64,000 nt of DNA from a bacterium (GCA_021159185.1 JAGGSH010000011.1:12307-76306), one strand, 5' to 3'; positions 1-64,000 are shown, counted from the first letter of the stretch. Notes: generated from the letters alone by a model not told the origin. A program made the numbers and translations.

Positions 1-86
1 CCTGTTTAATTTTATCAATCGCTTTAATGATTCCCTGGGTATTCTGCCGGAAGTGGAGTAGGAAGTTTTATAAAAATTATTTAAAA

Positions 87-116
87 ATCCCCAAGCTTAA
101 ATGCTGGGGATTTTAT
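87..116. terminator. Bidirectional hairpin terminator (ccccaagc/gcttgggg stem with flanking T and A runs)
   Basis: Inverted repeat aatccccaagcttaaatgctggggatttt read directly. Confidence 0.35.
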
Positions 117-118
117 TA

Positions 119-260
119 TGTCATTCCCGCGAAGGCGGGAATCTAGGATGAGAAAACGCGAATACAATGAAATAACTAGCTAACTTAGATACGCTTACAA
201 TTCCATCCTAGATTCCGGATATTTTTCTTCGCTACTGCTACAAAAAATTCCGGAATGACA
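119..260. repeat. MITE-like palindromic repeat element, family 1 (gtcattcccgcgaaggcgggaatctagg...ttccggaatgaca)
   Basis: Shares the terminal motifs gtcattcccg / cgggaatgaca and the internal agattccggata...ttccggaatgaca unit with at least 12 other loci in this window. Confidence 0.7.
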
Positions 261-314
261 CAAAGAAAGTAAATGAAAAAATATAAATAGTATTTTAAAT
301 TCAATCCAATATGT

Positions 315-671
315 TTAATCCTCAACAACGCTATTTAACATAAAATTAACTAAAGATAAAATCAAACCGAATAACAGCGCCCACCAGAAGCTGGTTACTT
401 CAAACCCCGGAACAATAATGCCGGTGAGCATTATCAACAGCGCGTTGATAATAAAAGTGAATAATCCCAGAGTTAAAACATTCAGCGGCAAAGTTAAAAT
501 TATCAGCACCGGTTTTATGAAAGCGTTTATTATTCCCAGCACAACCGCTGTCACGAACGCTGCGAAAAAGCTTAAAACGGTTACTCCGGGAAGAAGATAA
601 GCGGAAACGATAATGGCCAAAGTGGCCGCCAGCCAGCTTATAATTTTGTTTTTCATAATGATATAAATCAC
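315..671 (-). CDS. Phage-holin-family / DUF360-like 4-TM small membrane protein
   Basis: 118 aa and almost entirely hydrophobic helices. The pattern LPGV...FxxALLxGxxNAFIKPxLxxLTLP resembles the holin family 4 / YvlD-like membrane proteins. Confidence 0.55.
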   Translation of the reverse strand: MIYIIMKNKIISWLAATLAIIVSAYLLPGVTVLSFFAAFVTAVVLGIINAFIKPVLIILTLPLNVLTLGLFTFIINALLIMLTGIIVPGFEVTSFWWALLFGLILSLVNFMLNSVVED

Positions 672-860
672 TAATCAACGCTAATTTTATCCCGAATAAT
701 CTCTAATAAGCAATGATTAATTTAGATAAATTCTTATGAATAAATTATACCATAAAAATCCCCAATATCTAAGAGCGTATCATATAAACAAACCACTACT
801 ACAATATAATGTTATATTGTAGTGAGAATAATTTTTCTTATCCTACTCTCAAAGGAATTT

Positions 861-1445
861 TTAATTCACCAACTTCCGAAAATACCAATCCACATCGCTA
901 ATCCATTTATTGACGCTTTTTGGATTTTGCCCGGCGCAAGATGATCCGCATTTCCAAACAACCATTTTCCTGGGAGTGTCCAGCTTATTTTCATAAACGA
1001 GCTTGTCTATTCTGCCAGCCACCGTATTAACCGCGTCTCTGGGATTATTAAAGCAAGTGTGTCCGTCTGTTCCCATTCGTTCTCTTTTTTCTCTGTATCC
1101 CCAATAATTATAGCAGTCTTGCCCGTTAAGCACCGGCACGCGTTTTCCCCAATCGCTTTCCTTTTTGGCAATGCTCACCATAAAGGCCGCCACTTTTTCA
1201 TCCTTCCGCGCGATATAACGAGCCATATTTTCCATCGGATAGCCTGCTACCATTTCATTTATTTTATTTTCTAAATCCTTATTTACTTCAGCTTTAACCA
1301 CAATAACCTTGTTTTCTTTTTGAATATCTCGATTGAATGAATAAACAAACAGCATTAAAGAGTCTAGCAGTATAATAAGCAAAATAGCCAGAAAAGTTTT
1401 AAGGCGCGCTTCGCTTAAAAGCTTTTTAAACTTAAAATGTTTCAT
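861..1445 (-). CDS. Hypothetical membrane-anchored protein (N-terminal TM, Cys-containing extracytoplasmic domain)
   Basis: 194-aa ORF with an N-terminal hydrophobic anchor. The SIAKKESDWG motif is weakly reminiscent of lysozyme-like or transglycosylase folds, which is not decisive. Confidence 0.4.
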   Translation of the reverse strand: MKHFKFKKLLSEARLKTFLAILLIILLDSLMLFVYSFNRDIQKENKVIVVKAEVNKDLENKINEMVAGYPMENMARYIARKDEKVAAFMVSIAKKESDWGKRVPVLNGQDCYNYWGYREKRERMGTDGHTCFNNPRDAVNTVAGRIDKLVYENKLDTPRKMVVWKCGSSCAGQNPKSVNKWISDVDWYFRKLVN

Positions 1446-1597
1446 ATTCTAAAATAAAAACACAAAAACGGGCTTTCACCCGTTTTTAATTTAGCTTACC
1501 TCTATTATACACTATTTTGCGTAAAAAGCAAGTTGCGCGTTTTAAAAAGTATTGTATAATAAAAGAGTTTAAAAAACTAAAAAATAAAAACAAAAAA

Positions 1598-4500
1598 ATG
1601 AAAACAAAAAAAAGAAATGTGAAAAAAATTCTTCTGGGAAATTTTATCGGGTTGCTTATTTTATCGGGCGCCTTTTTTATTTTTTGGAAAGTTAAATTAT
1701 CTCAAGCCGGAACCATTGCTAATATAGCAGCTTCCGTTTCGGGAACGACTTACACCATAACGCTAACTCCTGAAACAACCATTCCAGTAAATGGAAAAAT
1801 TCACATACAATTCCAGCAAAATGGCGCGGAAGGCACCCAAGTTCCCGCTTCTCTCGCTAAAGGCGCCGCTACTACGGCTAATATAAGTTCCTTAACCCAA
1901 GGATCAACCAGTGAGGTTCGCGCCGAAGCGGGAAGTGAAATATCCGGAGGAACAGCCATAACCATTGAAGCGGAGGGACTGACTAATCCCGGAACGGGAA
2001 AGTATTATCTAACCGTTTGGACATCAAACGCGAACGGAGAAATACTGGACGGAACCAGCAGTCCGACATCCAGCTACCGCGCTTATTACACGATTGGCAC
2101 CCCTCTGGCTACCGGACAAGTTTTAGATCCGGACGGAAATCCTGTTCAAGGCGCTTGGGTAAACATCCATGAGTATAATAGCGCGGAAGGGCAGCCTTTC
2201 TTTGGTTATGATGACACTGACGATTTGGGATATTACGCGATTGGATCGGCCGAATACGGCGCTGTTGTTGCTAACGGAACGCAAGTAAAGATTGTTGCCA
2301 ACGCCCCGCCGGAAAATTTTCAATGGGGAATGACCGAAGAATTTATTCACACTTACAACGGATCTACCATAAGCCAGAATCTCCAATTTACTCTCCCCGT
2401 CAAAACCATTTTAGGAACGCTTACTTATTCGGACGGAGCGCCTGTAGTCGGCGCTACTATTAATTTTTGGTCTAGCGACGGAAACGGGTTCACTAATGAC
2501 ACCACCGATTCTACCGGAAGTTATTCCGCTTTAGTTAAGGGAGGAAAATGGGATGTGATGCCCCAGTCGGAATCAAGCAGTGATTGGTCGTATGGAATGC
2601 CCCCTATGAGCGTGTCTTTTGAAAAAAATACTACGGCTGAATCCCAAACAGTCAATTTTACGGTTTTAAGAGCTAATGCTACTGTGGCAGGATCAGTTCG
2701 CTTTCCTGATGGATCAATACCTTCCAATCCTGACAAATTTGGTGTTGATATCTGTTCAATGATAGGAATGGGCGCGCACGGACAACTGGACAGTAACGGA
2801 AATTTCAGCCTTAATGTTCCGGCTGGCTCTTATCAAGTGGATGTTATGGATATGGACCAGGATTATGCCGCTCCCGAAATGACACCTTTTAGTATTAGTG
2901 AAAATGAAACCGTCAATGTGGGAATGATTACTTTAATTGCCCGAGACGCCTATATCACGGGAACAATTTCGGACGAAAATGGAAATGGAATCGTTGGTAT
3001 GAGTGTTGACGCATTCAGGATAAAAGGAATGGGCTGGGGGCAAGGAACTGTCAATAATTCCGGCACGGCTTTTACTATAAAAGTTTTTCCCGGAAAATGG
3101 ATGGTAAATGTGCCTCCTTTCACGGGTGGCGGGGATAGTTATGTGTTGGATGGCAATCCCCAGCAAGTGGAAATAGCTTCGGGGGAAACAGTTACGGTTA
3201 ATATAAAACTGGTAGCGGCTACTGCCACTATTCGGGGAAGCATACTTGATACCAACGGAAATATGGTCGCTGACAGTTACGGTTTTGTTTTCGCCGACCG
3301 CGCCGGAACAGCTCCTTTTATGGGACCCGGACTGGGTGGTACGGTTAGTCGAGGTAGCTATACTGTCAGTGTCCCTCCCGGAACTTACAATGTGGGAATG
3401 GGAATGATGCCGGGATCTGATTATTCAGCCGGAGAGCCAACCGAAATAACCGTTACTGACAATCAAACTGTCACTAATAATATTACCGTCTATGAAAATG
3501 ATATGACTGTTTCCGGGGAAATTAGAGATGAGAATGGAAATAAGGTTACTAACGCTTTTATGGAAATATTCGCTACCAATAACACCGGCGCTTGGCAAAA
3601 CGCTTTCGTAAATCAGGCGGATGGAACTTATTTATTGAATTTATCGTCAGCGGTTGATCCTTGGAGTTTGGGATACTTCATTGACCCGTCCACCGGATAT
3701 TTTTCAGAAAAATTAACCGATAATTCTATTTCGGGAAACTCCGGCGACACCCTGACTAAAAATATAACTATCCGCCGGGCTGACGCTACAATTTCCGGGC
3801 GGGTATTGGACGGGAACGGTAACCCGATGGAAGGAGTTAAAGTATTCGCGGACAACAGAAGCAGTTCCCATGAAAGAGACGAGGCTATGTTTATGGGACC
3901 GATGTTTATGAACGACAATGTTTCAAATTCCAACGGAGAATTTACTATCCAAGTGCCCTGCGGAACTTATTTCGTGAACGCTTCTCTCCCCCGTTCCAGC
4001 CGTCCGGATCTTATCAATCCTGATAGAATCGAGGTGGTCTTGGAAGAAAACCAAACCATAAGCGGAATTGAGCTGGCATTTAAGCAATCTGATTCAACTA
4101 TAAGCGGAACAGTTGCTTTAGACGGCGCATCCAATGGAAACGCTTATGTCTGGGCTTGGTCCGAAAGCGGAGGCTATAACGAAGCCGAAGCGGAAGATGA
4201 TGGAAGCTTTATTCTTAATGTTACTCAAAACGACACTTGGCATATAGGAGTTAACAACGATGTTGAAGGTTCAACTGATTATGTAAAATCCGGCGAAGAA
4301 GTTATTGAAACGGAAGACCAAGCGGCTATTACCCAAAACATTAATCTGGAAACAGTCAGTGATGGATTGGCCGATCCTCTTTCCACGACATTTTCTTCAA
4401 CTAATTCAAAGGTGGCTAACTTAAGCGACGGTTCAAGAATATCTATTCCCGCCAATGCTATGGGAACTAGCGGGAATGTTACTTTAAACGCTTCCACCAC

Positions 4501-5380
4501 TTCTGAAGTTCCCCGCACCACCAGCGCCAAACCGATAGGGACGGGCATGGAATTAACGGCGTTTGACAGCTCGGGCTCCTCGGTTACTTCATTTAATTCC
4601 AATGTAACTATTTCCATCCCTTATGATGAAGATGAACTGGATGATATGCTTGTTACCGAGGATGATCTAGTGGCGGCCTATTGGGATGAAAATAACGGAA
4701 TATGGGAACCTTTGGATAATTATTCTATTGATAAAGAAAACAATAAAGTAGTTTTTTCCACGAGCCACTTTACCACCTTTGCTCTGGTGTCTGATACGGC
4801 CACAAGTTCGGATTCTTCCGAAGACAGCGAAAGCAGTAGTGATAGAAGCCGACCCAAAATTTATCGCTGGAAAGCGGAGCGATATTATCCTCAAACGGAA
4901 GAACTTAAGGAAAAACTTAAAATGGCTATCTGGGGCTTGCACTTTAGAAAGAACGCTACCGTGACTATCGGAAACGAGGAAGCTGATTCTGATGATGTAA
5001 AAGTGAGCCCGGGCGGTAAAAAACTAATTGCCAAGTTTGAAATGAAAGATTTGCTGAAAAAATATCATCCCAAAAGGCTTGTTTGCGTAATCAATCCCGA
5101 CGGCAAAAACCGCAAGTCCGCCAAGAGAATAGACCTGCGCGATATTCCTTTAAGAATTGAATCTGATGAAATAAACGCTGGCACGCCGGAAGGAATTACC
5201 GTTATCCAGAATATTCTCAAAAATCTGGGTTTTTTCAATCACCCCAACGCGACCGGTTATTACGGTCCGATTACTCGGCAAGCGGTCATTGAATTTCAAA
5301 AAGCAAATGGGATTGATCCGGTGGGAGTAGTGGGACCAATCACCAGCGCCAAACTCCTTGAGCTTAAAAGTAATCTATAA
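1598..5380 (+). CDS. Large secreted/surface protein with repeated CarboxypepD_reg-like beta-sandwich modules and a C-terminal peptidoglycan-binding domain
   Basis: The real start is probably MKTKKRNVKKILLGNFIGLLILSGAFFIFW (signal/TM) at 1598, inside the longer track ORF starting 1517. The motif GxIxDxNGNxVxGAxV recurs more than 8 times. The C-terminus ILKNLGFFNHPNATGYYGPITRQAVIEFQKANGIDPVGVVGPITSAKL matches the PG_binding_1 fold. Confidence 0.6.
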   Translation: MKTKKRNVKKILLGNFIGLLILSGAFFIFWKVKLSQAGTIANIAASVSGTTYTITLTPETTIPVNGKIHIQFQQNGAEGTQVPASLAKGAATTANISSLTQGSTSEVRAEAGSEISGGTAITIEAEGLTNPGTGKYYLTVWTSNANGEILDGTSSPTSSYRAYYTIGTPLATGQVLDPDGNPVQGAWVNIHEYNSAEGQPFFGYDDTDDLGYYAIGSAEYGAVVANGTQVKIVANAPPENFQWGMTEEFIHTYNGSTISQNLQFTLPVKTILGTLTYSDGAPVVGATINFWSSDGNGFTNDTTDSTGSYSALVKGGKWDVMPQSESSSDWSYGMPPMSVSFEKNTTAESQTVNFTVLRANATVAGSVRFPDGSIPSNPDKFGVDICSMIGMGAHGQLDSNGNFSLNVPAGSYQVDVMDMDQDYAAPEMTPFSISENETVNVGMITLIARDAYITGTISDENGNGIVGMSVDAFRIKGMGWGQGTVNNSGTAFTIKVFPGKWMVNVPPFTGGGDSYVLDGNPQQVEIASGETVTVNIKLVAATATIRGSILDTNGNMVADSYGFVFADRAGTAPFMGPGLGGTVSRGSYTVSVPPGTYNVGMGMMPGSDYSAGEPTEITVTDNQTVTNNITVYENDMTVSGEIRDENGNKVTNAFMEIFATNNTGAWQNAFVNQADGTYLLNLSSAVDPWSLGYFIDPSTGYFSEKLTDNSISGNSGDTLTKNITIRRADATISGRVLDGNGNPMEGVKVFADNRSSSHERDEAMFMGPMFMNDNVSNSNGEFTIQVPCGTYFVNASLPRSSRPDLINPDRIEVVLEENQTISGIELAFKQSDSTISGTVALDGASNGNAYVWAWSESGGYNEAEAEDDGSFILNVTQNDTWHIGVNNDVEGSTDYVKSGEEVIETEDQAAITQNINLETVSDGLADPLSTTFSSTNSKVANLSDGSRISIPANAMGTSGNVTLNASTTSEVPRTTSAKPIGTGMELTAFDSSGSSVTSFNSNVTISIPYDEDELDDMLVTEDDLVAAYWDENNGIWEPLDNYSIDKENNKVVFSTSHFTTFALVSDTATSSDSSEDSESSSDRSRPKIYRWKAERYYPQTEELKEKLKMAIWGLHFRKNATVTIGNEEADSDDVKVSPGGKKLIAKFEMKDLLKKYHPKRLVCVINPDGKNRKSAKRIDLRDIPLRIESDEINAGTPEGITVIQNILKNLGFFNHPNATGYYGPITRQAVIEFQKANGIDPVGVVGPITSAKLLELKSNL

Positions 5381-5475
5381 TTCTGCAAGTTGACTTGATA
5401 TAAAACCGTCCTGCCAATTCAGCGGGCGGTTTTTGTTTTACAGAAATTTATCCCACTGTATATTTTATATTTTTC

Positions 5476-5515
5476 TAGATACCATTAGATTGCGACCGCA
5501 ACCTAATGGTATCTA
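5476..5515. promoter_or_regulatory. 40-bp near-perfect palindrome upstream of feoAB (candidate metalloregulator operator)
   Basis: tagataccattag-attgcgaccgcaac-ctaatggtatcta. The 13-bp arms are perfectly complementary, and a TATAAT box lies at 5557-5562. Confidence 0.4.
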
Positions 5516-5569
5516 TTATTTGAGTAGGTTTTGCGGACAATAAAGTTAAAATGTTGTATAATGAGATTT

Positions 5570-5794
5570 ATGAAATTATCACTCCTGCAACTTCCCATAG
5601 GAAAGCAAGGCGTTATTGAAAAAATAAGCGCTGAGCAGGCTATTAGAGAAAGACTGCACAGCTTCGGTTTGATTGAAGGCGTAAAAATAGTTCCCGTAAA
5701 AAATACTCCGCTGGGCTGTCCCAGAATTTATCAGTGCCTAAATACTTTTATAGCCATACGAAACAGCACCGCCAAGCAAATATATTTAAAATAA
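5570..5794 (+). CDS. feoA: Ferrous iron transport protein A (FeoA, SH3-like)
   Basis: 75 aa, MKLSLLQLPIGKQGVIEKISAEQAIRERLHSFGLIEGVKIVPVKNTPLGCP, the typical FeoA pattern, immediately upstream of feoB. Confidence 0.65.
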   Translation: MKLSLLQLPIGKQGVIEKISAEQAIRERLHSFGLIEGVKIVPVKNTPLGCPRIYQCLNTFIAIRNSTAKQIYLK

Positions 5795-5796
5795 AA

Positions 5797-7608
5797 ATGA
5801 TGGGGAATAAAAACACAATCACCATCGGTTTAATTGGAAATCCTAACACAGGAAAAACTTCCCTTTTAAATTCTTTAACCGGTTCCAGTTTGCATGTGGG
5901 AAACTGGCCGGGAAAAACCGTGGAAAAAAAAGAAGGGGAAATTAACTTTCGGGACAAAAAAATAAAAGTGGTGGATCTGCCCGGAACTTATGACATCTCG
6001 CCTTACAGCGATGAAGAAAAGGTATCCAAAAATTTTATTACCCGCCCAAATTGCGATATTATTATTCAGATCGTTGATGTGAACGCATTAGAAAGAAATT
6101 TACTTTTAACTTTAGAGCTTCTAACTCTTAAAAAACCTATTATCTTGACTTTTAATTTCAACAAAGAAGCGGCTAAACGGGGCGTAAAAATCAATATCGC
6201 GAAAATAGAAAAAGTCTTAAATATTCCTATCGTTCAGATAGAGGCTAATACTGGAGAAAACAAAGAAGAACTACTGGAAGAAATTATTCGGGTTTCCAAA
6301 AGCGAATTTAAAGAGCCAAGTTATATTGAGGCGCTTTTAAAAAACAAAGAAGAAATAAGCCATCGCGAATCTATCCGGTTTATTAAAAACGAAATCGGAC
6401 ACTTCTACTCAACCGAAAAACAAAATCGTAAAACAGAAAAAATTGATTCTATTATCTTGAATAAATATACCGCCTTTCCTATTTTTCTGGCGGTTATGTT
6501 TTTGATGTTTAAAATATCATTTTCCATCTCAATTCCCATAGTTGATTTTATTGGGATTTCATTGGGACACCTCGGAGAATTAATCAGAGATTTAAATCTG
6601 CCGGACTTTCTCATTTCTTTCTTAACAGAAGGAATAGTGGGTGGCATGGGATCCGTAATCGCTTTCATACCCCTTATTTTCTTTCTTTTCATAGCTATTG
6701 CCGTGCTTGAAGATAGCGGATATTTATCCCGGACAGTAGTTTTAATTGACAGACTGTTTCAAACCTTTGGTGTTTCCGGGCGGACTTTTATTCCAATGAT
6801 TTTGGGATTTGGATGCAATGTTCCCGCCATTATGGCTACCAGAATAATACGCTACAAAAAAGAAAGGATGATTGCCATATTTACTAATTCTTTTATTTCA
6901 TGCAGCGCTAAATTACCTGCCTATGTTTTATTCGCTACCATTTTTTTCCCCGAAAATGCGGTAAATGTTATTATGTCCCTTTATCTTTTGGGAATTATCG
7001 TTGCTCTCGCGGCAAGTTTAATTCTTTCAAAACTTATTAAAAATAATCGGGAGAAAGCCCTGATTATTGAATTGCCGCCATACAGAATGCCCACAGTGGT
7101 TAATGTTGTGAAGCACGCGTGGCATCAAACAAGCTTATTTATTAAAAAGGCCGGCACTATAATTTTTGCCGCCGTTGTTATTATCTGGGTTTTAGCCAAT
7201 CTGCCGGCAGGAACTGAATATGGTTCTCAAGAAACTATTATAGGGATCGTGGGAGAAAAACTTTCTTGTATTTTTGAACCACTCGGTTTCGGGCATTGGA
7301 CATTCGCGGTAACTCTATTGTTCGGGGTGGCGGCCAAGGAAATTATTATCGGAACACTGGGAACGCTTCATGGTGTTTCCGGCGAGGGGCTTCTCTCCGT
7401 TATTCCTAATTGTATTACGCCACTGGGCGCTCTCTCCTTTTTGATTTTTGTTCTCTTGTATAGTCCTTGTGTCGCTACGATAGCCGTTATTAAAAAAGAA
7501 ACCGATAGCTGGAAATTTACAATAGCGCAAGTCGCGGCTACACTGATAATTGCTTGGATTGTCTCATTTCTATTTTATAATACCGGATTGCTGTTGGGAT
7601 TTAAATAG
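5797..7608 (+). CDS. feoB: Ferrous iron transporter B (FeoB), G-domain plus polytopic permease
   Basis: G1 motif GNPNTGKTSLLNSLTG, G domain, then nucleoside-recognition/Gate membrane domains. The internal ATG at 5797 was chosen over the upstream track start. Confidence 0.9.
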   Translation: MMGNKNTITIGLIGNPNTGKTSLLNSLTGSSLHVGNWPGKTVEKKEGEINFRDKKIKVVDLPGTYDISPYSDEEKVSKNFITRPNCDIIIQIVDVNALERNLLLTLELLTLKKPIILTFNFNKEAAKRGVKINIAKIEKVLNIPIVQIEANTGENKEELLEEIIRVSKSEFKEPSYIEALLKNKEEISHRESIRFIKNEIGHFYSTEKQNRKTEKIDSIILNKYTAFPIFLAVMFLMFKISFSISIPIVDFIGISLGHLGELIRDLNLPDFLISFLTEGIVGGMGSVIAFIPLIFFLFIAIAVLEDSGYLSRTVVLIDRLFQTFGVSGRTFIPMILGFGCNVPAIMATRIIRYKKERMIAIFTNSFISCSAKLPAYVLFATIFFPENAVNVIMSLYLLGIIVALAASLILSKLIKNNREKALIIELPPYRMPTVVNVVKHAWHQTSLFIKKAGTIIFAAVVIIWVLANLPAGTEYGSQETIIGIVGEKLSCIFEPLGFGHWTFAVTLLFGVAAKEIIIGTLGTLHGVSGEGLLSVIPNCITPLGALSFLIFVLLYSPCVATIAVIKKETDSWKFTIAQVAATLIIAWIVSFLFYNTGLLLGFK

Positions 7609-7657
7609 GTATTTTCCGCCAAAGGCGGATCAGCCTCAGGCTGAAAATAAATGTTTT

Positions 7658-8686
7658 ATGAAATCATTTGATGTAATAATTATCGGCGCCGGGCCGGCCG
7701 GATTGCAATGCGCTAAAATTTTGGCGGGAAGCCAAAAGAGTGTTTTGCTGATTGAAAAAAATAAAATAATCGGTCCCAAGGTGTGCGCGGGAGGCTTAAC
7801 CAGAAAATGTTTTAATTACCTTCAGCTTCCTGATTATTTAGTTGAGCGAACTTATCAAAAAATTATTTTCCAAACTCCTTTTAATAAGACGATTCTCCGA
7901 TTCGGAGAAAATTTTTTATACACGGTGGATAGAAAAAAGCTCGGGCAATGGCAATTGGAAAAATTGCGTTCCGCTGAAAATATTGAAATAAAAAACGGAT
8001 CAGCGGTTACGGAATTTAAAAAAAATTATATCATCGTTAACGGTTCGGAAAAAATAGGCTATAAATATTTGGTGGGCGCCGACGGGTCAAATTCAGCCGT
8101 TAGAAGATTCTTGGGCGTTAAAACGAAATTAACAGGCATTGCTTTTCAATATATTGTTCCAGGAAGAAAATTTAAAGATATTCAAATATTTTTAAATTCG
8201 CGACTGTTTGGCGCTTGGTACGCTTGGATTTTTCCTTATAAAAATTCTGCGTCCATTGGCTATGGCTGTTTTCCAATGGTTATTTCTCCCAAAAAAGCCA
8301 AAGAAAACTTTTTAAAATGGGCAAAATCCCAAAAAATAGATCTTTCGCAAGGTGAATATCAAGCAGCGGCTATAAATTGCGATTATCGCGGACATAAATT
8401 CGGCAATGTTTTTTTGGTCGGCGACGCGGCCGGACTAGTGTCCGGACTCACCGGAGAAGGAATATATCAAGCGCTTATTTCCGGAGAAGAAATCGCCAAG
8501 TTAATATTAAATTCATCTTACAAATGCGAGGAAATTAAAAAAGCGCGGGCGGAAATCAGGATACATAAAATATTGCTTGTAACAATTTATATCTTCGGTC
8601 CCCTGCGCTGGATGCTTTACGAAATAGTTGTCCTGGCAGTAAAAAATAAATTCCTGGCCAGAATATTGTTAAGAGTTTTAACTTGA
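7658..8686 (+). CDS. FAD-dependent oxidoreductase, geranylgeranyl reductase family
   Basis: Rossmann motif VIIIGAGPAGLQCAKIL and the GDAAG motif (LVGDAAGLVSGLTGEGI) near the C-terminus. Confidence 0.7.
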   Translation: MKSFDVIIIGAGPAGLQCAKILAGSQKSVLLIEKNKIIGPKVCAGGLTRKCFNYLQLPDYLVERTYQKIIFQTPFNKTILRFGENFLYTVDRKKLGQWQLEKLRSAENIEIKNGSAVTEFKKNYIIVNGSEKIGYKYLVGADGSNSAVRRFLGVKTKLTGIAFQYIVPGRKFKDIQIFLNSRLFGAWYAWIFPYKNSASIGYGCFPMVISPKKAKENFLKWAKSQKIDLSQGEYQAAAINCDYRGHKFGNVFLVGDAAGLVSGLTGEGIYQALISGEEIAKLILNSSYKCEEIKKARAEIRIHKILLVTIYIFGPLRWMLYEIVVLAVKNKFLARILLRVLT

Positions 8687-8698
8687 TTTTTGTAAATC

Positions 8699-8998
8699 TT
8701 ATTTTCTTATTATTCTTATCGCTTTTCCATTAATTAAAGCGTAGCTGATTTTTTTATAAGTTTTTGATAATATGCGCTGAAAAGTACTTTGGGATATATT
8801 CATTTTTTTCGCGCATTCATTTTGATCCAAGTCTTTAATGTTTTTCAATCTTAGCGTCTCTAACTCTTCAACGGAAATTTCTTCCACTTCCAAATCACGC
8901 AGAGGCATTCCCCGCGGTTTATAGTAATTTATTCTATGGCTAAATCTTATCCGCCTGCGTTTTCGCGGGCGGCCCAGTTCTATATTTTTTCCATTCAT
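8699..8998 (-). CDS. DUF134 (UPF0251) family putative DNA-binding protein
   Basis: GRPRKRRRIRF...YKPRG...EELETLRLKNIKDLDQNECAKKMNISQSTFQRIL matches the DUF134 consensus, including its sigma-70 region-4-like HTH. Confidence 0.7.
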   Translation of the reverse strand: MNGKNIELGRPRKRRRIRFSHRINYYKPRGMPLRDLEVEEISVEELETLRLKNIKDLDQNECAKKMNISQSTFQRILSKTYKKISYALINGKAIRIIRK

Positions 8999-9063
8999 AA
9001 CTTTATTTATTTAAAAAAGAAAAACGAGATGACTTATTTTAAAAACAAGCCATCCCGATTTTT

Positions 9064-9231
9064 TTATCTATTTCTTCCCATTCCTCTTCCATTACCTCTT
9101 TGCCCTAATCCTCTGCCACTGCCATCCCTTTTTCCAATTGGTCGCCTTTCACTTTTATCTCCGCAATCTCCCATTCCTCTGCCTGTTTTCGGTCCCTCGC
9201 CTTGAGGTCCGGTTTTGTCTCTATTAGGCAT
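9064..9231 (-). CDS. DUF5320-like small Gly/Arg-rich protein (55 aa; absent from the ORF track because it is under 60 aa)
   Basis: Manual translation of the minus strand gives MPNRDKTGPQGEGPKTGRGMGDCGDKSERRPIGKRDGSGRGLGQRGNGRGMGRNR. The MPxxDxTGPxGxGPxTGRGxGxC signature is that of the DUF5320 family, which typically sits beside DUF134 genes. The plus-strand 89-aa Pro-rich track ORF is its antisense. Confidence 0.5.
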   Translation of the reverse strand: MPNRDKTGPQGEGPKTGRGMGDCGDKSERRPIGKRDGSGRGLGQRGNGRGMGRNR

Positions 9232-9344
9232 ACATTTTTTCGCAAAGCATAAAATAAAATTTCGCGTTATTCTATGTTTCGCGCAGTTAATTGATTACAT
9301 TATGAGTATATACCCATAAGTATTTCTTGTCAAGAGCCATTTTT

Positions 9345-9881
9345 TTATCCCTTATTTCTTGTCTGTCCCGCAAGTTTCTCAACCAATACCCCGTTTAGTA
9401 TTGAAAACGCGATAATATAAAAAGATATAATCAGGGTAAATGCCAAACCGAAATAGTAAATCATAACCGGAATGAAAGGGATTTTTACATTCCGGTTATA
9501 TAAAAACACGGCCAATAAAGAATTTTTCATACCGTGCTTTTTTAATTCTCCTAAAAAAGGATATAAAACATAAGGAGGTCCTGAGATGAGGATGCCTGAA
9601 ATTATAGCGTAAATCCAGCCTTTGATTCCCGATTGTTGGCCAAAGTATTTTTTTATTCTTTTTTCCGTGAAGTAAAAGTTGATTAAAATCATCGCCAAAA
9701 AGACGACCATTAGAATAGGAATAATTTTCCAAATCATTCGCAGAAAGTTTATTAAGGCAATCTCTGCCGCTTCAGCGTTAAATAAGGCGATAATAAAATA
9801 CGCAATCAAAACAATTAAAAAAAACTTCATCCCGCCGGAAAATTTTTGTTTTGGCTTGTTTTTAATTTTATTAAATTCCAT
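9345..9881 (-). CDS. Predicted permease (DUF318/YraQ-like), C-terminal half
   Basis: 6-TM hydrophobic protein, overlapping the upstream half-gene by 11 nt. The two halves total about 317 aa, the length of single-chain DUF318 permeases. Confidence 0.55.
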   Translation of the reverse strand: MEFNKIKNKPKQKFSGGMKFFLIVLIAYFIIALFNAEAAEIALINFLRMIWKIIPILMVVFLAMILINFYFTEKRIKKYFGQQSGIKGWIYAIISGILISGPPYVLYPFLGELKKHGMKNSLLAVFLYNRNVKIPFIPVMIYYFGLAFTLIISFYIIAFSILNGVLVEKLAGQTRNKG

Positions 9882-10290
9882 TAAATATATTTAAAGTATA
9901 AATCGTCAAAATAGCTATTATAATTGAAAAAATAAAATTTATTCCATTTCGCGCGAAGGCGAAATGTTTTCCAAGATACATAGCTTCCAGTGGAAGCATA
10001 GCCACTCCTACTGTCGCCCACGCCATTATAAATGCCGCGACTGCTAATAAACTTACTCCTTGCAGCAATAATTCCCCGCCGATTATATAACTGGTAAGAG
10101 GGATGCCAAATGAGACACTGCCCGCCAGCGCGCCAATAAGCGGATCAATCAGCGCGTTTCCGGTGAATATTTTCCCGTACCAATCTTGCAGAAAAACATT
10201 AAGCAGATTTATAATCAATAAAATACCCACTGTTATGGGAATAGAAATTCTAAAAACCCGCCAGGATTTTTTTATCGCTTGCTTAATCAT
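9871..10290 (-). CDS. Predicted permease (DUF318/YraQ-like), N-terminal half
   Basis: 4-5 TM with the Gly-rich GALAGSVSFGIPLTSYIIGGELL motif. Either a two-gene split permease or a frameshifted gene. Confidence 0.55.
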   Translation of the reverse strand: MIKQAIKKSWRVFRISIPITVGILLIINLLNVFLQDWYGKIFTGNALIDPLIGALAGSVSFGIPLTSYIIGGELLLQGVSLLAVAAFIMAWATVGVAMLPLEAMYLGKHFAFARNGINFIFSIIIAILTIYTLNIFNGI

Positions 10291-10360
10291 TTCGTGTTTA
10301 TTTTAGCATAAAAAAGCAACTCTAAAAAATAACAAATTAATTTTACTAAACAGTTGCTTC

Positions 10361-11710
10361 GTGCCAATTACTCATCTAAAATGTTTATATAAGCTGATCG
10401 CTATGCTTTATAAAATACTTTTATTTTTTTGCCTGTATCTTCCTTTTCAGCTGGCTCTAAATCCGGCGGAAGGAATTGATTTGGCGTCGGGAAGGGCGGT
10501 AATTTTGTTTTTGTTTTTCTTCTGGATAGTTCGGGGGCTTAAAAATAAAAAAATAATAATTGCTCCAAGAATTCAAACGCTTTTAATTATTTCCTTTTTG
10601 TTTTTAAGCGCTTTTTCTCTGATGGTTTCCCAGAATTTAGAATGGTCGCTTCGTAAATTATTCTTTTTACTTTCCATATTCCCGCTTTATTTTATAATTT
10701 CGGGAATTGAATTTAGCAGTGGGAAAATAAAGAAAATAACTCAATGTTTAGTATGGGGAGCGGGATTAGCCGGGCTTTTGGGAATCTTCCAGTTTTTAAT
10801 CCAGTTCTTTTTTGGAATAAAGAAAACTTTTGAATTCTGGGCGGCGGTTATTACTCCTTTCTTAGGCGATGCTTTCGCGCAAGCGGTTTTAGAAAATCCC
10901 AGTTGGCTGGTTAATATCGGCGGGCAGAATTTTCTTCGCGCTACGGCTTTTTTCCCCGATCCGCATATGTTTTCCTTTTATTTAAATATGGCTTTTTTTC
11001 TAGCTCTAGGATTATGTTTTACAAAATTTAAAAATAAAAAAACTTACTTATTTTTAGCCGGAATTATTTTACTGGCGGACTTGCTCACTTTTTCCCGAGG
11101 CGGCTATATCGGTTTGTTGGCGGGAATAATTTTCAGCATATTGTTATTTTGGAAAAAAGCAGGCGTAAGTTATAAAAAAATATTAGCGGGCGGAATAATT
11201 TTTTTAGGACTAATTATAATTATTCCCAATCCTATCGGGAAAAGGCTGATTTCCAGTTTTGACTTAAATGAAGGATCCAACCAAGGGCGAATAGAAACCT
11301 GGAAAAATTCCATAGAGGTGGTAAAAAATAATCCTGTTCTGGGCGTGGGTTTAGGCGGATATTCTCTGGAAATAAAGCCCAGCGCTGATTATCGGGAGCC
11401 GATTTATTCTCATAATATTTATCTGGACATCGCGGCAGAAACGGGAATTTTAAATAGTTTAATTTGGGCAGGGATAATATTGGCGGCTATTTCTTCTTTT
11501 TTAAAGAAGAGGAAAAACGCGGATGGTTTAAAATATATTTATATCGCCATGGCAGCCGGACTAACCGCTTTTTCCGTTCATTCTTTTTTTGAAACCGCCT
11601 TATTTTCCGCGCGGGTTCTGCCGTTAGTGGTTATTTTAATTGCCTTAAGCGCTTTAAATCGCAAGTTTTTTTTATGCCATTCCCGTCCGTCGCAGCGGAC
11701 GAGGATTTAG
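10361..11710 (+). CDS. O-antigen ligase / Wzy_C-family polytopic membrane protein
   Basis: More than 10 TM. TFSRGGYIGLLAGIIF and YSHNIYLDIAAETGILN (the HN..L....E.G motif) are typical of Wzy_C. The start may be the internal MLYKILLFF at about 10403. The C-terminal codons run into a repeat element. Confidence 0.6.
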   Translation: MPITHLKCLYKLIAMLYKILLFFCLYLPFQLALNPAEGIDLASGRAVILFLFFFWIVRGLKNKKIIIAPRIQTLLIISFLFLSAFSLMVSQNLEWSLRKLFFLLSIFPLYFIISGIEFSSGKIKKITQCLVWGAGLAGLLGIFQFLIQFFFGIKKTFEFWAAVITPFLGDAFAQAVLENPSWLVNIGGQNFLRATAFFPDPHMFSFYLNMAFFLALGLCFTKFKNKKTYLFLAGIILLADLLTFSRGGYIGLLAGIIFSILLFWKKAGVSYKKILAGGIIFLGLIIIIPNPIGKRLISSFDLNEGSNQGRIETWKNSIEVVKNNPVLGVGLGGYSLEIKPSADYREPIYSHNIYLDIAAETGILNSLIWAGIILAAISSFLKKRKNADGLKYIYIAMAAGLTAFSVHSFFETALFSARVLPLVVILIALSALNRKFFLCHSRPSQRTRI

Positions 11711-11714
11711 GAAA

Positions 11715-11912
11715 GTGTCATTCCTATGAAGCTTATCCTCAACTTGATCGGGGAACGGGAATCCAGAATGTCATTCCCGCGAAAGCGGGAATCCAGAACA
11801 TTAATAAAAAAAATTAGTAATTCTATTCTAGATTCCCGCCTACGCGGGAATGACATAAAAAAGTCGGGAATGACATAAAAAAGTCGGGAATGACAGAAAA
11901 AAGTCGGGAATG
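11715..11912. repeat. Cluster of family-1 MITE-like elements with tandem gtcgggaatgacataaaaaa units
   Basis: gtcattcc...gggaatccagaatgtcattcccgcgaaagcgggaatccaga...attcccgcctacgcgggaatgacat, followed by three copies of aaaaagtcgggaatgaca. Confidence 0.7.
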
Positions 11913-11953
11913 GCAAAAAGAAGAGATAAGAATGGCATTAAAGAATATCACAG

Positions 11954-13294
11954 ATGTTTATGAGCATCATTAACGCTAAAAATTTAATCTGGCTTTCAGC
12001 GCTTTCAACCCCATTGTATTTGGTGAAATTTTCTTTTTTTGGACTGCCGTTTAATATCCCGGAAGTTTTAATTATAACCGCTTTTGTATTTTGGCTCGCG
12101 GAAAATAGAAATTTTTCTTGGAAGATTTTTTATCGCCGGCATAAAAAATTTTTAGCGGGAATTTTTCTTATGCTTTTAGGTTTGGTGATTTCCGCTTTAA
12201 TCAATCCGAATCGTCTGGCGGAATGGGGAATTATAAAAAGCTGGCTTATAATTCCTTTAATTTTATCTTTTGTTATCGTGAATGAGATTAAAAATAAAAG
12301 GGATATAGAAAATATTTTTAAAGCCCTTTATTTTTCCGCGGCAGCAGTCAGTTTTATCGGATTGATTTATTTTTTTAAGGGCGATTTAACTTATGATTTC
12401 AGATTAAAAGCTTTTTTTCTGTCTCCTAATTATTTGGCTATGTTTTTGTCTCCTGCGGTTTTTATGGGAAATTATTTTATAGTTTCGCGGATTAAAAACG
12501 GCCTTCGGCATTTAATTGAGAAGCGCGTGGCAATTATTTTATTTATTTTATTTCTTTTAAGCCAAGCGGCTGTGTTAGCAGCGCTTTATCTCACTTATTC
12601 TTACGCCGCCTGGATAGCTGTAATTTTAAGTTTCATTATCGTTAATTTAATAATCAAAAATGGTGAAATATTTAAGAAAATTAAAATCGCTGCCGTTTTG
12701 TTAATTATCTTATCAATTATTTTAATAACTCAAGCGGGCAATTCTAAGTTCAATGAATTGTTTAATTGGCAAGCCGAATCGCGATCTTCTTTAGCTTCGC
12801 GAATTATGATTTGGCAATCGGCGGAAAAAATACTGGAAGATAATTTTTTATGGGGCATCGGGCCGGGAAATTTCCAGTCCGAATATTTGGAATACCAAAA
12901 ATACTTCCCGCCTTATTTGGAATGGGCGGTTCCCCAGCCGCACAATCTGTGTCTGGCTTTTTGGCTGCAGGGCGGGATATTGGGATTAGCCGGCTTTCTC
13001 TATTTGGTTTTTTATTGGATTAGAGAGATAGTAAAAATTGCTAAAAGCAAAATTTCTCCTGAGAATGATTTTAAAAAAACAGCGCCGGTGTTGCTGGGAA
13101 TTATGATTTACATTTTACTCCACGGGATAGCCGACACGCCTTATTGGAAAAACGATCTGGCGATTGTGTTCTGGACTGTTTTTTCTCTGGGAGCGGTAAG
13201 CATAAATTTTAACAAAAAAATTGGGTTTAAAACTCCCCCTTTGGAAAAGAGGGAAAGCGAGCGAAGCGAAGCAGGGGGATTTGAAAAGCGTTAA
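11954..13294 (+). CDS. O-antigen ligase / Wzy_C-family polytopic membrane protein (second paralog)
   Basis: More than 10 TM. WGIGPGNF and PHNLCLAFWLQGGILGLAGFLY are Wzy_C motifs. The last 20 or so codons (PPLEKRESERSEAGGFEKR) are encoded by a family-2 GC-rich repeat. Confidence 0.6.
   Translation: MFMSIINAKNLIWLSALSTPLYLVKFSFFGLPFNIPEVLIITAFVFWLAENRNFSWKIFYRRHKKFLAGIFLMLLGLVISALINPNRLAEWGIIKSWLIIPLILSFVIVNEIKNKRDIENIFKALYFSAAAVSFIGLIYFFKGDLTYDFRLKAFFLSPNYLAMFLSPAVFMGNYFIVSRIKNGLRHLIEKRVAIILFILFLLSQAAVLAALYLTYSYAAWIAVILSFIIVNLIIKNGEIFKKIKIAAVLLIILSIILITQAGNSKFNELFNWQAESRSSLASRIMIWQSAEKILEDNFLWGIGPGNFQSEYLEYQKYFPPYLEWAVPQPHNLCLAFWLQGGILGLAGFLYLVFYWIREIVKIAKSKISPENDFKKTAPVLLGIMIYILLHGIADTPYWKNDLAIVFWTVFSLGAVSINFNKKIGFKTPPLEKRESERSEAGGFEKR
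13232..13287. repeat. Family-2 GC-rich hairpin repeat (actccccctttggaaaagagggaaagcgagcgaagcgaagcagggggatttgaaaa)
   Basis: An identical 56-bp copy lies at 14171-14226 inside ksgA. Related copies are at 22741-22800, 22965-23012, 45241-45290 and 56700-56820. Confidence 0.7.
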
Positions 13295-13442
13295 ATAATT
13301 GAGTGTGCAGATTTTCAGCTCCAGCATAAATTAAGAAACCCCCTCTGTCCTTCGGACATCTCCCCCTTAGTAAAGGAGGAGAGGAAAGTAAATTATGAAT
13401 TATTAGCGGGCAAATTCGTGTTGATTGGCGATTTAAATCCTT

Positions 13443-14468
13443 ATGCCGGAAAAACTGGGACAAAATTTTTTAAAAGACAAAACAATCGCTGAGAGGATTG
13501 TTAAAGCGGCCGATTTAAAGCCGTCCGATTTTGTGATTGAAATCGGTCCGGGAAAAGGAATTCTTACAAAAAAACTGGCTGAACGCGCTGAAAAAGTAAT
13601 CGCCGTTGAAATTGACAGGAAGCTGGTTGATTATTTGCAGAGGAAATTCATAAATAAAAAAAATATTGAAATCATAAATAACAATATTTTAAAAATAAAT
13701 CTACTGGAATTACAAAACCTTTTTTCTGTCATTCCCGCGCAGGCGGGAATCCAGAATGTTAACACAAAGCCTAATAATTCTATCCTAGGTTCCCGCTCCC
13801 CGATCGGAGCCGAGGACAAGCTTCGCGGGAATGACATGGAACGCAAGAGTGACATAGAAGATAAATACTTACGCTATAAAGTTGTCGCCAATCTTCCCTA
13901 CTACATTACTTCTCCCGTTATCAGGATGTTTTTAGAATCTGAATATTCTCCGCGGGAAATGATTTTAATGGTCCAAAAAGAAGTGGCGGAAAGAATTACC
14001 GCCGCTCCGGGTAAAATGAGCCTTTTGTCCGTTTCCGTTCAGTATTACGCCCGTCCGGAAATTTTATTTTATGTTGATAAAAAATCTTTTAATCCGGTTC
14101 CTAAAGTGGACAGCGCCGTAATAAAAGCAGTAAGTAGAAAGTATCAAGTATTAAACGGGGGAGATAAAAAACTCCCCCTTTGGAAAAGAGGGAAAGCGAG
14201 CGAAGCGAAGCAGGGGGATTTGAAAATAAGCAAGAAAGGCAAGCTATCTGAAAATAGCAAAGCCAAGGAAAAGAGCAAAAAATTTTTCAAAATAGTTCGG
14301 GCGGGGTTTTGCGCCAGAAGAAAAACCTTAGTTAATAATTTGTCTAATAGTTTGCAATTGGACAAAAAAGAAGTTCAAGAAAAATTAAAAGCGGTTGGTC
14401 TTCCACTAACCGCGAGAGCGCAGGAGTTGAGTATTGAGGACTGGAAGAAATTAACAAAATTGTTTTAA
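13443..14468 (+). CDS. rsmA: 16S rRNA (adenine1518/1519-N6)-dimethyltransferase RsmA/KsgA with two in-frame repeat-derived insertions
   Basis: LGQNFLKD...VIEIGPGKGILTKKLAERAEKVIAVEID (SAM-binding) and VVANLPYYITSPVI are KsgA motifs. At 341 aa it is longer than the usual 260-290 aa, the excess coming from the two repeat elements. Confidence 0.85.
   Translation: MPEKLGQNFLKDKTIAERIVKAADLKPSDFVIEIGPGKGILTKKLAERAEKVIAVEIDRKLVDYLQRKFINKKNIEIINNNILKINLLELQNLFSVIPAQAGIQNVNTKPNNSILGSRSPIGAEDKLRGNDMERKSDIEDKYLRYKVVANLPYYITSPVIRMFLESEYSPREMILMVQKEVAERITAAPGKMSLLSVSVQYYARPEILFYVDKKSFNPVPKVDSAVIKAVSRKYQVLNGGDKKLPLWKRGKASEAKQGDLKISKKGKLSENSKAKEKSKKFFKIVRAGFCARRKTLVNNLSNSLQLDKKEVQEKLKAVGLPLTARAQELSIEDWKKLTKLF
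13728..13836. repeat. Family-1 MITE-like element inserted in-frame within ksgA
   Basis: gtcattcccgcgcaggcgggaatccagaatg...ggttcccgctccccgatcggagccgaggacaagcttcgcgggaatgacat, translated as SVIPAQAGIQNV...RSPIGAEDKLRGNDME inside the KsgA ORF. Confidence 0.7.
14172..14226. repeat. Family-2 GC-rich hairpin repeat inserted in-frame in the ksgA 3' region
   Basis: Identical to 13232-13287 and encodes PLWKRGKASEAKQGDLKI. Confidence 0.7.
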
Positions 14469-14622
14469 AATTATTTTTTGGGTTGAGTTTTTTACGAAAT
14501 GAGGAAAGTTTAAATCCTTAAAAGTGTTGCCTTGAGATTTTGCGATTCTATTGTCATAAAAATAAAATAAAAATTATTGATTGATTCACTTTTTAGTTTG
14601 TTATACTGAAACCTAAAACTTT

Positions 14623-14668
14623 AAAAGGCACTTCTTCATACGACCGTTTTAAGAAGTGCCTTTTAAAA
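14623..14668. terminator. Rho-independent bidirectional terminator after ksgA
   Basis: aaaaggcacttctt...aagaagtgcctttt, a perfect 14-bp stem with flanking A and T runs. Confidence 0.6.
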
Positions 14669-14787
14669 ATTCCAAAAAGCCAAAGAAACTTTAATAAGAC
14701 TTTAAAAGCTTCTGTAAATTTCTTGCTATAGCAAGAAATTTACCAATCTATTTTAATTTTTAAGTTTCGCAATTAAATGAATAAAAA

Positions 14788-14815
14788 ACGCCAGACCTTA
14801 AATCTGGCGTATGCG
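14788..14815 (-). terminator. Rho-independent terminator for the minus-strand 72-aa gene
   Basis: cgccagaccttaaatctggcg hairpin, followed on the minus strand by TTTTTT. Confidence 0.5.
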
Positions 14816-14833
14816 CTGATATGGAAACTTGTC

Positions 14834-15052
14834 TTACGCTTTTATATGCCTGAGTATGCAAGATCCGAATACCGTTTTTCCTCTCAAAGTTTTCACATTA
14901 AATGAAACTTTTTCTCCATTAGCTTCAACAAGGATATCTGAAGAACCAAATGGATAAGCTGAGCAAACGATCCCTTGGACTTCTCTGCCACTTCCCATGT
15001 CCATAATCAGCACCATTTGTCCTGGGGAAAATCCTTTTTCTTTTCTTGCCAT
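14834..15052 (-). CDS. Hypothetical small protein (72 aa)
   Basis: ORF with an AGGAGG-like RBS (aaaaaactaaaggaggattt) upstream and a terminator downstream. No recognised family. Confidence 0.4.
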   Translation of the reverse strand: MARKEKGFSPGQMVLIMDMGSGREVQGIVCSAYPFGSSDILVEANGEKVSFNVKTLRGKTVFGSCILRHIKA

Positions 15053-15096
15053 GATAATAAATCCTCCTTTAGTTTTTTTATTTTAAAGAACCAATA

Positions 15097-16731
15097 CTAC
15101 ACTTTACCTTCTAAAATAATTTTTGTCAAAATAAGCAAGTAAATAATTATCCACGATAAAATCCACCAAATGACATTGCGGGAGTTAATTCTGGCGGAAG
15201 AATCGGATCTCATATTAACAACTGTCCAGAATGACGCCCCGCCGAGCAGGATCGCCCACCAGAAAAGGCGGAATTCGTTTAGCAAAATGACGCTGGAAAT
15301 AAAAGAAATAAAAATTCCGCTTCCCACGATAACTTTTCCCCAATATTCCCCGAAAATTACCGGAATGGTCCAAACACCTTCTTGCCTATCCCCTCTTACA
15401 TCTTTAAAATCTTTAGCCGGAAGCGACAGAGTAAGTCCGACAACTAACAGCGCCGCGATAGAAAAAGGCAACCGAGAAATATTTTGGTCCGAGGAAACTA
15501 AAATAAAACCGGAAATTAAAATCAGGAGTGTGGCTACGGCGCTCACGAAAGACGCCAGATAAGCAAATCTTTTGAACCGCAAAGGCCAAGCGGAATAAAT
15601 CCAAGCCAACGCTTGGTAAGCTATCAGCAATAAAGCAACTTTAAAATTTACAATAGCGGAAAATAAAACAGAAAAGGCGAATAGAATTATTCCGATCGTT
15701 TTGTATTCGCTAGCCGTAAAAATGTTTTTAATCAGCGGGCGTTTCTTGTTCGTTTCTTTGTCAATTTTCCGGTCGGCGATATCGTTCACTGTCACTGAAG
15801 CCATCCAAGCCAGACATACCGCTAGCAAGACAACTAAAAAAGCGACTATATTAAAAAAATTCACTTCCCAAATCGGATGGGTGAAAATTATTCCCAGTCC
15901 GGCTCCCGCGCACAACATCCCTCCGTGGTAAACAAGCTGGGGAAGCCGCGAGTTTTTCAAAAAAGCCAGAAACTTTTCTTTGTAATTTGAAAACAATCCC
16001 GCCGAAATAATGGCTGTAAAAACCAAAGAATAAATCAGACTCATTTTAATGCTAAGCGCGTTCAAAAAACTTCCTTTTTTCTGCGAAAATAATTTAACCG
16101 GAGTCAAGAACATTTTCGCTATGTCCATTTCATTCACTGTCAAAAAACCCTTGGAAAATCCATCTATCACGATGGTTATCCATGAAGGAAAAGTGCTTAG
16201 CATAAAAAGAGTAAAATACACAAAAAGAGATAAAAACAAAGAGCGAACAATGCTTCTATTTTTAATATAAGCGTATATCAAAACAAAAAGCATGGTTATT
16301 GCTACCTCAACTCTAACCCCGTAAGTTATTCCAAATTCCGGACTATCTCCAAAAAAAGTAAAAAATCTTTGTGTCAATTCTCTTAGCCCGTACAGTCCGT
16401 AAAAACTCAAAAAACCTCTTCCGTGAGAAATAAAATAATCAATCAAGGGAGGAAATAAAATTATTAGATAGCCCCAAAGCAAAACATTGGCGGTTTTCTT
16501 AAGGCTTATTTTTAGGAACCTTTTAATTATTTCTATAAATAAAAGATAGGTAGTGAAGAAAAATAACAAATTATAAGTCAGATGATAAAAAAAACTCATG
16601 CCGTTTTTCCCTGAAAAAGCCCCCAGCCAATTTTCAATTAGCACTCTCGCAATAATTAAGCATAAAAGGGAAAGCACGCATGAATAAAAATTTATAGGAG
16701 TATTTTCTATTTTTTGGATTAGTTTAAGCAT
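15097..16731 (-). CDS. UbiA-family prenyltransferase domain (C-terminal) fused to an N-terminal ~270-aa polytopic membrane domain
   Basis: C-terminal half has NDIADRKIDKETNKKRPL (NDxxDxxxD...RPL) and KDFKDVRGDRQEGVWTIP (DxxDxxGDxxxG), the two Asp-rich UbiA motifs. The N-terminal half has 7-8 additional TM helices. Confidence 0.6.
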   Translation of the reverse strand: MLKLIQKIENTPINFYSCVLSLLCLIIARVLIENWLGAFSGKNGMSFFYHLTYNLLFFFTTYLLFIEIIKRFLKISLKKTANVLLWGYLIILFPPLIDYFISHGRGFLSFYGLYGLRELTQRFFTFFGDSPEFGITYGVRVEVAITMLFVLIYAYIKNRSIVRSLFLSLFVYFTLFMLSTFPSWITIVIDGFSKGFLTVNEMDIAKMFLTPVKLFSQKKGSFLNALSIKMSLIYSLVFTAIISAGLFSNYKEKFLAFLKNSRLPQLVYHGGMLCAGAGLGIIFTHPIWEVNFFNIVAFLVVLLAVCLAWMASVTVNDIADRKIDKETNKKRPLIKNIFTASEYKTIGIILFAFSVLFSAIVNFKVALLLIAYQALAWIYSAWPLRFKRFAYLASFVSAVATLLILISGFILVSSDQNISRLPFSIAALLVVGLTLSLPAKDFKDVRGDRQEGVWTIPVIFGEYWGKVIVGSGIFISFISSVILLNEFRLFWWAILLGGASFWTVVNMRSDSSARINSRNVIWWILSWIIIYLLILTKIILEGKV

Positions 16732-16740
16732 AAGCCGGTA

Positions 16741-16830
16741 ATTGGCAACTAGTAACTGGTAATCAGGGCGGGAAATGTCAAGATTAAAATTCCCCCAGTT
16801 ACAAGTTACTGATTACTAGTTACTAATAAT
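16741..16830. repeat. Long imperfect hairpin (aactagtaactggtaatcag ... ctgattactagttact) in a divergent intergenic region
   Basis: Arms of about 17 bp with a ~45-nt loop. A related motif, ctgattactaattgctagttactgattcc, lies at 36441-36475. Confidence 0.4.
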
Positions 16831-16902
16831 AATCTATCATTAAAACAATTGGCTAGGCAAGCGAACTTGTGGTATAATTTTGTTTAAGGTAACATAGAAA
16901 CA

Positions 16903-17925
16903 ATGAAAGCTAAAAACATAAAAATATCATTGGCAATTTTTTCAGCGCTGGTTATCGCCAGCTTCGCGCTTTTCACCGCGGCGCAAGAAAACTCTTCCAG
17001 CAATAAAAGCATTTTTTTGGACTCCGATCAAGATGGATTAAGCGATAAAGAGGAAAAAATGCGTGGAACTGATCCCGAAAACAAAGACACTGACGGGGAC
17101 GGCTATTCCGACGGAACCGAAGTAAGCAGTGGCTATGACCCGCTCAAGCCGGCGCCGGGAGATAAAATAATCAGCCAAGAACAGTCGGATTCAGAACTGG
17201 AAGCGCTGGGAGCGGTTAAGGGCGTTACGGATGAAAATGGAGAAACTGAAGAGAATCAAGCGGAAAACAAGAATCTAACAGAAGAAGTCTCTTACAAAGT
17301 AGCTGAATTAGTTTCCGGTACCGATGCGGAAAATCAAAAGATAACTCTGGAAAACATTGAAAGTTTAATACAAGAATCAATGGAAGGCGAAATAACTTTT
17401 GAGGATTTGCCCGAAATTAACGAAGACGAAATAAAAATCAAGGAACAGGACTATTCATCATTAAGTAAAGAAAAAAGGGAAGATAAGGAAAAAGAAGATG
17501 CGGTTGAATATTTAACCAGTGTTTCATACCTTATTTTAAATAGTTTGCCTCATCAAGTTAATTCTATAGACGACTTGGAAAAATTTTCAGAAGAAATATT
17601 AGAACAAGTTTCGCTTTTTTCGTCTTCTCTTTCCGACATTTCTTATTTCAAGGATTTGGCTGACAGAGGAGAGGATGCTTTGGAACAATTGAAAGATATA
17701 GAAGTTCCTGAAAATCTTTTGGAGCTGCATACAAGAGGATTGCAAATAACAAAGTATGCTATATCTTTATGTGATGAAAGTGATTTTGACTCTCAAGATC
17801 CTATCGCCACCATAACCAACCTTTCTAAAGTTAACGGCTTGGTGATCTTGGGAACGGATTTCTTGGAAGAAATAGACACTGAATTAAAAGAAATGGGAAT
17901 TTCTGAAATTCCTATTGATTTATAA
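16903..17925 (+). CDS. Secreted acidic protein with thrombospondin-type-3-like Ca-binding Asp repeats
   Basis: N-terminal signal peptide, then DSDQDGLSDKEEKMRGTDPENKDTDGDGYSDGTEVSSGYDP, followed by a very acidic (Glu-rich) region. Confidence 0.5.
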   Translation: MKAKNIKISLAIFSALVIASFALFTAAQENSSSNKSIFLDSDQDGLSDKEEKMRGTDPENKDTDGDGYSDGTEVSSGYDPLKPAPGDKIISQEQSDSELEALGAVKGVTDENGETEENQAENKNLTEEVSYKVAELVSGTDAENQKITLENIESLIQESMEGEITFEDLPEINEDEIKIKEQDYSSLSKEKREDKEKEDAVEYLTSVSYLILNSLPHQVNSIDDLEKFSEEILEQVSLFSSSLSDISYFKDLADRGEDALEQLKDIEVPENLLELHTRGLQITKYAISLCDESDFDSQDPIATITNLSKVNGLVILGTDFLEEIDTELKEMGISEIPIDL

Positions 17926-17930
17926 ACAAA

Positions 17931-18932
17931 ATGAAAACTAAATTCAAGATTACTATATTTAGCTTGATGCTGGGCATATCTGTTTTTTCTTTTGCCGGCA
18001 ATGCCTCTGCCTATGTGACATGGCCGGACATAACGGCGATGTCATACAAAGAAGTTTTGGAAAAAATAACCGGTATGATCCATGGAATAATTATGGGCGC
18101 TCTAAAGCAGGCGGCGGTGCAAACCATTAACGACAGTGTTAATAATTTAATTTCGGGGACTACGATGGCTGGGTCTATGTTTATCAGCGATTGGGACAAT
18201 TATCTTCGTATGGGACCTCAAAGAGAGAACGCTCTTTATATGAATGATTTTTTTACTATGACTACCCGTGGCCGGGCGTCGGGATTGAATTACCGATCTA
18301 ATTGCGGACGAGATTTCGCGCGAAGCGACTATTCCAGCTATCTTACTGACCGCGCTCAAAAATATACTATCGCGATAGAAATGCCTACGGTGGATCTTCA
18401 GGAATATGTTTGCGATGCCGCCAATATGTTTGAAGATGAAACATGGGGAGCTTTTGACGCTTTTACAGGTAAGGCAATTAATAATCCCCTCGGATACACC
18501 TTAACCGCTCAGGGAGTTCAGCAAGCGGATGAAGCTAGAAGAAAAAAAGAAGCAGAAATTAGAGCTATCGCTTATCAAGGATTTAAGCCGCAAACCAAAG
18601 GAGATATGGTGGTAACTCCGGGATCAACCATAAAAGATGTGGTATCTAATGTGAAAGATCTTCCCAATAAAGCGTTAGCTGCCGCTAAAGATATGCCTGA
18701 AGTAATTACAAGCATCGTGACAAGCATCCTCACCAAAACAATTCAGCAAGGCATAGGAAACGCGCGCGGAAATATCCAAAGGGAAATAGACGGTAAAATC
18801 TGTAATTTTTCCAAAGGAATTAATGGCAAGCTGAATGGATTCAGTCCCGAAGGAAGATTTGATATGCCGTCATTTTCAAGGGGCAGTTCCAGTTCTAGCC
18901 AATACAGAGGAATGAATTGCAATATAAGATAA
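17931..18932 (+). CDS. Secreted hypothetical protein (signal peptide, 333 aa)
   Basis: Signal peptide MKTKFKITIFSLMLGISVFSFAGNASA. Starts 6 nt after the previous gene, which suggests an operon. No recognised family. Confidence 0.5.
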   Translation: MKTKFKITIFSLMLGISVFSFAGNASAYVTWPDITAMSYKEVLEKITGMIHGIIMGALKQAAVQTINDSVNNLISGTTMAGSMFISDWDNYLRMGPQRENALYMNDFFTMTTRGRASGLNYRSNCGRDFARSDYSSYLTDRAQKYTIAIEMPTVDLQEYVCDAANMFEDETWGAFDAFTGKAINNPLGYTLTAQGVQQADEARRKKEAEIRAIAYQGFKPQTKGDMVVTPGSTIKDVVSNVKDLPNKALAAAKDMPEVITSIVTSILTKTIQQGIGNARGNIQREIDGKICNFSKGINGKLNGFSPEGRFDMPSFSRGSSSSSQYRGMNCNIR

Positions 18933-18971
18933 CGCCAGATTTTTAATTTCCGTTTCAATATAAAAAATAAA

Positions 18972-19004
18972 AAAACCGCCTTGATTTGATGGCGGTTTTT
19001 TTAT
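18972..19004 (+). terminator. Rho-independent terminator (aaaaccgcc...ggcggttttttt)
   Basis: Perfect 8-bp stem plus a T-run directly after the 17931-18932 gene. Confidence 0.65.
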
Positions 19005-19009
19005 TTTCT

Positions 19010-19188
19010 ATGTCATTCCGGAATTTTTTCTGAAACGCAGCGGAAGAAAAAATATCCGGAATCTAGAATTAATTTACAAAACTTTCTTTATGTCATTCCC
19101 GACTTGATTGGGAATCTTTCTTTTGTTTTACGCGTAGATTCCGGATAAATTTCTCTGTTGCTACTCCGAAATTTTCCGGAATGACAAC
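19010..19188. repeat. Family-1 MITE-like elements (two adjacent units plus the tacgcgtagattccggata...ttccggaatgaca unit)
   Basis: tgtcattccggaat..., tgtcattcccgacttgattgggaatc, and cgcgtagattccggataaatttctctgttgctactccgaaattttccggaatgaca. Confidence 0.7.
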
Positions 19189-19197
19189 GACATTGTA

Positions 19198-20178
19198 CTA
19201 CGCTTTTTCCATCCCGGGAACTTTTTCTTCAGCAATTTTATTTTCCAATTCACTGCCAACCTCTTCAGATTTAAGAGCGGCGATTTCTTGAAAAAACAAA
19301 AGCCATGCTGTTTGGCGAAAAGCCGTTACGGCTGAGCTTAATAAGAAAGCGATTAAAATAAAAATTAGTATTCCCAAAACCGCCGTAATAAAAATTCCCA
19401 CCTTAGCTAGGATGAAATATAAAACTAATCCTATCAAAATAAACACAAGCGCCAATGGCAGAATTAGCATAATTATGGCAATGCCCGCTATTATTCCGAT
19501 AGCCAATAAAAGCAATGCCATAATCAGGCTGGGTAATGTATTTTTGCGGAAAACTTGATAAGCGTTTTCTATGGATGATTTAATCCCGGATTTAGCCAGC
19601 ACCAGGTAAAAATAAGCGTACTTTTTCAGAAATGAAACTAGGATTATTAAAGGAATGAAAATCAGAATTGCCAGAATTAATAACAGTGAAGCGGCAATGT
19701 AAGACTTTACATGAAATAGAAACACAACCGGAAGGAAAAGAACAATTAATATTCCAAACGTAAAAAATCCTAAAATCAGATCAATCGCCAAAAGTTTCCA
19801 AAAATATTTCCGTCCTTTCTTAAATCCAATGGAAAAATTTGACTTTCCGCCCTTTTTTATACTACTTACCGATTTGATTATAGCCGCCTGGCTGATTATT
19901 CTCAATACCAAAAGAGCGATTGCAATGGCAGTTAAAATAATCAATCCCGCCGCTATCCATTCAAAATGACCGTTTATAAAACTCAAAATCTCTTCTTTGC
20001 CCGCTTTCGTTTTTTCTTCCCATTTCCCATTATTGTTCATTGGCAACTGGAAATTAGAGCTCCCTCCTCCGCCTAAAGCGATAAAAAAACCAAACCACCA
20101 AAGATATTTATTGTTCCAAATAATTTGCCAAGCGTCTTTGATAATTGCCAAATATTTTATTTCTTTTTTCTTATTCAT
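19198..20178 (-). CDS. Hypothetical polytopic membrane protein (~6 TM, Gly-zipper-like segments)
   Basis: Start set to the internal MNKKKEIKYL at 20178, because the longer track ORF extends into the MITE at 20199-20284. No recognised family. Confidence 0.45.
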   Translation of the reverse strand: MNKKKEIKYLAIIKDAWQIIWNNKYLWWFGFFIALGGGGSSNFQLPMNNNGKWEEKTKAGKEEILSFINGHFEWIAAGLIILTAIAIALLVLRIISQAAIIKSVSSIKKGGKSNFSIGFKKGRKYFWKLLAIDLILGFFTFGILIVLFLPVVFLFHVKSYIAASLLLILAILIFIPLIILVSFLKKYAYFYLVLAKSGIKSSIENAYQVFRKNTLPSLIMALLLLAIGIIAGIAIIMLILPLALVFILIGLVLYFILAKVGIFITAVLGILIFILIAFLLSSAVTAFRQTAWLLFFQEIAALKSEEVGSELENKIAEEKVPGMEKA

Positions 20179-20198
20179 TTTTTCGCATTCTTCTAGTT

Positions 20199-20284
20199 TG
20201 TCATTCCCGACTTGATCGGGAATCCAGAATGAAATCACTGACTTCAAAAATTACTCTAGATTCCCGCCTGCGCGGGAATGACAT
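20199..20284. repeat. Family-1 MITE-like element (canonical ~85-bp unit)
   Basis: gtcattcccgacttgatcgggaatccagaatgaaatcactgacttcaaaaattactctagattcccgcctgcgcgggaatgacat. Confidence 0.75.
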
Positions 20285-20321
20285 AAAAGCGTAATTTTCT
20301 TATCAAGTGTGTAATTTCTAA

Positions 20322-22154
20322 TTATGAATTATGGCTTATAGCTTCACCCACCAACTTATCAAACTCTTCTTTTTCAATAGTTTCTTTTTTCAGCAAAGTC
20401 TCGGCGATTTTATTTAAAATCCCCCTTTTTTCATTAATAATTTTTTCCGCAGTTTGCCTGGCCTCTTCAAGAAAGCGGGAAACTTCCATGTCAATTTCCA
20501 AAGCGGTTTGCTCTGAGTAATCTTTTTCTTCGCTAATTTCCTTTCCTAGAAAAACTAACTCTTCTTTCTTGCCGAAAGTTCTGGGACCGAGCCGGCTCAT
20601 TCCATAACGAGTAATAAGATTTCTGGCCATGTGAGTGGCTCTTTCCAGATCGTTAGACGCGCCCGTAGTTATATCACTGAACACGATTTTTTCGCTCACA
20701 TATCCTCCCAGCAAGATAGCCAGCTCATCAATAAAATAAGCTCTGGACTGGAGATACTTGTCTTCAGTGGGAACAGCCATAGTATATCCTCCCGCCTTGC
20801 CGCGGGAAATAATGGAAACTTTTTGAATCGGGTCGGCGTGAGAAAGGCTGGCGGTTACCAAAGCGTGTCCGGCTTCGTGATAAGCCACTATTTTCTTCTC
20901 TTCTTTACTCATTATTTTACTTTTGCGTTCCGGCCCCATAATAACTTTTTCAATAGATTCTTTTAACTCTTTTATTCCTATAGTTTTTTTCTCCCGGCGC
21001 GCGCTAAGTATAGCCGCTTCATTAACAAGATTGGCCAAATCCGCTCCGGAAAAACCGGGAGTGCGTTGAGCAATAACTTTTAGCTCCACTCCTTTTCTTA
21101 AGGGTTTGTTCTTGGCGTGAATTCTAAGAATGGCTTCTCTCTCCTTAATATCGGGAAGATCTATAACCACTCTTCTGTCAAACCTTCCCGGACGCAAAAG
21201 CGCTGGATCTAAAACATCGGGGCGGTTAGTGGCTGCCATTACAATTACATTAGTGTCAGTTTCAAATCCATCCATTTCCACCAAAATTTGATTTAAGGTT
21301 TGTTCTCGTTCGTCATGTCCGCCGCCCAGACCGGCTCCGCGATGCCGCCCCACCGCGTCAATTTCATCAATAAATACGATAGACGGAGCGTTTTTTTTGG
21401 CCTTCTTGAAAAGATCGCGCACGCGGGAAGCTCCCACGCCCACAAACATTTCCACAAACTCGGATCCGCTGATATTAAAGAATGGAACTTCAGCCTCTCC
21501 CGCTACTGCTTTCGCCATTAAAGTTTTTCCCGTTCCCGGCGGTCCCAATAAAAGCACGCCCTTGGGAATTTTAGCGCCGACAGCCAGAAATTTTTTGGGA
21601 TGTTTTAAAAATTCAACGACTTCCAATAATTCTTCCTTAGCTTCTTTAGCTCCAGCAACATCTTTAAAGGTAGTTTTCTTCTTTTTGTCTTTGGGGTCGG
21701 TCATTCTAGCGCGGCTCATCCCGAAAGAGAGCGCTTGAGTATTCCCTCTTTGAGCTTGGCGCATCATAAACCAGATAAATCCGGCAATTAAAATGAATGG
21801 CAGTAAAAATGGCAAAATAAGCCCCGCCCAAACGGCGGCGGAAGATTCTTTCTTTACCTCAACTTTTACGCCTTTGAGTTTTTCTTTATCCACGCCGTAA
21901 TTATCCAACGATTCGCCTAGAGAACTTTCCATTTCTTTGCTTGTTTTTTCTTTTTCTCCATTATTAAGTTCAATTTTCAGCTCATTTCCCTCAATAATAA
22001 TTTCTTTTACTGCTCCCTCATTTATCTGGCTAACCAACTGGCTTAATGAGGTATCTTCATATTTCTGGGCGGGCGCGTTATAAAGCACCAGTATTCCCGA
22101 AACAAACAAAAAAAACAAAATAATTAATCCTATATTTTTTAATAATTTATCCAT
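20322..22154 (-). CDS. ftsH: ATP-dependent zinc metalloprotease FtsH
   Basis: Two N-terminal TM, Walker [19 protein letters not shown], a second region of homology, and the HEAGHALV zinc motif. Confidence 0.95.
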
Positions 22155-22244
22155 TATATTATCTTAATTTTCTCTATATCCTCTCCTCCTTTACTAAGGG
22201 GGAGATGTCCGTAGGACAGAGGGGGTTTCTTAAATTTAAAAAAT

Positions 22245-23306
22245 CTACATTTTCACTACGCTCACTTTATCACCTTTCTTTTCTATTTTCAACCCTTTGA
22301 ATTCTATTCTTTGAATTTTACTTTTTTTACTTTCAATTATTTTAATAATTTCTTCAATGTGGCAGGTCTCAATGTCGGTTAAATCTGCTCTGATCTGAAA
22401 AATCATCTGGCGCAAAACTTGCCTTTGCATTGCCGGATGTAATTTTTGAAATTTTCCCGCGCTAAAAATAATTTTATCCGTCTTAGTCGCATTTATTTGT
22501 TTAATCATTCGCTTCCCATTCGCGGACAAGCAATCATAATCGTCAGCGACAATCAGCGACATATTAGCTAAAGTTTTTTTAATATTAGGATTGTAATTTT
22601 TTTCCAGATAAGGAATTAACCGATGGCGGATTTTATTGCGGGAGATCTTAATATCTTTATTGGTAATGTCAGTTTGATATTTTAATTTATTTTCTTTAAG
22701 ATATTCTAAAATTTCTTTTCGGCTTGTATTTAACAACGGACGAATAATAATATTCTCCCCCTCCCCTTTGGGGAGAGGGCTGGGGTGAGGGGTTTTCGGT
22801 CTCATAACTGCCAACCCTTGCAATCCTGCTCCTCGCAAAACCCGCATCAAAACCGTTTCGGCTTGGTCGTCCCGATTATGCGCCACCGCGATTAAATTAT
22901 ATTTTTTTCTTTTCCTAATTTTCTCAAAAAAATCATACCGAATCTCCCGCAACCAATTCTCCAAATTCTCCCCCTTTGGAAAAGGGGGGTTAGGGGGGAT
23001 TTGAAAAACCTTCGCATTCTCGTAAATTTTATTTTTCGCAATACTTAAAACGCTAACCCCCAACTCGTACTTTCCTGCCAACTCTCTCACAAACTCCTCA
23101 TCCCTATCCGAATCCTTTCCCCGCAAACCGTAATTCACATGGGCAATGTATAATTTAAAATTATATTTAGGCGCCAGCTTTACCAAAATATCCAAAAGAC
23201 AGGCGCTGTCCGGCCCGCCCGAAACACCGACAATAATCCTTGAGCCTTCCTCCCAAAGCCCATACCGCCCGGAAAAACTTTGAATTTTTTTAACCAAACT
23301 TTTCAT
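22245..23306 (-). CDS. tilS: tRNA(Ile)-lysidine synthetase TilS with two in-frame repeat-derived insertions
   Basis: PP-loop IIVGVSGGPDSACLLDIL and HNRDDQAETVLMRVLRGAGLQGLAVMRP. The inserted segments IPPNPPFPKGENLENW and KTPHPSPLPKGEGENII are encoded by family-2 repeats at 22965-23012 and 22741-22800. Confidence 0.85.
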   Translation of the reverse strand: MKSLVKKIQSFSGRYGLWEEGSRIIVGVSGGPDSACLLDILVKLAPKYNFKLYIAHVNYGLRGKDSDRDEEFVRELAGKYELGVSVLSIAKNKIYENAKVFQIPPNPPFPKGENLENWLREIRYDFFEKIRKRKKYNLIAVAHNRDDQAETVLMRVLRGAGLQGLAVMRPKTPHPSPLPKGEGENIIIRPLLNTSRKEILEYLKENKLKYQTDITNKDIKISRNKIRHRLIPYLEKNYNPNIKKTLANMSLIVADDYDCLSANGKRMIKQINATKTDKIIFSAGKFQKLHPAMQRQVLRQMIFQIRADLTDIETCHIEEIIKIIESKKSKIQRIEFKGLKIEKKGDKVSVVKM

Positions 23307-23430
23307 TTTGTGTTTTTTCTATCTACCGCTACTGCGCGATCGCGCAGTAGCGGTAGATAGAATTAAGCCGGATAAGTTAATTTTAGAGGCATCTATAGAT
23401 GCCTCTATTCTCTATTTTAAATCTCTGATT

Positions 23431-23991
23431 TTATTTCAGATCGTTTTTGATAATCTTTGCCACTTTTAAAACTGTTTCATCTAACTTTCCCTCTTCATTC
23501 TCCACGCTATAATCAAAAGCGTTTTTGTTTTTCGTCCAGCCTTGGGCGTACTTTATTCTTTTTTGTATAAATTTTTCCGAAACTCTGCCTCTGTTTCTGA
23601 TCCTTTTTTCAATAATATCCAAAGGAGCGTTAATCAATATGGCTGGTATTTCCGGCATCATTTTTTTCAGGTTCAGCACTCCCTTATAATCAACTTTCCA
23701 GATGACAATCTTTTCACTATTTCTGGCGCGCTTAATTTCTTTATGAGTCACGCCGTAAAAATTATTATTGTCTTCTTCCGCCCATTCAAAAAAATCCCCG
23801 TTCTTTACGCCTTTTTTAAATTCTTCTTTGGGAATGAAATAATAAGGCCGGCCTTGGGATTCTCCCGGGCGCATTTCCCGCGTGGTAGTGGTGATAACCC
23901 TTTCAATGTCAAGATATTTTTTCAATCCTTTAATGACGGAATCTTCCCCCGCGCCGGACGGACCGGAAATGATAAAAACGTTGGATTTCAT
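23431..23991 (-). CDS. gmk: Guanylate kinase homolog with a degenerate P-loop (GPSGAGEDS instead of GxSGxGKxT)
   Basis: ITTTTREMRPGESQGRPYYFI and FFEWAEEDNNNFYGVT align with the GMK GMP-binding region, but the Walker-A Lys and Ser/Thr are replaced by Glu and Asp. Confidence 0.7.
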   Translation of the reverse strand: MKSNVFIISGPSGAGEDSVIKGLKKYLDIERVITTTTREMRPGESQGRPYYFIPKEEFKKGVKNGDFFEWAEEDNNNFYGVTHKEIKRARNSEKIVIWKVDYKGVLNLKKMMPEIPAILINAPLDIIEKRIRNRGRVSEKFIQKRIKYAQGWTKNKNAFDYSVENEEGKLDETVLKVAKIIKNDLK

Positions 23992-24075
23992 ATTTTTTAT
24001 TTGCTTTAATTTTAAATTATTTCTATAATCTGATTATAGCCATAATTTTCTAAAAAAGGCAAAAGCTATAGTTTT

Positions 24076-24618
24076 TTGTATATGTATAACCTTGAAAAAA
24101 ATACTTTTAAACAAAATTACAATGCGTATGATAACGCATATGTAAAAAATAGCAGTGAGAAAATCTGGGAAAAATTTAAAAAAGGACTAAATAATGAAAA
24201 AGAGAAGAAGTTAACGGAATTTGAAAAAGAAATAAAAAAGGGGGTGCCGTTTGAAGATGCTGACGATGTAGTGGAAGAAGTAAGAAGAATTGTTCCCCCT
24301 ATATTGTCCGTTCCCAAGAAATACTTTAATAAGATAAAAAGCAAAGGTTTTATAGAGCCGAAGCCGGACTGGACTGGATATAGATCAGTAGCGGCTGTAT
24401 TGGGAAGATCCCCCTATACTCCAAAAAATGAAGAAAGGATTTATTTTAAATTAAGCCCTCAAGTTAAGGTTGAACCTAGGTTTATGCCTAAAAATAAAAT
24501 AAGGAAAACAACAAGCGAACTAAATAAAGATGACGCGATGTTTTACGGAGTAGTTCTTGTTTCAGACGATCAAAAACGGCTTCGTTTAGGACATGACTTA
24601 AAACAAATCAGCAATTAA
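24076..24618 (+). CDS. Hypothetical protein (180 aa)
   Basis: ORF in AT-rich host-like codon usage with no recognised motif. Confidence 0.4.
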   Translation: MYMYNLEKNTFKQNYNAYDNAYVKNSSEKIWEKFKKGLNNEKEKKLTEFEKEIKKGVPFEDADDVVEEVRRIVPPILSVPKKYFNKIKSKGFIEPKPDWTGYRSVAAVLGRSPYTPKNEERIYFKLSPQVKVEPRFMPKNKIRKTTSELNKDDAMFYGVVLVSDDQKRLRLGHDLKQISN

Positions 24619-24640
24619 AAGCGCGATATTTCATATAAAT

Positions 24641-26158
24641 TTACTTAGCGCTTTTTTTATTTTTTTCTGGCTTTGCTAGATCTGGCGTAGCCAGACTTTT
24701 CTTTTCTCCTGCCTTTTTCTCTATGACTTTCTTTACTTTTTTCTTTTCCTCTTTCTTTCTTGCTTTCTTACTTACTGCCTGTTGCTTATCGCTTACTTCT
24801 TTATGCTTACTTTCTGCTTCTTTCTTCTTACTGCTCTTATCTTTAACCAGCGCCAATCCCATCCTATGATTTTTCGGCTCTATAGAAAGAATTTTCCATT
24901 GGTAGGATTCGCCTTCTTTTATCACATCGTCCATTCTTTTGCCGGGATACATTTCCTGAAACTCGCTCACATGCGCCAGTCCGTGTATGTTTTTGTCCAG
25001 ATATACAAAAACTCCGAAGCGGTTAATTTTATCCACTTTGCCTTTCACAACATTGCCTGTCTCATATTTCTTTTCAATATTTTCCCATGGGTCTTTTTCC
25101 AGCGCTTTTAAAGAAAGAGAAACGCGCATGTTATTAATTCCAATAATCTGGGCCTTAACTATGTCTCCTTTTTTTATAACCTCTCTTGGGTCATTAATTA
25201 ATTGCCATGCTAATTCTGAAATATGCACCAGCCCCTCCAGTTTATCATCTTCTTTGCCTGAATCTTTTTTGGATGGAGGAAAAAATTTCACAAAAGCTCC
25301 GAAGTCTACTACTCCGCTCACTTCGCCCTCAACGATATCCCCCGCTTTCATTTTGGCGACAGTTTCTTTCTCTTCACTGCTCATAACCGCTTTCTCGCTA
25401 ACAATCAGTTTTTCCTCATCCCTGTCAGCGCTGATGATTTTTACTTTGAGCTCGCGGCCGATTAAATTTTTAAGCATTTCCAAAATTCTGCTCTTGCTCC
25501 CGTCTTCCACGCGGGGATAATTTTTGCTGGATAACTGGGACACGGGCAAAAAGCTTGATATTCCGTTAATTTCAACTATTAATCCTCCTCTGTTAGCGTC
25601 AAGCACTTTCGTAATAATTGTTTTTTGGGCGTCTCTTTTGTATTCTATGTCTTCCCAAGCTTTTTCATAAGAAGCTTCTCTAACGGAAAGTTCCATATAA
25701 CCGCTTTCATCTCCTAAACTAGTTAAAGTCGCGCTGACCGTATCGCCTTCTTTTATTTTCCCGTCAATATTCAATCCGTCTTTCATTTCTTTTCCTAAAA
25801 CTATTCCTGTTCCCAATGGGCCTAAATCAAGCAAGATATAGCTAGAGGAAATTTCAATCACCTTTCCTTCCAAAACATCTCCCACTTCCGGAATTTCTAT
25901 AGGATTCTCTTTCAGTAATTCTTCCATAGAAAGTTCATTTTTCCCTTTCTTGCCTGCCTGCCGGCGAGGCAGGCTTTTTTCAGACGAGCTTTTTTTTACT
26001 TTTACTTTTACTTTTACTTTCTTTTTCTTTATGCTTGTTTCTTGCTTCTTTTTCCTTCCCAGTTCTCGCTTCTCGCTTACTTCTTTTTTCTTCCCGCTTA
26101 TTTCTATTTTATCCACCTCTTCCGCCAGTTTGTCTAAAATGTTTTTTTTGCCAGCCAT
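24641..26158 (-). CDS. rpsA: 30S ribosomal protein S1-like, multiple S1 domains with Lys-rich terminal extensions
   Basis: Four or more S1 repeats (GDVLEGKVIEIS..., GDIVEGEVSGVVDFGAFV, GDIVKAQIIGIN..., GNVVKGKVDKINRFGVFV). The N-terminal region contains an in-frame 27-bp GC hairpin repeat. Confidence 0.8.
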   Translation of the reverse strand: MAGKKNILDKLAEEVDKIEISGKKKEVSEKRELGRKKKQETSIKKKKVKVKVKVKKSSSEKSLPRRQAGKKGKNELSMEELLKENPIEIPEVGDVLEGKVIEISSSYILLDLGPLGTGIVLGKEMKDGLNIDGKIKEGDTVSATLTSLGDESGYMELSVREASYEKAWEDIEYKRDAQKTIITKVLDANRGGLIVEINGISSFLPVSQLSSKNYPRVEDGSKSRILEMLKNLIGRELKVKIISADRDEEKLIVSEKAVMSSEEKETVAKMKAGDIVEGEVSGVVDFGAFVKFFPPSKKDSGKEDDKLEGLVHISELAWQLINDPREVIKKGDIVKAQIIGINNMRVSLSLKALEKDPWENIEKKYETGNVVKGKVDKINRFGVFVYLDKNIHGLAHVSEFQEMYPGKRMDDVIKEGESYQWKILSIEPKNHRMGLALVKDKSSKKKEAESKHKEVSDKQQAVSKKARKKEEKKKVKKVIEKKAGEKKSLATPDLAKPEKNKKSAK

Positions 26159-26554
26159 TTTATTGATTTTAATGCTTAAGCGGAAACGCTGACCGCTTTC
26201 TTAAATAATTAACAGCGTTTTTTCTTTTTAGCCCCCTTTCCCTTCGGGAGAGGATTAAAGTGAAAGTTCTTTTAATCAGCCTTTCCTTTTGCGAAAGGGT
26301 TGCAGGGCTTTATTAAAACAAAAAATTCCCTACCAAATAGGAAACTATCAAGAAAACTGAAAAGATTAATTCCATTTCTCATATTCCCTTTTCTTTTTAT
26401 TAAAGGAGGGATTAAGAGAAGGTTCATCTTTGCTTATTCAATTTTCTTAATAATTACGCTATTTAAGAGTGTATCTTATAAATTTATTTTTGGCAAGAGC
26501 TGTTTAAAATGATAGAATATCAACAGAGATTAATAAATTAATTTTTTAAAATTT

Positions 26555-27304
26555 ATGTTAGAAAAAGAACTTCAAGAAATCGGGCTTAATGAAAAAGAAG
26601 CCAAAGTTTATTTAGCTTCTTTGGAATTAGGGCAGTCCACTGTCCAAAAAATCTCCCAAAAAGCGGGAGTTAACCGGGCCACCGCCTATTTTATAATTGA
26701 AAGCCTGGCGAGAAAAGGACTCGTAAGCAGTTTTCATCAGAACAAAAAACAATTTTTCATCGCTGCCGATCCAAACAGGTTAAGCGAGCTTTTAGAACAA
26801 CAAAAAGAAAATATCAAGAAGAATGAAAAAAAGCTAAAAGAACTTCTTCCTCAGCTGCAATCAATGGATGCTAAGCAAAAAAATCGTCCGGTGGTTAAAT
26901 ATTATGAAGGGAAAGAAGGCCTTATTTCAATACAAGAGGAATTTCTTAAGTCAAGAAAGGGCATTGCGAGCATGGCTTATTCTGTTGACGCTGTAAATAG
27001 AGTATTTACAAACAATGAAATGTCTAGATTTAGAAGAAAAAGATTAAATAAGGATATTAAAAATAAAGTTATTTATACTTACAAAAAAGGTATTTTAGAA
27101 AGCGACAAAACTAGTAAAAGAAAAAAGGTGCCTTTTAGTAAATTTCCCATAACTTGTGATATAGCGATTTACGATAACAAGATAAGGCTTGCGTCGCTGG
27201 GAAAAAGATTGACAGGTATTATTATAGAAGATAAGGAATTGGCAGATTCAATGAAAGCAATTTTTAATTTAGCCTGGGAAGCTGCGGAAAAATACCAAAA
27301 ATAA
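26555..27304 (+). CDS. TrmB-family (winged-HTH) transcriptional regulator
   Basis: The N-terminus LQEIGLNEKEAKVYLASLELGQSTVQKISQKAGVNRATAYFIIESLARKGLVS matches the TrmB HTH domain. Confidence 0.6.
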   Translation: MLEKELQEIGLNEKEAKVYLASLELGQSTVQKISQKAGVNRATAYFIIESLARKGLVSSFHQNKKQFFIAADPNRLSELLEQQKENIKKNEKKLKELLPQLQSMDAKQKNRPVVKYYEGKEGLISIQEEFLKSRKGIASMAYSVDAVNRVFTNNEMSRFRRKRLNKDIKNKVIYTYKKGILESDKTSKRKKVPFSKFPITCDIAIYDNKIRLASLGKRLTGIIIEDKELADSMKAIFNLAWEAAEKYQK

Positions 27305-27578
27305 AAGGGCATCTGAATCTATATCTATTGATCCTGATGCCCATTTTTCCTTTGTCGCCGGCTATTTATTACCGGCAACACTAACAAGATAACCTCCTAG
27401 TCGCACACTTCTTTGTTCCTCCTTTTTTTAGATTTTTCGGGAGCATTCACAAGAGAATGTTTCAAGTTTTTCCTCCTACTAAGCGACGGCTTTAAAAGTC
27501 CGCCGCTTTTCGGCCGGCCAAACTCTCTACAAGTCTCCCATGGTTGACCCCTCCCCCGTAAAAGAACTGCTTTGGATG
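27300..27578 (-). ncRNA. Candidate ~280-nt structured non-coding RNA of unknown class, on the minus strand
   Basis: Flanked by a consensus-like promoter (TTGACA, 17 bp, TAGTAT at 27613-27585 on the minus strand) and the terminator at 27307-27348. It is GC-rich and hairpin-rich, for example ccggtaataaatagccgg and ggccggccgaaaagcggcgg. No ORF over 60 aa. Checked by eye against RNase P, tmRNA, SRP and 6S signatures without a match. Confidence 0.25.
27307..27348. terminator. Bidirectional rho-independent terminator (gggcatc...gatgccc with T-runs on both strands)
   Basis: Hairpin directly after the stop at 27304. The reverse complement is also followed by TTTTATTTTT. Confidence 0.5.
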
Positions 27579-27584
27579 TTTATG

Positions 27585-27613
27585 ATACTAGCAGATTAAA
27601 CAACTTTTGTCAA
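27585..27613 (-). promoter_or_regulatory. Sigma-70-like promoter (TTGACA, 17 bp, TAGTAT) on the minus strand
   Basis: The reverse complement reads ttgacaaaagttgtttaatctgctagtat. Confidence 0.45.
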
Positions 27614-27891
27614 CAGCCGTAAACATTTTTTTAGAATTTCTCAATTTATTCTTAAAATAAAGGAAAAGAGCTAAAAATTTATTTTTGAATAAGATTAACA
27701 AATAAATTATCCATACTAATATACTTTTTTTTATTTTTAGCATTTATATGCTATCGCTTATAAGTGCTAACTAGATAGTTTCCATTTAGCATCTTAAAAT
27801 AAAGTCTGCCTATTTAAACAAGATTTATTTTTGTTCTTTTCTTTATATAAAGCAAGAATTAGGAATTATCAAAATTAAGTGTTAAAAGGGC

Positions 27892-27919
27892 TTGACAAAT
27901 TTTGCCAGTCTGCTATACT
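27892..27919 (+). promoter_or_regulatory. Sigma-70-like promoter TTGACAAATTTT...TATACT, near-identical to the one at 56940-56967
   Basis: cttgacaaattttgccagtctgctatactgg. It drives a leader of about 790 nt upstream of the small-ORF operon. Confidence 0.5.
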
Positions 27920-28716
27920 GGCCTAACGCTGAAAAAGAGAGAAGTTCCTCAAGTTAAAAAGATAGTAATATTTTTCCAACACTGAATAACGCGCTGCTGA
28001 TCTGAAAACGGAAACAGCAAAAAACAGTCAGCCAAGCCGGTTATTTGGTTGAACGCGATCCTTAAAGAATTTGTCAGGCTTTAAATAAATTTATAATTGG
28101 CCTTAACAGAGCGAAAAAGGATTTAGCTCAAAAGGACGAAGTATTATTTTTTAATCCGGTAACATCGTGAAATTCCAGAACATTAACAATTTAACCCTCG
28201 CTTTTTTCCGTTAATTCCTAGCGGGAAGAAGCGAGGGATCCCTCTAAAACTTTGTAAGTAGAGCGTCTCAAGAAATTTGGATAAGGCGTATTTTCCAGCG
28301 AAGTTTTTACGCCCAATTGGCTCAAATTATTATTTGCGAAGTTTTAGAGGGAGGATAAGAAACGACGCAATTATCCTACCTGCAACTACCTCTGTATTGT
28401 TTGGAAAGTTAACAAACAATATAAGTAGAAATGGCAATGTGCCATGGCAAACAATGGGGCGATAGTCTGTTGTTTGTCTCAGTTTTCTGGATAGAAAAAA
28501 CTATCGGCCAGAAAACTGAATTGCGTTGTGGCTTACGAGCGGCGCCGTTGCCAAGTTCGCTCATTGCTTTTTTTAAAAACGCTGCCATGGGAACACAGCG
28601 TAAAGAAGCCGCTTTGAATTAAAAAGGTTTCATGTTCCCCTTTTTAAAAATTCCATAATTTTTTTGTGGAATTTTAGAGGGAAGTAAAAAATTCAAAAAA
28701 AGGAGAAGCAAAAAAA

Positions 28717-28944
28717 ATGAAAAACAAAAGCGCAAGCATTATTATGAGGAAAAGCTTTATTGGGATCATAATCTCATTATTAAGAGAGGACGATCTCGAA
28801 GCAGCCCAACTCATGGGCTACTGGGGTGCAGAGGGCAATGAGGAGGAGTACGATAAGTGCTTCGAGCGCTCTGAAAAACTTGAAACGGTCATCAGGCTCC
28901 TCGGTGAGTTATACCTCGAGGAGAAAAAGGAGGAGATGTCATGA
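28717..28944 (+). CDS. Small acidic hypothetical protein (75 aa), first gene of a foreign-like small-ORF operon
   Basis: Strong SD (aaaaaggagaagc). Codon usage is GAG/CTC/TAC/GGC-rich, unlike host genes. Its stop overlaps the next gene's start (ATGA). Confidence 0.5.
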   Translation: MKNKSASIIMRKSFIGIIISLLREDDLEAAQLMGYWGAEGNEEEYDKCFERSEKLETVIRLLGELYLEEKKEEMS

Positions 28945-29303
28945 AAATGATATACAGAAAAGAAATGAGTTTTGATGTTGATTCAGACTCAGGAGACAGG
29001 GTTGAATTGACATCAGACCGAGGTGAATTATTCGGTGTAAATGTTGATGAAATCAATGATCACACCCGCACGAATGCACGTTGTAGTAAGTGCGGAAAGA
29101 TAAAAGATGGATATGGTAAAGGCGATTTTATTGTGTCAAGTATCATCAATGTTAACACAATGATTCCCGTTAACTTTAGTAAAAAGGTTAGCGAGGTAAT
29201 TGCAAAAACCATACAAGATAGCAGAGATCGCAATTTTATTTGTGACGATTGCATAAATCTTTTGAGTAAACTTTCAGAGGAGGATGTTGCACATGAGAGA
29301 TAA
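28941..29303 (+). CDS. Hypothetical 120-aa protein with a CxxC...CxxC zinc-ribbon-like motif
   Basis: CSKCGK...CDDCINLL, translationally coupled to the upstream ORF. Confidence 0.5.
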   Translation: MKMIYRKEMSFDVDSDSGDRVELTSDRGELFGVNVDEINDHTRTNARCSKCGKIKDGYGKGDFIVSSIINVNTMIPVNFSKKVSEVIAKTIQDSRDRNFICDDCINLLSKLSEEDVAHER

Positions 29304-29484
29304 AAAAACCGAGGCGAAAATCCGGCGGGAGAGGAAGAGACTCGCCCGCCAAAAAATAAAAGCTTCCCCAGAATATTTTCTGGGGATTGAGGACAGTATT
29401 ATTCCCGAAATGTGCGACTGTGGAAGAGTCGCCATGGAGGGAGTCGGCCAGTGCTTAGGATGCTTTAGGCGCTTGTCGTCATAG
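29293..29484 (+). CDS. Small basic protein (63 aa) with a CxC...CxxC motif
   Basis: Start MRDKKTEAK is chosen because GAGGAGG sits 9 nt upstream. It has an Arg/Lys-rich N-terminus and CDCGRVAMEGVGQCLGC. Confidence 0.45.
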   Translation: MRDKKTEAKIRRERKRLARQKIKASPEYFLGIEDSIIPEMCDCGRVAMEGVGQCLGCFRRLSS

Positions 29485-29687
29485 AATTCAGCCCAATCCC
29501 ATGGCTTAAAACCGGGACTGTAATATTTCGGGGAAGCACCGAAGTGCTGGTTTTTCAAAATTTCCGGCGGTCATTAAAAAATCTCGGACAAGAAAATTAA
29601 CATATTTCCTTGTCCTTCCAATCAAGATCGTAAAATGGTTTGCGGTTTTGACGGGAAGAAAAATAGACAACCAAAGGGAGGTGTAAT

Positions 29688-29909
29688 ATGGAAAGCATAT
29701 TTGGTTTGATTGAGATGATGGCAAAATGGGTATGGTCATTTTCTGTAGGAAAGTACATTGTTACCTTTACATTAACCTCGATGATAATCTGGCTGACCGT
29801 GATTCTTTTTGAGTCTCCCAAGATGACAGTGGAGAGAAAGGAAAGAGAATTAAGGGATGCAGAAAGAATAGCAGAAAGATATAAGGCATTGAGAAAGGAG
29901 GTAAAATGA
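29688..29909 (+). CDS. Small single-TM protein (73 aa) with a charged coiled-coil tail (holin-like or membrane anchor)
   Basis: SD gggagg. One hydrophobic helix, IVTFTLTSMIIWLTVILF, then ERKERELRDAERIAERYKALRKEVK. ATGA overlap with the next ORF. Confidence 0.45.
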   Translation: MESIFGLIEMMAKWVWSFSVGKYIVTFTLTSMIIWLTVILFESPKMTVERKERELRDAERIAERYKALRKEVK

Positions 29910-30175
29910 AAATGAAAAAGAAAAAAAATTGGAAGCCTCGTCTCCCGCGGGAGACGATTGAAACTCTCCGCCATCGCGGCGGAGCGCACGGAAGCCCCAA
30001 AGGAAAAAAGGGCTATAGCCGCCAGCGGGAAAAATCCGCTTGGCGCAAACAGATGGATAACAACTCCGTCTGTTTTTTTATTTCCCAAATCTCGACAAAC
30101 CGCTTCTGGTGTGATAAGCTGGGGATATTGAAAAATTATTTGGTTGCAAGAAGACTATTTGCCAATAAAACATAA
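29906..30175 (+). CDS. Small highly basic protein (89 aa)
   Basis: SD aaggagg. KKKKNWKPRLPRETIETLRHRGGAHGSPKGKKGYSRQREKSAWRK. Translationally coupled to the previous ORF. Confidence 0.45.
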   Translation: MKMKKKKNWKPRLPRETIETLRHRGGAHGSPKGKKGYSRQREKSAWRKQMDNNSVCFFISQISTNRFWCDKLGILKNYLVARRLFANKT

Positions 30176-30274
30176 ATTCAGATGCGTCTGAAAAAGTTGT
30201 AAAAAACAACAAAAGTTTCAAGTACACTTGAAACTTTTGAAGAATTGAAAAAGTATAATTGGTGAGCTGTTTTA

Positions 30275-30337
30275 TTACGCGTAGATTCCGGATATTTTTT
30301 CTTTCGCTGTCACTTTAGAAAAAATTCCGGAATGACA
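30275..30337. repeat. Family-1-related element (tacgcgtagattccggatat...aaaattccggaatgaca)
   Basis: Third copy of the unit also seen at 200-260 and 19125-19188. Confidence 0.65.
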
Positions 30338-30437
30338 TGGGGAAAGTAAGCGAAAAACTGTAAACAACGCCGTGAAATATAACACAAAAATCTATTCGTA
30401 TATTCGTATTTTAATTAGTAATCAGTAAAGAGTTACT

Positions 30438-31097
30438 ATGAACATTCAATATTATGGGCATTCTTGCTTTAAAATAACTGCCAGGCCGGCTGGGCGGGCT
30501 ACTGAAGAAGTGGCGGTTTTTATGGATCCTTTTGATAAATCCATCGGACTTAAGCCTCCTTTCGGCCGGGCGGATATTATTTTTATTTCCCACCAGCATC
30601 CCGACCATAATAATGTTTCAGCATTGAAAGGAAGTCCCATAATTATTGACACGCCGGGAGAATATTCGGTAAAAGAAATCAGCGCTATCGGGATAGATTC
30701 TTTTCATGACGAAAAAGAAGGCGCGGAGCGGGGACGCAACACGATTTTCGTTTTGGAAACTGAGAATATCAGGCTGTGCCACTTGGGAGATCTAGGAACT
30801 GATCTTAGCTTAAAACAATTGGAAAAAATGAACGGCGTGGATATTCTATTTATTCCCGTTGGCGGAAAATATACTATTGATGGAAAAAAAGCGGCGGAAA
30901 TTGCCCGCAAAATTGAACCGGCTATGATAATTCCCATGCATTACAAAGTGCCGAATCTAAAAATAGATATAACTGATGAGAAAATGTTTTGCTCTGAAAT
31001 AGGAAGCTGTCCCAAAGAAAAAATTTCTAAAATAAATTTAAAGAAAAAAGATTTGGAGGGAAAGAGTTTGGAAGTGATGTTGATGGAGGTGAAATAA
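30438..31097 (+). CDS. Metallo-beta-lactamase-fold metal-dependent hydrolase (UPF0173-like)
   Basis: YYGHSCFKI...IFISHQHPDHNN (HxHxDH motif) and MIIPMHY. Confidence 0.7.
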   Translation: MNIQYYGHSCFKITARPAGRATEEVAVFMDPFDKSIGLKPPFGRADIIFISHQHPDHNNVSALKGSPIIIDTPGEYSVKEISAIGIDSFHDEKEGAERGRNTIFVLETENIRLCHLGDLGTDLSLKQLEKMNGVDILFIPVGGKYTIDGKKAAEIARKIEPAMIIPMHYKVPNLKIDITDEKMFCSEIGSCPKEKISKINLKKKDLEGKSLEVMLMEVK

Positions 31098-31182
31098 AAA
31101 ACCCGCGAATATACAAATCTTTTTACAAATATATAAATCCTCTCGGGAAAATTTGTAGGTTTGTAACGGTATTTGTAAATTT

Positions 31183-31479
31183 GTGGGTAATATGGATTTA
31201 AATAAAAAAATAGATGAAATAAGAAGCAAGCCGGAGCATATCCGTCTTCGTTATGTTTGGGGAGCGGTGGGGATATGTATGACATTTGTTTTGGTTCTCT
31301 GGGTATTCTCTGTAAGAGAAACTATAAAAACTATGAGCAATCAGGTGAAATCTTCAGGAAGCTGTATGACGGATTTTAAAAAGAAATTTGATGAGCAAGG
31401 TAAAGAAGAAGCGCCTTCCATTGGAGAAATATTAGATCAAACCGGTCAAAAACTGGAAGCGGGAATGTCTAACAACTAA
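31183..31479 (+). CDS. Small single-TM hypothetical protein upstream of gyrA
   Basis: 98 aa, with the TM helix YVWGAVGICMTFVLVLWVF. Confidence 0.4.
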   Translation: MGNMDLNKKIDEIRSKPEHIRLRYVWGAVGICMTFVLVLWVFSVRETIKTMSNQVKSSGSCMTDFKKKFDEQGKEEAPSIGEILDQTGQKLEAGMSNN

Positions 31480-31516
31480 CAACCTATAACTGACAATTTA
31501 CAGCCAAATAATTAAG

Positions 31517-33967
31517 ATGAATAAAATTGAAACCAGCAAACAAAAAAACATACAACCGCGAAAAATAACCGAGGAAGTCCAGCAATCCTATTTAGACTAT
31601 GCTATGAGCGTTATTGTGACGCGCGCTTTGCCGGATGTCCGGGACGGGCTTAAGCCGGTTCACCGCCGCATACTTTATTCCATGTGGAACACGGGGTTGA
31701 AATCCGGCGGAAGATTTAAAAAATCCGCTACCGTAGTTGGCGAAGTGCTGGGTAAATTCCATCCTCACGGAGATTCAGCGGTTTACTGTTCAATGGTGCG
31801 TATGGCTCAAGATTTTTCAATGAGATACCCGTTAATATGGGGTCAGGGAAACTTTGGATCAATGGATGGAGATAGCGCGGCTGCTTATCGTTATACTGAA
31901 GCAAAATTGGCGACTATTGCCGAGGAAATGCTCACCGATATTGAAAAAGACACGGTTGATTTCGTTCCCAATTTTGACGGAACGCACAAAGAGCCGTCCA
32001 TTCTTCCCGCCAAACTTCCCCAATTACTGCTCAATGGAACTATGGGAATTGCGGTGGGAATGGCCACCAATATCCCCCCCCATAATTTAAACGAGCTGGC
32101 GAACGCCATTATCTGCCTTATTGATAATCCAAAAGCGGATATTGATAACCTGATGAGATTTATAAAAGGTCCGGACTTTCCTACCGGCGGAATAATTTAC
32201 AATACCAAAGACATTAAAGAAGCTTATTCAACCGGAAGAGGAAAAATTATCACTCGAGCCAAAGCTAATATTGTGGAAGTTAAGTCGGGAATTTTTCACA
32301 TTATTATCAGTGAGATAACTTACGCTACCAATAAGGCGACGCTGATTGCTAAAATAGCCCAATTGGTAAAAGACGGAAAGATTAATGGAATAAAAGACTT
32401 GCGCGACGAATCCGATAAAGACGGAGTCAGAATCGTCATAGAACTTAAAAAAGACGCTTACCCCCAAAAAGTTTTAAACAAGCTTTATTCCACTACCGAT
32501 TTGCAAAAAAACTTTAATGTCAATATGCTGGCGTTAGTTAACGGAATTGAACCGCAAGTGCTTAATCTGAAATCTATTTTAGAGTATTATATTGAACATC
32601 GCCGTGTGATTGTTACGCGTCGCGCTCAATATGATCTTAAGAAAGCCAGAGAAAGAGCCCATATCCTGGAAGGTCTCAAAAAAGCGCTGGATCATATTGA
32701 CGCTGTAATTAAAATTATCAAAAAATCAGCCACCAAAAATGAAGCGCATAAAAACCTGGTGAAAAAGTTTAAACTTTCCGATATTCAAGCTGAGGCTATT
32801 TTAGAGATGAAGCTTCAAGCCCTTGCCGGACTGGAAAGAAAAAAGATAGAAGATGAATTAAAAGAAAAGAAAAAGTTAATTGGCGAGTTGGAATCTTTGC
32901 TTAAAAGCCAAATAAAAATTTTAGAGATAATTAAAAAAGAATTATTGGAAGTCAAGGAAAAATACGGAAATGAGCGCAAAACCAAAGCGATGCGCGGAGG
33001 AGTTGGAGAATTTAAAGAAGAAGATCTTGTTCCCAATGAAGAAGCTATCATCACGCTCACGCAAAACGGCTACATTAAAAGAATGGCTCCATCCGCTTAT
33101 CATGTGCAAAAACGCGGAGGAAAAGGAGTTATCGGAGCCGTAGCCAAAAATAGTGATGTGATAAAGCAAGTAAGCGCCGTATTGACCCACGATAATTTAA
33201 TGTTTTTTACCGATACGGGAAAGGTTTATCAAATTAAAGCTTATGAGATTCCTCAATCACAGCGGACAGCCAAAGGGCAGGCTATTGTAAATTTTTTGCA
33301 ACTGGCTACCAATGAAAAAATAACCGAAATGATCGCTTTCAATAAAGATGACAATTACAAATACTTATTTATGGCTACTGAGAAAGGAGTTGTTAAAAAA
33401 TCCAATCTTGAAGATTTCGGCAATGTTCGCCTTAGCGGACTTGTCGCCATTAAATTAAGCCAGAATGATAAATTAAACTGGGTAAAACCAACTACGGGAA
33501 ATGATGTAATAAGCATCACTACCGCCTTTGGACAAGCTATTAAATTTAAAGAATCGGATGTGAGAGCTATGGGAAGAGGCGCCGCCGGCGTAAGAGGAAT
33601 AAGATTGAAAACAGATGATTATGCTGTTGGAATGGACGCTGTCCTTAAAAGGCAAAAAGGAAACCAGCTTATGGTTATCGCTGAAAACGGATACGGCAAA
33701 AGAAGCAACCTTAATTTATACAAAATTCAAAAGCGGGGCGGATCTGGCATTAAAACCGCTAAAGTAACCGCCAAAACGGGAAAACTGATCGGAGCCAATA
33801 TTGTTAATGCTGATGATATTGAAGGCGATCTGATAATTACTTCCGAGAAAGGACAAATTATTAGAATTCCACTTAAAAGTATCCCTGTTTTAGGACGCGC
33901 CACGCAGGGCGTGCGCGTTATGAGACCAAGCGCCGGAGACAAAGTTTCCGCTTCAGCCGTTTTATAA
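31517..33967 (+). CDS. gyrA: DNA gyrase subunit A
   Basis: [30 protein letters not shown], the active-site Tyr region, and C-terminal beta-pinwheel repeats. Confidence 0.95.
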
Positions 33968-34156
33968 ATTTTCTTGCCAAAAAAGGACTTTAGTGATAGC
34001 GTATAAACAGATTGAAGTAAGAAGTGAGAAGTAAGCTAAAAATGCTTATGGCTTGTCGCCTACTTCTTATCGCTTATTAAATATTTAATCAGCAGACATT
34101 GGTTTTCGGTTTTGTGATTTTTTACAGCCGGAACGAATGTTTAGCTAAATAAAAAT

Positions 34157-34426
34157 ATGGCTTTAAACGCCAAGCAAAAAGAAAGAGTGACTAAGGAAGT
34201 AAAAAGGCATGTCAAAGATTCCGGATCACCGGAATATCAAATCGCTCTTTTTACCGAAAAAATTAAGAAACTCACCGCGCATCTTAAGAAAAATAAAAAA
34301 GACATTCATTCTAGGCGAGGTCTTTTAAAAATGGTTTCCAAAAGGCGGAAATTAATGTCTTATCTCCGAAGATCCAATGAGAAAGCTTACAAAAAACTAA
34401 TTAAAAAGCTTAAGATTAAAGGGTAA
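34157..34426 (+). CDS. rpsO: 30S ribosomal protein S15
   Basis: 89 aa, [48 protein letters not shown]. Confidence 0.9.
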
Positions 34427-34440
34427 GCGCATTCTCTTTA

Positions 34441-34524
34441 TGTCATTCCCGACTCGGTCGGGAATCTAGAATAAAATCGCTGGCTTAAAAAATTACTCTA
34501 GATTTCCGTTTTCGCGGGAATAAC
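34441..34524. repeat. Family-1 MITE-like element
   Basis: tgtcattcccgactcggtcgggaatctagaataaaatcgctggcttaaaaaattactctagatttccgttttcgcgggaataaca. Confidence 0.7.
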
Positions 34525-34545
34525 AAGGGAAAATATTAACATTTT

Positions 34546-35043
34546 ATGTCTAAATTTAAAGAACAGCGCGTGGGCGTGCTGGTTGACATTCAGAATTTAT
34601 ATTACAGCGCCAAGGTTTTGCACAATAAAAAAGTTAATTTTAAAGGCGTGCTGGATGAAGGTGTTTCAGGGAGGAAATTAATTCGCGCTGTGGCTTATGG
34701 CATCCGCACTTTGGAGGGTTCGGAGGAGAAATTTCTAGAGGCTTTGGAAAAACACGGATTTGAAGTTAGGACCAAAGACTTGCAAATTTTTCCCGGCGGA
34801 GCCAAGAAAGGCGATTGGGATGTGGGAATCGCGGTGGACGCCATTAAAATGTCCAAGAGCCTGGATGTGATTGTTTTGGTTTCCGGCGACGGAGACTATA
34901 TTCCCGTCGTGGAGTATGTTCAAAACACTACCGGTTGCCGTGTGGAAGGAATCGCTTTTCTGGAATCCACCAGCGCCAAATTAGTGGAAAGACTGGACGA
35001 TTTTACAAACTTGTCGGAAAATAAGAGGAAGTTTTTAATATAA
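34546..35043 (+). CDS. NYN-domain (LabA-like, PIN-related) protein
   Basis: VGVLVDIQNLYY...DVIVLVSGDGDYIPVVEYVQNTTGCRVEGIAF, the NYN/LabA signature with conserved acidic residues. Confidence 0.7.
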   Translation: MSKFKEQRVGVLVDIQNLYYSAKVLHNKKVNFKGVLDEGVSGRKLIRAVAYGIRTLEGSEEKFLEALEKHGFEVRTKDLQIFPGGAKKGDWDVGIAVDAIKMSKSLDVIVLVSGDGDYIPVVEYVQNTTGCRVEGIAFLESTSAKLVERLDDFTNLSENKRKFLI

Positions 35044-35056
35044 ATTTTGTAAATAT

Positions 35057-35096
35057 AAAACCGCTTCGACGAAGTTCCGTCAAAGCGGTTTTTTTA
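35057..35096. terminator. Bidirectional rho-independent terminator (aaaaccgctt...aagcggtttttttt)
   Basis: Stem-loop with a T-run after the NYN gene. Confidence 0.6.
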
Positions 35097-35719
35097 TTAG
35101 CTTATCCATTCGTTGCAGTAAAGCTTAGTCGGAATTCCCGGCTTTAGCTTTAAAGTGCAACATATTGGGAGATTCGGTCTTCTCCCGCGGGTTTTTCTTG
35201 GGAAAGAAAAGCGAATCACTCCTTTTTGTATTCTCGCCCGAGACAAAACTTTCCTAACCAGCTCCGCGCTTGCCAAAAAAGTTTCATCTTTTTTTGTTAT
35301 ATCTCCTTCATTTTCTGAAAAAATACCGAAGAGAAGAGAGATAAGCTCGTCCAGCGAGCTCAAAAAGTTATTATTTGTATATTTGCTTTTAGAACAACAG
35401 CAGCATGAAAGTCCTTTTACCGGGATTTTCCCTGCAATTTTCCATTCCTCTTGAAACATATTTGCCATATTCACTCTCCATTTTCTGAAAAACTTAATTG
35501 TTTTTTTCTAGTTCATTACTTACCTCTAAATGCGCTTTGGACGAAAAATTCACTTTTCTCCTTTCCAGTTTTCCTGTAATTAGTGAAACTCCGTTGATGA
35601 AAACCTTGCTTGATTCTTGCTGTTCCTTTAAAACATCTTCAGAATTTTTAAAAATATTCTTTTTTGGCTTTTGCGATTCCAATTTTCTTCCCCTTTCTAT
35701 TTTTATTTGTCAAAAAACT

Positions 35720-35803
35720 AGCTCACTTGTGCCTTGGGAGAGACTCGAACTCTCAATCTCTTGCGAGAACTAGTTCCTAAGACTAGCGTGTATACCAATT
35801 CCA
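35720..35803 (-). tRNA. tRNA-Leu (anticodon TAG), type II with a long variable arm
   Basis: Manual fold: acceptor GCCTTGG/CCAAGGC, anticodon loop CTTAGGA, long variable arm, T-loop GTTCGAGTC. 84 nt. Confidence 0.75.
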
Positions 35804-35875
35804 CCACCAAGGCAAAACACCACTCGTAAAATTCTATTCCACTTTTTAATTTTTGGCAACTATTTAGCCGGTTAT

Positions 35876-36169
35876 TTAGCCGATTATTGTTTTAATTCTA
35901 TCCGCTTCTTTTTTTAGCGCGCCGTCTTCTTCATACTCTCCGTGATGGCGGGTGGAATCTCCGTAAGTTTCTTTCTTTTGGTCTAAGTGAATATTAATTA
36001 TAAGATTGCCGCTATCCGCGTACGCGTAAATATGAAAACGGGGATAACCGCCTCGCGCCAGCGGCCTGATGAAGCTCATTTCTTCCCCTATATGCCGCTG
36101 GAAAATATAGCCGGCGCGCCGCAAAAAACTGGCCGGATTTTCTTTGATATTGTTGATTATGATTTTCAT
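35876..36169 (-). CDS. Hypothetical protein (97 aa) between tRNA genes
   Basis: ORF with no recognised family. Confidence 0.35.
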   Translation of the reverse strand: MKIIINNIKENPASFLRRAGYIFQRHIGEEMSFIRPLARGGYPRFHIYAYADSGNLIINIHLDQKKETYGDSTRHHGEYEEDGALKKEADRIKTIIG

Positions 36170-36493
36170 AATTGATTTTTGAATTTTTTTAAAGTGGAAA
36201 ATAACATTGATTTCCCGCTTTAGATTTTAGTCTAATACAGGGTAAATTCTTATACGACCTTCCTTTCTTTTAGCCTCTTCTTCTAATAATTTTAGAAGTG
36301 GCTTTCGCATTATCTCTAGATCTAGATTTTTTTAGTAGATTTCTTAATTTTAGTTGGCACGTAAATTGACGATAATGGTGATAATGGTTTTAGCTTTATT
36401 TTTTCCTCCATTTTTTTTCATTTTTTTAAAAAAGAACTTTAAAATAATTCCTGATTACTAATTGCTAGTTACTGATTCCTAATTATTATTTTG

Positions 36494-36577
36494 TGCCTTG
36501 GGCGAGACTTGAACTCGCATGGGATTGCTCCCACTAGCTCCTGAAGCTAGCGCGTCTGCCAATTCCGCCACCAAGGC
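36494..36577 (-). tRNA. tRNA-Leu (anticodon CAG), type II
   Basis: Acceptor GCCTTGG/CCAAGGC, anticodon loop TTCAGGA, long variable arm, T-loop GTTCAAGTC. Confidence 0.75.
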
Positions 36578-36592
36578 GATATGGTGTTTTTG

Positions 36593-36663
36593 TCGGACTG
36601 CCGAGAATCGAACTCGGTCTACGCCCACCCGAAGGGCGCGTACTGCCGGTATACTACAGTCCG
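36593..36663 (-). tRNA. tRNA-Pro (anticodon CGG)
   Basis: Acceptor CGGACTG/CAGTCCG, D-stem GTAT/GTAC, anticodon stem CGCCC/GGGCG with loop TTCGGGT, T-arm CCGAG-TTCGATT-CTCGG. 71 nt. Confidence 0.75.
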
Positions 36664-36680
36664 AAAACGCGAATTTTAAA

Positions 36681-37316
36681 CTATGCTATTTCTTCCGCCA
36701 CTCTTTCCAAAATATCAACCGCTTTTTCGTTTTTTTCTAATTCACTCACTGATTTTACTATATCTTCCGCCATATTCGCAAGCGCCGGCAAGCTGGACGC
36801 GAATTTTTTTATTATTTTACTGTCGGGCTTTTGGCTGATATATTCCGCCAGAATAGCGTACCAAAGTTTGAATGTTTCACGAGAAATATTTATTCCCGTA
36901 TCAATTTCGGGAGGATTTCTAAAAAAATCCGCCAGTTCTTTCCAATTATTATACTGGCCGTAGATAATTTTATCTTCCAGCAATTTTGACGGAATACACG
37001 CTAAATCTGCCGTTTCGTCCAGCGAATAAAAGCCATACCGGCCTAAAATTTCTTCCCTTTTCGCGTCACAATACAAATGAAATTTCCAGCCAGCCTGAAA
37101 AGATGACAAGCCGCTGAAAGTTAAATCAACTGAACTGAAAACGGAATGGGTGTCGCTCCTTTTTATATTTTCCGCCACTCTTCTGATATCCGGAAAAACC
37201 GTTCCCAAAATGAATTCATTCCCGTTAATTTTGTTAGAGGGATGCTTATCCAAATATTTTTTCGCGTAAACGATGTGGGAAATTTGAGAAGCCATAAATT
37301 TGGCGTTAATAATCAT
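36681..37316 (-). CDS. Hypothetical protein (211 aa)
   Basis: Intact ORF with no recognised motif. Confidence 0.4.
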   Translation of the reverse strand: MIINAKFMASQISHIVYAKKYLDKHPSNKINGNEFILGTVFPDIRRVAENIKRSDTHSVFSSVDLTFSGLSSFQAGWKFHLYCDAKREEILGRYGFYSLDETADLACIPSKLLEDKIIYGQYNNWKELADFFRNPPEIDTGINISRETFKLWYAILAEYISQKPDSKIIKKFASSLPALANMAEDIVKSVSELEKNEKAVDILERVAEEIA

Positions 37317-37323
37317 CTTAACT

Positions 37324-38037
37324 TCACGAAAGCGATTCTTGGTAATTTTTGAGTTGAAATATCGTTTCTTTTTTTAAATTTTGCCTGATCCAATTTTTTT
37401 CTTTTTCGTTTACCAATTCTCCCAATCCTTCTAAAAGCTTTTTGTTTGGCATTTTTTCAATGGCTTTGACGCAGTCCGCCAAATATTCCGCCGTATTTTT
37501 TCCGGTTTTTTTCTTTATTGCCTCCCCGTCAATATCCCATTTATTTTTCGCGAAAAAATAAATATCATACACATCGCGCGAAACCATAAACTTCCTGTCA
37601 ATAAGCGCTACCAATTTCATTGCGAACGCGTAACTTTGCTTGGCGGCTAAAACCGAAATACCAGCGTATTCTTTAATTTCATAATATTTTTTCAAGTTTT
37701 TCGCGCCGGTTCTGATTGATATTTCAATTTTAATATTATGGTCATCCTGTCCATATGACAAAAGCGTAAAAATTGTGTGCCGTTTAATTCTCGCGTCTTT
37801 AACGGTTCCATATTTTTCCGCTATTTTTTTTATTTTTCCTAAAACCTTTTCATAATCAAAATCTTCTCTGTCATCCAGTAAATCAAAATCCAAGTCCACG
37901 GAAAAGCGCGCCAATCCGTAAAAAAAATAAGCGCAAGTCCCGCCCTTAAAACCCAAAAGGGGCGCTAATGTGGTAGTGGTGTATATTTCCCTGATAATTT
38001 CACCCATTATTAAACGATGCTTTTGTTTATTGAGCAT
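37324..38037 (-). CDS. Nucleotidyltransferase AbiEii/AbiGii toxin family (DUF1814), type IV TA toxin
   Basis: GFKGGTCAYFFYGLARFSVDLDFDL, the AbiEii signature. The start overlaps the upstream antitoxin gene by 11 nt. Confidence 0.7.
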   Translation of the reverse strand: MLNKQKHRLIMGEIIREIYTTTTLAPLLGFKGGTCAYFFYGLARFSVDLDFDLLDDREDFDYEKVLGKIKKIAEKYGTVKDARIKRHTIFTLLSYGQDDHNIKIEISIRTGAKNLKKYYEIKEYAGISVLAAKQSYAFAMKLVALIDRKFMVSRDVYDIYFFAKNKWDIDGEAIKKKTGKNTAEYLADCVKAIEKMPNKKLLEGLGELVNEKEKNWIRQNLKKETIFQLKNYQESLS

Positions 38038-38635
38038 ATTTCTGTTCGTATATTCTTAAGTGTTTTACTAATTGCTTGCTTTGATAAATTTCGGCCATTT
38101 CAAAACATTTTTTCCAATCAAGTGAATCTAGATTGTCAAAATAATAATCCCCAAGCAAATATATCGTATCCAAAAAAGCTCTTTCGGGTAAAGCTATACT
38201 GAAATTATCTTTGTTTATAACACCAGCAGGATTATATAGAACCGATTTCTTCAAGCGGCGAAAAGCGAACTTATTTTTTCCTATTTGCAGATTTTTTGAC
38301 CAAGGAGCGGCAACAAAAATTGTTTCGTAATGTTGAAAAATCATACCGGCATCACGCAAAACCGTTTCAAAACTGATGTACGAAGGAGAATATAAACTGG
38401 TTGCCAATTCTCTTGAATTATACTCCATGGTTTTTGCGTAAACTCCCCGCCAAAGGCGAAAAAGATAACCTTTTTTTGTGTAATAATAAATTTTAGTTTT
38501 AAGCTTATTCGGACTGGTTTCTCCCCAAATTAAAGCCAGCTCTTTAGAGGTAAAAACTGTTTTTAAACTTCCATGCAATTTCAATATGGAATTATCCATT
38601 CTTATAATGCAAGTGTTAATTTTTAACACTTCCAT
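38027..38635 (-). CDS. AbiEi-family antitoxin/transcriptional regulator
   Basis: FTSKELALIW...YYYTKKGYLFRLWRGVYA...YSPSYISFETVLRDAGMIFQ resembles the N- and C-domains of AbiEi antitoxins, and it sits upstream of and overlapping the toxin. Confidence 0.6.
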   Translation of the reverse strand: MEVLKINTCIIRMDNSILKLHGSLKTVFTSKELALIWGETSPNKLKTKIYYYTKKGYLFRLWRGVYAKTMEYNSRELATSLYSPSYISFETVLRDAGMIFQHYETIFVAAPWSKNLQIGKNKFAFRRLKKSVLYNPAGVINKDNFSIALPERAFLDTIYLLGDYYFDNLDSLDWKKCFEMAEIYQSKQLVKHLRIYEQKYAQ

Positions 38636-38667
38636 TATACATCATTGAAATAATTTTGTCAAGTAAA

Positions 38668-40809
38668 TTATTTCAGAAATATTCTCGCCAACCGGATAAC
38701 TTCATAATCGTATTTCCCGCCCAAATTTTCATAAGCGGGGCTAAGTGTTTCTGTTCCGCATTTTTCAAACGCTTTTTTAATTTCGTTAAAAATTTCCGGT
38801 GATGGTTTAAGATATTTAATATCAATCTCTTGTCCGGAAGCGGATATTTTTTCAATATGCGAAACAATCGTGTCTTCGGCCAGCCCGCGCGCTTTGGCAA
38901 TACCGGCGATTGGGATTTTCTTTTCCAAAAATTCTCGCGTAATTTGGTATGTTCCGCTGCTAGCGGGTCTTAATTTTCTTTCCCTTTTTCGCCGCCGACC
39001 CAATATAAATTCTTTCGGTTGCAAATTATTTTTTGCGACATATTCTTTTATCACAAGCAAAAAGGCTTTTCCAAAATTTTTCACTTTTTGTTCGCCCACA
39101 CCGGTAATTTTCAGAAAACTATTTTCATCAGCCGGAAAGTAATACGCCATCTCGCGCAAAGAAACATCGGAAAAAATCACAAATGGAGGAACATTCAAAT
39201 TCTCGGCGATCTTTATTCTTAGCTCTCGCAATTTTTCAAACAGGTTTTCGTCGCAGTCAAAATCGCTTTCAACTTTAAGTTCATCATCAAAACTATCTTC
39301 CATTAATTTCGGCAATTCTAATTTTTCTTTTTTGTTTAAAAATACTTTCCCTTTGTTTGTAATAATCGGAATCGGATAATCGCCTGGCGCTTTTGCTAAT
39401 ATGCCGGCGCCCATCAGCGATTTGATTATTTCTTTTAGTTGCTCATCGGAAAAATCTTCCACGATTCCATAAACCGAAAGCGCGCTATGTCTTCTTTCCC
39501 GAATTTGTTTGGTGTTTTTTCCTTTCAGCACATCAATAATGTAATTCGCTCCAAAGCGGGCGCCGGTGCGAACAATCGCCGAAAGAATTTTTTGGGCGAC
39601 AATGGTCGCGTCAAAAGTTTCTTTTTTCGCCAAGCACGAATCGCATCCGCCGCAATTTTCGCTTTCATATTTTTCTCCGAAATATTCAAGCAGATACTTG
39701 CGGCGGCAGGAGCCAAGTTCGGCATATTCCATCACTTCCCGAAGTTTTTTCTCTGTCTGCCGCCTCAAATTTTCATCGCCTATATCGTTCAAAAAATATT
39801 CGTGCTTGCGCGTATCGGCGTAAGTATAAAACATAACGCATTCGGCTGGCAGTCCGTCCCGGCCGGCGCGCCCGACTTCCTGATAATAGCCTTCCAGCGA
39901 TTTGGGAAATGTGTAATGGACGACCAGCCGTATGTTCGGCTTGTCAATTCCCATTCCGAACGCGATAGTAGCCGTGATTATATTTACTTTATCTTTTATG
40001 AATAATTCTTGTGTCTCCTTTCTTTTAGCGCTATCCAGTCCGGCGTGATAAGGAAGCGCGGAAAATCCTTCCGCGCGAAGATCGGCTGCCAAATTTTCCG
40101 TGTCTTTTCTGGAAAAGCAATAAATTATAGCCGATTCTTTTTCACGCCCATCCAAGAGTCTTAAAAGTTTTTCAAAGGCGTTTCTTTTTTCCACAACGCG
40201 AAAAAACAAATTTTCCCGATTGAAACTGGAAACAAAAAATTTGGGATTTTCAAGATTGAGCTGGCTTAAAATATCTTGGCGGACTTTTTCCGTCGCTGTG
40301 GCGGTGAGCGCGATAATCGGCGCGCCGGGAAAAATATTTTTGAGCTTTTTCAGATTGCGGTAGTCCGGACGGAAATCATGCCCCCACTCGCTGATGCAAT
40401 GCGCTTCGTCCACCGCGATTAGACCGGGATTTAAATTTTTCAAAAAATTTTCAAAGTTACCCAAAGCCATCCGTTCAGGCGCGATGTAAAGTATTTTTAT
40501 TTTTCCGTCTAGCGCCTCATTTTTAATCCTTTCAATTTCACCGCCCGATAAGGTTGAATTTAAAAATTCCGCCGCGATGCCGCTTGCTTTCAAGAAATCA
40601 ACTTGGTCTTTCATTAACGCGATAAGAGGAGAAATGACCAAAGTGATTCCGGAAAGTTTCAGCGCCGGCAATTGGTAGCAAAGCGATTTTCCCCCGCCGG
40701 TTGGCATCAAAACAAAAGAGTCTTCGCCCGCCAAAACATTTTCAATAATTTCTTTCTGTAAAGGCCGAAACTCATCAAACCCGAAGTACTTTTTAAGAAT
40801 AGTCCGCAT
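38668..40809 (-). CDS. recQ: ATP-dependent DNA helicase RecQ
   Basis: FGFDEFRPLQKEII, MPTGGGKSLCYQLPAL, DEAHCISEWGHDFRPDY, a Zn-binding Cys cluster, and a C-terminal HRDC-like domain. Confidence 0.9.
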   Translation of the reverse strand: MRTILKKYFGFDEFRPLQKEIIENVLAGEDSFVLMPTGGGKSLCYQLPALKLSGITLVISPLIALMKDQVDFLKASGIAAEFLNSTLSGGEIERIKNEALDGKIKILYIAPERMALGNFENFLKNLNPGLIAVDEAHCISEWGHDFRPDYRNLKKLKNIFPGAPIIALTATATEKVRQDILSQLNLENPKFFVSSFNRENLFFRVVEKRNAFEKLLRLLDGREKESAIIYCFSRKDTENLAADLRAEGFSALPYHAGLDSAKRKETQELFIKDKVNIITATIAFGMGIDKPNIRLVVHYTFPKSLEGYYQEVGRAGRDGLPAECVMFYTYADTRKHEYFLNDIGDENLRRQTEKKLREVMEYAELGSCRRKYLLEYFGEKYESENCGGCDSCLAKKETFDATIVAQKILSAIVRTGARFGANYIIDVLKGKNTKQIRERRHSALSVYGIVEDFSDEQLKEIIKSLMGAGILAKAPGDYPIPIITNKGKVFLNKKEKLELPKLMEDSFDDELKVESDFDCDENLFEKLRELRIKIAENLNVPPFVIFSDVSLREMAYYFPADENSFLKITGVGEQKVKNFGKAFLLVIKEYVAKNNLQPKEFILGRRRKRERKLRPASSGTYQITREFLEKKIPIAGIAKARGLAEDTIVSHIEKISASGQEIDIKYLKPSPEIFNEIKKAFEKCGTETLSPAYENLGGKYDYEVIRLARIFLK

Positions 40810-40991
40810 TGGTTGTTTTTCTAAAAAAATTTCACTTCTCCATTATACCTCAAAAATATTTTATACACACATTCCCATAAATTTTCCGAAAAAAATTCCG
40901 CAGACTTATAGCATCCCCGGGCTTTTTCTTTTTTTTTGACTGATGCCCACTTTTCTTATAAGATGAAAATACCAAACAGATAAACAAACTA

Positions 40992-41564
40992 ATGGAAAAT
41001 AATTTGGAAAAATTAGCTTGGGAATGGATGGCGACCAATCCGGAAAAAGCGCGAGAGGAGAATGAATATTATTGCCCGACACGGGATGTTTTTCAGGCGC
41101 GGGTTGACAGATTTACTGCGGATTTGAACAGAAATAATATCAGCGAAGAAAATGCTTATATAATTTCCGCAATTGCCGGCGAGATCGGCAATAATTCCTT
41201 TGACCATAATTTGGGAAAATGGCCGGATGTGATCGGAATATTTTTTGGTTGTGAAAATTTTGATGGAAAATTCAAAATAATTTTGGCGGATAGAGGGCAA
41301 GGAATTTTAGCAACATTAAAAAAGGTTAAGCCTGAACTTAAAAATGACAGCCAATCATTAGAAACGGCTTTTACGGAGAGAATATCGGGAAGAATGCCGG
41401 AAAGGCGCGGCAACGGCCTAAAATTCGTAAAAGAGAATGTTGAAGCAAAAAAAATGCGCCTTTCTTTTTTTTCAGGAAATGCTCAAGCGGAATTGAACGA
41501 TAAAATGGAAATAAAAAAAGCGGAACGCGCCATCAGAGGTTGCTTGGCAATCTTAGTTTTCTAA
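40992..41564 (+). CDS. GHKL-family ATPase (histidine-kinase-like / anti-sigma-factor-like ATP-binding protein)
   Basis: N-box IISAIAGEIGNNSFDHN, G1 ILADRGQGI, G2 RRGNGLKFV. Confidence 0.65.
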   Translation: MENNLEKLAWEWMATNPEKAREENEYYCPTRDVFQARVDRFTADLNRNNISEENAYIISAIAGEIGNNSFDHNLGKWPDVIGIFFGCENFDGKFKIILADRGQGILATLKKVKPELKNDSQSLETAFTERISGRMPERRGNGLKFVKENVEAKKMRLSFFSGNAQAELNDKMEIKKAERAIRGCLAILVF

Positions 41565-41569
41565 AAAGT

Positions 41570-41851
41570 ATGCGTATTGAACTGAAAAAATTTGGAGATA
41601 TTCTAATTTCTCGCCCAGCGGGCAGAGAAGCGTATTTAGCTATGTCGGCCTATATAACAAAAGATGTCGGCAAAGATGAAATAGTGGAAATTGACTTTAC
41701 CGGAGTGAAAGTTTTGACTCCTTCTTGGGCGGACGAGGTAATAACACCGCTGGCGGAAAAATTCAAAAACACAAAACTTCTTAATACCGACAATTCGTCG
41801 GTTCAAGCTACCTTGAAAACCTTGCGGGAATACTCAGATTTAAAGATCTAA
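41570..41851 (+). CDS. STAS-like DUF4325 protein, the usual partner of the upstream GHKL ATPase
   Basis: 93 aa starting MRIELKKFGDILISRPAGREA, 5 nt after the ATPase stop. DUF4325 is characteristically adjacent to such ATPases. Confidence 0.5.
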   Translation: MRIELKKFGDILISRPAGREAYLAMSAYITKDVGKDEIVEIDFTGVKVLTPSWADEVITPLAEKFKNTKLLNTDNSSVQATLKTLREYSDLKI

Positions 41852-41944
41852 AATTTTTTACCGATAACGCCAAATAAAAAAACCCGCGGATTTATCGCAG
41901 TCCCGGGCTTTTTCTTTTTTCAAACAATTTAACAATATAGCAAT

Positions 41945-43621
41945 TTAACTAACCCAATGCTTTCCCTTCAACTCCTCATCTTCCTCTTCTTTTTTTTCTT
42001 CAATCTTTTCTTTAGCCAACTCGCGGAGACGGGAAATGTCTTCATTGATCAATTCCTTGGCGCGTTTTAAAAGGCGCGAACGGCTGTTTTTAGAAGTATC
42101 TTCAATCACTTCCGCCAATAAAACATCCAGTATGGCGCCGATTTTCGGTCCCGGCTTAATATCCAAGTTTTTTATGAGATCATTGCCGTTTACTTTAAGC
42201 ATCTTCACAGAAATAGGATCACGGCTGACTTTATCAATAAGATATTCCAAATAGCGAAGTTTATAGGGCTTGGCTTTGGGGACGCCGGAGCCTAACCGGT
42301 CAGCTACGCGGAGATCAATCAGATCTTTCATATTTTCCAAACCCACTTTTTTAATTAGTTTCCTTACGGAAGCTTCGCCCACTTCTTCGGGATTGTAATA
42401 AAACATATGATTATCAACCAAAATTTTCACTTTTTGGACTACTTCGCCGGGAAATCGCAGGCGTTTTAGAATTTTTTCCGCCACTCGCGCTCCCACATGA
42501 TCATGGTTGTAAAAAGTGGCGTAGTAGCCCTCTCCGCGTTTGGTTTGCGGCTTGGCAATGTCATGCAGAAGCGCCGCTAAACGCGTTTCTAACTTTTTAG
42601 ACGGGCAATACTTCAAAGCCATAAAGCCGTGCTTATAGATAGTATAAATATGATGGCGATTTTGCCGCATTCCTACGCCTTTTTCTAATTCGGGGATGAT
42701 GCAGGTTAGAAGTCCCGCTTTCCGAAGCGTGTCAATTCCTTCCGCGGGCTGGCCGGAAAGAATTATTTTGCTCAATTCGTCTCTTATCCTTTCTTGGGAA
42801 ATATATTTTAAGTTTTTAGCGTTTTTTTTGATCGCTTCAAAAGTTTTTTTCTCAATTTTCCAATTCAAATCATTTTTCTCTGTCTTTTCGCTTACTACTT
42901 GCTTCTTAATGCTTGCTACCTGGTTAAGCGTACTCGCGAAGCGGATCGCTCTCATCATTCTCAAAGCGTCCTCGTCAAACCTTTCATCCGCATCTCCCAC
43001 CGCCCGAATAATCTTGTCCTTAATATCTTTTTGGCCGCCAAACAAATCAATAACCTCGTAGCTACTTTTCGTGTCGTTCGTATTTGTTCGTAGGTTGGTA
43101 TCGGCAATAATTCGTAGAGCAATAGCGTTCATCGTAAAATCCCTCCTTGATAAATCTTCCTCTAAAGTTTTAGCAAACTTTACCTTATCCGGGCGCCTTT
43201 TGTCCGAATATTTAGATTCAATCCTAAAAGTAGTGATTTCCACGATTTCATAATCAGTTTTTAACTTCGTTAGATTTTCATTTTTATTAGTTTCTTCTTT
43301 TTTCTTTTTTCCAATTGAAGATTGAGTTGTTTTTGATGGAGATTTCTGTATCTTAGAATTTGCAATTTTGCTTGCTGCTTGCTGCTTGCTGCTTGCTGCT
43401 TTTATCCCGACTGTTCCGAAATTGTTTTCATAGAAACTGTTTTCTTTTCCGAAAACCGCCATTATTTCTTCCGGACGGGCGTTTGTAGTGATATCCCAAT
43501 CATTTGGTTTTCTGCCCATTAGCAAATCCCGCGCGCATCCGCCAACAATATAGGCTTCATAACCCGCTTTCTCCAGCTCTCGCAGAATTTCAATAATATG
43601 TTTTGGAATTTTTTTGATCAT
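41945..43621 (-). CDS. cca: CCA-adding tRNA nucleotidyltransferase / poly(A) polymerase family with a C-terminal HD domain and a low-complexity insertion
   Basis: AYIVGGCARDLLMGRKPNDWDITT (PolB-type NT domain), an HD motif LAALLHDIAKP, and an insertion containing a KQQAAS repeat from the tandem gcttgctgctt run at 43370-43400. Confidence 0.8.
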   Translation of the reverse strand: MIKKIPKHIIEILRELEKAGYEAYIVGGCARDLLMGRKPNDWDITTNARPEEIMAVFGKENSFYENNFGTVGIKAASSKQQAASKIANSKIQKSPSKTTQSSIGKKKKEETNKNENLTKLKTDYEIVEITTFRIESKYSDKRRPDKVKFAKTLEEDLSRRDFTMNAIALRIIADTNLRTNTNDTKSSYEVIDLFGGQKDIKDKIIRAVGDADERFDEDALRMMRAIRFASTLNQVASIKKQVVSEKTEKNDLNWKIEKKTFEAIKKNAKNLKYISQERIRDELSKIILSGQPAEGIDTLRKAGLLTCIIPELEKGVGMRQNRHHIYTIYKHGFMALKYCPSKKLETRLAALLHDIAKPQTKRGEGYYATFYNHDHVGARVAEKILKRLRFPGEVVQKVKILVDNHMFYYNPEEVGEASVRKLIKKVGLENMKDLIDLRVADRLGSGVPKAKPYKLRYLEYLIDKVSRDPISVKMLKVNGNDLIKNLDIKPGPKIGAILDVLLAEVIEDTSKNSRSRLLKRAKELINEDISRLRELAKEKIEEKKEEEDEELKGKHWVS

Positions 43622-43635
43622 AAAGTTTCATTCTG

Positions 43636-43707
43636 TGCCCTCACTAGGAATCGAACCTGGATCTCAGACTTAGGAGGTCTTTGCTCTATCCATTGAGCTA
43701 TGAGGGC
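43636..43707 (-). tRNA. tRNA-Arg (anticodon CCT)
   Basis: Acceptor GCCCTCA/TGAGGGC, D-arm GCTCAATGGATAGAGC, anticodon loop CTCCTAA, T-loop GGTTCGATTCC. Confidence 0.7.
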
Positions 43708-43735
43708 TTGTTATGTTATGTTATATTATATAATG

Positions 43736-43807
43736 TGGAGATAGAGGGATTTGAACCCTCGACTTCTTGCATGCCATGCAAACGCTCTACCCCTGAGCTA
43801 TATCCCC
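43736..43807 (-). tRNA. tRNA-Ala (anticodon GGC)
   Basis: Acceptor GGGGATA/TATCTCC with the G3:U70 identity pair, D-arm GCTCAGGGGTAGAGC, anticodon loop ATGGCAT, T-loop GGTTCAAATCC. Confidence 0.75.
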
Positions 43808-44023
43808 AAAACAAGATTTCATTATTTTAATCATAAGCGAGTTAAAAGAGTTAGTCAATTTAATCTCAAAAGCGGAATATAATCTTTTGCGGTAAAAATA
43901 AATGGAATAACTTGTGTATAACTCTCTAAATGATTCTTTTAAACAGCTTATCCACAGATTTAAGGGCTTTGAGGAAAATAAAAAAGGGGACCGCGCTGAA
44001 TTTAGCGTGATTCCCCTAATAAA

Positions 44024-44941
44024 CTAGAAGTCAAAGAATAGCTCGTTGATTTTTTTGATCACTCGCTCACTTTCTTCACGCGAGCAATATTCTTGCTTTT
44101 GTAAATAGTCCTCCTTTACATTTTTATAAGAATTACATTCCTTATTGTATCCCTTAGATCTGACGATTTCAAAGAGACTATTTGGCCATAACCCGTTTAT
44201 TGAGCGCAGTTTCTCCAGTACATCAGCTGGATCAATCTTGCCCGGACGAGGTTCGCCGAATAAATCAAAAGCCAGAAAATAGACAAACTCCGCATATTTC
44301 GGATGACTTTCTATATAGGGCATCATAAATTTCAACTCGCCCATGTCCGCTTCCGGAATTTCAAGCACAACTTTATCCCACAATGCTTTGACAATAGCGG
44401 AATATCTGTAAACTCCAGCCTTCGCAAAAATATACAGAAAATTGTTTAATTTATGATTCAGAACTGATCCCCCGCATGTTAATTGGTTGTAAGAAAACAA
44501 TACCGTATTTCTGATCAGCTGAATGATAACTTCTTGCGGTATTGTTTCCAGCGCTTTTGTCATTATTGCCTGCGGTTTATCGGGATTGATTTCCCTAAGC
44601 ATGCAAAGCCAATCCGCTCTTTCATCTATGTTTGCCGATTTGATATTCGCAAACAATACTTCAATCCTAATCAATTCCGCTAACTTATCGGCGTATTGCT
44701 GTTTTGCACTTTCTTGCCCCATTCTTATCTTATAGATTGTTTCAATGATTACATCTTGCGATGCGCCGATTTTGGCCACATCGTAAGCGTATAGTTCATT
44801 ATCGTTAGATAAACATTTTTTCAAAGCTTCATCAATTTCCTGAACAGTAATTTGATCCCCTTTATCTGCTCTGTTTATTAAACTTCTTATCAATCTGTTG
44901 CTATCCATCCTCATTTTGGCGTAATCTGTAAATTTTCCCAT
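44024..44941 (-). CDS. Hypothetical protein (305 aa)
   Basis: ORF next to the tRNA cluster with no recognised family. Confidence 0.4.
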   Translation of the reverse strand: MGKFTDYAKMRMDSNRLIRSLINRADKGDQITVQEIDEALKKCLSNDNELYAYDVAKIGASQDVIIETIYKIRMGQESAKQQYADKLAELIRIEVLFANIKSANIDERADWLCMLREINPDKPQAIMTKALETIPQEVIIQLIRNTVLFSYNQLTCGGSVLNHKLNNFLYIFAKAGVYRYSAIVKALWDKVVLEIPEADMGELKFMMPYIESHPKYAEFVYFLAFDLFGEPRPGKIDPADVLEKLRSINGLWPNSLFEIVRSKGYNKECNSYKNVKEDYLQKQEYCSREESERVIKKINELFFDF

Positions 44942-45162
44942 TTTCCTTTCCTCCTGCTTGGGTTTAAATTTTTAAAGAACTTCAAGGAAATTTGCCGCTC
45001 AAAAATCCTTGACTTGCAAATTTATCATAAATATGCTATTATGTAAAAAGTATCCTCCATTTTTGGAGGATATAGAAATAATGCTTTATATAAGCAGTTA
45101 TTTGATTTGTGCGGTATAAATTAAATTTCAGCTAAAAATATTCCGGTTTTTATTTTCTCTAA

Positions 45163-45178
45163 TGTTCCACGTGGAACA
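45163..45178. promoter_or_regulatory. Palindromic site TGTTCCACGTGGAACA (copy 1 of 6)
   Basis: Perfect 16-bp palindrome with a CACGTG core. Confidence 0.55.
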
Positions 45179-45207
45179 ATATAGTAGAAACTAAAAACGC
45201 GATCAAT

Positions 45208-45223
45208 TGTTCCACGTGGAACA
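45208..45223. promoter_or_regulatory. Palindromic site TGTTCCACGTGGAACA (copy 2 of 6)
   Basis: Perfect palindrome, 45 bp from copy 1. Confidence 0.55.
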
Positions 45224-45437
45224 ATGAAAAATTTTCTTCCTTTAGAAAAGGGAGATGTCTAGAGGACAAGGGATTTGAAAAAATTCAGTTAATTATCCTT
45301 CTTTCTTTTTCAGCGCTTATTTAACGAAGTATTTCAAATCTTCCTTAAATTCCTCCCAGTCATCCAATGGGACAGGCTTTTTTCCAAAAAGGGGAGAATA
45401 ACTTTCTATTTTTTCCAAGGGAGGAAGGAAATATAAA

Positions 45438-45453
45438 TGTTCCACGTGGAACA
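45438..45453. promoter_or_regulatory. Palindromic site TGTTCCACGTGGAACA (copy 3 of 6), ~107 bp upstream of the TrmB-like gene start
   Basis: Perfect palindrome in the operator position relative to the proposed start at 45560. Confidence 0.55.
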
Positions 45454-45559
45454 TTATAATAAAAACTCCCCCACTCCCTCTTTAAAAAAGAAGGAAAGGA
45501 ATAAGATTGTTCCACTATCCAAAGGCGGGCAGGCATGGAACAATTTGAACTTCAAAAGC

Positions 45560-46276
45560 ATGGACATAACAATATTAGAAGATATTGGCTTTACTAAGGC
45601 GGAAATAAAGGTTTATTTCGCGCTTTTAGAGATGGGGAAAAGCGGCGCCGGAATGATTATTTCCAAAACAGGTTTGCAAAATTCGGTGGTACATATGACT
45701 TTAAATAGGCTTTTAGAGAAAGGAGTTATTTCTTATGTAAAAAAAGGGCGATTTAGGGAATATTATCCGCAAGATCCAAATACGATTTTGGAAATCATAG
45801 AAAAGAAAAAAGAAAGTTTTGAAAAATTGCTTCCGGAAATTTTAGCCAAACAAAAACCGATTGAAAAAAACGAGGCAGAAGTGTTTAAGGGTATGAAAGG
45901 GCTTAAAACCGCTCTATATGATTTAATTGATGACGCGCAAAAAGGCGATGAATTCTTATTTTTCTCCTTTTTTGCCCAAAACCCGGACGATTTTGACGAA
46001 GTTTATGATTTTTACAAAGAATTCGCCAAAGATCGCGAAGAATATGGCATAATTACCAAAGGAATTGCTCCGGCAAGCATTAAAGATAAATTTGCCGGAA
46101 GAAAACTGCGTAACATTACTTTTGTTAATTTCCCTATACCGACAAATATCTCTGTTTTTAGAAATAAAGTGCTAATGACGCCATGGGAGGAAGAAAAAAT
46201 AACTTTCTTGATCCGATCACGCCAGTTAGCCGAATCATTTAGAGCTTATTTTTACTCCATTTGGAGTAAAAAATAG
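45560..46276 (+). CDS. TrmB-family (winged-HTH) transcriptional regulator, second paralog
   Basis: ITILEDIGFTKAEIKVYFALLEMGKSGAGMIISKTGLQNSVVHMTLNRLLEKGVISYVKKGRFREY. The internal start MDITILED is chosen because the longer track ORF begins inside palindrome copy 3. Confidence 0.55.
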   Translation: MDITILEDIGFTKAEIKVYFALLEMGKSGAGMIISKTGLQNSVVHMTLNRLLEKGVISYVKKGRFREYYPQDPNTILEIIEKKKESFEKLLPEILAKQKPIEKNEAEVFKGMKGLKTALYDLIDDAQKGDEFLFFSFFAQNPDDFDEVYDFYKEFAKDREEYGIITKGIAPASIKDKFAGRKLRNITFVNFPIPTNISVFRNKVLMTPWEEEKITFLIRSRQLAESFRAYFYSIWSKK

Positions 46277-46292
46277 AATAAAAAATAAAAAT

Positions 46293-46308
46293 TGTTCCAC
46301 GTGGAACA
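46293..46308. promoter_or_regulatory. Palindromic site TGTTCCACGTGGAACA (copy 4 of 6)
   Basis: Perfect palindrome 17 bp after the regulator stop. Confidence 0.55.
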
Positions 46309-46421
46309 ATAAAAGTACATAACCATAAAGATAAAACAATCGTTTATTTTTAATGGTTTTTTTATAATAAAGTATCTACGAACGATTTATTTAAAATGTC
46401 TTACTAAAAAACAAATCAAAT

Positions 46422-46437
46422 TGTTCCACGTGGAACA
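46422..46437. promoter_or_regulatory. Palindromic site TGTTCCACGTGGAACA (copy 5 of 6)
   Basis: Perfect palindrome. Confidence 0.55.
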
Positions 46438-46520
46438 ATTTGATGTATATAATGTAATCAATAGTGACATATTGCCTTTTTAAACCTCTTTTGGATTATA
46501 TTTTTTGTGATTTACCATGA

Positions 46521-46573
46521 TGTCATTCCCGCGAAACTTGTCCTCGGTTCCGATCGGGGAGCGGGAATCTAGA
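46521..46573. repeat. Family-1 MITE-like element (short unit)
   Basis: tgtcattcccgcgaaacttgtcctcggttccgatcggggagcgggaatctaga. Confidence 0.65.
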
Positions 46574-46704
46574 CTTCGGATAATCTCTTCGAGCTTTCCA
46601 GAATGATAATAGATACTCCATTGGCTTGCTATGGGAGAAAAATTCATTATAAAATTAAAATAGTCATAATATTCTAAGCTGTAAAAATGAATACACATTT
46701 AAAA

Positions 46705-46720
46705 TGTTCCACGTGGAACA
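46705..46720. promoter_or_regulatory. Palindromic site TGTTCCACGTGGAACA (copy 6 of 6)
   Basis: Perfect palindrome about 165 bp downstream of the integrase gene's 3' end. Confidence 0.55.
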
Positions 46721-46885
46721 TTAAGTCGTGAAACTCAAAATTTACCAACACTTTAATGTAAAATCTGTGGATAAGTTGTTTAAAAAAATATTATATAAAT
46801 TTCTTATAAGTTTTATGTCAGTTATTATTTTAATATTACCCGAGCTTCTTGACAGAATGTCTTAAAAATGGTGTGATATACTGGA

Positions 46886-47704
46886 TCAATCCAACGGGCT
46901 TTTAATGTTTTTTAGCTTAGGATTGGTAACTTTAGTATAAAGCTGTGTCGTGCGAATGTTCTGATGTTTCAGTAATTTCTGCACATATCGCACATCTACG
47001 CCATTTTCCAGCAAATGAGTGGCAAAACTGTGCCTTAACGAGTGAAAAGTGGCATCTTTCTTTATTTTAGCCAATTTTAAGGCTCTTTCAAAAACTTTCT
47101 GCGCTGTTCGCGTTGACAATTTTCCGCCACGATTACTTTCAAATAACAAATCATTTTTCTTTTTGCCAGCCATTAAACTCTGAATATCAATCTTTAACTT
47201 TTCCGGAAAAATGGCAATGCGGTCTTTTTTGCCCTTAGTGTTTTTAATATGGATAGTCAGTTCTTCTAAAGCAATATCTTTCACTTTTAAATTTATAATT
47301 TCGCTAACTCGCAATCCTGCTCCATAAGCCAAAGATAATAGCAAACGATGTTTGCTATTGGTAATAGCTAAAATAATTTTTTTAATTTCCCGGCGGGATA
47401 ATACAATAGGCAATTTCCGGCTTCTTTTGGCGAATTTTAAGTCAATTTTTTCCGGCGATTTTAAAATTTCTCTATATAAAAATTTTACTGAGTTTAACGC
47501 TAAATTAATTGTCTGGGGCGATAATTTTTTCTTTTGCTTTTTTAATAAAAATTCTCTTACGGCATCATTTTTAGATATAAATTTTTTACTTTTCACAAAT
47601 CGCAGATATTCCGCGATATAATATAAATAAGCCTTGATTGTTCCACGGCTATAATTTCGCAATAACATATTTTCTTTAATTTTTTTGAGGCTTATTTTTT
47701 GCAT
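46886..47704 (-). CDS. Tyrosine-type site-specific recombinase/integrase
   Basis: R...HxxR...Y catalytic pattern: AYGAGLRVSEIINLKVKDI, HSLRHSFATHLLENGVDVRYVQKLLKHQNIRTTQLYTKV. Confidence 0.8.
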   Translation of the reverse strand: MQKISLKKIKENMLLRNYSRGTIKAYLYYIAEYLRFVKSKKFISKNDAVREFLLKKQKKKLSPQTINLALNSVKFLYREILKSPEKIDLKFAKRSRKLPIVLSRREIKKIILAITNSKHRLLLSLAYGAGLRVSEIINLKVKDIALEELTIHIKNTKGKKDRIAIFPEKLKIDIQSLMAGKKKNDLLFESNRGGKLSTRTAQKVFERALKLAKIKKDATFHSLRHSFATHLLENGVDVRYVQKLLKHQNIRTTQLYTKVTNPKLKNIKSPLD

Positions 47705-47772
47705 ACGATGAAAATATTTGATACAGTATGATTATTATAGTGGATGTTTTTGTCCATTAATATTATACCATA

Positions 47773-47810
47773 CTTCATATAATATACAAATATTTGTATA
47801 TTATATGAAG
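47773..47810. repeat. Perfect 38-bp palindrome (cttcatataatatacaaat|atttgtatattatatgaag) just upstream of the integrase gene
   Basis: The 19-bp arms are exact reverse complements. Candidate recombinase core/arm site or operator. Confidence 0.5.
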
Positions 47811-47866
47811 ATAGTTCGCATAATAACCAGTTGTGACGAAATTCCGCTCCGCTTCATTTCATCACA

Positions 47867-48002
47867 ATGCCCGCCGTTACACGGCTATCGTGCTCCGCAG
47901 AGCTTCGCACAACAACCGTTTATGCACCGCTTACGCTACATTTTCATTTTCCCAAAAGTAAAACTTTTGTTAAAATGAAAACGTTGCATAAACGGCGGGC
48001 AT
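47867..48002. other. GC-rich long imperfect hairpin region (arms atgcccgccgtt / aacggcgggcat ~110 nt apart, nested ttttcatttt/aaaatgaaaa arms)
   Basis: Compositional island in AT-rich DNA with nested inverted repeats. Possible structured RNA or decayed foreign fragment. Confidence 0.3.
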
Positions 48003-48189
48003 TAGGCGAAATCAATTTTTACTTTTTAGATTTTGCTCCAGAGACTTTTTCTTTTTTTAAGAATAAGGAAAGAAAGTTTGATTTTCATTTTTTAATTAGG
48101 GGAGGGATAAGATAAGCGGATATTTTTTGTTCCGTACTTCCGCAAAAAATGAATTATTAAATTTTAAGTAGAAATGTTAAGATAAATTT

Positions 48190-48720
48190 ATGAATAAAAA
48201 AATCATATTTACAATCTTAATTATCATCATTGTTATTGGCGGAATATATTTATGGCAAAAAAACCAACAGAATCAAAGCCCCATTGAAAATAATTCTATT
48301 GAACAAATTCCGACTGGAACAACAAATGGCATAAATAATTTTCAACTTCTAGAAATTGCAAAGCAACATGTTCTAAGCAAACCGCAATTATATTTGAACA
48401 GAGATAAATTCGTTGCATGGGATGATTATAATGAAATAGATTCTAGTTTTTCCAAAGCCACTCCTGAATGGATTATTTCTCAAAAGTCAGATATAAGATA
48501 CATTGAACCAAATAAATATCCTGCACCGCATGACAATTTAAATGATAAATACATTGTTAGTTGGTTCTTCATTCCTAGATGCGAAGAAAATCCAAGTAGT
48601 AATAATAAACCAAATTGGTTTGATAAAAAAGGTCGTCAATGTGTTGGGGGTTATCAATTAAGTGTAATGATAAATCCTAATGAAACAATTGATTATGTAG
48701 CATTAGACGCTCTTGACTAA
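48190..48720 (+). CDS. Hypothetical N-terminally anchored or secreted protein (176 aa)
   Basis: N-terminal hydrophobic segment IIFTILIIIIVIGGIYLW. Confidence 0.45.
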   Translation: MNKKIIFTILIIIIVIGGIYLWQKNQQNQSPIENNSIEQIPTGTTNGINNFQLLEIAKQHVLSKPQLYLNRDKFVAWDDYNEIDSSFSKATPEWIISQKSDIRYIEPNKYPAPHDNLNDKYIVSWFFIPRCEENPSSNNKPNWFDKKGRQCVGGYQLSVMINPNETIDYVALDALD

Positions 48721-49628
48721 TTCGCTAATGAAAATTTGCCCTGAAAAAACTTGCTCACTATTGTTCGCACCACATTGCGTTCTCGCTTCACTTCGTTACA
48801 CTTGGGTCACTTAACAAGAAATAAAAGAAAAATTGCTTGGCTCGCAATTTTCCCAAATTTTCTCCACTACACTCCGAAAACTTCTTTTATCCCTGATGTT
48901 ATTCGCAATTCCGTTTTACTCTATTGCGAATAACGCGCGCGGATGTCTCTCTGCTGTCATACTCCATTCCGCTCCCCTCCAAGGGCGGACAAGCGCGGAA
49001 CTTCGTATAACTTCGGATCATCCGCGCGCGTTAAATATAGTTCGCCAAGTTGTAGAAGATGCGGATATTATTAACGAACTTTTCACCAGCTTTAGCAAGA
49101 AGAAGGGTCTGGCTAAAAAACTTTAATGGCTGCTATAAAAAATATCAAGGGAATTTACCTTTGCCTGCCAGTAGGAAGACTTTTGATTTCCACTTTAGTC
49201 AGATAACCAAAAAAATTGCCCCATTTTCTTAATATGGTATACTGTAAATAATTGATTAAATCATATTAAGCATTTATATAAATTATTTATCACTCAATCA
49301 ATAGAGCGCTCTCTTGATATTTATCTCAAAACTTTAACGCCTGCGAATCAAAAACAAGAAAAATTTTTAACTTTAAAAAAATATCCAAAATTACTCCATT
49401 CTCCGCAAAATATCTTAACTTGCTTGCCAGACAAGGGAAACTTGAGGCATTCAAAGAGGATAGAGACTGGCTAACTTCAAGAGAGGCTGTTGAGCGGTAT
49501 CTTAAAAACCGAACCAGAAAAAGAAAAACTATAAAATAAAAAAATCAAATTTTCTTTTATCCCTGATGTGAAATTACAAATCCACTTAACGCGACTAAAA
49601 AATTTGATAAATCTAACTAACAAATATT

Positions 49629-50501
49629 ATGAAAAAAAACGCGATAACTTTAATTTTACTGGGACTATTTTTAGTTTCATCTTTGGCCTTAGCTCAAGAA
49701 CAAGCTCCAATTCAAGAACAAGCTCCAATTCAAGAACAAGCTAAAATATATTCCGGCTTTAACAGGTTCGTAGATAATGTCAGAATGTTTTTTTCTTTCA
49801 GAGATAAAAAAGTAATGCTGGCATTGGACATTAGAGATAAAGAATTAAGCTCCGCTATTGTGAATACAAAAAATGGAGCTAATGAAAAAGCGGAAAAAAA
49901 TCTTGAAAGAGCGAGAAAGAAGCTTCAATTTATTCAAAATAAAGTCTCAAAAGATATAGCGGAAAATGTAAAAACCAATATCAATAAAACAATCAGTAAA
50001 ATCAATGAAGATAAAGATTTATCAAATAATTTTGGAACATATCTCTTAGAAGAGAAGAAAACTCAACTTACGGCAGAATTAGCTATTGAGAAAGATGATA
50101 AAAGCGGAAAAAATAAAGTTGAAATAACCGTAGACGGGGAAAACGGACAATCAAAAATTATGGAAATTGAGGGAAAAATTATGGAAATTGATAATCAAAT
50201 TAAAGAAAGAGTGATTAATAATGTTATTGAAGACGGGAATAATAATAGCGATGGCGGCCTATTTCCGGAAGTTGAAATAGATAAAGCGCCCACTGAAGAA
50301 AAGAAAGATTTCATTAAAAAAGAAATTACGGTAGAAGATGGAATTATTGATGTGGTTGAGGATAACAAAAATAGGATAGACGAGGTGTTGGAAAATAAAG
50401 AAAATGAGGATATGTCTTCAACCGTTAATAATATTGATGGCAAAATAGATGATAAAATAAATGGCGGACCCGGAGAATTGGGCGCAGTTGATAAAGATTA
50501 A
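49629..50501 (+). CDS. Secreted hypothetical protein with a [18 protein letters not shown] tandem repeat
   Basis: Signal peptide, then a direct peptide repeat from the tandem 15-bp DNA repeat at 49690-49740. Lys/Glu/Asp-rich. Confidence 0.5.
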
Positions 50502-50523
50502 ATATTATGAAAGATTAAATATT

Positions 50524-51099
50524 ATGAAAACTTTAAAAAGAACCAAAACCGAAAAAAACCTGCTTAAATCTTTTGCCGGCGAGTCGCAGGCCAGAATGAG
50601 ATATGATTATTTTTCCAAGCAAGCCAAAAAAGACGGATTGGAGCAAATTTCCGCTATTTTCGCGGAAACAGCGCTGAACGAAAAAGAGCACGCCAAAAGA
50701 TTTTTTAAATTTTTAGAAGGAAGACCTGTTGAAATCTCCGCTGTTTACCCCGCCGGGAAAATAGGAACCACTTTGGAAAATTTAAAAGCCGCGGCTGAAG
50801 GAGAAAATGAAGAATGGACGGAATTATATCCGAAATTTGCGGAAGTTGCGGAAGAAGAAGGGTTTGACGAGATCGCGACTGCTTTTAAAATGATAGCCAA
50901 AGTTGAAAAAGCTCATGAAGAAAGATATAAAAAACTATATAACAATCTTGAAACGGGAAAAGTTTTTAAACGCGAGGAAAAAATAATTTGGAAATGCAGG
51001 AATTGCGGCTATTTGCATGAAGGAAATTCCGCGCCGGAAAAATGTCCCGCCTGTCTGCATCCGCAAGCTTATTTTCAGATTAAAGAAAGTAATTATTAA
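50524..51099 (+). CDS. rbr: Rubrerythrin (ferritin-like diiron domain plus C-terminal rubredoxin-like CxxC...CxxC)
   Basis: [29 protein letters not shown]...EKEHAKRFF..., and the C-terminus [22 protein letters not shown]. Confidence 0.85.
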
Positions 51100-51175
51100 A
51101 AATCTTTTTTTATTTGCCACTAAGTTACGATCGTGAGCTAATGGTAAATTGAACAATATCTAATTAGAGGCGGAA

Positions 51176-51208
51176 TTAAAAACTACAGAGTTAACTCTGT
51201 AGTTTTTA
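51176..51208. terminator. Bidirectional rho-independent terminator (aaaaactacagag ttaa ctctgtagttttt)
   Basis: Perfect 12-bp stem between the convergent rbr and rnpA genes. Confidence 0.65.
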
Positions 51209-51547
51209 ATTTAGTAAATTTATTTCTCCGGCAATTCCCAATATTTCTTTTTCTATTTCTTGATAATTTTTTTCCGTAATTCCCGGGTGGCAGACTATAA
51301 CTACATCCAGTCCGTTTTTAATATCGCTTAAATTTGATTGGATGATTTCTCTGGCTTGTCGCTTGATTTTATTTCTAACCACCGCTTTAGGGGAAACTTT
51401 TTTGGAAACGATAAAACCGAACCGGGAATTTCCCAAGTTGTTTTTAGCGAATTTTATTCCCAGAATTTTAGCGTGCCGCCCTTGCCCGAATTTAAAGACT
51501 TTTTCAAAATCTTTTTTGCCGGTAAGGCGGTATTTTTTTGGAAGCAT
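51206..51547 (-). CDS. rnpA: Ribonuclease P protein component
   Basis: 113 aa, MLPKKYRL...SRFGFIVSKKVSPKAVVRNKIKRQAREII, the RnpA signature. Confidence 0.8.
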   Translation of the reverse strand: MLPKKYRLTGKKDFEKVFKFGQGRHAKILGIKFAKNNLGNSRFGFIVSKKVSPKAVVRNKIKRQAREIIQSNLSDIKNGLDVVIVCHPGITEKNYQEIEKEILGIAGEINLLN

Positions 51548-51629
51548 AGGTTTATTGTTAATTTTTAATGCGTTTATCTATTCTCTCTTTAATTTCCTCC
51601 TCTTTAGTTTGGGCAAAATAGAGTATTTA

Positions 51630-51715
51630 TGTCATTCCCGACCCAGTCGGGAATCCAGGATAAAATCGCTAACTTAAAAAGATATTCTGGATTCCCGCTT
51701 GCGCGGGAATGACAT
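51630..51715. repeat. Family-1 MITE-like element
   Basis: gtcattcccgacccagtcgggaatccaggataaaatcgctaacttaaaaagatattctggattcccgcttgcgcgggaatgacat. Confidence 0.75.
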
Positions 51716-51819
51716 GGGAAACATTCTGGATTCCTAGGTCAAGTCTAGAGATGACATAGAAGGAAAAGCGAATAGCGTAGAAGATTTTCATAATACAAGG
51801 CAATAATGGGAATAGTTTG

Positions 51820-54117
51820 TTATATTCTTTCCAGCGGAGCGTAGGTGGCGGAAAGTTTCTTAATTCCGGTTTTCATAAAAGCTATGGTAATAATATCATC
51901 TTGCGTGGAAATAACCACTCCTTCGCCAAAATCCGGATGGCGGACGCGCTGGCCATCGCTGTAACTCGTAACTCGGGATGGTTTGAATTCTTTTAGGTCA
52001 TGGTTATTTTGATTTGAGATTTGTTTGGGATTTGAAGTTTGGGATTTAGAATCTGTTTGGAAATTGGAAATTGGAAATTGGAAATTCCGCACAAGGTGCG
52101 GCGGTATATCATCCAAAAACCGCGATGGCGGGTTGGCTTGGGTTGATCCGAAAATTACGCGCATTTCCGCGTGGAGAAGACAGACTTTTTCTTTGGCGCG
52201 GGTAATTCCCACATACATCAGCCTTCTCTCTTCCTCCATTTCATCCGCGTTTAACATACTGCGGGAATGCGGCAGAATTCCTTCTTCTAGCCCCGCGATA
52301 AAAACAATGGGGAATTCCAAACCTTTAGCGCTGTGCAGGGTCATTAAATGAACTGTGTCTTGATTTTGGTCAATATTATCTGTGTCCGCCACCAGCGCCA
52401 CTTCTTCCAAAAATAATTCCAAAGACATATTGGCGTTTTCGCCCCGATGTTTTTCAGCTACGCTCAAAAGTTCCCGCACATTTTCTATTCGCGTCTCTCC
52501 TTCAATTCCCATTTTCTCCAAGCTAGTTTCGTAACCGCTGCCTTTAAAAATTTTCTCAATCAAATTAGCTAATCCGGCTCTGTCTTTAAAATCTCTCATT
52601 TGAAAAATAAAATCACAGAACTGCTTAATTGCTTTAATTTTAGCTTCTTTTAATTCTGAATTTTGAGGGCTGATTTTAGCGCTTGCGTCCAGTAAGTTCA
52701 GATCGTTTTCTTTGGCGAAAGCCGCCCATTTTGCTAAAGTTTTTTTTCCAATGCCCCGCCGCGGTTCGTTAATAATCCGTTCCAAAGAAATATAATCGTT
52801 TCCGTTTTGAATAACGCGGAGGTAAGCGACAATATCTTTAATTTCTTTTCTTTGATAAAATTTCAGCCCGCCGATAATGCGATAGGGGATAGATTCTTTC
52901 AGGAAAATTTCCTCTATAATTCTTGATTGGGCGTTGGTGCGGTATAAAACCGCGAAATCGGAATAATTATATTTCTTATTTTTATCGCTAACTTTATTTT
53001 TAATTTCCTCGGCAATAAATTCAGCCTCGTCTTTTTCGTCGTTAGCCTCATAAACAGCCACGGGATGCCCTTTTTTATTTTCCGTCCACACTTTCTTGTC
53101 CTTGCGGTTTACATTTTTGGAAATTATTTCATGGGCCGCGTCTAAAATAATTTGAGTAGAGCGATAATTTTGTTCCAATTTAATAACCTTGGCGCCGGGA
53201 TAATCTTTTTCAAAACTTAAAATATTTTTAATATCCGCTTGTCTAAACATATAAATTGATTGCCAGTCATCACCCACGACGCAGAGATTGCGGTGTTTTT
53301 GGGAAAGCAGTTTTACCAAAAGGTATTGGGCGTGGTTGGTATCCTGGTATTCGTCCACTAAAATATAGCGGAATAAATTTTGGTATTTTGCCAGCACTTC
53401 GGGAAATTCCTGGAATATTTTCACCGCAAGCCGTATTAAATCGTCAAAATCCAGAATATTATTTTTTTTAAGCTCTTCTTGGTAAGCGTTGTAAACTTTA
53501 GCAACAGTTTCTTCGTAAAATCCTTCCGCTTGCCGGGAAAACGCTTCCTCGTCAATAAATTTATTTTTAGCTTCGCTGATAGCGGTTAAAAATGACGCGG
53601 GATTAAATTGGTCTTTACTGATACTCAATTCTTTAAAAATTCTTTTTACTAAAGCTAATTGGTCTTGAGCGTCAAAAATATTAAAAGATTTTTTGTATCC
53701 CAGTTTGTCTATTTCCCGCCGCAAAATTCTGGCGCAAACGCTGTGGAAAGTGCCAACAGTAGGTAGTTTGTAGCTTGTAGTTTGTATCTTAGGATTTGAA
53801 AATTGAGAATTGGAAATTTTACTTGTTGCTTGCCTGCCTGCCGGCGAGGCAGGCTGCTTACTTCTTGCTTCTAACAATTTGGCAATTCTTTCCTTCATTT
53901 CTTGGGCGGCTTTGTTGGTAAAAGTTACCGCCAGAATATTAAGCGGATTTATTTTCTTCTTTTTTATTAAATAAGCCACCCGATGGGTGAGTGTTCTGGT
54001 TTTTCCCGATCCGGCTCCGGCGATAATCAAAACGGGGCCCTCTGTGGCCTTGACCGCTTCTTGTTGCGCGGAATTGAGATTTTTGAGCAGATCGTTCATA
54101 ATTTTATGATATATCAT
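51820..54117 (-). CDS. pcrA: ATP-dependent DNA helicase PcrA/UvrD family, with a repeat-derived internal insertion and a low-complexity C-terminal tail
   Basis: IIAGAGSGKTRTLTHRVAYLI (Walker A), DEYQDTN, and the other helicase motifs. The insertion QPASPAGRQATSK is encoded by the 27-bp GC hairpin also found in rpsA. The C-terminal FQFPISNFQ comes from the ggaaattggaaatt tandem repeat at 52040-52085. Confidence 0.9.
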   Translation of the reverse strand: MIYHKIMNDLLKNLNSAQQEAVKATEGPVLIIAGAGSGKTRTLTHRVAYLIKKKKINPLNILAVTFTNKAAQEMKERIAKLLEARSKQPASPAGRQATSKISNSQFSNPKIQTTSYKLPTVGTFHSVCARILRREIDKLGYKKSFNIFDAQDQLALVKRIFKELSISKDQFNPASFLTAISEAKNKFIDEEAFSRQAEGFYEETVAKVYNAYQEELKKNNILDFDDLIRLAVKIFQEFPEVLAKYQNLFRYILVDEYQDTNHAQYLLVKLLSQKHRNLCVVGDDWQSIYMFRQADIKNILSFEKDYPGAKVIKLEQNYRSTQIILDAAHEIISKNVNRKDKKVWTENKKGHPVAVYEANDEKDEAEFIAEEIKNKVSDKNKKYNYSDFAVLYRTNAQSRIIEEIFLKESIPYRIIGGLKFYQRKEIKDIVAYLRVIQNGNDYISLERIINEPRRGIGKKTLAKWAAFAKENDLNLLDASAKISPQNSELKEAKIKAIKQFCDFIFQMRDFKDRAGLANLIEKIFKGSGYETSLEKMGIEGETRIENVRELLSVAEKHRGENANMSLELFLEEVALVADTDNIDQNQDTVHLMTLHSAKGLEFPIVFIAGLEEGILPHSRSMLNADEMEEERRLMYVGITRAKEKVCLLHAEMRVIFGSTQANPPSRFLDDIPPHLVRNFQFPISNFQTDSKSQTSNPKQISNQNNHDLKEFKPSRVTSYSDGQRVRHPDFGEGVVISTQDDIITIAFMKTGIKKLSATYAPLERI

Positions 54118-54195
54118 TCCCGCCCGCCGCGGCGGACGGGAATCTGGAGTACTTATTTAGACCAGCGATTATATCCTAGATTCCCGATCAAGTCG
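54104..54195. repeat. Family-1 MITE-like element
   Basis: tcattcccgcccgccgcggcggacgggaatctggag...tcctagattcccgatcaagtcgggaatgaca. Confidence 0.7.
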
Positions 54196-54319
54196 GGAAT
54201 GACAAAAATATTTCCCACAACCATTATAGCATACTGCCAAATGAGAAAATTGTTAAATAAAAAAAGCTAAGCTTCTGCATAGAAATTTAGCTTTTTTATA
54301 TGTTACGCTGTCACTCTTT

Positions 54320-55096
54320 CTACAGTTTCTGCTCAATGTATTCCCGAAAACCGGAAACCCTTTCTTTTTCGTCCGGGTTGATTAAAAACGGCTCTACATC
54401 TTTAGCCAAGCTCTTCAGGTCAATTTCGGAAATTTTTTCCAATAACCTGCTTTTTAAATCCTGCCGATTTTTAATATTAAATTTCTCCTTTAAATATTTA
54501 TAATTAAAATCAGCCAACTCCATTAAAAAAGCAATGTCGTAGAAATCTCTGCCCTTAGCTCTTTTACGGCCAAAAACAGCTCCGACTTTCTTGGACAAAA
54601 CTATATTAATCGGCGTTAAATTAATATTTCTGAATACATCAAATTTTGTCAACAAAAAATTTTTGGAATTATAACCGATATTTTCCCGCGCCGTATCAAT
54701 CTGAATCATCATTTTCTCATTTTTCATCGGACTCAATTTACTTTCAAATAAAATATCGGAAAATTTTATGTAAGCGTGGCAAGCCAATTTATAAACGGTT
54801 CTAATTTCAATATTATATCCCTCCCGACTCAATTCTTTTTTAATTAAATCAGCCATTTCTTCAAATTCGCTTTTGTTTAGATGAAAATTATCAAAATCCA
54901 GATCTTCCGAAAATCTTCTGCCTTGGTAACAAATTCTAATGGCTGTTCCGCCTAAAAAAGACATTTTTCCGCCAAACTTGCTTTTAAATATCACATCCAA
55001 TATTTTATATTGCAGATATTCTCTTAAAATACTTTTTTCAAACCCCTGTAATTTTGGATAATACTTTTTTATCTCATTAAGATCTAACATAGGCAT
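54320..55096 (-). CDS. Nucleotidyltransferase AbiEii/AbiGii toxin family (second copy)
   Basis: KFGGKMSFLGGTAIRICYQGRRFSEDLDFD, the AbiEii (DUF1814) signature. Confidence 0.7.
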   Translation of the reverse strand: MPMLDLNEIKKYYPKLQGFEKSILREYLQYKILDVIFKSKFGGKMSFLGGTAIRICYQGRRFSEDLDFDNFHLNKSEFEEMADLIKKELSREGYNIEIRTVYKLACHAYIKFSDILFESKLSPMKNEKMMIQIDTARENIGYNSKNFLLTKFDVFRNINLTPINIVLSKKVGAVFGRKRAKGRDFYDIAFLMELADFNYKYLKEKFNIKNRQDLKSRLLEKISEIDLKSLAKDVEPFLINPDEKERVSGFREYIEQKL

Positions 55097-55691
55097 TAAT
55101 TAATTTTATCTTTTGAGTTATTTTTTTTGAGTCAAATTTTCTTAAATAGTTATTTAATTTGCCACAGCCTATTGTTTCCTTAAAAACTTCCTTATTAAGC
55201 CTTAATTCATAAACATCGTTTTTATTAACTATATCGTTCCTAAAATACAAAAAATCCAGTAAAGCTTTTTCCGGATCGGCGATTTTAAAGGAAATTTTTT
55301 CATTTTTAATTAACCTATAACCAAAAAATAGTTCTGTTTTAATATTGCGATATGAAAAGTTTCCAATTTCCGATTTTATCATTCTTGTTTTTTTTGTGGT
55401 AACGGAAGTGTACAAAAAAACAGTTTCCGGAATTAAATTATAGTAACTCAAAGCGTATTCAAGACTTAGATAAGATGGTTCGTAAAGCTTGTTGGATATA
55501 AAATTCATTTCAAAATCAGATAATTGCTTGTCGGCAAAAATATAAAAATTATTGGCTACTTTTTTCAAATAATGCTTTTTTTGCCATTCATACAAGCGGC
55601 GATGATCAAAATCGCTCTCCGCATTTTTAATATCCGATAAATGAATAATCGGATATTCCTTGAAGTGATTAGAAAAGTCAATGTATTTCAT
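55077..55691 (-). CDS. AbiEi-family antitoxin (second copy), overlapping the toxin gene by 20 nt
   Basis: Roughly 200 aa, positioned upstream of and overlapping the AbiEii gene, with the same architecture as the 38027-38635 / 37324-38037 pair. YEPSYLSLEYALSYYNLIPE parallels YSPSYISFETVLRDAGMIFQ. Confidence 0.5.
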   Translation of the reverse strand: MKYIDFSNHFKEYPIIHLSDIKNAESDFDHRRLYEWQKKHYLKKVANNFYIFADKQLSDFEMNFISNKLYEPSYLSLEYALSYYNLIPETVFLYTSVTTKKTRMIKSEIGNFSYRNIKTELFFGYRLIKNEKISFKIADPEKALLDFLYFRNDIVNKNDVYELRLNKEVFKETIGCGKLNNYLRKFDSKKITQKIKLINAYVRS

Positions 55692-55762
55692 TTCTATTTT
55701 TAGTTATTTTTAACTAATTTCTGAAATAAGTATAACACCGGCTAAAGCAATGGTCAAGTTTT

Positions 55763-56668
55763 TCACCGCTTTCTGTGAAATTTTTGATAAACTCCTTCCA
55801 AGCGACGGTTAGTTATATGGGTGTAAATTTGGGTGGTGGTGATAGACGAATGCCCCAGCATTTCTTGGACACTGCGGATATCGGCGCCGTTGGCCAATAA
55901 ATCAGTGGCAAAAGTGTGGCGTAAAGTATGCGGATGGACATTTTTTATAATCCCGGCTTTAATCGCGTATTCTTTCACTATTCTTTGGACGCTTCTGGGC
56001 GTTAATCTTAAATCAGCGTCTTTGGGAATTTTTTTCACAACGCGGACGAATAATGCCGGGTCAGTGTCTATTCTCTCTTCAAGATATTTTCTTATCGCTT
56101 CTTTGGCTGTGTCGGAGATAAAAACAATTCTGGTTTTTCTGCCTTTTCCCTTAACGCTAAAATTTTGCTTTTCCAGATTGATTTTATCCCGGTCTATATT
56201 TACCAGCTCCGAAACGCGCAGGCCGGCTGAAAAAAGAAGCTCCAAAATGGCGCGGTCGCGCAAAGATTTTAAATCCGTTCCATTGGCTGAATTCAAAAGG
56301 CGATCCACTTCTTCCGGCTCCAAGAATTCCACTTCGCGTTGCGAACTTTTCCCTATTTCCACTTTTTCCGCTGAAAGCGTTTCAATGTCCTGCTTCGCCA
56401 AATATTTTAAAAACCCGCGGAGAACGATGACATAATTATTTTGAGTAACTTGTTTTAAGCAATTTCCCTTTGCGTCTTGGCGGCGGTTAAGGTAAAGTCG
56501 GTACTTTTTTACCAAGCCTAAATCAATATCGCCGGGATTTTTAATTTTAGACCAATTTAAAAAATAAATTAAACAGCGATGATAATTTTCCACTGTTTTG
56601 GGTGAGCGGCTTAATTCAATTTCCAGATGCTCTAAAAATTCTATGAGAAGAGTTTTGATGTTTGACAT
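55763..56668 (-). CDS. Tyrosine recombinase, XerC/XerD-like
   Basis: N-terminal SAM-like core-binding domain. LRDRAILELLFSAGLRVSELVNI...HTLRHTFATDLLANGADIRSVQEMLGHSSITTTQIYTHI. Confidence 0.8.
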   Translation of the reverse strand: MSNIKTLLIEFLEHLEIELSRSPKTVENYHRCLIYFLNWSKIKNPGDIDLGLVKKYRLYLNRRQDAKGNCLKQVTQNNYVIVLRGFLKYLAKQDIETLSAEKVEIGKSSQREVEFLEPEEVDRLLNSANGTDLKSLRDRAILELLFSAGLRVSELVNIDRDKINLEKQNFSVKGKGRKTRIVFISDTAKEAIRKYLEERIDTDPALFVRVVKKIPKDADLRLTPRSVQRIVKEYAIKAGIIKNVHPHTLRHTFATDLLANGADIRSVQEMLGHSSITTTQIYTHITNRRLEGVYQKFHRKR

Positions 56669-56699
56669 ATTTCTATGAAGGATCTCTACGAATTACTTT

Positions 56700-56820
56700 T
56701 TTCTTCTCCCCCTCCTCTTTGAGGAGGGGATTGAGGGGTGGTGTTATTTCCACCAGCGATATTTCACACCCCTCCGCCCTACGGGCACCTCCCCTCAAAG
56801 AGGGGAGGAAGTAAAAGCTA
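56700..56820. repeat. GC-rich palindromic repeat (family 2-like: ctccccctcctctttgaggaggggattgagggg ... cccctcaaagaggggagg)
   Basis: Long inverted-repeat structure related to the gggga/tcccc hairpins at 22741-22800 and 22965-23012. Confidence 0.6.
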
Positions 56821-56939
56821 ACTTTATCTTACCCCAATCTGCCGAAAATAAAAAGAAATTTGCTGAAAGCAAAAATATTCCCGCTTTTTAGCTTATTCAA
56901 GCTAAAATTACGCGCTGTGAATAAGTCCGCAAAAATTAT

Positions 56940-56967
56940 TTGACAAATTTTCAGCATCTCCTATACT
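56940..56967 (+). promoter_or_regulatory. Sigma-70-like promoter TTGACAAATTTT...TATACT upstream of the T4SS-like cluster
   Basis: ttgacaaattttcagcatctcctatact. The -35 region, 12 bp downstream of it, the spacer length and the -10 match the 27892-27919 promoter. Confidence 0.5.
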
Positions 56968-57113
56968 ACCCGTTAAGCGTAAAAGTTAGAGTTTTAGCCG
57001 ATAGGCGGATAGCAATATAGGCAACTGTGAAAAAACGCTTTAAAGCTAAAACTAAATGAAAGATAAATATTATTAGTAGACAAATCCTTGTTTGTCATTC
57101 AAGACCGGAACGA

Positions 57114-58271
57114 TTGAGTCTGAAGCTGAAAGATCTTCAAACTAAAATTTATCACTGGCAAGCGAATTTCGCCAGCTTGGTTAAAGAACGCAGGACCATA
57201 AAATTGCTGCATGTTTTGAGAAATTATTCTGCTTTAGCGGTAGTAGTTTCCAGCGCCATTTTGGTAATAGCTACCAATATGGCGTCCGGCAAAGAGTCTC
57301 GCGGTTTTTTGTTTGGACACTGGAACGACAGTGAAGAAGTTGAAAGCCCTCGGAAAAATAAGATTAGCGGACAAATAAACCGCGAAAGCGGATTGGTTTT
57401 CGTTCCTTTGGCGCAGGCTAGCGCCGCGGTAGATGTGGAGCTTAAAAAAGATGACGAGGAAGAAGTTTCCATTATTCAGGGAAATCAAGGGCAAGTAATG
57501 GTAGCTAATAACAGTCCTGTTTTAAAAGATCCTAAAGAAGGTGAAGGGGTGATTATCTATGAAGTGGAAGAAGGGGATACAGTGAGTTCTATTGCCATCG
57601 CTCACGGAATTACCGTAAATACTATTCTTTGGGCTAATGACATAGATGATATTGATTCTATAATGCCCGGAGACAAGATATTTATTCTTCCCGTAGCCGG
57701 ATTATCTTATACTGTCAAAAAAGGCGATTCGCTTAAAAGCATTGCCAAAGAATATGAAGCTGATGAGAAAAAAATTATCGCTTTCAATGATCTTCCGGCC
57801 AATGGAAAAATAGAAGCCGGGCAGGAAATAATTATACCCGGCGGGAAGAAAGAAATTCCGCTAAGCGCTACTGAATCTTCAAGAATCGCGCGAAGGCAAT
57901 ATGCCACTCCTTCCGGAGGCGCTCCCGCAGTTTCCGGCTGGAAAAAGCTGGATGGGAAAGCCGGCACGGGACACAAATTTCCTTATGGTTATTGCACCTG
58001 GTATGTTTCCCAAAAACGATATATTCCATGGGGAGGGAATGCCGGAACTTGGCTGTATCACGCTAAAGTTAGCGGATACAAAACAAGCAAAACGCCAAGA
58101 AAAGGCTCTATTATCGTAACTTCCGAATCTTGGTGGGGGCATGTCGGCATTGTGGAAAAAATAGACAAGGGAACAGTCACTATTTCCGAAATGAACCACC
58201 GCGGCTGGGGCAAAGTTTCCCGCCGAACACTATCTTCTAAGAGTAGAGTGATTAAAGGATATATTCGTTAG
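57114..58271 (+). CDS. Membrane-anchored peptidoglycan hydrolase: two LysM domains plus a C-terminal CHAP domain
   Basis: TTG start. TM ALAVVVSSAILVIATNMASG. LysM YEVEEGDTVSSIAIAHGITVNTILWAN and YTVKKGDSLKSIAKEYEADEKKIIAFN. CHAP with GYCTWYV (Cys) ... WWGHVGIV (His). Confidence 0.75.
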   Translation: MSLKLKDLQTKIYHWQANFASLVKERRTIKLLHVLRNYSALAVVVSSAILVIATNMASGKESRGFLFGHWNDSEEVESPRKNKISGQINRESGLVFVPLAQASAAVDVELKKDDEEEVSIIQGNQGQVMVANNSPVLKDPKEGEGVIIYEVEEGDTVSSIAIAHGITVNTILWANDIDDIDSIMPGDKIFILPVAGLSYTVKKGDSLKSIAKEYEADEKKIIAFNDLPANGKIEAGQEIIIPGGKKEIPLSATESSRIARRQYATPSGGAPAVSGWKKLDGKAGTGHKFPYGYCTWYVSQKRYIPWGGNAGTWLYHAKVSGYKTSKTPRKGSIIVTSESWWGHVGIVEKIDKGTVTISEMNHRGWGKVSRRTLSSKSRVIKGYIR

Positions 58272-58410
58272 AATTTTTAATTTTGTAATTTTCAATTTTA
58301 AATAAAGGCAGGCGTTAAGCCTGTCTTTATGTTTCATACAACGCTTCGTGAATTCTAAAATCGTGGTATAATAAAATAAATTTTTTGTACTATTCGCACT
58401 AGATAAAATT

Positions 58411-58842
58411 ATGCCTGAGCAAAATGAAGATCGGAGAGATATTATTAGGAAAACATCCTTGTCTTTGGAAAGAATTGCTAGCGGACCTAAATGGAAGATG
58501 CCCGTGGAAGCGTTCAGGTTAGCTCGGGAATACAGAAGACAAATTAACGAACATAAAAACGCCCCATGGTTAATTATAATTTTAGTATCGGCATGCGTTG
58601 ATTTTTTAGGTGATGCCATTTTTATAGGATATTTCATTAAGCCTTTTTTATTTTTTGCTCTTTGGGGAAAAGGAGCATGGAAAGCTAAAATATTTATTAG
58701 ATTTCTTTTATTTATTGAACTTGTTCCCGGATTGAACTTGCTTCCATTGCAAACATTAGCAGCGGTATACGCATGGAAACATACTGCCCAAAGAGCCAAT
58801 GAAGCTGAAAAAAAATTAGCGAAAATTAAAAAGAATATATAA
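58411..58842 (+). CDS. Small membrane protein (143 aa, 3 TM)
   Basis: Hydrophobic helices. Lies between the CHAP hydrolase and the VirB6-like gene. Confidence 0.4.
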   Translation: MPEQNEDRRDIIRKTSLSLERIASGPKWKMPVEAFRLAREYRRQINEHKNAPWLIIILVSACVDFLGDAIFIGYFIKPFLFFALWGKGAWKAKIFIRFLLFIELVPGLNLLPLQTLAAVYAWKHTAQRANEAEKKLAKIKKNI

Positions 58843-58896
58843 TCTACATCCATATCACCAGTTTTCTTTTTTCCATTTTCTGGTATAATAAATGCG

Positions 58897-60948
58897 ATGA
58901 GACAAAAAACAAAAAGCAAAAAAATTAAAAAGAATAAAGTTTTAAAAAGAGCGCTGGCTTTCTTTTGCTTTTTTATTTTTGCTTTTTCTTTATTGAATTT
59001 AAATTTGGCTTTTTCGGATTTTTCAGGCAGTGGTTTGGATTTTTCTATTGTTAATGAGGCTAATGCAGGAACAGAACATATAGATTTAGCTGAAGAAAGT
59101 GGTGGCTGGTGGCCTTTTGATAACCCTTTTGTGGTGGGCATTAACTGGATACTATACGGATTTTTTAGGCTTCTTGCGCTGTTGCTTGGCATAGCCGGTT
59201 TTCTTTTTGACTGGGCGATAGACGCCAATAATATCCGGGATGTTATTCATCGGCAAGCTATTTATGACGCTTGGAAAATGGTAAGGGATTTTCTTAATTT
59301 GGGATTTATTTTAATTCTTTTATATTCGGCTTTTTGCACTATATTTCAAATAGAAAAGTATCATCTTAAAAAAATTCTTTTGATGCTAGTGCTAATGGCG
59401 CTTTTGGTTAATTTCAGTTTTCCCATTTCCCGCTTTATCGTGGACGCTTCCAATGTGACTATGTATTATTTTCTGAATTCAGCTTTTAACCAGGAAGAAA
59501 CGAAAAGTTTTTCCGCCGGACTTACGGGACCTACCGGAATCGCTGATATGCTAGTTCCCAGAGAAAGTGATGGAGATTTTGATTCAGGCGGTTCTACTGT
59601 CCAGATAATGATGGCGATATTTTTCATATTTTGTTTGATGATCACTATGTTTGTGATCGCGGCCATATTTGTAATCCGCATAGTGGCGCTGGCCGTGTTG
59701 ATTATTTTTTCTTCCATCGGATTCGTGGCGGCGGTTTTCCCGGATACTAAATCGTTTGCCAATCAATGGTGGTCTAATCTTTTTAAGTACGCTTTTACTG
59801 GACCCATTTTAGTTTTTATGATGCTGATCGCCTATAATTTAATGAGAGAAATGGCCGCGGAGGGAACAAAAGAATCAATGAAGCAATACGCGCAAAATTA
59901 TGGGCACAATCCGAGCTTATTAGCCAATGCCGCTTATTTCTTTATACCTATAGTTATTCTTTGGATGGGTATTATCGCCACGCAAAAAATGGGTATTGCC
60001 GGGGCCGACTGGACGGTGAAAAAAGCTACCGGCGCCCGCGACTGGTTCGCGAAGATTCCGGTGAATACAGCAAGAGGGGCGGGGATGGCTACTGGAATCC
60101 CAGGTGGAGCAAAACAAGCAACTGAATATTATAAAAAGAAAGGTTTACCTGGCCGTTTAGGAAAAATATGGGGTTTGAGAGGAACAGACAAAAGAGAAGA
60201 ATCGGAAGCTAAATTTGAGGGGGCTTTTGTTGGAGCTGGCAAAGGGGAAACTCCGTGGGGAAGTTTGAAAGAAATGAAAAAAAGATGGGAAGGCGGAAGT
60301 AAGAGTGCTCGCGACAAACGCATCGGAGAAAAAGTTAAAGAGAATAAAGATCTCAATGTCAGTGCTTCTCAGTTATCTCAAGATCTTGGCTCTGAAAACG
60401 AAGTGGCCAAAACAGCTGCCGCTATTACTATGGCTGAAAAAGGATTGCTAACTGATATTGACAGATTTAAAAAAGCGCTGGAAGCGGTCGGAAATGATGA
60501 AGACCTAAAGAAGAAAATTATAGACAAAGCGCCGAAAGAAATAACCAGAGATGTGATAAAAGATGGTAAAAGTTTAAATACGGCGCTGACAGCGGCAGTT
60601 ATAAAAGATGAAAAGGGAAATGAAGATAAAGAAGCTACGAAGAGAGTGCAAGAAACAATCAAAGGCAAAATTAAAGCGGACAATAATGTAAAGATCCTGA
60701 TTGACTATGATGAAAGATATGGCGGTAAATCCAAAGATGATGCTTATCGCGACAATTTGGAAAAAATGTCCGCGGAAAATCTAGCTAAACAGAAAAATTT
60801 GCTTGATACCCAAGAATTTCATGAGTTCTTCTTGCGAGATAAAGCTTCTGGAGGGCTAAACGAGGATCCCGATTTCATTGCAAAGACTGCCGAAAATATG
60901 AATATGAAAGACAGGCTGGATTGGAGGAAGAGAGGATATAAGATTTAG
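58897..60948 (+). CDS. VirB6/TrbL-like polytopic membrane protein with a hydrophilic C-terminal domain (T4SS inner-membrane component candidate)
   Basis: 683 aa. Signal/TM, an extracytoplasmic loop, then 6 or more TM helices (GFFRLLALLLGIAGFLFDW, LGFILILLYSAFCTIF, LLMLVLMALLVNF, IMMAIFFIFCLMITMFVIAAIFVIRIVALAVLIIFSSIGFVAAVF, GPILVFMMLIAYNLM), and a ~300-aa charged C-terminal tail. This architecture is typical of VirB6/TrbL/PrgH-like proteins. Confidence 0.45.
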   Translation: MRQKTKSKKIKKNKVLKRALAFFCFFIFAFSLLNLNLAFSDFSGSGLDFSIVNEANAGTEHIDLAEESGGWWPFDNPFVVGINWILYGFFRLLALLLGIAGFLFDWAIDANNIRDVIHRQAIYDAWKMVRDFLNLGFILILLYSAFCTIFQIEKYHLKKILLMLVLMALLVNFSFPISRFIVDASNVTMYYFLNSAFNQEETKSFSAGLTGPTGIADMLVPRESDGDFDSGGSTVQIMMAIFFIFCLMITMFVIAAIFVIRIVALAVLIIFSSIGFVAAVFPDTKSFANQWWSNLFKYAFTGPILVFMMLIAYNLMREMAAEGTKESMKQYAQNYGHNPSLLANAAYFFIPIVILWMGIIATQKMGIAGADWTVKKATGARDWFAKIPVNTARGAGMATGIPGGAKQATEYYKKKGLPGRLGKIWGLRGTDKREESEAKFEGAFVGAGKGETPWGSLKEMKKRWEGGSKSARDKRIGEKVKENKDLNVSASQLSQDLGSENEVAKTAAAITMAEKGLLTDIDRFKKALEAVGNDEDLKKKIIDKAPKEITRDVIKDGKSLNTALTAAVIKDEKGNEDKEATKRVQETIKGKIKADNNVKILIDYDERYGGKSKDDAYRDNLEKMSAENLAKQKNLLDTQEFHEFFLRDKASGGLNEDPDFIAKTAENMNMKDRLDWRKRGYKI

Positions 60949-60968
60949 ATTATTTAAAGTTTCCGTTT

Positions 60969-61052
60969 TGTCATTCTCGTGAAAACGGGAATCCAGGATG
61001 GAATCACTAACTTCAGAAATTACTCTGGATTCCCGCCTGCGCGGGAATGACA
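60969..61052. repeat. Family-1 MITE-like element
   Basis: tgtcattctcgtgaaaacgggaatccaggatggaatcactaacttcagaaattactctggattcccgcctgcgcgggaatgacat. Confidence 0.75.
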
Positions 61053-61088
61053 TAGAGACAGAAATAATAGCAGCAAATTAAGAAAATT

Positions 61089-62204
61089 ATGTTTAAAGAA
61101 ACAAAAAATTATTCCAGCTTTTCTCCGATGATTGTTCCTGTTGCGGAAAATGAAACAGAGGAAGAGTTTTTGCTAAGATGGAAAAAATTTGACGCGTTGC
61201 CAAAAGAAATAAAAAGCAAACTCTCCGCCAGTGAAACACTGAGAGAAATGGAGAATGTAAAACGGATTTTTAATCTGGAGTTGTCGCAAGTAGCCAGTAT
61301 TTCCAGATTAATTAGAAGCTATTATTTCGGCGAAGTGAAAATAGAAAATTTTGTATCCATTCTGTCAAAAGAAATGGAAATTGATTTATCCAAAGCCCAA
61401 GAAATAGCCAAGCATATTACGGAAAAAATAATTAACCAAAGAATACAGAGTAATAGTGGCGCCGGCGACGAAGCTATCGTCAAACTTCCCATTCTTGAAG
61501 CTCTTAAAAAATATCCTAAGTTAGGCAACCAGAGAATTTCCGTCAATAATATAAAGCTCAAAATTTTTCCCGATCCAGTCAGGCCTTCCATTAAAAACTG
61601 GATCGCCGATTATCGCCAAGTTATGGGGACCGGAAATTACGGAGCCATAGAGAAAAGCAATTATTTATTTCACGGTGAGAACGCCAAAAAACTGAATTCC
61701 CAAGAACTGCAAAAGCTGTCGCTGATTTTAAAATCGCTGGACGGCCATATTCCTCTGACTATTAACGCCAAAGATCAGCAAGTAGTATTTCCGTTATTGG
61801 AAGCAAATGAAGAAGCAGCAAGAAGCAAGCATTATGCGACAAGCAAAGAATCAGAAATTAAAACGCCAAGGATGAAATATTTAGCAAAAGAAAGTAATGA
61901 ACCAGAAATTAGAAAAATAATGCCAAACAGCCAAACAGCCAAACAGCCAAATAAAAATAATACCGGCAGTTTCCGTTTTTCATCTCCCCAAACCCTTGAA
62001 TCGGAAAAGGAAGGAAAAAAGAAAATAAAAGTGGACAAGAAAGAGAAAATAGATAAAGTAAATAAAATAAATAAAGCAAGTAAGGTAAGCAAAAATCCTC
62101 GCTACTATCAAATTTATCCCATGGGAATTAATCATAATAGCGAAAAAGAAGAAAGCCGTCCAAAAACAAAAGGGAATGTCGTAAATCTTAGAGAAGATTT
62201 TTAA
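61089..62204 (+). CDS. Hypothetical soluble protein (371 aa) with a Lys-rich repetitive C-terminus
   Basis: Contains a caaacagccaaacagccaaacagcc tandem repeat (QTAKQPNK). Sits in an operon position between the VirB6-like and PrgI-like genes. Confidence 0.4.
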   Translation: MFKETKNYSSFSPMIVPVAENETEEEFLLRWKKFDALPKEIKSKLSASETLREMENVKRIFNLELSQVASISRLIRSYYFGEVKIENFVSILSKEMEIDLSKAQEIAKHITEKIINQRIQSNSGAGDEAIVKLPILEALKKYPKLGNQRISVNNIKLKIFPDPVRPSIKNWIADYRQVMGTGNYGAIEKSNYLFHGENAKKLNSQELQKLSLILKSLDGHIPLTINAKDQQVVFPLLEANEEAARSKHYATSKESEIKTPRMKYLAKESNEPEIRKIMPNSQTAKQPNKNNTGSFRFSSPQTLESEKEGKKKIKVDKKEKIDKVNKINKASKVSKNPRYYQIYPMGINHNSEKEESRPKTKGNVVNLREDF

Positions 62205-62208
62205 TATT

Positions 62209-62616
62209 ATGTTATTCAATGTCCCGCAATTTATCAATGTTGAAGATAAAATAGTCGGACCTTTTACTGGCAAGCAACTATTGTGGCTGGCCGGGCTGGG
62301 AGCCGTTCTGCTTGTTTTATGGAATGTTCTGGAAAAAGCTGTCTTTATTGTTGCCGCTATTCCCATATCCTTAATTTTTTTAGCTTTTACATTTTACCGC
62401 CCATACAATCAGTCACTCGTAAAATTCGTGGCGGCGGGAATCATGTTTCTTTTTCGTCCCAAAACCTATGTCTGGGAAAGAAAAACACTTAAAGTTAAAG
62501 TTCTTCCGGTTAAGAAAAATAAACAAGATTCGGAAATGAATAAAAATAAAGTTATAACTCCCGAAGAAATTAAAGAGCTGGCGGAAACATTAGATAGCAG
62601 GGGAGGGGAGAAATAA
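62209..62616 (+). CDS. PrgI/VirB3-like small two-TM membrane protein immediately upstream of the VirB4-like gene
   Basis: 135 aa with two adjacent TM helices (LLWLAGLGAVLLVLW, FIVAAIPISLIFLAFTFY). Starts 5 nt after the previous stop. Identified by position and topology only. Confidence 0.4.
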   Translation: MLFNVPQFINVEDKIVGPFTGKQLLWLAGLGAVLLVLWNVLEKAVFIVAAIPISLIFLAFTFYRPYNQSLVKFVAAGIMFLFRPKTYVWERKTLKVKVLPVKKNKQDSEMNKNKVITPEEIKELAETLDSRGGEK

Positions 62617-62647
62617 CAAAGAGGGATAGGTAAGAGGAAAATAATAT

Positions 62648-63340
62648 ATGGAATTTCTACACTCAAAAAAATTAGCTTTCGGCGGAAGCGGAAACAGTAC
62701 CCAGAAATATGTGGATGTGAAAGAAGTGAAAGACGATGTGATTATTTTGAAAAACGGGTCGCTAAGAGCTGTCCTTTTGGTTTCCTCTATTAATTTTGAC
62801 CTTAAATCAAGTGAGGAACAGGACGCCATAATCAGCCAATACCAGAATTTTCTTAATTCGCTTGACTTTCCCATTCAGATAATGATTAGTTCGCGGAAAT
62901 TTAATATAAAGCCTTATCTAGACCTTTTGGAAAAAAAAGAAGTTCAGCAGGAAAACGAGCTTTTAAAATTTCAGATCTCTGAATATAAAAAGTTTATTGA
63001 AAATTTGATAAAAGTTTCCAATATCGTTTCTAAATTTTTCTATATTGTGGTTCCTTTTTATCCCGTGGAGAGCCATGAGCAGGGGGCGCTGGACAAAATT
63101 ATGGCTCTATTTAATTCCCGCCAGATTGTGGCTGAAAACAAAGTCTTGTTTGAAACTTACAAAAACCAATTATGGCAAAGAGTGGACCATATTAACGCTG
63201 GGCTTAGCGGAATCGGAGTGCGTGTGACTTCGCTCAAGACCGAAGAAATAATTGAGCTTTTATATAATTCCTACAATCCTTCCGTTTTCACGAATGCCAT
63301 AATAAATAAAATAGAAGAAGTTGATCTTGAAAAACAGTAG
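62648..63340 (+). CDS. VirB4/TrbE-like ATPase, N-terminal fragment (CagE_TrbE_VirB-type), truncated before a MITE
   Basis: DDVIILKNGSLRAVLLVSSINFDLKSSEEQDAIISQYQNFLNSLDFPIQIMISSRKFNIKPYL follows the VirB4 N-terminal pattern (xDGSlxaxlxlxGxxFELxSxeE...Ln.L...iqi). No Walker A, as expected for a fragment. Confidence 0.5.
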   Translation: MEFLHSKKLAFGGSGNSTQKYVDVKEVKDDVIILKNGSLRAVLLVSSINFDLKSSEEQDAIISQYQNFLNSLDFPIQIMISSRKFNIKPYLDLLEKKEVQQENELLKFQISEYKKFIENLIKVSNIVSKFFYIVVPFYPVESHEQGALDKIMALFNSRQIVAENKVLFETYKNQLWQRVDHINAGLSGIGVRVTSLKTEEIIELLYNSYNPSVFTNAIINKIEEVDLEKQ

Positions 63341-63367
63341 ACTTGCCTAAATTAAGAAACTCTCTTT

Positions 63368-63453
63368 TGTCATTCCCGGCTTGATCGGGAATCTAGGATG
63401 GAATTGCTGGCTTTAGAAATTACTCTAGATTCCCGCTTTCGCGGGAATGACAT
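63368..63453. repeat. Family-1 MITE-like element between two VirB4-like ORFs
   Basis: gtcattcccggcttgatcgggaatctaggatggaattgctggctttagaaattactctagattcccgctttcgcgggaatgacat. Confidence 0.75.
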
Positions 63454-63498
63454 AAAAAAGGGAAGGAAATGACATAGAAAAAATGAAGATGATAAAAT

Positions 63499-64000
63499 AT
63501 GTTTAAATTACGAAAACAAAAAAATATTGAAAACAGCGCTCCCGACAGCGAAGAAATTTATCGCCGGGGAGTGGCTAAAGTGGAGGGGCTTATCGCTCCC
63601 GCGGCTTTAAGAATCAATGCCAATTATATTCAAGTGGGAGAAATATGCGCCCGAACGATTTTCGTAATCGCTTATCCCCATTATCTTGGCACCAATTGGT
63701 TTTCTCCTATCGTCAATGTTGATTTCTCTTTAGACATTGCTATGTTCATCCATCCGATGGAAACTGCCGATGTTTTAAAAAATTTGCGGAAGAGCGCCAC
63801 CCAAGTTCAATCTACTATCCACTTGGAAGAAGAAAGCGGCAAAATCCGCGATCCTATGCTGGAAACAGCCATGAAAAATATTGAAGAACTGCGCACCAAA
63901 CTTCAGCAGGGAACTGAAAAATTTTTCCGTTTCGGGCTTTATATGACCGTTTATGGGAAAAGTGTTAAAGAATTGGACAAAACCACTCGATCGATAGAAG
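63499..64000 (+). CDS. VirB4/TrsE/PrgJ-like ATPase, continuation of the N-terminal domain (partial; runs off the window end)
   Basis: Manual translation gives MFKLRKQKN...GLIAPAALRINANYIQVGEICARTIFVIAYPHYLGTNWFSPIVNVDFSLDIAMFIHPMETADVLKNLRKSATQVQSTIHLEEESGKIRDPMLETAMKNIEELRTKLQQGTEKFFRFGLYMTVYGKSVKELDKTT. The y.RtlfV..YP.yl...Wl.pl and LD...fI.P blocks are typical of the VirB4 N-terminal domain. The ORF is still open at 64000. Confidence 0.55.
   Translation, partial: MFKLRKQKNIENSAPDSEEIYRRGVAKVEGLIAPAALRINANYIQVGEICARTIFVIAYPHYLGTNWFSPIVNVDFSLDIAMFIHPMETADVLKNLRKSATQVQSTIHLEEESGKIRDPMLETAMKNIEELRTKLQQGTEKFFRFGLYMTVYGKSVKELDKTTRSIE

Follow-up and report, generated by a model that had tools for sequence, protein, structure and literature searches.

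T4SS gene clusters are found in most of the ultra-small Patescibacteria (CPR), and VirB4 was reported in 2,417 of 3,035 genomes by Quinonero-Coronel et al. (2025, PMC12102498). The clusters of this clade combine TrsD and VirB4 with PrgI, VirB6 and CHAP/LysM VirB1-like enzymes, and do so without a relaxase. They lie close to rnpA and ksgA, which are frequent virB4 neighbours, and homologues of VirD4 are commonly found at a distance from virB4. The same paper gives a probable ancient origin from a monoderm conjugative element. In Saccharibacteria, the system of Southlakia epibionticum (SEML1_0006-0019) has been reported from Tn-seq as essential for epibiotic growth (Wang et al. 2023, PMC10633639). 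A second point of reference is the MPF_FATA class of T4SSs, e.g. prgH-I-J-K of pCF10, trsC-D-E of pGO1/pSK41 and the CD1110 family of a Clostridioides CTn.

The locus described here starts at position 57114 of a 64-kb stretch of DNA, hereafter the window, and runs along the plus strand to position 64000 and for a further ~7 kb on the parent contig (L001). We are confident that this block is a chromosomal, vertically inherited T4SS of the Patescibacteria clade, derived from the MPF_FATA monoderm class and belonging to a Moraniibacteriota-like CPR bacterium. The run encodes, in order, a LysM-LysM-CHAP enzyme, p143, VirB6/TrbL, p371, PrgI/VirB3, a TrsD-like protein and a CD1110-type VirB4, followed beyond the window by the CPBP-like p215, the Ig-like p843 and the TolB-like p379. 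This order is seen again in dozens of Moraniibacteriota/Parcubacteria species. The remainder of the window consists of housekeeping genes; rnpA lies about 5.5 kb upstream and ksgA within the same 64 kb. Shared with the Patescibacteria systems of the two papers are a chromosomal site with the reported virB4 neighbours, a TrsD-like gene directly upstream of VirB4, adjacent PrgI/VirB3 and VirB6, a CHAP/LysM VirB1-like hydrolase of the kind noted for Paceibacteria, and no relaxase or T4CP nearby. A locus of this kind has thus already been described, and the finding is real and largely ordinary. Its modest novelty is the set of conserved, lineage-specific accessory genes.

An initial annotation of the window had listed a MITE, an AbiE pair, a recombinase, a palindrome, a promoter, a CHAP hydrolase and further features, all of which are present where it placed them. 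It had also proposed a Gram-positive-type T4SS operon, and this was borne out by family profile searches, which returned TrbL, PrgI, TrsD/TraC-like and CD1110-type VirB4 matches. Upstream of the operon is a sigma-70-like, promoter-like site, TTGACA-16-TATACT (56940-56967, plus strand); previously called a strong promoter, it is the best such match within 54-64 kb, with 11 of 12 positions agreeing, and is a consensus match only. The first gene (57204-58271, plus strand) encodes a membrane-anchored LysM-LysM-CHAP peptidoglycan hydrolase (LysM 2.9e-24, CHAP 3e-17) with an N-terminal TM segment in a TM scan. Its ORF is readable from a TTG at 57114, and the public gene call begins at 57204. As a functional analogue, the enzyme is of the VirB1/PrgK type.

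Next comes p143 (58411-58842, plus strand), a small membrane protein with two TM segments in the TM scan. Searches of Pfam and PDB gave no hits for it, and nothing in it is recognisable as a VirB2 pilin. Single-pass phmmer matches were obtained in four loci (L027, L045, L067 and L080), and the jackhmmer family takes in ~45. At the low identity of 12-36% to the family that follows VirB4, p143 is a putative homologue of the small membrane protein found between VirB4 and the CPBP-like gene in most relatives, and because the homologues sit there, it appears to have been relocated in this genome. The extended, polytopic VirB6/TrbL-like channel subunit (58897-60948, plus strand; PF04610, 32 bits; cutoff 25.9) has seven predicted TM segments and a hydrophilic C-terminal tail of ~300 aa, and its 226 homologues come mainly from Moranbacteria/Parcubacteria. 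It is followed by p371 (61089-62204, plus strand), an orphan soluble protein of 371 aa with no family match, in which the N-terminal ~240 residues are structured and the tail is disordered. The PrgI/VirB3-like protein (62209-62616, plus strand; PF12666, 39 bits; cutoff 27), with two TM segments in the TM scan, is the membrane anchor for VirB4.

The VirB4 gene of the initial annotation is present, in the form of two ORFs. The first encodes a TrsD/TraC-like VirB4 N-terminal domain of 230 aa (62648-63340, plus strand; NCBIfam TrsD 1.9e-7; PF26593) that aligns with positions 88-259 of VirB4_plasma and 2-117 of CD1110. The second encodes the ATPase, whose 5′ part (63499-64000, plus strand) runs beyond the window to give 606 aa in the parent contig. 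Over profile positions 178-730 the ATPase scores 359 bits against the NCBIfam model conju_CD1110 (cutoff 325), and its Walker A (AKSGAGKS) and Walker B (MVVVDEAW) motifs are both intact. The nearest solved structure is a Firmicute VirB4 (PDB 4ag5, 1e-51), the proteobacterial TrwK reaching only 2e-8.

Set against the MPF_FATA systems, the locus shares a VirB6/PrgH-like protein, PrgI/TrsC, a separate TrsD, VirB4 (PrgJ/TrsE/CD1110) and a CHAP-containing hydrolase (PrgK/TrsG-like), and the CD1110 and Firmicute affinities of its VirB4 point the same way. Unlike them, it resides on no plasmid or ICE and keeps its place among housekeeping genes from species to species. The plasmid proteins that match its VirB4 best are in Gram-positive replicons and reach no more than 29-37% identity. 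Also lacking here are oriT-processing genes, and neither a PrgB-type adhesin nor a VirB8-like PrgL/TraM was detected. Inspection of the downstream contig for VirD4, a relaxase and VirB8, as had been suggested, detected none: relaxase and VirD4/coupling protein are absent from the 64-kb window and 5.6 kb downstream, ~71 kb of a probably ~1 Mb genome, the rest of which may hold either gene. Neither a VirB2-like pilin nor VirB8 was detected at this locus, so whatever the machine has outside the cell is conjecture; in Saccharimonadia, by contrast, pilin arrays are prominent and essential. The locus differs further in being rearranged, with MITEs inside, and in its conserved Moraniibacteriota accessory set of p371, p143, p215, p843, p379 and TSP3/p333, which is not described in parts of PMC12102498 and PMC10633639.

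Several of these accessory genes form recurrent arrangements. The p215 gene always lies directly upstream of that for p843, and its product is probably a CPBP/Rce1-like intramembrane protease, given that PF02517 was matched in 17 of 38 family members; the match to the NCBIfam CPBP model MrtA is weak (31.7 bits against a cutoff of 200). The Ig-like surface protein p843, of 843 aa, yields a predicted model (pLDDT 78) with Foldseek matches to arrays of Ig/cadherin-like domains, and ends in a conserved motif, K[YF]LAAxxSY[IV]P[AS]S, followed by a TM helix and a charged tail. The pairing recalls C-terminal sorting by the CPBP myxosortases MrtX/MrtA (MYXO-CTERM; PMC11980579). However, the p843 motif does not contain the invariant Cys that defines MYXO-CTERM, and cleavage of the p843 C-terminus by p215 is, as an analogy, purely hypothetical. 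A TSP3-repeat secreted protein (16903-17925, plus strand) and a second secreted protein, p333 (17931-18932, plus strand; no Pfam or PDB match for its family), are likely T4SS-associated genes that here lie ~40 kb away from the cluster, because their orthologues sit directly upstream of VirB6 in 22-26 relatives.

Since the locus has no relaxase or coupling protein, an epibiotic role rather than conjugation is most likely, and the Tn-seq essentiality in the Saccharibacterium Southlakia provides the analogy by which the cluster most likely serves an epibiotic lifestyle. Host interaction in a small-genome episymbiont had been anticipated by the initial annotation, and agrees with the Patescibacteria T4SS literature (PMC10633639, PMC12102498). 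If the proteins work as their homologues in Gram-positive T4SSs do, the LysM-LysM-CHAP enzyme would open the peptidoglycan locally, and PrgI/VirB3 and the extended VirB6 would form the membrane translocon. The two-part VirB4, a TrsD-like N-domain with a CD1110-type motor, would power assembly and transport, while p371, p143, p215 and p843, the last with its tandem Ig-like domains and conserved C-terminal anchor, may be the partners that make it whole at the cell surface. Such a machine would carry out contact-dependent protein export to a host bacterium, or the import of host material, and not conjugation.

The import version is the alternative that survives best, and we consider it possible though rather unlikely. 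It holds that the T4SS runs in reverse, in the manner of H. pylori ComB or archaeal Ced, and supplies a bacterium unable to make nucleotides with DNA, nucleotides or other macromolecules of its host. The idea has been raised for Saccharibacteria, where the comEC competence machinery is dispensable and the T4SS essential (PMC11665869), and a locus with neither relaxase nor T4CP fits a non-conjugative role. Among NCBIfam models, VirB4 does match CedB (2.4e-14) and CedD, the import ATPases of Ced, but weakly and far below CD1110 (52.9 against 359 bits), and no component of the locus is a nuclease or a DNA-binding protein. Sequence does not show which way transport runs, and import is a sub-hypothesis of the epibiotic T4SS, not a true competitor to it.

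Far less probable is a decaying or inactive locus, with its irregularities read as degeneration. Two MITE copies do lie inside the operon, one in the VirB6-p371 gap (60961-61057, plus strand), where the operon transcript folds into a hairpin of -40 kcal/mol (fold z-score -5.7), and one in the TrsD-VirB4 gap (63361-63457, plus strand; -39.5 kcal/mol); VirB4 is in two ORFs, and p143, TSP3 and p333 do not sit where most relatives have them. Against this, no ORF of the locus is broken or shortened beside its orthologues, the Walker motifs of VirB4 are intact, identical protein sequences are present on contigs of independent samples, and MITE copies are confined to intergenic gaps. In 46 of 46 relatives TrsD likewise has an ORF of its own immediately before VirB4, so the split is ancestral, and the MITE at 63361-63457 was rejected as its cause; the gap measures 158 nt here and -32 to 179 nt in relatives.

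The initial annotation had joined integrase, AbiE, MITE and T4SS into one mobile island, while itself setting conservation in relatives against that reading; the block does prove to be conserved. VirB6 relatives were present in 220 species genomes, and 80 loci were examined. VirB6 and p371 are adjacent in 73/74 loci, and the order p371-PrgI-TrsD-VirB4 is kept in 41/64 (permuted in 23/64). Xer on the minus strand and CHAP on the plus strand stand upstream of VirB6 in 30 of 61 loci of different species, 25 of these 30 also with UvrD; about half of the loci have no Xer/CHAP directly upstream, so on both counts synteny is not universal. The T4SS block is native in base composition, with a GC content of 38.5% against 37.8% for the window and a tetranucleotide distance of 0.120 against a window mean of 0.132. 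Mantel correlations of the housekeeping helicase UvrD with VirB6 (0.87), CHAP (0.92), Xer (0.93) and VirB4 (0.90; all p=0.001) argue for co-inheritance of the T4SS genes with uvrD, with the reservation that the genes are physically linked and that an ancient, now-fixed element would still be compatible with this result. No attL/attR or other att-like repeats were found, and a comparison with plasmids gave no match at the DNA level. The view of the stretch as an ICE, whole or remnant, with the recombinase as integrase, AbiE as stabilisation or defence cargo and the T4SS as mating-pair-formation module, can draw on the presence of all three within 10 kb, the T4SS looking complete, the CD1110 match and the probable monoderm conjugative ancestry, but it is already close to refuted and the least probable reading of all.

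The components proposed for such an element also part company when taken singly; Xer, the AbiE pair, the MITE and the palindromes do not make up a single mobile unit. The tyrosine recombinase (55763-56668, minus strand; Phage_integrase E 8e-45), divergent from the adjoining CHAP gene, is Xer-type (XerD-like in the initial annotation), with XerD/XerC TIGRFAM scores of ~247 bits, below their cutoffs, and an XerA_Arch score of 244.6 bits, above its cutoff of 220. Its catalytic residues R-K-H-R-H-Y are readable, and its GC content (40.8%) is that of core genes. As an ICE integrase it was rejected, on these XerC/D/A-like rather than phage/ICE scores and its place beside CHAP in the relatives; it is a conserved chromosomal neighbour of the CHAP/T4SS genes.

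The MITE-like palindromic copy at 54132-54208 (minus strand) was assigned by repeat comparison to a ~97-nt family (GTCATTCCCG...CGGGAATGAC) with full copies at 20192, 34434, 51623, 60961 and 63361, plus half copies; its core pattern has six matches in the window against none expected. The family is found in the closest relative, L085, and is absent from the loci of the 80 more distant relatives. The GC-rich palindromic repeat (56704-56815), in the divergent xer/CHAP intergenic region, belongs to a dispersed family (D12) with further related copies at 22753 and 26228. Both families are intergenic repeats of the genome as a whole and mark no island boundary.

The AbiE pair is the only element of the stretch that looks inserted. 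It comprises an AbiEii-family nucleotidyltransferase toxin (54320-55096, minus strand; PF08843, E 1e-17) and, overlapping it by 20 nt, an AbiEi-like antitoxin/regulator (55077-55691, minus strand; NCBIfam TAA_AbiEi 1.2e-6, below cutoff). AbiEi/AbiEii pairs typically overlap, and the arrangement, with a promoter-like consensus match (55757-55729) for the AbiEi-like gene, resembles that of type IV AbiE toxin-antitoxin or abortive infection systems, except for the weak AbiEi match. A terminator-like hairpin was read by eye downstream of AbiEii; no scan reported it. The pair has a GC content of 29.7% against 37.8% for the window and is absent at this position from the 80 relatives and from L084, so that nearly all relatives keeping Xer and the T4SS are without it; in L085 AbiEii is 93% and the AbiEi-like protein 91% identical. 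These data suggest that a small toxin-antitoxin element of low GC content was inserted between uvrD and xer and is shared at genus level. It has no functional tie to the T4SS, and a second, unrelated AbiE pair lies in the same window at 37324-38635.

Much of bacterial diversity belongs to the Patescibacteria, which live attached to other microbes and whose type IV secretion system (T4SS) is among the few machines proven essential for this attached lifestyle. We find that the plus-strand gene run at 57114-64000, which extends past the end of the window, is a core chromosomal T4SS locus and not an integrative conjugative element (ICE), since it is conserved in relatives. Judged by its proteins, it is best classed as an MPF_FATA-derived T4SS of the Patescibacteria clade, a known type and nothing categorically new. 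Its Moraniibacteriota version can now be described in detail: VirB4 is split from TrsD, an extended VirB6 has an invariable orphan partner (p371; proteins without a name are called by their length in amino acids), and a CPBP-like putative protease is paired with a predicted Ig-like anchored surface protein. The locus is also an example of how a recombinase, a toxin-antitoxin pair and a T4SS can be neighbours without forming an ICE. What remains of interest is the set of conserved, unannotated accessory genes, which give concrete candidates for the parts of the machine that make contact with the host.

An ORF map and profile searches of 52-64 kb reproduced all of the elements that the initial annotation had listed. 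A copy of the MITE, a palindromic repeat of ~97 nt, lies at 54132-54208. It is followed on the minus strand by AbiEii (54320-55096; PF08843, 1e-17, 65 bits against a cutoff of 22.5), an overlapping AbiEi-like gene (55077-55691; a sub-threshold NCBIfam match, 28 against 150 bits) and a Xer-type tyrosine recombinase (55763-56668). A GC-rich palindrome (56704-56815) and the region's best sigma-70-like consensus match, TTGACA-16-TATACT (56940-56967), precede the plus-strand run. This starts with a LysM-LysM-CHAP gene (57114/57204-58271), followed by p143 (143 aa, two TM segments) between CHAP and VirB6, TrbL/VirB6 (683 aa), p371 (371 aa, without a family match), PrgI (135 aa), a TrsD-like ORF (230 aa, 62648-63340), a further MITE copy (63361-63457) and the VirB4 ATPase ORF from 63499. 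The TrbL/VirB6 (PF04610) and PrgI (PF12666) matches both exceed the Pfam gathering cutoffs, which bears out the T4SS identity, and the VirB3/PrgI and VirB6 homologues adjoin virB4. The idea that p143 is a VirB2-like pilin is unsupported: p143 and 35 members of its family have no match to the Pfam pilin families PF04956 or PF18895 and no PDB sequence match. The ORF map of the operon holds no further free small ORF as a pilin candidate.

The order of recombinase, AbiE pair and T4SS genes had led to the reading of 54104-64000 as an integrative/conjugative or otherwise mobile island. To place the locus among its relatives, VirB6 homologues were aligned (A1) and one genome per GTDB species was scanned. 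A VirB6 relative is encoded in 220 genomes; 80 loci, nearly all from Moraniibacteriota, Parcubacteria or Patescibacteria MAGs, were fetched with 10-kb flanks, and the window's proteins were compared with all of their ORFs by phmmer and jackhmmer. The gene p371 directly follows VirB6 in 73/74 loci, and the order p371-PrgI-TrsD-VirB4 is kept in 41 of the 64 loci with enough downstream sequence. Upstream of VirB6, Xer on the minus strand diverges from CHAP on the plus strand in 30/61 loci, 25 of which also have uvrD. The pairwise protein distances of UvrD, a housekeeping helicase, correlate with those of VirB6, CHAP, Xer and VirB4 (Mantel r 0.87, 0.92, 0.93 and 0.90, respectively; all p=0.001). 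The composition of the block is native: its GC content is 38.5% against 37.8% for the window, and in tetranucleotide usage it lies 0.120 from the window, less than the mean distance of all equally sized windows (0.132). The rest of the window is housekeeping sequence, with FeoB, KsgA, FtsH, TilS, Gmk, S1, GyrA, RecQ, the CCA-adding enzyme, UvrD, rubrerythrin and RnpA.

The hallmarks of a conjugative element were searched for and not found. Relaxase families have no match among the scanned ORFs of at least 120 aa in the 64-kb window, nor in the 5.6 kb of contig downstream, and the same stretches have no family match to a coupling protein (VirD4/TcpA), the sole P-loop_TraG/DUF87 match being VirB4 itself. 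No att-like direct repeats bound the block, as the only repeats are the dispersed MITEs and chance-level 16-33-mers inside ORFs, and 57114-64000 has no nucleotide similarity to plasmids. Synteny, composition, co-variation with UvrD and these absences are together the grounds for rejecting the mobile reading. The locus is chromosomal and vertically inherited, with no relaxase nearby.

The gene called VirB4 in the initial annotation keeps its identity but is not a single ORF, as two ORFs encode VirB4. The 230-aa ORF at 62648-63340 aligns with no more than the N-terminal region of VirB4 models (TrsD/TraD; positions 2-117 of CD1110, an NCBIfam family of VirB4-like ATPases; PF26593, TraC-like), and for the ORF starting at 63499 the CD1110 match begins at profile position 177 or 178. 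TrsD is its own ORF directly 5′ of VirB4 in 46/46 loci, with gaps of -32 to 179 nt (158 nt here). The MITE in this gap can be ruled out as the splitter of VirB4 because TrsD is separate in all of these relatives; it merely lies between the two genes.

Past the window's end the contig continues with VirB4 (606 aa, DUF87 and P-loop_TraG matches), p215 (215 aa, polytopic), p843 (843 aa, an N-terminal signal or TM segment and a C-terminal TM segment), the TolB-like p379 (379 aa, an N-terminal TM segment) and a convergent RpfB-like gene. In relatives the usual continuation after VirB4 is a p143-like gene, p215, p843 and sometimes p379. The public contigs that encode the identical VirB6 protein reach 141.7 kb. 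The 606-aa VirB4 matches conju_CD1110, a family of VirB4-like conjugal ATPases, with 359 bits against a cutoff of 325, and both Walker A (AKSGAGKS) and Walker B (MVVVDEAW) motifs can be read in its sequence. The closest solved structure is the Thermoanaerobacter VirB4 C-domain (4ag5, 1e-51; R388 TrwK, 2e-8), and the best plasmid-encoded matches come from Gram-positive replicons, at 29-37% identity. On this evidence the machine belongs to the monoderm (MPF_FATA) type, in keeping with the initial annotation's guess of a Gram-positive-type system.

This agrees with what has been published. A survey of Patescibacteria reports VirB4 in 2,417/3,035 genomes, as a monophyletic clade nested in MPF_FATA, and names TrsD as the commonest of the associated components (Quinonero-Coronel et al. 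2025, PMC12102498). It also describes PrgI/VirB3, VirB6 and VirB2-like pilins near virB4, VirB1-like CHAP/LysM enzymes mainly in Paceibacteria, relaxases as almost absent, and rnpA, ksgA and dnaA as frequent neighbours (PMC12102498). Our locus agrees with this description on all tested features except the VirB2-like pilin, which is not detectable here and which is frequent in the clade but not universal. In Southlakia epibionticum, a Tn-seq study finds the T4SS cluster essential for epibiotic growth and without a recognisable coupling protein or relaxase (Wang et al. 2023, PMC10633639), and reviews suggest effector delivery or import as the role of the system (PMC11665869, PMC12857230). Homology, taken with these findings from a different class within the phylum, makes contact-dependent transport that supports an epibiotic lifestyle the most likely function.

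The accessory genes are less familiar. Single-pass phmmer places relatives of p143 between VirB4 and p215 in four loci (L027, L045, L067 and L080), and the iterated family takes this post-VirB4 position in ~45 loci, so p143 appears to have been relocated to the CHAP-VirB6 gap in this genome. A 161-aa ORF in the same gap of locus L084 has no similarity to p143 and was rejected as a homologue. For p215, 17/38 family members match Rce1-like/CPBP (PF02517), the copy in this organism scoring exactly the cutoff of 22.4 bits, and there is a weak match, far below cutoff, to the CPBP model "archaeomyxosortase MrtA". The 474 homologues of p843 are all unannotated. Its predicted structure is beta-rich (pLDDT 77.8), with Foldseek matches to Ig/cadherin-like arrays, e.g. 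titin, Dscam, protocadherins, Hoc and an ice-binding adhesin. Its C-terminus has a conserved K[YF]LAAxxSY[IV]P[AS]S motif, then a TM helix and a charged tail.

As the genes for p215 and p843 are neighbours in every case, we infer, and propose, that these proteins might be a sorting protease and its substrate, like myxosortase with MYXO-CTERM (PMC11980579). The MYXO-CTERM signal carries an invariant Cys (PMC11980579), whereas the p843 motif does not. A broader and rather improbable extension is that the T4SS of Moraniibacteriota/Parcubacteria has had its pilin/adhesin module replaced by a lineage-specific surface module. Here p215 would be a CPBP-family, myxosortase-like intramembrane protease that processes the C-terminal anchor of p843 with its tandem Ig-like domains, and p143, a small membrane protein, and p371, an orphan cytosolic partner of VirB6, would be further obligatory subunits. 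If true, a sorting enzyme and its substrate would form a new pair inside a secretion apparatus in contact with the host cell.

Two secreted proteins may also belong to the system. A second synteny class of 22 loci has ComM, RpfB-like, KsgA, UbiA (minus strand), a TSP3-repeat protein and a secreted protein of ~340 aa, and then VirB6; orthologues of the TSP3 protein and of p333, a 333-aa secreted protein, lie directly 5′ of VirB6 in 22-26 relatives. The window's orthologues of KsgA, UbiA, the TSP3 protein and p333 are found at 13.4-18.9 kb, with the two secreted proteins at 16903-18932 beside KsgA and UbiA. The p333 family has no Pfam or PDB match. Both are probably T4SS-associated secreted proteins that have become detached by ~40 kb in this genome, so a rearrangement appears to have split an ancestral T4SS neighbourhood.

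Other rearrangements can be seen among the relatives. In L006, L008, L028, L049, L078 and L081 the cluster is permuted, the operon halves being swapped around uvrD/xer (...VirB4 - p143-like - ~4 kb - UvrD - Xer(-) - CHAP - VirB6 - p371). In L084, whose VirB6 is 63% identical to that of the window, three riboflavin-pathway genes (Flavokinase, Lum_binding and DMRL_synthase Pfam matches; 6621-8020) are inserted within the T4SS operon, between VirB6 and the p371 homologue.

None of the recombinase, the AbiE pair, the MITE and the GC-rich palindrome marks an island boundary. The Xer-like recombinase, whose position next to the CHAP gene is conserved, has a core-like GC content of 40.8%. It scores ~247 bits to TIGR02225/TIGR02224, below their cutoffs of 330-335, and 244.6 to XerA_Arch against a cutoff of 220; it thus fits XerD, XerC and XerA equally well by score, and the catalytic R-K-H-R-H-Y residues are present. 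The AbiEi/AbiEii pair (54320-55691) has a GC content of 29.7% and its own promoter-like site. A terminator-like hairpin and T-run, unreported by the terminator scan, can be read by eye 3′ of AbiEii. Overlapping genes are typical of AbiE pairs, and with AbiEii and an AbiEi-like gene upstream this pair is classed as a predicted type IV toxin-antitoxin system. AbiE genes are found in 0/80 of the relatives' loci and are also absent from L084. The closest relative, L085 (VirB6 71%, Xer 86% and CHAP 90% identical to the window's), has this pair too, 91-93% identical; the insertion between uvrD and xer is therefore at clade level and not strain-specific. A second pair (37324-38635, minus strand) of AbiEii (PF08843, 4e-19) and an AbiEi-like gene (NCBIfam, 1.4e-8) adjoins RecQ and is unrelated to the first at the BLAST level.

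The MITE core motif occurs 6 times in the window against 0 expected, with full copies at 20192, 34434, 51623, 60961 and 63361. The MITE is present in L085 and absent from 80 more distant loci. The two intergenic operon copies (60961-61057 and 63361-63457) fold as RNA hairpins of ~-40 kcal/mol (z -5.7 and -6.3). Since no T-run follows on the plus strand they may be REP-like elements with a stabilising, processing or attenuating role, and not terminators. The GC-rich palindrome has further copies elsewhere in the window.

A low-GC patch at 43600-50500 (32-34%) qualifies better than the T4SS block as a candidate integrated element or region linked to replication. It starts beside tRNA-Arg and tRNA-Ala (43635-43807) and contains a TrmB-like regulator (45437-46276), six copies of the palindrome ATTGTTCCACGTGGAACAAT (45161-46734) and a second recombinase (46886-47704; integron-integrase/XerA-like, 32% GC), which is 34% identical to that at 55763-56668. 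A 42-nt inverted repeat (43920-43961 / 46761-46802) holds the window's only two perfect DnaA-box 9-mers. A replication origin at the xer/CHAP divergent region was suggested by a minimum of the cumulative GC skew at ~56 kb, yet skew tracks gene strand across the window, and the perfect DnaA boxes lie elsewhere, at 43948 and 46766.

Short GC-rich palindromic repeats also lie inside housekeeping ORFs and leave the reading frames unbroken. A 59-nt repeat (13229-13287 and 14168-14226, 100% identical) covers the end of a Wzy_C gene and part of KsgA, whose Pfam match ends at residue 240; a 30-nt repeat (25946-25975 and 53826-53855) is inside the ribosomal protein S1 gene and UvrD; and a 42-nt repeat (22753-22794) is inside TilS. 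The copy in UvrD contributes 'SKQPASPAGRQATSK' to a loop, and in 23 orthologues that loop varies and is shorter. Rickettsia palindromic elements are in-frame insertions, and the repeats seen here are reminiscent of them. The first ATG of the uvrD ORF (54115-54117, minus strand) falls in the terminal repeat of a MITE copy (54104-54117), and translation may in fact begin six codons further on, at the second Met.
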